34,746 nt of DNA. It comes from Octopus bimaculoides. Taxonomy: Eukaryota. A model generated the notes under the pieces. It saw only the letters and a list, made by a program, of their open reading frames with translations, made no database searches and was not told the origin of the DNA. Position numbers and translations under genes: made by a program. Below, one piece after another: positions 1 to 34,746 of the stretch. The stretch spans positions 22,116,431-22,151,176 of the forward strand of contig NC_068989.1 of NCBI RefSeq assembly GCF_001194135.2, written 5' to 3'. The stretch's first letter is position 1. Each line of letters opens with the position of its first letter.

Positions 1-24
1 ATTATTAATCTGCTTGACCAGCAA

Positions 25-365
25 CAACAAACTGGTTAGTAAGCATAGACAATCTGGCTAGGCAGCACAGACAATCTGGCTAGGCAGCACAGACAATCTG
101 GCTAGGCAGCACAGACAATCTGGCAAGGCAGCACAGACAAGCTGGCTAGGCAGCACAGACAATCTGGCAAGGCAGCACAGACAAGCTGGCTAGGCAGCAC
201 TGACAAGCTGGCTTGGCAGCACAGACAAGCTGGCTAGGCAGCACAGACAAGCTGGCTAGGCAGCACAGACAATCTGGCTAGGCAGCACAGACAAGCTGGC
301 TAGTCAGCATTGACAGGCTGGCTAGTCAGCACCAACAAACTGGCTAATTAGCACCAACAACTCAC
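25..365. repeat. 22-bp minisatellite (GGCAGCACAGACAA[T/G]CTGGC[T/A]A), about 11-12 clean copies plus degenerate flanks
   Basis: Period of 22 counted directly (starts at 61, 83, 105, 127, 149, 171). Confidence 0.92.
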
Positions 366-534
366 AAGTTAGTACTAACTTACAGATAGAATCAGAGAAA
401 CAATGGAAATATATAGTAAAACATAATGATTTATGATACTGATACAAAGTAACAATTTTTAAGGTAAGGGCAGAATCAATTAAATTAGCTTAAAACTTTA
501 ACTGGTAATTAAAAATTTATAAATTTGCATATAG

Positions 535-911
535 CACAAGAATGGGGGTATGGTTATGAAGCTTGCCTTGGAACCACATGATCATGGGTTCAGTCCCACT
601 GTGCAGCACCTTGGGCAAGTGTCTCTTAATATGGCCCCATGTTGACCAATGCCTCAAGAGAGAGTTTGGTAGATGGAAACTGTTTGGAAACCCTTCATGT
701 ATGGGTGTCTTGTTTTGTTTGTCCCCCAACACAGCTTGAGAAATGGTATTGGTTTGTGTATGTCCCTGTAACTTAGCAGTTTGGCAAAAAAGACCATAGA
801 ATAAGTACCAGACTTTTAAAAATAATTACTAGGGTCAATTTGTTCGACTAAAATTCCTTCAAAGCATTGCTCCAGTATGACAAGTCTAATGACTGAAACA
901 AGATAAAAGAC
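535..911 (+). mobile_element. tRNA-derived octopus SINE (family A)
   Basis: A/B-box-like head (GGTTCAGTCCCACTG), GGCAAGTGTC body, ACTGAAACAAG.TAAAAG tail; recurs many times in the window. Confidence 0.8.
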
Positions 912-1679
912 GGCACAAATTTAAGAAGGTAATTAATTGACCCCAGTTATTATTTTATATCATATTTTGTGAACCTTGGTAACTAAATACCAAAATGCAT
1001 TTCATATACTCACAGAGTTGCTACTTAGGTCTGATGTCATTAGAATGAAGTGGTACCACAGCTTTCCTGGATACAATGCAAATTCATCACAAGAAACTTC
1101 ACTTAGCTGGAGAACAATCATACTTTAGGTAAGGCACAGATAAGTAGACTTCAGTGTCCTTATCCAGGGGACTGAACAAAGGCAATCACTTGCAATAGGA
1201 TATGGGTTTGCAACCAAGTGATTAATAGACCAGTAACTAGACTTGCAGCTACTCTCTTTCAAATCAAGTCAAACCTTTGTGATGAACACATGAGGTATCT
1301 GTGAGATTCTCTAGTGTTGATGTGATATATTTAATTACTCCAGTTGCGAATGGGCACTCACCATGGCAAGGTGATAAAACAACTGTTTCCGTGCCTTACA
1401 ATGACAGGTTGTGCTAACACACTGGATGTTCTTGTTCTTTAGCTTTCTGCTAACCTGGTCAAGTAGACTTTATAATCAAAAGCCTTCCAACAAAGCCACC
1501 TCACTTTTGTTTAAAGTATAGTGTACGTTGGACAACACTATCCAATGGGTCTTTTATAAGGCAGTGAGTAGGATGTGACTCAGAAATCAGACTTCTATTT
1601 CTTGTTGACTGAGCAGCCGGACAGAAGTTCCCCATGGTAACAATACTGACAGACCCTATTGTAGTAAACTACCCCAATA

Positions 1680-1860
1680 AAATGGTACCATACTGTGATG
1701 AGCTATACCAAGACATATGATACCTTACAGTGGGGAATGTAAGGTACCAACATGGTACTTTAAATGGCAGGTTGTACTAACACATATGGTATCTTATTGT
1801 GGTATGTTGCATCAATATGTATGGTACCTTACAGTGAACTGCACCGACACAGTGAGTACT
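1680..1860. repeat. Degenerate tandem repeat of about 34-35 bp (ATGGTACCTTACAGTG...), about 5 copies
   Basis: ATGGTACC/ATGATACC/ATGGTACT/ATGGTATC recur at about 34-35 nt spacing. Confidence 0.55.
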
Positions 1861-2028
1861 TATTGACATCTTGGTGGAGTGAGCCAGTGAAAGTTCAGGG
1901 ATTCAGCCAAAACAAGATAGCTATGTGGTTTGCATCCCTTCACTGTTCAACAGCTTGTCAGATCCTTCAAGTTATAGTAGTAATAGAAATAGAAATAGCA
2001 GCTAATATTTTAAGTATACTGTTCTTAC

Positions 2029-2146
2029 ACTGGTTTCATTTCCACATTTTCGTCCAATGATTTCTGCAAAACCTGGTGTTGAATCAGCAGTTCTTCGTTT
2101 CTTAACAAGATCTTCTGCTGCTCCTCTTTCAATTTTTTATTCTTTT
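2029..2146 (-). CDS. BUB1: MadBub exon 10: EKNKKLKEEQQKILLRNEELLIQHQVLQKSLDENVEMKP (coiled coil)
   Basis: Acceptor TTCTTATAG; phase 1 is open while phase 2 hits a stop immediately; donor GTAAGA; coiled-coil composition expected after GLEBS. Confidence 0.82.
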
Positions 2147-2367
2147 CTATAAGAAATGAGAGAAATAACAAGGCACTTAGGAGTTACGGTTTAGATTAGA
2201 ATTGTTTCAGGAATGCAAGTACAAATGTCTTGTTATAAAAAGTTACTTTGAAATCATGCGGATCCTAGCTTCATACCACTAGATAGCATTTTGAGAAGAG
2301 CCTTCTTGATCAATGCTTTACAAGTAGAATCTGACAGACAGAAACTATGCAGAAGCCTCTCTGCATA

Positions 2368-2434
<67 letters not shown>

Positions 2435-5419
2435 CATTTGTTTGTTCAAAACTGATTTTTATTCTGCTACCATGGGTTAGACAAGGATCTATTTGAGAAA
2501 TCATAGCTGGTTGCTCTTCCTAGACTTAGCATTTTGGGAAGGGTATCCAGCTGTAAAAACCATGCCAAAATGGACCTTGCCAATGCTGGTGCCATGTAAA
2601 AAGCACTGAGTCCACTCTGTAAGAGTGAGTGGTGTTAAAAAGGGCATCCAGTATAAAAACCATGGCAAAACAGACAGTAAAGCCTGATGCAGTCTTCTGC
2701 ATAGCCAGCTCCTGTCAAACTGTCCAACCCATGCTAGCATAGAAAATGGATGTTAAATGAAGATGATATATATATATATATACATAAACACACACACATA
2801 TCCCTTTTGGCACTGAGTCTTTCAAATTAAAATATACTATGTGGGATTTGTTTCTTCCAATTTTGACTGACAATTCTTTGATACTCTTGCTTCAGAAATG
2901 CAAAAATATAACTAATGTTGCAACTGTCCACCAAATTCAATATAAAATAAGTCGTGAGAAAATAGAATCAATTGTCATATTAGAACTAAAGCATTTGTAG
3001 CACTTGCTAGCAAAATATTCAGAAATCATAGAAGCTTTTCTTTGTGTCTTGTTTATCTCTATCATGTTCAGGCTTCATGAAATTTGTTTGTTATTCAGTA
3101 GACACAAGGTCAGTTTTTGTCTGGGAAGGAAGTTAGTATAGCTGACTGAATGAAAATTATTAGGCTGTGTGATTAAGTTTGGGGTTTATTTCATTTATTG
3201 TGTAACACTGAGAGTAAAACTGGTAGAAGGAAATTATAGGAAGTTCATCACCACATGGTTCCGGATTCAGTCCCACTGCAAGTGTCTTCTACTATAGCTT
3301 CAGATCAAGCAAAGCCTCGTGCATGGATTTAGTAGACGGAAACTGAAAGAAGCCTGTCATATATATATGTGTAGGTGTCTGTGTTTGTCCCCCACCACTG
3401 CTTGACAACTGGTGTTGGTGTGTTTGCATCACCATAATTTGGTGGTTTAGCGAAAGAGACCAATAGAATAAGTATTAAGCTTTAAAAAAAAAGTTCTGGG
3501 GGTCAATTTGTTCAACTAAAATATCTTCCAAGGTGGTGCCCCAGTATGCCTGCAGTTGTCAAGCCAAGTGAAATTGTAGTTGTGACCAATGCCAGTGCTG
3601 CATAACTGGCCTGTTAAAAGCACCTTTCAATCATTGGGCGATATTTTGTGCTTGTGAAAACCTGTTGAACCGAGTGAAATTGAAGTCATGATGGATGCCA
3701 GTGCCATCTAACTAGCACCGTTCAAGAGTTGTGCCTCATGGAGGCAGTGAGAGGTGACCAGGACCTTTGGCAATATACTGGGCTTGTGTTGGCCTGTCAA
3801 GCCAAGTGAGATTGTAGTCATAGCCAATGCCAGTGTCAGATCAATGGCACCCATGCTGGTGGCACATAAAATATACCCACTACACTCCCAGAGTGGTTGG
3901 CATTAGGAAGGGCATCCAGCAATAGAACCTGATACAGCCCCGCAGCTTACCATTTTTGAGTCAAACCATCCAACCCATGCCAGCATGGAAAGTGGACATT
4001 AAATGATGATAATGATGATGAAATCTTTAGGTACAGGCATGGCTATATGGTTAAGAATCTCACTTTGCAACCATGGGTTTCAGGTTCAATCTCACTGTAC
4101 AACACCTTGGGGAAATGTCCTCTACTATAGCCCCAGGCTGACCAATATTCTGTGAGTAAATTTGGTGAACAGAAACTGTGTGGCAGCCTGTCCTTTGTGC
4201 TTGTCTGCCTCAACCCCTCTACTTGATGATTGATGTTAGTTTGTTTACATTCCCGTAACATAGCAGTTCAGCAAAAGAGACCAATAAAATAAGTACCAGA
4301 CTAAAAAATAAGTACTGGGGCCTATCTGTTTAACTAGACCTTTAAAGGCAGTGCCCCAGCATGGCCGCAATCCACGAAGTACGTAAACGACAACTCACCA
4401 ACAAGAGAAAGATACATTTTTTCTTCATGCCTCCGTTTCCAGCGCAGAGCTCGAATTTCTTCGAAGGAAAACTCCTCAACTCCAGCATACACCTTCTCTT
4501 TACAGTACATAGGTAATTGTTTAATTCCACTGGCTGCTGCATTAATTACATCCATTGGTGTAACAGGCTCTTTTTTGGTTTTCTGAACACTGAAATACAA
4601 AGTTTTATAACCCATTACCTCCCATAATTCTATTAACTGGAATTTTTTTAATGAAACTTTGATTTCTAGCATAAAACAGCCTTAGAAACACACTGGAATG
4701 ATCAAATTAACATTTCAAAAAGAAATAAACGAGATATTGGGTGAAAAATTAGCAAACCTCATTTGAATATCAGAGAAATATACCTAGTAGATATAGCAAA
4801 AAGGTTAGATATGTGTAAATATTGGCAGATAATTAAGAAATTTGTAATTTTTAAGTGATCTCACTGGTAGGTAATGGGTTAAAAAATAATAAAAATTTTG
4901 ATAACAATTTCTAAATTTGGCTCATAGTCACAAATTTTAAGAGATGGAAATGTTATAAAAACCAACTCCAGTAAATAATTGTTACTGGATTCTATTGATC
5001 CTGGAAGGACAAATGTTGATCCCTGGCAGGATCTGAACTCAAAACATAAAAACACTAAATCCTAAAAGGCTATCTGTTCAATACTACACTGATTCTATCA
5101 TTAACAACCTTTAATTTCTTACACTGGTTCATGGTCATGGCTATTAGGTAGGAGTGTTTCTCAATTGAATTAACCCTATTAGATTACTGGTACATGTTTC
5201 AAACACCCATAACAAGATTAGAACCCAATAGTATCTTTTACCCTTTACTTGTTTCAGTTGTGAGACTGAGGCCTTGCTGGGGTACCATCTTGAAGAATTT
5301 TTTAGTTAAATGAACCAACCCCAGTACTTATTCTATTCTATCGATCTCTTATGCCAAACTGCTAGGTTATAGGGATGTAAACACACCAACACCAGTTGTC
5401 AAGTGGTGGTGGAGGACAA

Positions 5420-5456
<37 letters not shown>

Positions 5457-8432
5457 CATACACACATGACAGGCTTCTTGTTTTGTTTCCATGTACCAAA
5501 TCCACTTGCAAAGCTTTGGTTGGTTCAAGGACATAGTAGAAGACACCAGCCCAAGGTGCCATACAGTGAGATTGAACCTAGCAAACTTCTAACCACAAAG
5601 CCATGCCTGCACCTATAGTATATAGATGATCACAACTAAACACTACTACATAAGTAGTTAAATCATCTATCATTCTTCACTTCCTAGTCTTTGATAATTA
5701 TGACTTCCAACTTGGCACACAAGGATAGGTACAGGCAATAAAATCAACCACAATAGTTGACTGGGGGCTTTATTCTATTGACCTTAGCTGGATTTGAACA
5801 CAGAGTGTAAAGAGATATAAACAAGGCATTTATTTTGTTTAGTGTTACTGAATGCTGGTTAATGACCAAAAGAACACATTCATGAATACAAGCAAACTGG
5901 AATTCTTCTCAAGAATCTGGAGTAATGTTATTCAATGGGGCACGTAGCTCAGATATCAAGGAATCTTTCCAGGTTAATCCCCTACTTCTTCACATTAAGG
6001 TCACAGTTCCGGTACTATGGACATATGATAAAAATGTTGCAGAAAAGAATCTCAAGAGGGATTCTCAAGCTGAGCTCACCAGCAGGAGATCTAAGAGGGG
6101 ACCAAGAACAAACTGGCATCCAAATGAGAAAAGCGAGTGGAATCTACAAAACCAGATACCATTTTAAGAGCAAGTTCCAATGAAGTATGTAGCCTGGATA
6201 GCAGAAATAGACGATAGGTAAGAATTAAGAGATCTGTATCTCAGAGACTAAGATGTATGGTTTGTGGAGGCAGGATTGGTCCAGAGTTATGTAAACACAG
6301 AGAGTTTTTATGTGAAATCCATATATTTTTTGAAACCTAAACCAACTTTAAGATTCCACTAAACTCAACCAACTTTGAAATTATCTTCAGTTCTCTAGTT
6401 CACTACTAAATATTCAGTCAGTTATTTTTCCAACTAAATATTCAAACATTCAATTTACTTAGACCTGATTGCAGCCATATCAACCAATTAATCAACAAAC
6501 TATGTAGAAACTAGAGTGGATAATATTTCTGCTTTTGTTATGTAATTAAAATCTCAGAACTTACCTTAATGCTTTACTATCTATTTCAGGTACATGTTTT
6601 GGGGTCCTAAATGAACAAAAAAAAAATATATATATATATCATCATCATCATCATCATCGTTTAACGTCCGCTTTCCATGCTAGCATGGGTTGGACGATTT
6701 GACTGAGGACTGGTGAAACCGGATGGCAACACCAGGCTCCAGTCTGATTTGGCAGAGTTTCTACAGCTGGATGCCCTTCCTAACGCCAACCACTCAGAGA
6801 GTGTAGTGGGTGCTTTTACGTGTCACCCGCACGAAAACGGCCACGCTCGAAATGGTGTCTTTTATGTGCCNNNNNNNNNNNNNNNNNNNNNNNNNNNNNN
6901 NNNNNNNNNNNNNNNNNNNNNNNNNNNNNNNNNNNNNNNNNNNNNNNNNNNNNNNNNNNNNNNNNNNNNNNNNNNNNNNNNNNNNNNNNNNNNNNNNNNN
7001 NNNNNNTGAGGCCCAATGTACGAAGGTCTTGCCTCACCACCTCAGCCCAGGTCTTCCTGGGCCTACCTCTTCCACGGGTTCCCTCAACTGTTAGGGTGTG
7101 GCACTTTTTCACGCAGCTATCCTCCTCCATTCTCACCACATGTCCATACCAGCGCAATCGTCTCTCTTGCACGCCACAACTGATGCTTCTAATGTTCAGC
7201 TTTTCTCTCAAGATACTTACACTCTGACGGGTATTCACATTGACATTACACATCCAACGGAGCATATATATATATATATATATATATTAATCTGAATGTT
7301 TTGCTAATTCAACTCATTCAGATTACGATCAAAATTTTATCAATATCATTTGAAATATCAAAGTATTAAAGAAAGAAATTTACAAAATGAAAGGCATCAG
7401 TAACAGAGATAAAGAAATGTGCAATATAGGGAAGAGTCAGAAGGGTACTCAGTATTCTTACATATGTATATCCAAGACAACATGGCCGAGAGGAGAGTGA
7501 TGACTAAGATCAACATGGCCCAGATATATATATATATATATAAATATATAGTTTTAGGGAAAAGAACCAAGGTTCATGAACTCATCGATGAAAATCCAGT
7601 CACATATAGAAAAATTAATAAGTAAAAGCACAATAAATGAGTATAATATAATACAAAGTAAATATCATAAGATAAAGATAATATTATTATTATCTTTATC
7701 TTATATTTACTTNNNNNNNNNNNNNNNNNNNNNNNNNNNNNNNNNNNNNNNNNNNNNNNNNNNNNNNNNNNNNNNNNNNNNNNNNNNNNNNNNNNNNNNN
7801 NNNNNNNNNNNNNNNNNNNNNNNNNNNNNNNNNNNNNNNNNNNNNNNNNNNNNNNNNNNNNNNNNNNNNNNNNNNNNNNNNNNNNNNNNNNNNNNNNNNN
7901 NNNNNNNNNNNNNNNNNNNNNNNNNNNNNNNNNNNNNNNNNNNNNNNNNNNNNNNNNNNNNNNNNNNNNNNNNNNNNNNNNNNNNNNNNNNNNNNNNNNN
8001 NNNNNNNNNNNNNNNNNNNNNNNNNNNNNNNNNNNNNNNNNNNNNNNNNNNNNNNNNNNNNNNNNNNNNNNNNNNNNNNNNNNNNNNNNNNNNNNNNNNN
8101 NNNNNNNNNNNNNNNNNNNNNNNNNNNNNNNNNNNNNNNNNNNNNNNNNNNNNNNNNNNNNNNNNNNNNNNNNNNNNNNNNNNNNNNNNNNNNNNNNNNN
8201 NNNNNNNNNNNNNNNNNNNNNNNNNNNNNNNNNNNNNNNNNNNNNNNNNNNNNNNNNNNNNNNNNNNNNNNNNNNNNNNNNNNNNNNNNNNNNNNNNNNN
8301 NNNNNNNNNNNNNNNNNNNNNNNNNNNNNNNNNNNNNNNNNNNNNNNNNNNNNNNNNNNNNNNNNNNNNNNNNNNTTCTACAGCTGGATGACCTTCCTAA
8401 AGCAAACCACTCAGAGAGTGTAGTGGGTGCAT

Positions 8433-8473
<41 letters not shown>

Positions 8474-11400
8474 GTAAAGAAAGTGGGTGGGGGGAAGAAT
8501 CTTTAGGTGACAACCAACAATTACGTACGCTAAACATCCGGTGTCATCATTTTGCACAACAAATGGGGCTGTCTTGATTACTGAAAGTGATTTTTTTGGT
8601 GTCATCTGAAATAAACAGAAAAAAAAAAAAAAAATTCAATACATGAGAGTGGTAGCATATTCTCATTCAAATAGTTTGTCCACTTTGCACATCAACCAAC
8701 AACGTTTATAATAAGACATTCACCATATTTAAGTAAAAGCGAAAATGTTAATATTGCTGTTGTAAAGTTAGCCCAATCTGTTTTGCTTTTTTCACAACCA
8801 GGTATAATGGCACAGAAATACATTTATTCTTGGAACAAATATTGTTGCTTTCAAGTTTTCAATGGGCCATGATCACTAGTTCGCTGTATTTACAAGAATG
8901 AGAGTAATGGTGGAGGGTCTGAGCAACTCAGACAGAATATCCTGAAGGCCTTGATACAAAAGTATGGCTTTATAAGTTTTCTTGCCAATGTTTACATCTT
9001 CTGTGGGTATCATCATCATCATCATATAACATCCGCTTTCCATGCAAGCATGGGTTGGACGATTTGACTGAGGACTGGTGAACCAGATGGCTACACCAGG
9101 CTCCAATCAGATTTGGCAGAGTTTCTACAGCTGGATGCCCTTCCTAACACCAACCACTCCGAGAGTGTAGTGGGTGCTTTTATGTGCCACCAGCACGAAG
9201 GCCAGTCAGGAGGTACTGGCAACAGCCACGCTCGAAATGGTGTATTTTATGTGCTACCTGCACAGGAGCCAGTCCAGCGGTACTGGCAACGAACTCGCTC
9301 GAATGTCTTTTCACGTGCCACTGGCACAAGTGCTAGGAAGGCGACGTTGGTAACGGTCACGCTCAAATGGTGCTATTTACGTGCCGCTGGCACGGAAGCC
9401 AGACAGCTGGTGCTCTGGCAACGACCACGCTCGGACGGTGCTCTTAGTGATTTACTGGTACAGGTGCCATCACGATTTCGCTTTCGCTTGCCCCAACAGG
9501 TCTTTGCAAGCGGAGTTTAGTGTCCAAAGAAGGAATGCTACGCGTAAGTGAAACACCCACACACACACATATATATATATATATTCTGATGTGGAACATA
9601 GCTGTGATTGCTATCTGCTCATTGGTGAAAGCCATCCCTGCTCTTTTAAGGATTTTTGCTCTATGCCAGACATTTTTATATCTAAAGGACACAGAGCCCT
9701 GGACAGCATTCATAAAGATGGCTGGAGTAAATCCACAATGTTGACTAATTGCTAATAAAAACATCAGTATTTCAACTCCAAACTTCAATTCATCCAAAAG
9801 AAGCCCATCAGTCCTGTTTCAGAAAGCCTAGAAGGGTGCTGCAAGTAAGGTAACTAAATTGAAAACTAATTGTATAATTTACACAACAAAGTTTTTCATG
9901 ATTTAGTATCACCATCAATAATATTTTTAGCTGCAGCCATTTCTGTGTGGAGTTAAGAAATTACCATTGTGTGGCATCTTGGCCAAGTGTCTTCTACAGA
10001 AGCATTGGATTGACTAATACTCTTCTGAATTTGGTAAATGAAAACAGCACAGAAGTCAAGTAAATAAATATTGGAGTTGATATGACTAACTAAACCTCTT
10101 GAAGATAGTGGTACTCTAGCAAGGCCAGAGCCCAATAGTTGAAATCAATAACAGAATAAAAGATTATACTCTTAATTCTCATAAAAAAAACAAAAACTTC
10201 TTAACTCTCTACAGTTATTGAATTTTAAGATGGAATCACCACATAACTCACTCTTTGATAATTACAGTTCACTGCATTGACGGGAGATTACTGCATATCA
10301 TGCATTAGGAACAAAGTGCATAATATGAGAGAGCGGCAAAGGAATAATTTTAATTACTAAAAGACAAAAAAGATGTTGAACAAATGTTGTGTCGACGCCC
10401 CCAAGCGAAGAAGTAGGATCGCCCAAGACATATAAATAGAGGTAGTCTGACCGTGGTAGGGGGGTTGAGTAGAGATCATCCGAAGCAGTAGCTTGAGACA
10501 TAACAACAAATATGAGACAGAACTAGAAATAAATTTAAAAATTTTCAATTCATAAATTTTAAAAGCCTAAAGGTGTAGCATCACATAGAATTTACAGTAA
10601 AAATTTTAAAAGAGTGAAAAGAGAAACAGCTAATGAAATATGCTGTTATTTAAACAGATTTTACTAAATACTTCAGTTATCTAAAACAGAGGTTTTCAAA
10701 CTTTTTGACTTGCGGACCCCTTTATATTTCAGGCTTTACCTTATAAACGCTTATGAAATTTATACATAAATATTTGCTTAAAATAACATATATTTTTACA
10801 TTTGTTTATTTAACAGTATTTAACAAATAGGGTTAATTGTCAATTAAAAGATTTCGATTAAAAACCATATATAAAATCAAATTGCCCATAAAAAGTATTT
10901 GCTGTTCATGGACCCCGTCTTGTCCTTGCGGACCCCGTGGTCCGCAGACCACAGTTTGAAAACCACTGGTCTAAAACACTGACTCAAGCAAATAATGTCT
11001 TTAAGAACAACAATCATGATCTGTGTATTTTGTTGCAAAAATGCTGAAATTACCTTATTTTGTGGCCAAGGTCCTGGATTTCTACAATTCTCCCGATTGA
11101 CTTTTGTCTTAAAAGGGATGCTTTCATATTCATTGCACTGGGGTAAGCCGTCACTTGGAGGATTGTTTTCATCGGTATGTATTTCAAATTTGGATTGTAG
11201 TTGCTGGCTTTTTCCAAGAAGAGGAACTCTGACATCAGCTATTAAGAAAGAATTGTCTTTTAGAATAGATTTCACTACATTAGAATCATACAGACAATTT
11301 GACCAAGCAACAGCTTTAATTTCTAATTTTCCATACGATGGGTCAGATGCAACTATGTTTAGGCAGAGTTTTCAACAGCCAGATGTCTTTTCTGATGCTA

Positions 11401-14400
11401 ACTCTCACCTCTTTCCATTCACTCAAACTACAAACAGCCTAGATAAATTTAAACTGAGAATTGGAAAGGAATGGCAACATTTCAATGGGCCTTTTTTTGT
11501 TTTACAAAAATCATACAGGTCATGAAACCTGGACATGTTTTTGCAATGGGAAAGCAAAGAACACTTATATGAACAGAGGCCTTTGTTTTCAAACAAAGAT
11601 ACATGAGGATGAAAAAATATACTAATTCATCCACAAACAACTTTGCACACATACATGTGTGTGTGAGTGTGTATGTGTGTGAATGTGTATGTATGTGAGT
11701 GAATGTGCATAGTGCATATATGGGAGTGTGTATATGCATGTATTTGTGAGTATGTATATGTGTGAGTCTGTGTGTGTGTGTATATATGCATGCATGTGTG
11801 TAAGTGTGTGTTATTTATTATAGTCATTTGACTGTGGCCATGCAGGATTAGGTGATGAGAAAATGTACTTCAAAACATTTCTTTTTTGCTTTGTTTTTGT
11901 TAAACGACTAAGTGGAACAAACAAGAATCCCTTGAGCCATTATACTATTGTTCACATCCTCTTAAAATCATGTCCTATTGGGTGAAATGAACTATCCAAC
12001 ACCAGTATATGCACAGCGTGCACATACATACTCTAAAACAGCAGCCTTAACATTAATATTACAAATGAGTTATGAAATCTTGTTCTAATTGAAATATGAA
12101 ACCTACAAAATATAATATAAATATAAATTGTGACTTAATTAATGAATACAGAGGGTGGAATTATGGTTGTTGATCAACCCTAATTTCATCATCATCATTT
12201 AACATCCATTTTCCATGCTGGTGTGGGTTTGGACAGTTTGACTGAAAACTGATAAGCTAGGGAGCTGCACCAGGTTTCAATCTGATTTGGCATGGTTTCT
12301 ACAGCTGGATGCCCTTCCTAACACCAACCACGCAAGAGTGTAATGGGTGCTTTTTATGTGCCAATTACAAAACACCGGCCAACAGCTACAACTGCGATCT
12401 CACTTGGCTTGACAGGTCTTCTCAAGCATTGTATATCGCCGAAGGTCTTGGTCACATGCCACTGCCTCTGTGAGGCCCAAAGTTCAAAGGGAGCTTTTTA
12501 ATTGCCACTAGCATGGGTGCCAGATATGTGACACTGAATAAGCTACGATTGATTTCACTTNNNNNNNNNNNNNNNNNNNNNNNNNNNNNNNNNNNNNNNN
12601 NNNNNNNNNNNNNNNNNNNNNNNNNNNNNNNNNNNNNNNNNNNNNNNNNNNNNNNNNNNNNNNNNNNNNNNNNNNNNNNNNNNNNNNNNNNNNNNNNNNN
12701 NNNNNNNNNNNNNNNNNNNNNNNNNNNNNNNNNNNNNNNNNNNNNNNNNNNNNNNNNNNNNNNNNNNNNNNNNNNNNNNNNNNNNNNNNNNNNNNNNNNN
12801 NNNNNNNNNNNNNNNNNNNNNNNNNNNNNNNNNNNNNNNNNNNNNNNNNNNNNNNNNNNNNNNNNNNNNNNNNNNNNNNNNNNNNNNNNNNNNNNNNNNN
12901 NNNNNNNNNNNNNNNNNNNNNNNNNNNNNNNNNNNNNNNNNNNNNNNNNNNNNNNNNNNNNNNNNNNNNNNNNNNNNNNNNNNNNNNNNNNNNNNNNNNN
13001 NNNNNNNNNNNNNNNNNNNNNNNNNNNNNNNNNNNNNNNNNNNNNNNNNNNNNNNNNNNNNNNNNNNNNNNNNNNNNNNNNNNNNNNNNNNNNNNNNNNN
13101 NNNNNNNNNNNNNNNNNNNNNNNNNNNNNNNNNNNNNNNNNNNNNNNNNNNCATCAATTTCAAAACTACACAATCATGAAGTTTAGAGAAAATAAAGAAT
13201 AAAGGAGTGATTTACTTTTAGCAGGTTGAGGACCATGGGGCCTAATTGCTGAAGTTTTCTTCCCATTGGTCTTCAAACTCATAAAAGCAGCTCTGCCTTC
13301 AGCCTCAATAGTATCCACAGAGTCCTTATCAGTCAGGGAAGCCGTTTTCATCATGCCAATAAATGTACGACTTTGAAATTCACTGAAATACAATACAATA
13401 CAAAGATAAAATGAGAAAATATGTAGTTTTGGGATACAAAACTGCTTGAGCAGAGGAGTGTGAGAGGGAGGGGTGCATTGGTGGATAGGTAGAAACTAAA
13501 AAACTTGGATCTCAACCATATGGTCTCAGGTTCAGTCCTACTGCATGGTACCTTGGGCAAATGTCTTCAATTTTAACCACTGGCTGACCAAAGATTCAAG
13601 AGCAGATTTGGAAGACAAAAACTGAAAGAAGTGTCATATGTGTGTGTTCCTCTCTGTCCTAGTCCTGACATTGCGTGTCAGCTGTAAACAAGTCTCTGGC
13701 ATACAAAGGGTCTCATTTCTTTCCAATCTTCACTGAAAGCATGTCTGCCCATTGGGAAATATTACCTTGCTTGGAAAAAAAGTGAAGGTTGGTGACAGGA
13801 TAGGCATCCAACCATAGAAAGACAACCACAATGAACTCCATCTGACTCATGCATAATCATCATCATTGGTCAACATCTGTTTTCCATGCTGGCATGGTTG
13901 GACGGTTTGACAGCTGTTTTACTTTCATTTCTTTGGCTGGATACACTTTGTAATGCCAACCGCTATACAGAGTGTGCTGGATACTTTTTACATGCTACCA
14001 GCACAGGTGCACGCATGGAAAAGTGGATGTTAAAACAAAGATGGGGACTCAAGAACAGAAACCATTCCTCAGATAAGCTTCCATAGACACATTCTACTTA
14101 CAGATTTTTTAGTCAACCGAAGGCTATAGGAGGAGACAATTGCCCAAGATGCTGTATAGTGAGATCAAATATGAAACCATCCAGATGCTAAACAAACTTC
14201 TTGATCATAAAACCATGCCTAGTTTTAAACAATGACCCAGTTGGCAAGCACTAAAGAGTTTGTCTTAACCTATCTAAATCGAAAGAGTCCACTGATCAAC
14301 TGCAATGTTTCTGCTCAATTTTTCAAACTATTTTAAAGAGTGCATTAGGTGTTATTTTCATGGCATCTCTGCAATGTTTTAACTCAATTCACCAAACCAT

Positions 14401-17182
14401 TTAACAGAGTGTACTAGGCACCTGAGAGAGATTCACTGCTTTCATTTCAATAAATTTTGAAAATAATGAAGAATTTATAAAAATAACTCATTAACATAAT
14501 TTACATTTGACGGATATTTGTCCTCATCTTGTTTGTTGTTAACACAACATTTCGGCTGATATACCCTCCAGCCTTCATCAGGTGTCTTGGGGAAATTTCG
14601 AACCTGGGTTCTAATTCCGAAATACAGAACTGTATTAACTCATTATAAAACTGATGTAAGGCAGCAAACTGGCAAAATAGTGCACTGGTCAAAATGCTTA
14701 GTAGCATTTCGTCCATCTTCACATTCTGAGTTCAAATCCTGCTGAGGTAGACTTTACCTTTCATTCCTTGAGGGTCAATAAAATAAGTTCCAGTAAAATA
14801 CTGAGGTCAATGTAACCAACTTACCCTTCCTCTAAAATTGCTGGCACCGTGCCAAAATTTGAAACCATTATAAGAGTGATATTTGGAACAAATTAGCATG
14901 AAATTTTTATGGCAGTTTTTAATTTACACTACCTTAAAACAGGAAGTTTGCATCTTAAAACCAGAGGAAGTCTCAGGTAAGTTGATATCAAAAGTGCTCA
15001 GTGAATTGTTAAGATGTTAAAACATGATGGGAGGAATAGGTTTATTCTTGTGAAAGAGTGCTAGGTGAGACAAACAGACAATTAGAGAAGGGAGCAATAG
15101 AAGGAAAAAAGGAAGTTTAATGTCAAGGGTTTAAGAGAAAGAATCAGAATGATAAGGACAATGGGATGGGTTGAGTAGAAGGCAATTCAGGGCAACCCTA
15201 TGTTACATGTTAGTAGACAAGAGTGCTCCAAGAAACACCTTTAATACTTACTAGTGTCGTCTTTGTAAGTAATTGAAGGGCTCTGCTTTCATTCTTACAC
15301 CTTCACTGAAGATGGCATCTGCTTTTTTGCTATTTCCTAGGAGTTCATACGCACTGGCCCAGGATTCATAAAACATTGCATTCTGAGAACCAATCCCTTT
15401 ACCAAACATATGTTCATACAACAATATTGGATTGTCATATAGATTGGCCTTTCAAAAAAAAAAAAGAAGAAAAATATTTTTATTGGAAAATTATTAACTC
15501 TTGGAAAAAATTAACTTTTTAATTATCATTTATTTTTGACATTTCATTTAAAAGTTACTAAGTTCTTCAGGGTGCTTAAATTTTACCAGTTTTAGTTTAA
15601 GACTGTGGCCATACTGGGCAACACCTTCATTTCTTTCAATTTAAATGACTTCAAAAGTTTATCAGAGACATATACATGCAATTATGCTGCAGAAATTTTG
15701 TACTCTTAAATAACTTGGTTCTAACGTGAAACCCTATTTTATCACTGAATCTCTTCTATCATGGAAGTCATTAACCCATTAGCATTTAAACCAGCCATAT
15801 CTGGCCCAAATATTCTGCCTGTTTTATACTAAAACTGACTAGATCAGGCCTCTCACACCCACTCTGCAATGTCATTCTAAAAATAATTATATCAACGAAA
15901 TATCAAAGCTACAAGATACTACAGGAGTAATTTTAGAAAATGTGAATAAATATTACATTTGACAGAATAATCTGTATACTAAAGGGTTTAGCTGGCCATA
16001 TCCAGCCAATTCTGTCTATTTTATGATCAAACTGGCCAGATCCAGCCTCTCACACAAGCCCTACAGTATCATTCAAAAAATTAACAGTTCCCTCATCAAA
16101 ATCTCAAAGCTACAAGATAATGCATGATTAATTCAAAACAATGTGAATAAATAAGCTATATTTTTGACAAAATGTGAATGCTAAAGGGTTAAACACTGAA
16201 TTCAACAGGAAAATATGTTTAACTTTTGGAACTCAATGTTATAGCAAGATTTTCTTGAATGCAATCTTTCACAAATACAGAGAATATTTGTGTTAATTCT
16301 ATTGACCTCAGAGAAGGATAAAGGTGAAAGATAACTATTACGATAAAGGGGAGATAACCAATACGAAACAAAATATAATTTTGTTTAATGCTATTTAATT
16401 TACTTACAAATTTCACCCAGATTTCAACATATCTTGGATCATTCTTGTATCTGTCCACTTCAGAAAATGTTAACAAGCAGCTTCTGAGCAGAGAGGGAAG
16501 ATCCTTCCCACCTTGTGGGTTGGTTTCTTCCATCCATGTGATATACCTAAAAAGAACAGAATTAGTCAACATGTTTCCAACATTAAAAAGTCATAGCAAA
16601 CAATTAATATACAATATTACAATAATCCATACATTCTATTCTATAATACAGTAATAAATATATCAATCTAAAGTATGTGTGGTGCATAAGAAATGAAAGT
16701 AATTACAAACCACTTCAACAGTTTTATTCGTCTTTTCATTTTTATATACATCCACACATCCACACAACATATATCCATGTATATATATATATATATATAT
16801 ATATATCATTTATCTTTTACTTGTTTCAGTTAGTAGTTTTAGCTGACTGGGTTAACCCCAGTACTTAACTTTTTTTAAGCTTGATACTTATTTTATCAGT
16901 CTCTTTTGGCAAACCACTAAGTTACAGGGACATAAACACACTAACCCAATTTGTCAAGCAGTGGTGATGGACAAACAGACACAATGATACACACACATCA
17001 GGCTTCTTTTAGTTTCTGCCTACTAAATCCACTCACAAGACTTTGGTTGGCCCAAGGCTTTGGTAGAAGACACTTGCTCAAGGTGTCACGCAGTGGGACT
17101 GAACCTGGAACCATGTGGTTGGAAAGCAAACTTCATACCACACAGCATGCCTGTGCTTAAATACATACATATNNNNNNNNNN

Positions 17183-17221
<39 letters not shown>

Positions 17222-19858
17222 GAGTCATATCCCTATGTATATTATTATCACTGAAATATCTGTCCTACATTTCTGTACTATTATGTAAATGAGTTGTACC
17301 TAGCACAATTTTGGGATCTTTTTTAAAACGGGGGCCACATTTTTCATTAACGAAACACTTTGAAACTTGGAACACTGGTAGAATGTGTCATATAAAACAG
17401 CTTTTTCTCTTAGTCTTCTTTAAAAAAAAAGAAATCCATAAGTTATTCCATGTTAAAGTTGTCGTATTTCTGTAATTTCAACCAATCACTGACGTCCATT
17501 CAGCCGATATACATTAAGTGCCGACTACATAAACAAACGATTCTGAAACAATTAACCCTAACTCTAGGGTTAGGGTTAGGGTTAGAACAAAATTTAAAAT
17601 GAAAAAAGCAAATAAAACGAAGGTATGGAGATTAAATACGCTTTACACCGCTTAATCAGCCAAAGGAGTAAATGTAAACAATTGAATACTTGTCAGTGAT
17701 TGGTTGAAATTATCGAAATAAGACAATTTTTTACATGAAATAAATTCGAATACAAAAATATTTTTCTGTTCTATAACACAAAATAGATAAGTATTCGAAG
17801 TTTGAAAGTCTTTCCGTACCAAAAACACTACGTAAAACATTAATGAAAAATGTGGCCCCCGTTTTAAAATAGATCCCAATTTTGTTTACGTTTTGTAAGT
17901 AACTCTTTGATACTAATATTTGATAGCTTGTGAGAGAAGCAAGTGAATCTTGGTGACCCAAAACAAGAGTAAAACTAGTCAACACAATCTTCATTCCAAG
18001 CAGCTTCACCAAAACATTGTAGTAAACCACAATGCCAAATTTAGTAATGACATTAAATATGTATGAGTGATAATGTGTGATCATCATCAGCATTATTTTA
18101 TGCCTGCTTTCGATACTGGTATGGATTGAGTGATTCAACAGAATCTGTCAATTTGGAGGACTATACTATGCACCAATGTTTCTGTGGCTCAATGCCTTCC
18201 CTAATACCACTGTAGAGAGTTACTGAATGTTTTCTTTTTCAAGGCAAAAGTGTGTTTGCATTGTAACTTGCAAGAATAAAGAGAGTCAAATGGAGCTCCC
18301 TGCAACTGAAAAGGAAGAGAGAGAGAGAGAGAGAGAGAGGTGATTTAGAGCAAGGTGGTGTGAGAGTAGAGCATGATGAGATGAACACTTGACTGTTGTG
18401 AGAGAGAGAATGTGGAAGGGACAGAGGAAAAGATTAATGTCAGGGATTACAAATTAAATTTATATAAAAACACACAAACATATGTATACAGAGACATTCA
18501 CATACACAGAGAGAAGATATTGAACTAAGAATATCATCATAATTCAATATCCATTTTCCATGATGGTATGGGTTTGGATAGTACAATACGGGCTGGTAAC
18601 CTGAAGGACTGCACCAAGCCAGATATCCTTCTAACGCCAGCAATTTTAGACAGTGTAGTGAATGCATTTTACATAGTACTGGCACTAGTGGGGTTAACCA
18701 AGTAACTTTGCAAGACAAGACACCTCGCCTGAAGTAAGGGAGCAGTAATGAGTGAAGTGGCTTAATGCCAAGTGACAAGATGTTTAAAATATGCCAGGGG
18801 AACAGGAACGGGTGTCAAGCTGTAGGGGAGACATTGGTAACTCTAGTTGGAAGAGAAGGAGAATAACAAAAAAATATACAAACCTGAACCAAATATCTAA
18901 GGGGTCATTACCCTGGTATGTTCTTAATTCTTCTTCAAATTGCCTGTAAAGACACACACAGAAAAGTTTCAATATGTTTGCTAATATTCAGGCTCAGAGA
19001 GACTTAATATCAGCATAACTCAATGGAAGTATCATTACATCGAATAATGCTAACAATACTGCATCATGAAGTTTTTTTTCCTCCCCAGCAGCAATATTTT
19101 TGGTATCACAGTTACCATATACCCTAAACTACACTTATTTGTACAATACAGCAAAAGTTACCTTTTACTTTCTGTTGAAATGAAATATTTCTGTATAACA
19201 TTATCAAAATAATAGAAGTTGTGACAAGTAAAAACGAAGTTTTTCTTTGTGATAGCATGTCTTTTTCTAAAACTCATCTATGAAGAAAGGATGTCATCTA
19301 TTCTTTACTAGGTAAACTCAGTCAAATGAAAGAATCTACATTTACAAATACAAGCATCGTCGGTTCTGGGTGTAATCGTAGAATAGAGTCAGTAATTATC
19401 TAGTGCTACAAAAACTGTAATTTCCTTGGATGTATACTTTTTAAGCATTGGAGGTTTTACATGTGAACAAAAGAAGTTAAAAAAAAAAAGAGATGTGGGA
19501 TTTTTATGCTCCTGGTTTTCGTAAATTTTAAACTTCTGCTATCCCGCCTTATGACATCGTTCATGCGTTTGTACTGGGTTTTAGCTTTAGGGTTTTAGAT
19601 TTTAGGGCAGGATTTTTCTCATGATAGAGTTGGAGGGACCAAGAGGATTGAAAAGGGTGCACACCAATTGTCACTTTTTATCTTTTGTTTGTTTCAGTCA
19701 TTGGACAGCTGCCATACAGGGACACTGCCTTGAACAACTTCAAACAAATCAATCCCAGTACTTGTTCTAACGGTCTCTTTCGCCAAACTTGTAAATTATA
19801 TGGATGTGTAGTCAAAGAAACATGGATTTTCAAGTGATGGTGAGAGACAGACACATAC

Positions 19859-19921
<63 letters not shown>

Positions 19922-22900
19922 TGTGTATTTCTTCTATCTTAATGAATAAAAATTCTTCTGATAGAATAAATGGGTTAATAGAAACCAATGTAGCAAAGAA
20001 CACAAAATAACTGTGGTTTAGTTCCTGTTTTTAAGGCAGGAACTCCTTGAAATTTTGGGTATTTGAGTATATTTAAGAATTTAAGGAATGGAGAAAACGC
20101 ATGTTAAAATTGCATACTTTATTCCTACACATGTTTCAAAGGATTACAACCTGTGTGATCCATAGGGATCTTTGATATTAAAATTGTAACCTTCTCATCA
20201 GGGAAAGCATGGGAATCATCTTAAACGTAAGACATTATGACCAATTATGAAAACAATAGATGGATAAGGTTATGACTTGATTCATTTGAAAAAAAAAAGT
20301 ATGTAATTTTAACATGCTTTTTCTCCATTCCTTAAATTCTTACATATATATATATATCATCATCATCATCTTTTAACGTCCGCTTTCCATGCTAGCATGG
20401 GTTGGACGATTTGACTGAGTACTGGTGAAACCGGATGGCAACACTGGCCTCCAATCTGATTTGGCAGAGTTTGATTGGAGGCTGGTGTTGCCATCCAGTT
20501 GTTCTATATATATATATATATATATATATCCAACAGTCTTCTGTCGGTTATCTTTCACCAAATCCACTCATAAGGCTTTGGTCAACTGTATAAGATACTC
20601 CCAACAAGGAGCCATGCAGTGAGACTGAACCTGAAACCATGTGGTTGGGAAGCAAACATCATAGCATTAATTAACTTCCATTAAATGCATCATTTAATAA
20701 AATTGCAATGGTTTTCAACTTTTTAAACATGTCCAACATCATGAGAAAGACTGCCAAATCTTCGTTAATGAGAATGGGCAGGCAAAAAAATTTACAGATA
20801 TGTTTTTAGCGAGGGTAAGGATCAGATGTTTCTTAGTTTCAAAATCACTTACATATATTGTCAGAAATACCAACCAAATCTACCTCAGATAACATATCTT
20901 ACTCCCAGGGATATTTTCGAGAATTTAGTTCAAGATAACCCTAAAAAAATGCAGGACAGTCACAGGTTAGAGAATTTTCCTGACCACCAGTTGCTACTGT
21001 TTATCCCAAGTTGATCCTGATTGATTTAATTTCACCTATAATCAAAGGTAACCCAGCTATGATAACATCCTTTTGTCTATGAATAATGTACCTCAGACTG
21101 TGTTATCCAGTGTGTCCATCGTAAAGACAGTAGGGAATGAAGGAAACTTAGATGCTATTTCTAGCAGGTCGAGCAACTACATCAAGGTATTCTTATTGGT
21201 TTGAACTGACAACCATATGATTCCATAGAGTTAAATATACCAGAGATATGCTTTCCTATGTCTCATACTTCTGGTTTCTTATCACTGACCTTCACTGAAA
21301 GCAATATATTACACTTAACATCAGCAAAAACTTTGACCCACAGCCTGGCATGATAACATACCAGAAAACTAATCTTCAGACTATTTGTATTGATTTATGA
21401 GTTAGCTATAAATAGACGTTTGCTAAAATTAATCAATTTAGTCAAGCTTCTAGAACCTTCAGTAGAGCTATTTGTTTGGAAAATTCACAAAACTTGAATC
21501 TATTATTTATTTAATTAGACAGCAATTAATCAATTTTTCGATGTTTACTTTTTCAGTCTCAACACCAAGCATACTGTTAAGTGTGGTGGCATGATTTTCA
21601 GGAGTATTCAAAAGGCATGGCAGCCAGAATAAGAACGGCTTTAAAAAAAGTTCAGGAATTTATTAGCTCTGCTGGTAACAAGGGTTATTGCAGTGAGGCT
21701 ATTGCTGAGGTTTGAAGCATCTCATTCAGATTTTCCAGTTCATGACCGCAGCAGCCTTACTATATATTACTAGAAAAAAAGCAAGGCCAGCTACACGAAA
21801 TTAACTACTGTATTGCCATAAAAGGAATTAACACCTACATGGACATGATTAGACCAGCAAATCAGTTGGTGTGTAATTAAATAAACAGTAGACTCAAGTT
21901 TTGTGAATTCTCCTGCCAAATAATTCTACTAAAGGTTCTAGAAGCTTGACTAAATGTTATAAAAAAACTGGGATACTGAATTCACAAGCAGAACCTTAGG
22001 TGCAACACAGAACTGTCAATCAGTTTTGTGATAAGATATTCTCACTCTTTCTGTTTTAATAACCAATATTTTTATATAAATGACTAAAATATTTTATGCA
22101 ATGAGGACTTTTAACTATCACATCCACTGCCATGTGCACCGTTTTATTCAAATAATTGTTATGCACATCTAAGTGCAAATGTTCCAGGTAATTGAAAAAA
22201 AAATGGAAACTTATCTCACCTTCACATGTAGCCTACCTAAAAGTGTGTATTGCCAATGACGATTTAATGACGAAACCCACTAAAACATGATGCTTGTATA
22301 TAAGTTGCAAAACTGCATAGTAGTGAGACGTGAGTCTTGAAACAAATGAAGCAAGTACGCTCACTGGGTGGATTATGTAAATATCGTGTCGAGCGTGAAA
22401 CTTCACAATATATGATAACCATTCATTAACTGTACCACAGGTTATTTATCCCATGTAATATTGATAATTAAAATTGATTATCCCATATAATATTGATTAA
22501 TGTAAATTAGGAATGCCCAATTGGCAGATAAAATAGCCATAACGAAAGGATGCCCAATTTTCTTTTACTTTCATTCATTCCATTTCCTTTCATCGTGTAC
22601 ATAAAACGAAGAGATTCTGGTAATTCTTCAGATTAACACCCGCACGATTACCTAACCCTAACACTAATCCTAAAACCCTAACCCTAATCCTAACCCCCTA
22701 GTGAAAATCGTTCGGGTGTTAATCTGAAAAATTACCGAGATTCTTTCGGCATTTCTGAATCTACTCAGTATACGGGTTTGAAAAATACAGGATTTTTCTC
22801 CTGTAGATTAAAAAGTATAACATAGCGGCATTATAATAGTGGTTAAGAGATTTAAACCACAAACCGTTATATTCTTGATCGTAGAACATAATTACTCAAG

Positions 22901-23859
22901 AATGAAAGATAACCTGCTACTCTGCTACCAAACTTCGAAATTATTTACACATGATTTTATGTGAATGTGTATTTTTTTTTAATGCTAACACATCTTTATT
23001 TGTACTTAAATATATACATAAGGAGATAAATATAAGATGTTTCTTCGTGGTTGCTCGACCTACTAGAAATAGCAACCAGATCTTTCCTAAATCTAACGGT
23101 TTTAGAAAAGGATATTAGATTGCCTTAAATGCGTATCTGGAAAAGAAGATGGGATGGCTACGACTGGAATGCTTTTGATCATAGTTCATCAGAACTTTGC
23201 TCGATCAAGGCTGACCTAGAGCTTAGCATTAAATATAGAGCAAAACATTTAAATGTATCTTTATTTCTAAATATATCGTTCAATATTTGGCAATGTCCAA
23301 GGAGTGTCGAGCCTTCGACATACAATTTTTCTCTTAATTTTTACCTCATTTTTCTGTTCAAATATTTTTCCGTTATTTTAACTCTGGTTACACCTTAAAT
23401 GCATTAATCCGCTTATCTTAAACTATTTCTGAAAACAATACCATAAGTCGGCCGCCAAATGAAGTCTCGACGTAATAGCTTAAGCATGATCGAAATAACA
23501 GGTACAACAACTTCAAATTACATTTAAGTTTCAAACAGAAAACATTAGTATTATCCAAACTAGCTACACTATGCCTTAGTAAATAAGTCAGGACATAAAT
23601 GGCTGGAATGGAATATTTTTTAGACCGTATCATACATAAGGGCCCTGTCCATCAAATTACTGACACGAAACTAAACAACGATAACAAACAACAATATTAG
23701 TTTTTGTAACAAGAATAATAAATATCACACAACTCACTGCTTCGTAGCACGAGTCTGGCTAGCATGATCTCCTTTGGGTTGTAAAGCTGAGACGAGCTGT
23801 GAAACTGTTCGACCATTTTTCCGTGGTAAAACATTCTCTTTACTCAGTTCCCATTCCAT
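2029..23859 (-). CDS. BUB1: MadBub (BUB1/BUB1B family) spindle checkpoint gene, 5' part, 10 coding exons; continues beyond the left edge
   Basis: Join(-): 23738-23859, 18884-18943, 16408-16546, 15252-15448, 13216-13382, 11054-11238, 8529-8605, 6565-6606, 4399-4589, 2029-2146. All introns are GT-AG with matching phases, giving 1298 nt of open frame. Hallmarks: MEWELSKENV (KEN1), TPR block (DPLDIW, YKNDPRYVEIW, FYESWA), PGPW, GLEBS (MYCKEKVYAGVEEFSFEEIRA). The kinase region is not in the window, so BUB1 versus BUB1B naming is unresolved. Confidence 0.95.
3235..3557 (+). mobile_element. SINE family A copy
   Basis: Same head and body as 535-911. Confidence 0.75.
4028..4373 (+). mobile_element. 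SINE family A copy ending 25 nt from the exon 9 donor
   Basis: GGCATGGCTATATGGTTAAGAA head to GTGCCCCAGCATGGCCGC tail. Confidence 0.8.
4399..4589 (-). CDS. BUB1: MadBub exon 9: GLEBS / Bub3-binding motif (MYCKEKVYAGVEEFSFEEIRA)
   Basis: Acceptor ATTTCAG, donor GTGAGT, phase 2-1; clear GLEBS motif. Confidence 0.93.
5245..5613 (-). mobile_element. SINE family A copy
   Basis: Reverse complement of family A with an internal (TA)n. Confidence 0.8.
5930..6160 (+). mobile_element. Old degenerate RTE-like LINE RT C-terminal fragment
   Basis: Across a frameshift: SQFRYYGHMIKMLQKRISRGIL / RRSKRGPRTNW. Confidence 0.6.
6565..6606 (-). CDS. BUB1: MadBub exon 8: TPKHVPEIDSKALS
   Basis: 42 nt, acceptor CATTTAG, donor GTAAGT, phase 2-2; positionally matches the BubR1 TP..I...N.ILS segment (from memory). 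Confidence 0.85.
6640..7260 (-). mobile_element. RTE-clade LINE 3' end (RT C-terminus, 3' UTR, (GAT)n tail), interrupted by an N-gap
   Basis: ORF segment RRLRWYGHVVRMEEDSCVKKC...GRGRPRKTW is typical of RTE RT C-termini. Confidence 0.88.
8529..8605 (-). CDS. BUB1: MadBub exon 7: MTPKKSLSVIKTAPFVVQNDDTGCL (ABBA2-like position)
   Basis: Strong polypyrimidine acceptor TTTCAG. The donor GTACGT (phase 2) is required by the phase of exon 8. Confidence 0.78.
9010..9545 (-). mobile_element. RTE-LINE 3' UTR-derived repeat (same family as 6640-6870)
   Basis: Shared CATCATCAT..CCGCTTTCCATGC.AGCATGGGTTGGACG...GGATGCCCTTCCTAAC..CAACCAC block. Further copies at about 2480-2765, 3560-4020, 12187-12530, 13855-14035, 18530-18800, 20355-20500 and 28700-28945. 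Confidence 0.8.
9590..9830 (-). mobile_element. Possible ancient LINE RT fragment
   Basis: TDGLLLDELKFGVEIL loosely resembles the PGPDG..AELLK.G motif upstream of LINE RT domains; weak. Confidence 0.3.
10687..10968. mobile_element. hAT (Charlie-like) MITE
   Basis: TIRs CAGAGGTTTTCAAACT / AGTTTGAAAACCACTG; 8-bp TSD ATCTAAAA / GTCTAAAA (7/8). Confidence 0.85.
11054..11238 (-). CDS. BUB1: MadBub exon 6: ...KFEIHTDE (ABBA1)...VNRENCRNPGPWPQNK
   Basis: Acceptor TTAATAG, donor GTAATT, phase 1-0, ABBA-like FEIHTDE and PGPW motifs. Confidence 0.88.
13216..13382 (-). CDS. BUB1: MadBub exon 5: EFQSRTFIGMMK...EGRAAFMSLKTNGKKTSAIRPHGPQPAK
   Basis: Acceptor TTTCAG, donor GTAAAT, phase 2-1 fits both neighbours. 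Confidence 0.85.
14541..14586 (-). ncRNA. Minimal type I hammerhead ribozyme motif (Penelope-type) in a short repeat
   Basis: Minus strand GACAC-CTGATGA-A-GGCTG(gagggtatat)CAGCC-GAAA-TG-T-T-GTGTT. Stem I 5 bp with one G-U, stem II 5 bp, vestigial stem III. Confidence 0.7.
15252..15448 (-). CDS. BUB1: MadBub exon 4: ANLYDNPILLYEHMFGKGIG...FYESWASAYE...GVRMKAEPFNYLQRRH
   Basis: Not in the ORF track; translated by hand. Poly-T plus AAG acceptor, donor GTAAGT, 197 nt phase 0-2, TPR motifs GIG, FYESWA, AEP. Confidence 0.93.
15775..16188. mobile_element. piggyBac-like MITE, tandem dimer of about 200-bp units
   Basis: TTAA on both sides; ends CCCATTTAGCATT / AATGCTAAAGGG; internal junction AAAGGG at about 15986 followed by a second similar unit. 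Confidence 0.75.
16408..16546 (-). CDS. BUB1: MadBub exon 3: YITWMEETNPQGGKDLPSLLRSCLLTFSEVDRYKNDPRYVEIWVKF
   Basis: Acceptor TTTTAG, donor GTAAGT, YKNDPRY motif. Confidence 0.95.
16810..17158 (-). mobile_element. SINE family A copy
   Basis: TTTTACTTGTTTCAGT tail to GGGACTGAACC..GAACCATGTGG head. Other copies at about 13490-13650(+), 19675-19855(-), 20525-20660(-), 28205-28290(-), 30650-30810(-) and 31366-31440(-). Confidence 0.8.
17313..17877. mobile_element. 565-bp foldback MITE with long imperfect TIRs and a central CCCTAA/TTAGGG core
   Basis: GGGATCT..TTAAAACGGGGGCCACATTTTTCATTAA mirrored at the right end; inner TTCAACCAATCACTGAC mirrored; AATTTT direct repeat on both flanks. Confidence 0.8.
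18884..18943 (-). CDS. BUB1: MadBub exon 2: QFEEELRTYQGNDPLDIWFR
   Basis: Acceptor TTTACAG, donor GTTTGT, 60 nt phase 2-2, conserved TPR start motif. Confidence 0.93.
20074..20342 (-). mobile_element. Short non-autonomous Penelope-like/pLTR derivative with 48-bp terminal inverted repeats
   Basis: 20074-20121 versus the reverse complement of 20295-20342 are 46/48 identical; internal hammerhead core. Confidence 0.65.
20114..20210 (-). ncRNA. Type I hammerhead ribozyme motif inside an inverted-repeat-flanked 269-bp element
   Basis: Minus strand ATGCTTTCC-CTGATGA-GAAGGTTACAA...TTGTAATCCTTT-GAAA-C(ATGT)G-T-A-GGAA(TAAA)AGTAT. Predicted GUA cleavage between 20127 and 20126. Confidence 0.65.
21434..21957. 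mobile_element. Non-autonomous DNA transposon with about 80-bp TIRs, possibly Tc1-derived
   Basis: TTTAGTCAAGCTTCTAGAACCTT...TAATTA (21437-21517) is mirrored at 21874-21954. An internal HTVKCGG resembles Tc1 TVKHGG (weak). Confidence 0.65.
22613..22743. mobile_element. 131-bp MITE: 37-bp TIRs around a degenerate (CCCTAA)n core
   Basis: GATTCTGGTAATTCTTCAGATTAACACCCGCACGATT versus AATCGTTCGGGTGTTAATCTGAAAAATTACCGAGATTC. Confidence 0.75.
23738..23859 (-). CDS. BUB1: MadBub exon 1: MEWELSKENVLPRKNGRTVSQLVSALQPKGDHASQTRATK (KEN1 box)
   Basis: ATG at 23859, EWELSKEN motif typical of Mad3/BubR1, donor GTGAGT, ends in phase 2. Confidence 0.93.
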
Positions 23860-23896
23860 GTCGCCAAACCGACTTCCTCAAGATAACAGAATAAAT

Positions 23897-23977
23897 TTCA
23901 AATAACAAACTAATTTCATATTTGCTGCGGTGTCTTCTGATTGGCTGACCGAGTTAATTGTCGTAGAAGATGATTGG
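23897..23977 (-). promoter_or_regulatory. MadBub proximal promoter: CHR-like TTTGAA plus two CCAAT boxes 33 bp apart
   Basis: Minus-strand TTTGAA at 23897-23902, 38 nt upstream of the ATG. CAGCCAATC at about 23940-23944 and 23973-23977. This layout is typical of NF-Y/CHR G2/M promoters in vertebrates. Confidence 0.5.
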
Positions 23978-24167
23978 CTGTTGTTTATAATTACATTATC
24001 AGTTGGAAAGAAATCAGGAAAAACTAAATACCAAACATATAAAATAATTTTTTTAAGGTAAAATTTAATTTCGTATCAATAAAAGATAATTTTTGAGTCA
24101 TTTTAATTTTATTAAATAATAATAATGACAATATGTATAAATAATGAATTTTTCTGATTTGATGGGC

Positions 24168-24520
24168 AGCACTTTTCATTTATGTTTTATGTAGTGTTTT
24201 TGGTACCGAAACACTTTCAAACTTCGTATACTTGTATATTTTGTGTTATAGAACAGATAAAAATTTTTGTATTTGAAGTTATTTCATGTAAAAAATTGTC
24301 GTATGTCGGTAATTTCAACCAATCACTGACGTCTATTGAGGTGAAAACAATTACTGCCGTGGAATGTAAACAACATGTTCTACCGGTGTCATGGGATTTT
24401 TTCCCTTGGATAAAATTAGTGCCGTAGTTAGCAAACAATAACTATCCGTCGTACTGTTATTTATGACATCGTTCGTGCGTTTGTACTGGTTTTAGCTTTA
24501 GGGTTAGGGTTCGGGTTGTA
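24168..24520. mobile_element. Partial copy of the 17313-17877 foldback family ending in TTAGGG repeats at an N-gap
   Basis: 24168-24345 closely matches the reverse complement of the right arm at about 17690-17860; TTTAGGGTTAGGGTTCGGG at about 24497-24515. Confidence 0.7.
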
Positions 24521-24921
24521 NNNNNNNNNNNNNNNNNNNNNNNNNNNNNNNNNNNNNNNNNNNNNNNNNNNNNNNNNNNNNNNNNNNNNNNNNNNNNNNN
24601 NNNNNNNNNNNNNNNNNNNNNNNNNNNNNNNNNNNNNNNNNNNNNNNNNNNNNNNNNNNNNNNNNNNNNNNNNNNNNNNNNNNNNNNNNNNNNNNNNNNN
24701 NNNNNNNNNNNNNNNNNNNNNNNNNNNNNNNNNNNNNNNNNNNNNNNNNNNNNNNNNNNNNNNNNNNNNNNNNNNNNNNNNNNNNNNNNNNNNNNNNNNN
24801 NNNNNNNNNNNNNNNNNNNNNNNNNNNNNNNNNNNNNNNNNNNNNNNNNNNNNNNNNNNNNNNNNNNNNNNNNNNNNNNNNNNNNNNNNNNNNNNNNNNN
24901 NNNNNNNNNNNNNNNNNNNNN

Positions 24922-24958
<37 letters not shown>

Positions 24959-25256
24959 ATAAACAAGAGAAATGTGTGAGAAAAGAAAATGAGAGGCGGC
25001 GGTCTTTATTAGAAGTTTATATCACTTTTGAGACAAGTCTTTCAATATATAAATACAACGTTGTGAGGTGTTTATCAAATTTCAAATGAAGCGGTTTTGC
25101 TATTGCTTCGACAATTACCTGTTGTCATGAACAATGCGATATTGCGCAGCAGTTCAGCAGTCACTGAACTCATCTTACACCGCTTTACAAAATCATCATC
25201 GTCTACAGCAACGCTCAATCGTGCTTTTACAACCACGGTTACCGAGTTCGGTTACT

Positions 25257-25889
25257 ATGGACTTGATGAAATATCTGAGGGCGAACGGGAATATACACCG
25301 GAAAAAATTTGAATCGATATTCAAACGATATGACCATTCATTCTCTGATTGTGAAGTTGTCGATTTAAATGAGTTGTTTAAAGAGAGCGATGAAACACAT
25401 AAACCATCGTGCCGCACAACGAAAAACGAGAGAAAGTGCCGCAAACCTAGAAAGTTAGCGGTAATCTCTAACAAAAAATACCCGAGATATCAAACAAGGA
25501 GTGTAACCAAGAGAAAATGTTCAAAGTCTACAAAAGGCACCACTAACCGCCTTGCGAGAAAATCAAAAACAGCGAGAAAATCAAAAACAGCGCGAAAATC
25601 GAATGTAAAAGATTTTCTCCGGAGTCCTTTACCTAATGGTAATATGATGGGATCGATCGTGTCGCGAAACAAAAGTATGTTCTGTGAACCACCAACCTTT
25701 ATGGATCTAGATGTTTCGAATTCAGATGACAGCGATAATATTTCTGATGTTGATACAAACGATGAAGATTCTGACAAGAGTCAGTTCTGTACTCCCCCGA
25801 GTGTCATTGAAGTAAGTGGTTTCTGTACTCCACCGACGGTAATTAACGAAAAGCTGAACGGAAACTTTAACCAGAACAAGGAAAAGTAA
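25257..25889 (+). CDS. ORF (210 aa from ATG 25257; open from 25134) with an N-terminal Scm3/HJURP-like CENP-A-binding motif, a basic middle and an acidic/TP-rich tail; possibly the first exon of a spliced gene
   Basis: Long stop-free frame, CpG-rich, good Kozak context (actATGG). N-terminus MDLMKYLRANGNIHRKKFESIFKRYDHSFSDCEVVDLNEL fits the Scm3/HJURP pattern. Possible donors at 25811 (GAA|GTAAGT) and 25885 (AA|GTAAAG). The ORF is well supported; the identity is an inference. Confidence 0.7.
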   Translation: MDLMKYLRANGNIHRKKFESIFKRYDHSFSDCEVVDLNELFKESDETHKPSCRTTKNERKCRKPRKLAVISNKKYPRYQTRSVTKRKCSKSTKGTTNRLARKSKTARKSKTARKSNVKDFLRSPLPNGNMMGSIVSRNKSMFCEPPTFMDLDVSNSDDSDNISDVDTNDEDSDKSQFCTPPSVIEVSGFCTPPTVINEKLNGNFNQNKEK

Positions 25890-27544
25890 AGTATTTCATT
25901 TTATTTTATTTTCATTTTAAAATTCAAGCCGCTAACATCAAGACACGGGTATTTTTGCTTAAATGTTGTGATGAGAATTATGATGTACCGACGCTTTTCA
26001 CGGAACAGTTGCACTTATACAACCAAAACATTGTTGGGGGTATCGAAATCCCCCACCAACTCATTTTTTTTTTCCGGGTTCATGTTTTTAACAACGGGGA
26101 TTACGATTTGTAAATTTCTGTATAGAAATTTTCAAAAATATCCTATTTGGTGTGTCTAACCGAANNNNNNNNNNNNNNNNNNNNNNNNNNNNNNNNNNNN
26201 NNNNNNNNNNNNNNNNNNNNNNNNNNNNNNNNNNNNNNNNNNNNNNNNNNNNNNNNNNNNNNNNNNNNNNNNNNNNNNNNNNNNNNNNNNNNNNNNNNNN
26301 NNNNNNNNNNNNNNNNNNNNNTTACTACTTTACTGAAAAACAAGTATATATTTTCATTTATAAATTTTTCTTCCGAAAACTTTAAAATAGAAAAATAGTA
26401 GTGTTGTCTACTGAGGCCTCACGGTCTAGGGGACCATTTATGATCAATGATTGTTGTGGCTTGCTCTCAATATATAAATACAGTAGAGCCCAGTGCACCG
26501 GTAATCCTCCTTTTTAAAAATAAATCAATATATATCCATTTTACCGGAAGTTATGACGGAAAAATCGGATCTTGTGAATTTTCCGAAAGTCCCCTCCCCA
26601 CCTCCAGGGCCGTCAGCGTTTTCCACACACTTGTTTGTACCCCACCCCAGGCTGGTTTATTTTTATTTGTTCCCGGGTGAAGGTCTTTATATTGACCTAC
26701 TACTTCTCTATAGAGACGGCCCTGTCAATTATTTTAATTCAATAATATAACGATGGTGTCGAGAAATAAAAACAATAATTGGCTATCTTTCGTTTTGACT
26801 CGAATTTTGTCAACAAATTACTGGGTAATTTCTGTGAGTACGTGTTGTCTTAAACATTTACCTATTCGTTTCGGTCATTCAATTACAATTATTGTACATT
26901 AGTCGTTATCACTGATTTGATTTTAATTGACGTCGCTTTCGCCTTGTATTTATTACGTATCCTTCTATTATACATCTCAAGTGTTAGTGTGTCAGTATAT
27001 ATAAGCACACTTATAAAGCGTACATTTTCTTTTACGTTCAAATCTTGCTCGTTTCACACCTACTATATTTTAACTTTTAGGAAAATGGAGTTTTTTTCAA
27101 TGAAATTTTATAGAAATACTTTTCAAATGGGGTACTACTAAAGCAGCGCGGACCCGAACGCGCTAGCTAGTCGTGAGTGGTCGATCCGACGAAAAGTGCG
27201 CGCGAGTGCAAATGAATACATGTGTGCGCGTGCGCGCGCATGCAAATTAGTAAATAATTTTTTTTTTATTACTTTTTTCTTTTCTAAACAACGTAGATAG
27301 GTAGAAGGAATAAAAATAACACACTATCTGTTTTTGTTAACTTCATACATTTTTTTTCTTTTAATTAAATTTTGTGAACAAAATAATTTTTATTTTCTAA
27401 ACAACGTAAATAAATTTTAAAAACGGTGCACATTGGGATTAGACACCGAGGGAAACTTGATATGCTAGAAATAACAGCTAAACGCAAAAAGTTATAAGAA
27501 CCACAAGGGGTCTTTGATGCCCTGCTAACATCTTTAGTCATTGT

Positions 27545-27915
27545 TATGGACTCTTGTCTCTGTGGTTAGTGTTGGACTCACAATCATGAGTTAGTGAGTT
27601 CAATTACTGGACCGGGCTGTGTGTTGTGTTCTTGAGCAAGACACTTTATTTCATGTTACTCCAGTTCACCCAGCTGTAGAAATGAGTTGCAACATCACTG
27701 GTGCCATGTTGTACCAGCTTTTGCTTTTCCCTTGAATAACATCAGTGGAGCGAAGAGGGGAGGCTAGTATGTATGAATGACTGCTGGTCTTCCATAAACA
27801 ACCTTGCCCAGACTCATTCCTTGGAGGGTAACTTTCTAGGTGCAATCCAACGGTCATTCAAAACTGAAGGGGGTCTTTACCCTTATTATGGACTGTTTTA
27901 TTCTCTGCTTTCTCT
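27545..27915 (+). mobile_element. Third SINE-like repeat (tRNA-like head, GAGCAAGACACTT / CCAGTTCACCCAGCTG body)
   Basis: Degenerate A/B boxes followed by a SINE-type conserved body; family not identified. Confidence 0.55.
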
Positions 27916-28507
27916 GTTTATGCATTGTAATTTTGTTGTCAGTATCGTCATTTTAATGTCCATTTTCCCATGCTTGCATAGGACAGACAGATCTGTTGAG
28001 GCAGATTTTCTACTGCTGAATGTCCTTCCTGTCACTAACCCTCACCTCTTTCCAAGCAAGGTGATATTCCTCCATGTTTTAACAGAAAATTGGAAATCAA
28101 CAACAATACTGGTTAGACAATGAGGCTTGGTTTATTTGGACAATGAGGATGGTTTAATTTTACACGCAACTGTTGTGTGACCTATACACACATATACATG
28201 TGTTACCAGATCTGCTTACAAGGCCTTCAGTGGGACTGAATTTGAAACCATGTGGTTAGGAAGCAAACTTCTTTACCACACAGCCAAGCATGCACCTCTG
28301 TTTATAGATTGTAATTTTGTGGCCAAAATAAATTAATTTAAGGACCCTACTCAACATGTAAAACATTTTTATTTAACAAAATCGCTTTTTGTCATCTTTC
28401 ATATCTTGTTTGCGTATTTGTATATCAAATTCTTGAAACTAAGTTCTTTAATTTTTATTTTTTTTTACAATGATTTTTAACCAAATTTTTATCAGTTATT
28501 TTACTCT

Positions 28508-28625
28508 TAGGTTTACAATCCACCCAACGCTGTATTAGGTCTACAGTTCACCCAGCTTTGTTTTGGGGGTTTATAGTATACTCAGCTCTGTAGTCAGAAT
28601 TATTTACAGTCCACTCACTTATGCT
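28508..28625. repeat. Degenerate tandem repeat of about 28 bp (GGTTTACAGTCCACCCAGC...), about 4 copies
   Basis: Recurrent TTTACA(A/G)T.CAC.CA motif. Confidence 0.5.
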
Positions 28626-29077
28626 GAGCATTTTATTCTGAGTAGGTTACAGTGAGTACAGAATCAACAGAAGGCAGCATCCCCTGGCAAAGTGGATTGG
28701 CCTGCAAGAGTCCAGTGCCAGTTCCATTGAAAAAAAGCTCTTGTGCTGGTGCCATGTAAAAGCGCTTCTGCTAGTGGCACATTAAAAGTACCTAACACAC
28801 AGTGTAAAGTGGTTGACGTAAGGAAGGGCATCCAGTCATAGAAACCAAGCCAAATCAGACTAGAACCTGGTGCAGCTCTCTAACTTGCCAGCTCTGGTCA
28901 AACTGTCTAACTTATGTCAGCATGGAAGACAGATGTTAAAAGATGAGGATGGTTTATTTTTACACATACAGGAAACAACATATTTCTTTTAATACCCTAG
29001 TGATGCTTGTAATAATTAAACTAAACCTTTTTTTGTTAATCATGTAAATTCTATTCTTTTTTTCTTTCTATTTGTAG

Positions 29078-29131
29078 ACAATCAAATCTATGGCAAGAAC
29101 GCTTCAGCAGACATTATGTTCCAGTCAATAA
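29078..29131 (+). CDS. Candidate 54-nt internal exon on the plus strand (gene and frame uncertain)
   Basis: Long polypyrimidine tract plus TTTGTAG acceptor and GTAAGT donor. Phase 2 reads QSNLWQERFSRHYVPVN and is compatible with the donor at 25885. Confidence 0.45.
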   Translation, partial: TIKSMARTLQQTLCSSQ

Positions 29132-29593
29132 GTAAGTTTTTAACCCTTAAATGTATTGGTTTCAAATTTTGGCACTGCCAGCAGTTTTAAGTTGGTTACA
29201 TCAACTCTAGTATTCAACTGCTACTTACTTTATAGAGCCCGAAGGGATGAAAGGCTAAGTCTACCTTGGCAAAATTTGAACGTGAAGTTGGATGAAATGA
29301 CACTAAGTATTCTGCCAGTTCACTGCATTTAACCCTTAAATATGCTGTTTTTTTATAGTTTTACATAAACTGTCCTGCAGTTTATCAGCTTACTTGATCA
29401 AAAGGAAATAATAGTGTAGCAATCTATACATATAAAATGTAATCTTTGAACAGATGGATAAAATTAACATGTCTCTTTACATCTCTATATGTATTGGTCT
29501 TACTGTGAAATCAGGCCGAGGATGTTTTCAGCATCCATGAGACAAGGATTGAGCTGGATGGCTTTAACATCACTTTACAATTCTTTAAGATAC

Positions 29594-29624
<31 letters not shown>

Positions 29625-29636
<12 letters not shown>

Positions 29637-30000
29637 GTTTCAGTCATTTGACTGTGACCATGCTGGGGCACCAGCTTTAAGGGATTTAGTTGAAGAAATC
29701 AACCTCAGAACTTATTTTTTATTTTCACTTTTATTTTTTGAAGCCCGGTACTTATTGTATTGGCTTCTTTTACCAAACTGCTAAGTTACAGAGGTGTAAA
29801 CATACCAACATCAGTTGTCTCACAGTGGTGAAAAACAAACAAAGATACAAAGACACACATGCACACACACACAATGGGCTTCTTTCAGCTTCTGTCTATC
29901 AAATCCACTCACAAGGCTTTGGACAGCCTGAGGCTATAGCAGAAGACACTTGCCCCAGGTGTGATGCAATGGAACTGGACCCAGAACCATGTGATTGAGG
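29625..30000 (-). mobile_element. SINE family A copy
   Basis: Reverse-complement match to family A, preceded by a poly-T run. Confidence 0.8.
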
Positions 30001-30824
30001 AGCACCCAGTGCCACAGTTTTGCATTGGTACTGTAGTAACTGTCTAGTTATCAATAAGAATTATTTACATAAATGAGTTGAATCACAGGTTTTGTTCATA
30101 TCTTAATAAGTAGTCTGTTATTTTTCTTGTAAAATCAGAAGTTGTTGGAGGATCCCAGACTTTACAGTCCAAAGCAATTACTTGGCAGCCTTCATTATGG
30201 TTCTTGTACATGCACTAAAGCTTGTGCAAAAATATTCAATATACCTTACCATGTACCATGACATTAGTGTGGCATGCAAGATTGTTGCACTTAATGCTTT
30301 TGGAAAAAGAAGACTACACAACATGAATCTTTATAACGTTCAAAAATTTTACAAATCCTTCTCTATACTATGTGTATCTCAGTTTTTGAAAAAGTACACC
30401 CATGTCCCCACATGTTGTAAGAGGCAACTAAAAGGGCTTAGAAACAAAGGGTATCAGGTCTGAAAGCACTGCTTCAAAGAATTCATTCAATCTATGCCAG
30501 CATGGAATTTGGATGCAAAAAAGATGAGAGAATGATTCACCTTTCCACTTTTGTGAATATAATCTGCACAGAAATGCTTATGTGAAAATGTGTGTGTTAT
30601 AAGAATGCACATGTAAAAAATAAACTTCCTTTTTTTATTTTATATCTTTTATCTTTTACTTGTTTCAGTCATTAGACTGTGGCCATGCTGGGGTATTACT
30701 TTGAATTTTTAGTCAAATGGAACAACCATACTGCTTATTTCGGTCTCTTCTGCTGAACTGCTAAGTTATGAGGATGTAACCACACCAATGCTGGTTGTCA
30801 AGCAGTGATGGGGAGACAAAGACA

Positions 30825-31044
30825 AGCACAGACACATACATATAGCCCCACAGGGGGCGAAACATAGAGGAGACAAACAAGGATAGACAAAGGGTTTAAG
30901 TCGATTACATTGACCCCAGTGCATAACTGGTACTTATTTAATCGACCCCGAAAGGATGAAAGGCAAAGTCGACCTTGGTGGAGTTTGAACTCAGAACGTG
31001 ATAGTAGACGAAATACCGCCAAGCATTTCATCCAGCGTGCTAAC
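30825..31044 (-). mobile_element. tRNA-derived octopus SINE (family B), young copy
   Basis: GTTCTGAGTTCAAA...GGTCGACTTTGCCTTTCATCCTTTCGGGGTCGAT with CpGs retained. Older copies at about 14660-14870(+), 4900-5100(-) and 29160-29330(-). Confidence 0.8.
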
Positions 31045-31246
31045 NNNNNNNNNNNNNNNNNNNNNNNNNNNNNNNNNNNNNNNNNNNNNNNNNNNNNNNN
31101 NNNNNNNNNNNNNNNNNNNNNNNNNNNNNNNNNNNNNNNNNNNNNNNNNNNNNNNNNNNNNNNNNNNNNNNNNNNNNNNNNNNNNNNNNNNNNNNNNNNN
31201 NNNNNNNNNNNNNNNNNNNNNNNNNNNNNNNNNNNNNNNNNNNNNN

Positions 31247-31259
31247 GTGTGTGTGTGTG

Positions 31260-31306
<47 letters not shown>

Positions 31307-31367
31307 GTGTGTGTGTGTATATATATATATATATGTGTGTGTGTGTATATATATATATATATGTGTG
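31247..31367. repeat. Compound (GT)n(AT)n microsatellite array; one of many (AT)n/(CA)n/(GA)n/(CAT)n tracts in the window
   Basis: Direct reading; similar tracts at about 2365-2430, 5423-5465, 8432-8472, 11650-11810, 18315-18340, 19860-19918 and 32110-32175. Confidence 0.95.
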
Positions 31368-32114
31368 CTGGGCTTCATTCAGTTTCTGCCTACTAAATCC
31401 ACTCAAGGTTTTAGTTGACCTAAGGTCATAGTTGGAAACACTTACCACACAGCCATGATGCCTACACCTACGGATAAAATGTCACTAAGCATTTTGTCTG
31501 GTGTGCTAGCGATTCTGCCAGTTCATCACCTTATAAATATGTTTATTTATTTTCAAGAAATGCTATAATTCTAAAATTGTTAGCAAAATTAGTTTAAACA
31601 TTTGTANNNNNNNNNNNNNNNNNNNNNNNNNNNNNNNNNNNNNNNNNNNNNNNNNNNNNNNNNNNNNNNNNNNNNNNNNNNNNNNNNNNNNNNNNNNNNN
31701 NNNNNNNNNNNNNNNNNNNNNNNNNNNNNNNNNNNNNNNNNNNNNNNNNNNNNNNNNNNNNNNNNNNNNNNNNNNNNNNNNNNNNNNNNNNNNNNNNNNN
31801 NNNNNNNNNNNNNNNNNNNNNNNNNNNNNNNNNNNNNNNNNNNNNNNNNNNNNNNNNNNNNNNNNNNNNNNNNNNNNNNNNNNNNNNNNNNNNNNNNNNN
31901 NNNNNNNNNNNNNNNNNNNNNNNNNNNNNNNNNNNNNNNNNNNNNNNNNNNNNNNTTGTTTGCTTTAATTTCCTATATTTTACCCATAGGTCTATGCTAA
32001 CTAAAAATCAAAGAACCGCAAAAGCTCTTTTAAGATGGCAGGAGCATTTTGCTCACATGTTTCCAAGGTAAAGTTTTTAATTTTGTTTCAATCTAAGTTA
32101 CATTAATTACACAC

Positions 32115-32158
<44 letters not shown>

Positions 32159-32185
32159 ATATATATATATATACCTATATCTATA

Positions 32186-33066
32186 CATGGTCTGATCAAT
32201 AAGTATCCAGACTGTTGCCATAGTAATGAAGCTAAAGCATGCATAGTGAAGCCGCTTGGCACAGATTGACATTGAACACTGCTGTGAATGCACACTAAGT
32301 TTTAATGTTCTAGTTCTCTTCCACTGTTTACAGCAGTGCTTGGAAGGAAGGTGTGTAGTGTGTGATCGTCGCATTGACCATGACAGCGTAAGTTGAGCAG
32401 AGAATCTGCATCAAATTTTGCCAAAAGTTTGGTGATACCTGCTCAGAGGTCTATGCAAAGTTTTCAAAAAGTTTCCATTGTTCTTGACACAATCAAAGAG
32501 ATCTTGTGCCACTGAAACCGGAGTGTCTTTTTGCTCAGCTGTAAACAGTTTTGGCACAAACTTGACAGACATGCATCTAATACCCAAATCTTCAGTGATA
32601 ATGGACTGAACTGAACCATAACTAACCTCCACTCCTCTCATAACTCATGGATGGTGATTTGACGATTTCCCCTCAAAGCTGCATGCATATCTGCGATGTT
32701 TTTCTCAGTCCTGCTAGATGCAAGTCTCCCAGAATGTTTGTCAGTATTGACATTTTTCAGCTAACTTGGAAACATCTGAACCACTCATATATTTGTGTGC
32801 GGTTCATACACTTTCTGCAACTTTGCATAGGCCTCTGAGCAGGTATCGCCATGACCACTTTCTCTGTCATGGTCAATGCAGCGATCACACACTACACACC
32901 TTCCTTCCAAGCACTGCTGTAAACAATGGAAGTGAGCTAGAATGTTAAAACTTAGTGCGTAGGCACAGCAGAGTTCAAAGTCAATCTTTGCCTAGCGGCT
33001 TCACTTTGCGTGCTTTAGCTTTGTTACTATGGCAACAGTCCTGATACATATTGATCAGACCTCATG
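32186..33066 (-). mobile_element. Mariner (Tc1/mariner) derivative with two inverted 5' ends (foldback) and a degenerate transposase N-terminus
   Basis: Long inverted arms starting (GA)GGTCTGATCAATA.GTATC..GACTG, flanked by TA. Remnants EQRICIKFC (+) and VSYGSVQSIITEDLG..SVKFVPKLFTAEQK (-) are mariner HTH-region sequence. Confidence 0.85.
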
Positions 33067-33099
33067 TATATATATATATATGTAAATAATCTGTAAATA

Positions 33100-33379
33100 A
33101 TATGTGGCAATTATTCGGTAGCCATGATAAAACTCCGAGTTTCGGATGCCGGGGCAGAAACCCACACCGGCATCTCTTCAGTTATCTGGCCATCGAAGAA
33201 TGCTATGAAAATGATCGTTAAACAAAGGGAAATTACTGTGTGATTGGCCGTTATTAAGACAAAAGAGCTATTAGAATGACCGCTAAGTGAGGGGAGGGAG
33301 TAAAAATGTCCATAGTATTCACGTAAGCGCACCAGTCCATACATACACATGCGCACCCGCACACCTATGTACATGCGCC

Positions 33380-33416
<37 letters not shown>

Positions 33417-33550
33417 TCATCCACTCTCACTGAAAACACACACATACTCACCCACACATTTNNNNNNNNNNNNNNNNNNNNNNNNNNNNNNNNNNNNNNN
33501 NNNNNNNNNNNNNNNNNNNNNNNNNNNNNNNNNNNNNNNNNNNNNNNNNN

Positions 33551-33587
<37 letters not shown>

Positions 33588-34746
33588 TCATCCACTCTCA
33601 CTGAAAACACACACATACTCACCCACACATTTGCCAAAGAAAATAATATATATATATATATATACACGCCCACACACACGCAATACGCTTGCAAAAAGGT
33701 TCATACACACGTCTATATACGCACATGCCCAAGAAACAACAGGGCTAAAGGCAAAATACAGAAAAAAATGTAAAAAAAAAGTGTGAAAAGTCCATAGGGG
33801 TAAAACACGTCTATATGCGCACATTCTTGCATGCATGTACACATGTGCCCGCACACACGCACACATCCACAAGCGTGCACAAAAGGTTCCATGTACTCAT
33901 CTATATACGCACAGGAAAAAAGGAGGGTGGAAGGTAGAATGCAGAAAAACTATGTGTAAAAAAATATATAAAACAATAGCTCTATAAATATGTAAAAAAA
34001 AATATAGAAAATATATAAGAATTATAAGTAAAAAGTATAGAGAGATAATATACTTGTACATAGACACAATATAGAAAGCAAGTCCTATCAGTAATCTCGA
34101 GGGGACCAAAAACGTAACAAATATTTAGCCACATGTGGACATGATCCGAAAAGTTCAATTCTTGAATTTAGACAGGTGGCAGCTGCCTTTCCAGATGAGC
34201 AATCTTTCCATATCACAAAGACTGCACTTTCTGCTGCCGTTGGAGTAGGGTTTACACTTGGCTAAGATCTTCTAATGGATGTTGTAACTGGTACCTTTAT
34301 CTTTTAAGGAGCATATATGACTGGATAATTTGGTTGTTTTCCTTTTATCCCAGTGTCTGACGCTCAAGGTGTGATTATTGAACCTGGTCTTGAAATTACC
34401 CTCTGGAAGGCCCACATATTTCTTCGTCGAAACTGTGTCCTTAGTGGATATAGAGTCCACGGTGGCTTCATACATGATGGTCTCGGACATGTGGATGTGT
34501 GCAGGTACGTACGTATATAGATGTGTGTGCGTGCATGCGAGAACGTGCACATATCGTCGTGTTTTGCCCTTATGGCCTTTTTACACTTTTTTCTGTATTT
34601 TGCCTTTAGCCCTGTTGTTTCTTGGGCATGTGCATATATAAATGTGTGTATGAACCTTTTTGCACGTGTGTGTATGTGTGCAAGCATGTTGCATGCACGT
34701 GTGTGTGTGTGAGAGCGTGTATGCGGGTATATATATATATATATAT
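33100..34746 (-). mobile_element. 5'-truncated Penelope-like retroelement: inverted pLTR segment, degenerate GIY-YIG endonuclease (about 34087-34495), pLTR with microsatellites, hammerhead
   Basis: Translation YEATV...KKYVGLPEGNFKTRFNNH...KILAKCKPYSNGSRKCSLC...LNSRIELFGSCPH (with stops/frameshift) is PLE GIY-YIG-like. About 33680-33870 and 34487-34680 are inverted copies of each other. Confidence 0.8.
33121..33190 (-). ncRNA. Type I hammerhead ribozyme at the 3' end of a Penelope-like element
   Basis: Minus strand GCCAGATAA-CTGAAGA-GATGCCGG(14 nt)CCGGCATC-C-GAAA-CTC(G)GAG-T-T-TTATC(A)TGGC. Core intact, 8-bp stem II, palindromic stem III, extendable stem I. Confidence 0.8.

Follow-up and report, generated by a model that had tools for sequence, protein, structure and literature searches.

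Recent remote-homology work has placed orthologues of Scm3/HJURP, the chaperone of the centromeric histone CENP-A, in most metazoan clades, including gastropods and bivalves (Hollis et al. Sci Adv 2026, PMC13322267), an extension of the family range to which the original prediction for the present locus had pointed correctly. The invertebrate members published there include Biomphalaria glabrata XP_013081743.1, Crassostrea virginica LOC111126111, Pomacea canaliculata LOC112559012, Mizuhopecten yessoensis KP79_PYT13079, and Capitella teleta ELT94853.1. According to the same study, the scm3 domain is defined by the end of the CENP-A-binding helix, a KY dipeptide in which conservative substitutions of the lysine are tolerated, and an acidic/short-hydrophobic strand, and strict cut-offs were deliberately not applied to Scm3/HJURP. 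The available text and supplements of PMC13322267, with one table truncated, mention no cephalopod, and none is found in its scm3 alignments; HJURP is not treated in van Hooff et al. 2017.

The gene described here lies in a 34,746-nucleotide stretch of Octopus DNA (the window), on a eukaryotic scaffold that contains N gaps, and is very probably the octopod orthologue of Scm3/HJURP. Since cephalopods go unmentioned in the available text and supplements of PMC13322267, we regard it as a new, unannotated member of the family. An octopod member is expected and will not surprise a specialist, and it carries lineage-specific peculiarities. It offers a likely function for a cephalopod gene that is publicly labelled "uncharacterized protein", and it adds cephalopods to the picture of nearly all animals keeping Scm3/HJURP, leaving the view of the family unchanged.

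The reading frame, splice sites, and orthologues point to a real three-exon protein-coding gene at 25257-32071 (+) that is under purifying but relaxed selection. Exon 1 (25257-25885, +) encodes residues 1-209 and two bases of codon 210, and it falls within the longest clean ORF of the window in the ORF listing (25134-25889, +; 251 aa). The ATG at 25134 that opens this ORF was ruled out as the start, because in contig L002, the closest orthologue, the extension is out of frame; the start is therefore M25257, with A at -3 and G at +4, which puts the domain at the extreme N-terminus, as had been claimed. The donor of exon 1 (AA/GTAAAGT at 25885/25886) is equal in position and phase to that of the annotated Argonauta gene, and retention of intron 1 leads to an in-frame stop at 25887-25889. 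Another candidate donor, GAA/GTAAGT at 25810, was discarded because it is not conserved in L002. Exon 2 (29078-29131, +; acceptor ttgtag/A, donor AA/GTAAGT) encodes K-QSNLWQERFSRHYVPVN-K with the first WxExF motif; it is the top-scoring segment for Argonauta exon 2 within 25890-32000 (score 33 vs 17 for the next), and its length of 54 nt and its phases are identical to those of the Argonauta exon. Exon 3 (31990-32071, +) encodes SMLTKNQRTAKALLRWQEHFAHMFPR with the second WxExF motif and ends in a stop at 32069-32071. It is matched by the Argonauta protein (tblastn, 40% identity, E 0.035) with the same acceptor phase and stop position, and the C-terminus reads ...FAHMFPR-stop in Octopus and ...FAHLFPK-stop in Argonauta. 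The predicted spliced product (25257-25885 + 29078-29131 + 31990-32071) has 254 aa; the protein collection holds no identical entry, and an Rfam scan of the window gave no matches.

Orthologues were recovered from octopods. Two true relatives, P0001 and P0002, emerged from an exhaustive phmmer search that covered 1.84 billion representative proteins. The former is 72% identical and comes from short genomic contigs (L002-L004) of another octopod, which are collinear with the window over 25080-26017, with a nucleotide identity of 77%. The latter is 36% identical and corresponds to NCBI GAB1601124.1, "uncharacterized protein LOC115216700 [Argonauta hians]", a name that agrees with the earlier remark that invertebrate members are typically left uncharacterised. 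Argonauta is an incirrate octopod, and the Argonauta hians gene has three exons with structure, phases, and exon-2 length as in Octopus. Across the same 1.84 billion proteins, phmmer gave no relatives beyond Octopoda (e.g. squid); the expected conservation in other cephalopods is thus seen in the L002 octopod and Argonauta, and in this search not outside that group. Homologue searches with the 90-aa N-terminus and with the octopod alignment gave no candidates, and a search with human HJURP gave mammalian fragments only, with no bridging sequences. In the protein alignment of the window and L002, all indels are whole codons, and dN/dS is 0.44 overall and 0.34 for residues 1-45; the gene is therefore coding, constrained, and fast-evolving. 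High dN/dS and rapid evolution are typical for HJURP genes (Hollis et al. Sci Adv 2026, PMC13322267), and through its N-terminal domain, polar disordered remainder, and rapid evolution the octopod protein fits the family as described in that study.

Sequence comparison shows that the protein begins with ~40 residues of scm3 homology, in which helix, K/R-Y, and strand segment keep the register of the family. The 40-residue peptide MDLMKYLRANGNIHRKKFESIFKRYDHSFSDCEVVDLNEL, encoded at 25257-25376 (+), aligns without gaps to residues 17-56 of human HJURP ("Holliday junction recognition protein", PDB 3r45 chain C), at 10/40 identical positions (BLOSUM62 score 49). This is the alignment that had been proposed, and the human sequence given with it matches 3r45_C residues 17-56 exactly; the span given for it, 25257-25379, is right for these 40 residues, but its end takes in a further residue, F41. 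Among 100,000 fixed-register shuffles, none attained the score of 49, and five attained 10/40 identity. When a profile of the three octopod N-termini was run against 177,635 distinct PDB sequences, human HJURP 3r45_C ranked first (E 0.04), again without gaps (octopod 2-40 against HJURP 18-56), with the next match at E 0.47, a modest margin. Single-sequence phmmer of the product against the PDB returned no matches. With hhalign, 11 mammalian HJURP N-termini were aligned in the same register at 82.7% probability (P 9.5e-6). The Pfam, PDB, published-HMM, and hhalign comparisons, together with the AF2 helix, place the scm3-like domain at 25260-25376 (+), residues 2-40.

Profile searches assign the octopod proteins to the same family. 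Pfam PF10384 (Scm3) was the best match for all three octopod orthologues (E 1.2e-3 and 19 bits for the window protein, 8e-4 for P0001, and 1.4e-2 for P0002), which are non-independent tests. The Pfam check suggested in the original prediction thus gave Scm3 as the top match, but at 18.7-19.5 bits for the octopod proteins (15.6 for Argonauta), below the gathering cut-off of 24.3 bits. The isolated 51-aa domain scored 22.5 bits (E 9.4e-5), and none of nine shuffled or reversed controls matched. HMMs were built from four published scm3 alignments that cover fungi, choanoflagellates, and many animals (Hollis et al. PMC13322267; preprint PMC13001451), and the window protein scored 18.6-23.0 bits against them (per-sequence P 2e-9 to 4.5e-8). 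These scores were reached by 0 of 20,000 shuffles (best 7.9-13.2 bits), and among 599 six-frame segments of the window the HJURP-like ORF was the sole outlier. The profile-profile comparison of the HHpred type that had also been suggested was carried out with hhalign, in which the octopod alignment matched the four published alignments at 94.8-96.6% probability (P 5.9e-10 to 5.1e-8). As to the fungal Scm3 pattern noticed at the outset, the core fits the fungal/choanoflagellate profile with 18.6 bits and an hhalign probability of 94.8%. All methods place KFESIFKRYDHSFSDCEVVDLNEL on the family consensus ..l-e-x-I-I-e-K-Y-d-x-p-F-e-d-s-D-v-v-D-L-x-x-l, and in this register, the one originally proposed, the sequence tests support the identity of the domain as Scm3/HJURP.

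The residues that define the family can be located individually. In all profile alignments, the KY of the family corresponds to R24-Y25 in the window and Argonauta proteins and to R-F in L002. The segment that follows it, D-H-S-F-S-D-C-E-V-V-D-L-N-E-L, has the acidic/short-hydrophobic character of the strand, and D31-C-E-V-V-D-L-N-E-L40 has its length of ~10 residues. The AF2 monomer contains a helix at residues 3-24 (pLDDT 65-69) and is otherwise disordered (mean pLDDT 48). The hydrophobic residues L3, M4, L7, I13, F18, I21, and F22 of this helix are spaced as in the family, whose helix of about 25 residues has a hydrophobic residue every 2-4 positions, in line with the conserved hydrophobic helix pattern that had been claimed. 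The monomer model as a whole is of low confidence, and any amphipathic N-terminus could yield such a helix. The strand is absent from the monomer, as expected if it is formed only on binding. The distal DxGxL...FG segment, which fungi, choanoflagellates, and many invertebrates possess, is absent, and no profile alignment passes residue 40; the strand is followed by FKESDETHK in Octopus and by IFSNSGGSD in Argonauta, the latter at best a remnant. Because relaxed constraint on the DxGxL motif has been reported in Metazoa (PMC13322267), this motif is not strictly required.

We weighed this identification against the reading that the gene encodes an octopod-specific protein of other function, whose helix and acidic segment look scm3-like by chance or convergence, and we consider that reading unlikely. 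It would account for the sub-threshold Pfam Scm3 scores, for a match that spans only ~25-39 residues without the DxGxL half, for the lack of a non-octopod relative in the phmmer search, and for the EF-hand-type helices (calpain 13 and secretagogin, E 0.5-3) that follow HJURP among the PDB matches. These weak matches prompted an EF-hand reading of LRANGNIHRKKF, which fails, since neither calcium-ligand position 1 nor position 12 is acidic (no Asp at loop position 1, no Glu at 12). In contrast, the four independent profiles from the literature agree with Pfam and with the reverse search of the PDB on both family and register; 0 of 20,000 composition-matched shuffles came within 5 bits of the observed score; and the signature residues are in place, namely K/R-Y, an F four residues later, and VVDL.

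Two further readings accept the scm3-like stretch and dispute its role. We see hardly any likelihood that it survives in a decaying or non-functional remnant, either a pseudogene or an untranslated part of a transcript divergent from the neighbouring BUB1 gene. Although the exact product is absent from the protein collection, the exon-1 frame hits a stop if the intron is retained, and 0.44 would be a high dN/dS if the gene is essential, the frame, the three exons, their phases, the canonical splice sites, and the ending FAH[LM]FP[KR]-stop are common to Octopus and Argonauta. The indels relative to L002 all preserve the frame, pS of 0.26 exceeds pN of 0.13 between the window and L002 (a difference of about 3 standard errors, estimated from counts), and a high dN/dS is what PMC13322267 describes for HJURP genes. 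It is similarly most improbable that the gene is a paralogue or a sub-functionalised scm3 protein serving another H3 variant or a non-centromeric role, with the true octopod CENP-A chaperone encoded elsewhere. The product of 254 aa is much shorter than the gastropod candidate (929 aa), and the distal part of the scm3 domain is missing, as might be expected of such a derivative; short Scm3 proteins are normal in fungi, however, and HJURP length is highly variable (PMC13322267). The exhaustive phmmer search gave only one orthologue cluster per octopod lineage, and the available text of PMC13322267 reports no scm3-domain protein with a different role.

Like the published invertebrate Scm3/HJURP proteins, the octopod protein combines an N-terminal scm3 domain, K/R-Y followed by ...D-V-V-D-L..., a polar disordered remainder, and rapid evolution, and it shares their database label "uncharacterized protein". 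Over a 28-aa core, it is identical to published invertebrate scm3 domains at 5-11/28 positions, with 6-9/28 for four molluscs and up to 11/28 for echinoderms. In contrast to these proteins, its domain is without the DxGxL...FG half, and the K of KY is replaced by R; it carries three FCxPP[TS] and two WxExF motifs that are octopod-specific, and octopod proteins measure 254-374 aa as against 929 aa in Biomphalaria. With human HJURP (3R45 chain C, 17-56), it shares an ungapped alignment of 39-40 residues at the extreme N-terminus and the residues L-R-A, K/R-Y, F, D, V-V, and L, whereas the TLTY box and the beta-sheet extension of the human protein are missing from the octopod one. A Pfam search of the 254-aa product (E up to 10) detected neither HJURP_mid nor HJURP_C (R1/R2, Mis18-binding) and returned only Scm3 and a spurious TraV match; for this reason, we file the gene as a member of the Scm3/HJURP family and not as a vertebrate-type HJURP. 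Human HJURP is several-fold longer than the 254-aa octopod protein. Fungal and choanoflagellate Scm3 (K. lactis Scm3, PDB 2YFV; XP_455312) resembles the octopod protein in being small and in the core ...I-[IF]-x-K/R-Y-x-x-x-F-x-D-x-D/E-V-[IV]-D-L, but the highly conserved E-T-G-E-I-V-x-D-x-G-H-L that follows the strand in fungal Scm3 is absent.

The likeness to the family suggests how the protein would act. By analogy with described complexes (3R45, 2YFV, PMC13322267), the helix would lie antiparallel to CENP-A's alpha-2 helix, with R24-Y25 touching a conserved glutamate of the latter. The segment EVVDLNEL would pair, as a beta strand, with the L1 loop in the targeting domain of CENP-A. If the octopod protein behaves as its relatives do, helix, RY, and strand would together hold the CENP-A/H4 dimer before its entry into the nucleosome, and CENP-A/H4 would be delivered to centromeres once per cell cycle.

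Beyond the scm3-like residues 1-45, the protein consists of a basic region (46-138), an acidic region (139-209), and a basic tail (210-254). The basic region (25392-25670, +) is Ser/Thr-rich and, by composition and AF2 pLDDT < 50, predicted to be disordered. Its pI of 11.7 and its 30 K/R in 93 residues agree with the basic region that had been predicted to come next to the domain, and the three-octopod alignment contains within it the conserved stretch KP.KL.V..NKK.PRYQTRS.TKRKCSK. We speculate that this region may bind DNA. A motif scan located three copies of FCxPP[TS], of which FCEPPT (25680-25697, +; residues 142-147) lies in the acidic region 139-209 and is followed by FCTPPS (25785-25802, +; residues 177-182) and FCTPPT (25821-25838, +; residues 189-194). 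Each of the three octopod proteins has three copies, and the motif can be written more fully as [KR]S.[FL]C[TDE]PP[TS], found at residues 142-194 here and at residues 134-262 of Argonauta P0002. The W.E.F motif is likewise equal in copy number, with two copies at residues 215-248 and at P0002 residues 335-368. The x position of FCxPP[TS] is part of a Thr-Pro in two of the Octopus copies and is Asp or Glu in the others, a pattern that would fit a phospho-switch. Speculatively, centromere recruitment may depend on FCxPP and WxExF, much as it does on Mis18-binding or CENP-C-binding modules in other lineages.

The neighbour of the gene is a checkpoint-kinase gene, BUB1, on the minus strand at window 11051-23868 (-), possibly with more exons downstream to about 4334. 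Six exon matches on the minus strand (11051-11171, 13196-13405, 15245-15467, 16403-16549, 18775-18972, and 23728-23868) are collinear with Argonauta hians BUB1, and one ORF of the window matches Mad3_BUB1_I (E 3.8e-14). The first coding exon of BUB1, at ~23728-23868 (-), lies head-to-head with the HJURP-like gene at about 1.4 kb from its ATG, and the same arrangement occurs in Argonauta with a gap of about 2.1 kb. Because the two mitotic genes are head-to-head in both genomes, they may, speculatively, share a bidirectional promoter. A three-way DNA alignment further reveals a 16-nt block, ACTCATCTTACACCGC, at 25168-25183 (+), ~75-90 nt upstream of the ATG, which is identical at 15/16 positions in the window, L002, and Argonauta, with diverging flanks. 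This block may be a 5'UTR or promoter element.

Put together, these features allow a bolder proposal, to which we give rather low credence. Octopods may possess a minimal HJURP from whose scm3 domain the distal DxGxL half was lost, in which the targeting modules of other lineages (the vertebrate Mis18-binding R1/R2 and the CENP-C-binding C-terminus of CAL1/NEFR-1) are replaced by three FCxPP[TS] motifs, with x being T, D, or E and possibly CDK-switchable or phosphomimetic, and two WxExF motifs, and whose gene is co-regulated with BUB1 from a conserved bidirectional promoter. More generally, the short architecture and the repeated octopod-specific motifs could show how recruitment to centromeres is rewired around a preserved CENP-A-binding core, and the gene would offer a way into the centromere biology of cephalopods.

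Several minor observations concern the surrounding DNA and the homologue searches. The sequence TTTCAAATGAAGCGGTTTTGCTA at about 25080-25102 is common to the window and L002 only and contains a CHR-like TTCAAA. N gaps at 24521-24921, 26165-26321, 31045-31246, 31607-31955, and 33462-33550, among others, are flanked by microsatellites, and they fall in the promoter region and in both introns, so that the assembly is incomplete here; microsatellites include (AT)n at 24922-24955 and (CA)n at about 32110-32150. Two further proteins from the exhaustive phmmer search, P0003 (2,635 aa) and P0004 (948 aa), were rejected as homologues, since their matches are limited to residues 162-207, the FCxPP region, and they are ORFs through a 165-bp satellite on an unrelated contig, which has 49% G+C and shows no similarity to the window at the DNA level. 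That satellite array (L005 8210-27908; ENA contig ctg10118, sample ERZ25074135) comprises ~119 copies of 165 bp with very long ORFs. Within a BUB1 intron, an ORF at 6816-7265 (-), interrupted by an N gap, reads ...RLRWYGHVVRMEEDS...GRGRPRKTWAEVVRQDL..., which looks like the C-terminal end of ORF2 from a non-LTR retrotransposon; it had no Pfam match at E < 0.01, and a related copy is present in the Argonauta BUB1 locus (L001 5506-5685). The window also contains two dispersed families of short repeats with 70-87% identity to several places in the Argonauta locus L001, one at about 3960-4025, 6624-6805, 9008-9169, 12186-12350, and 20355-20417 and the other at 3271-3361, 5468-5576, 16994-17133, 20532-20608, and 29870-30025. 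Both look like SINE-type interspersed repeats common to octopods.
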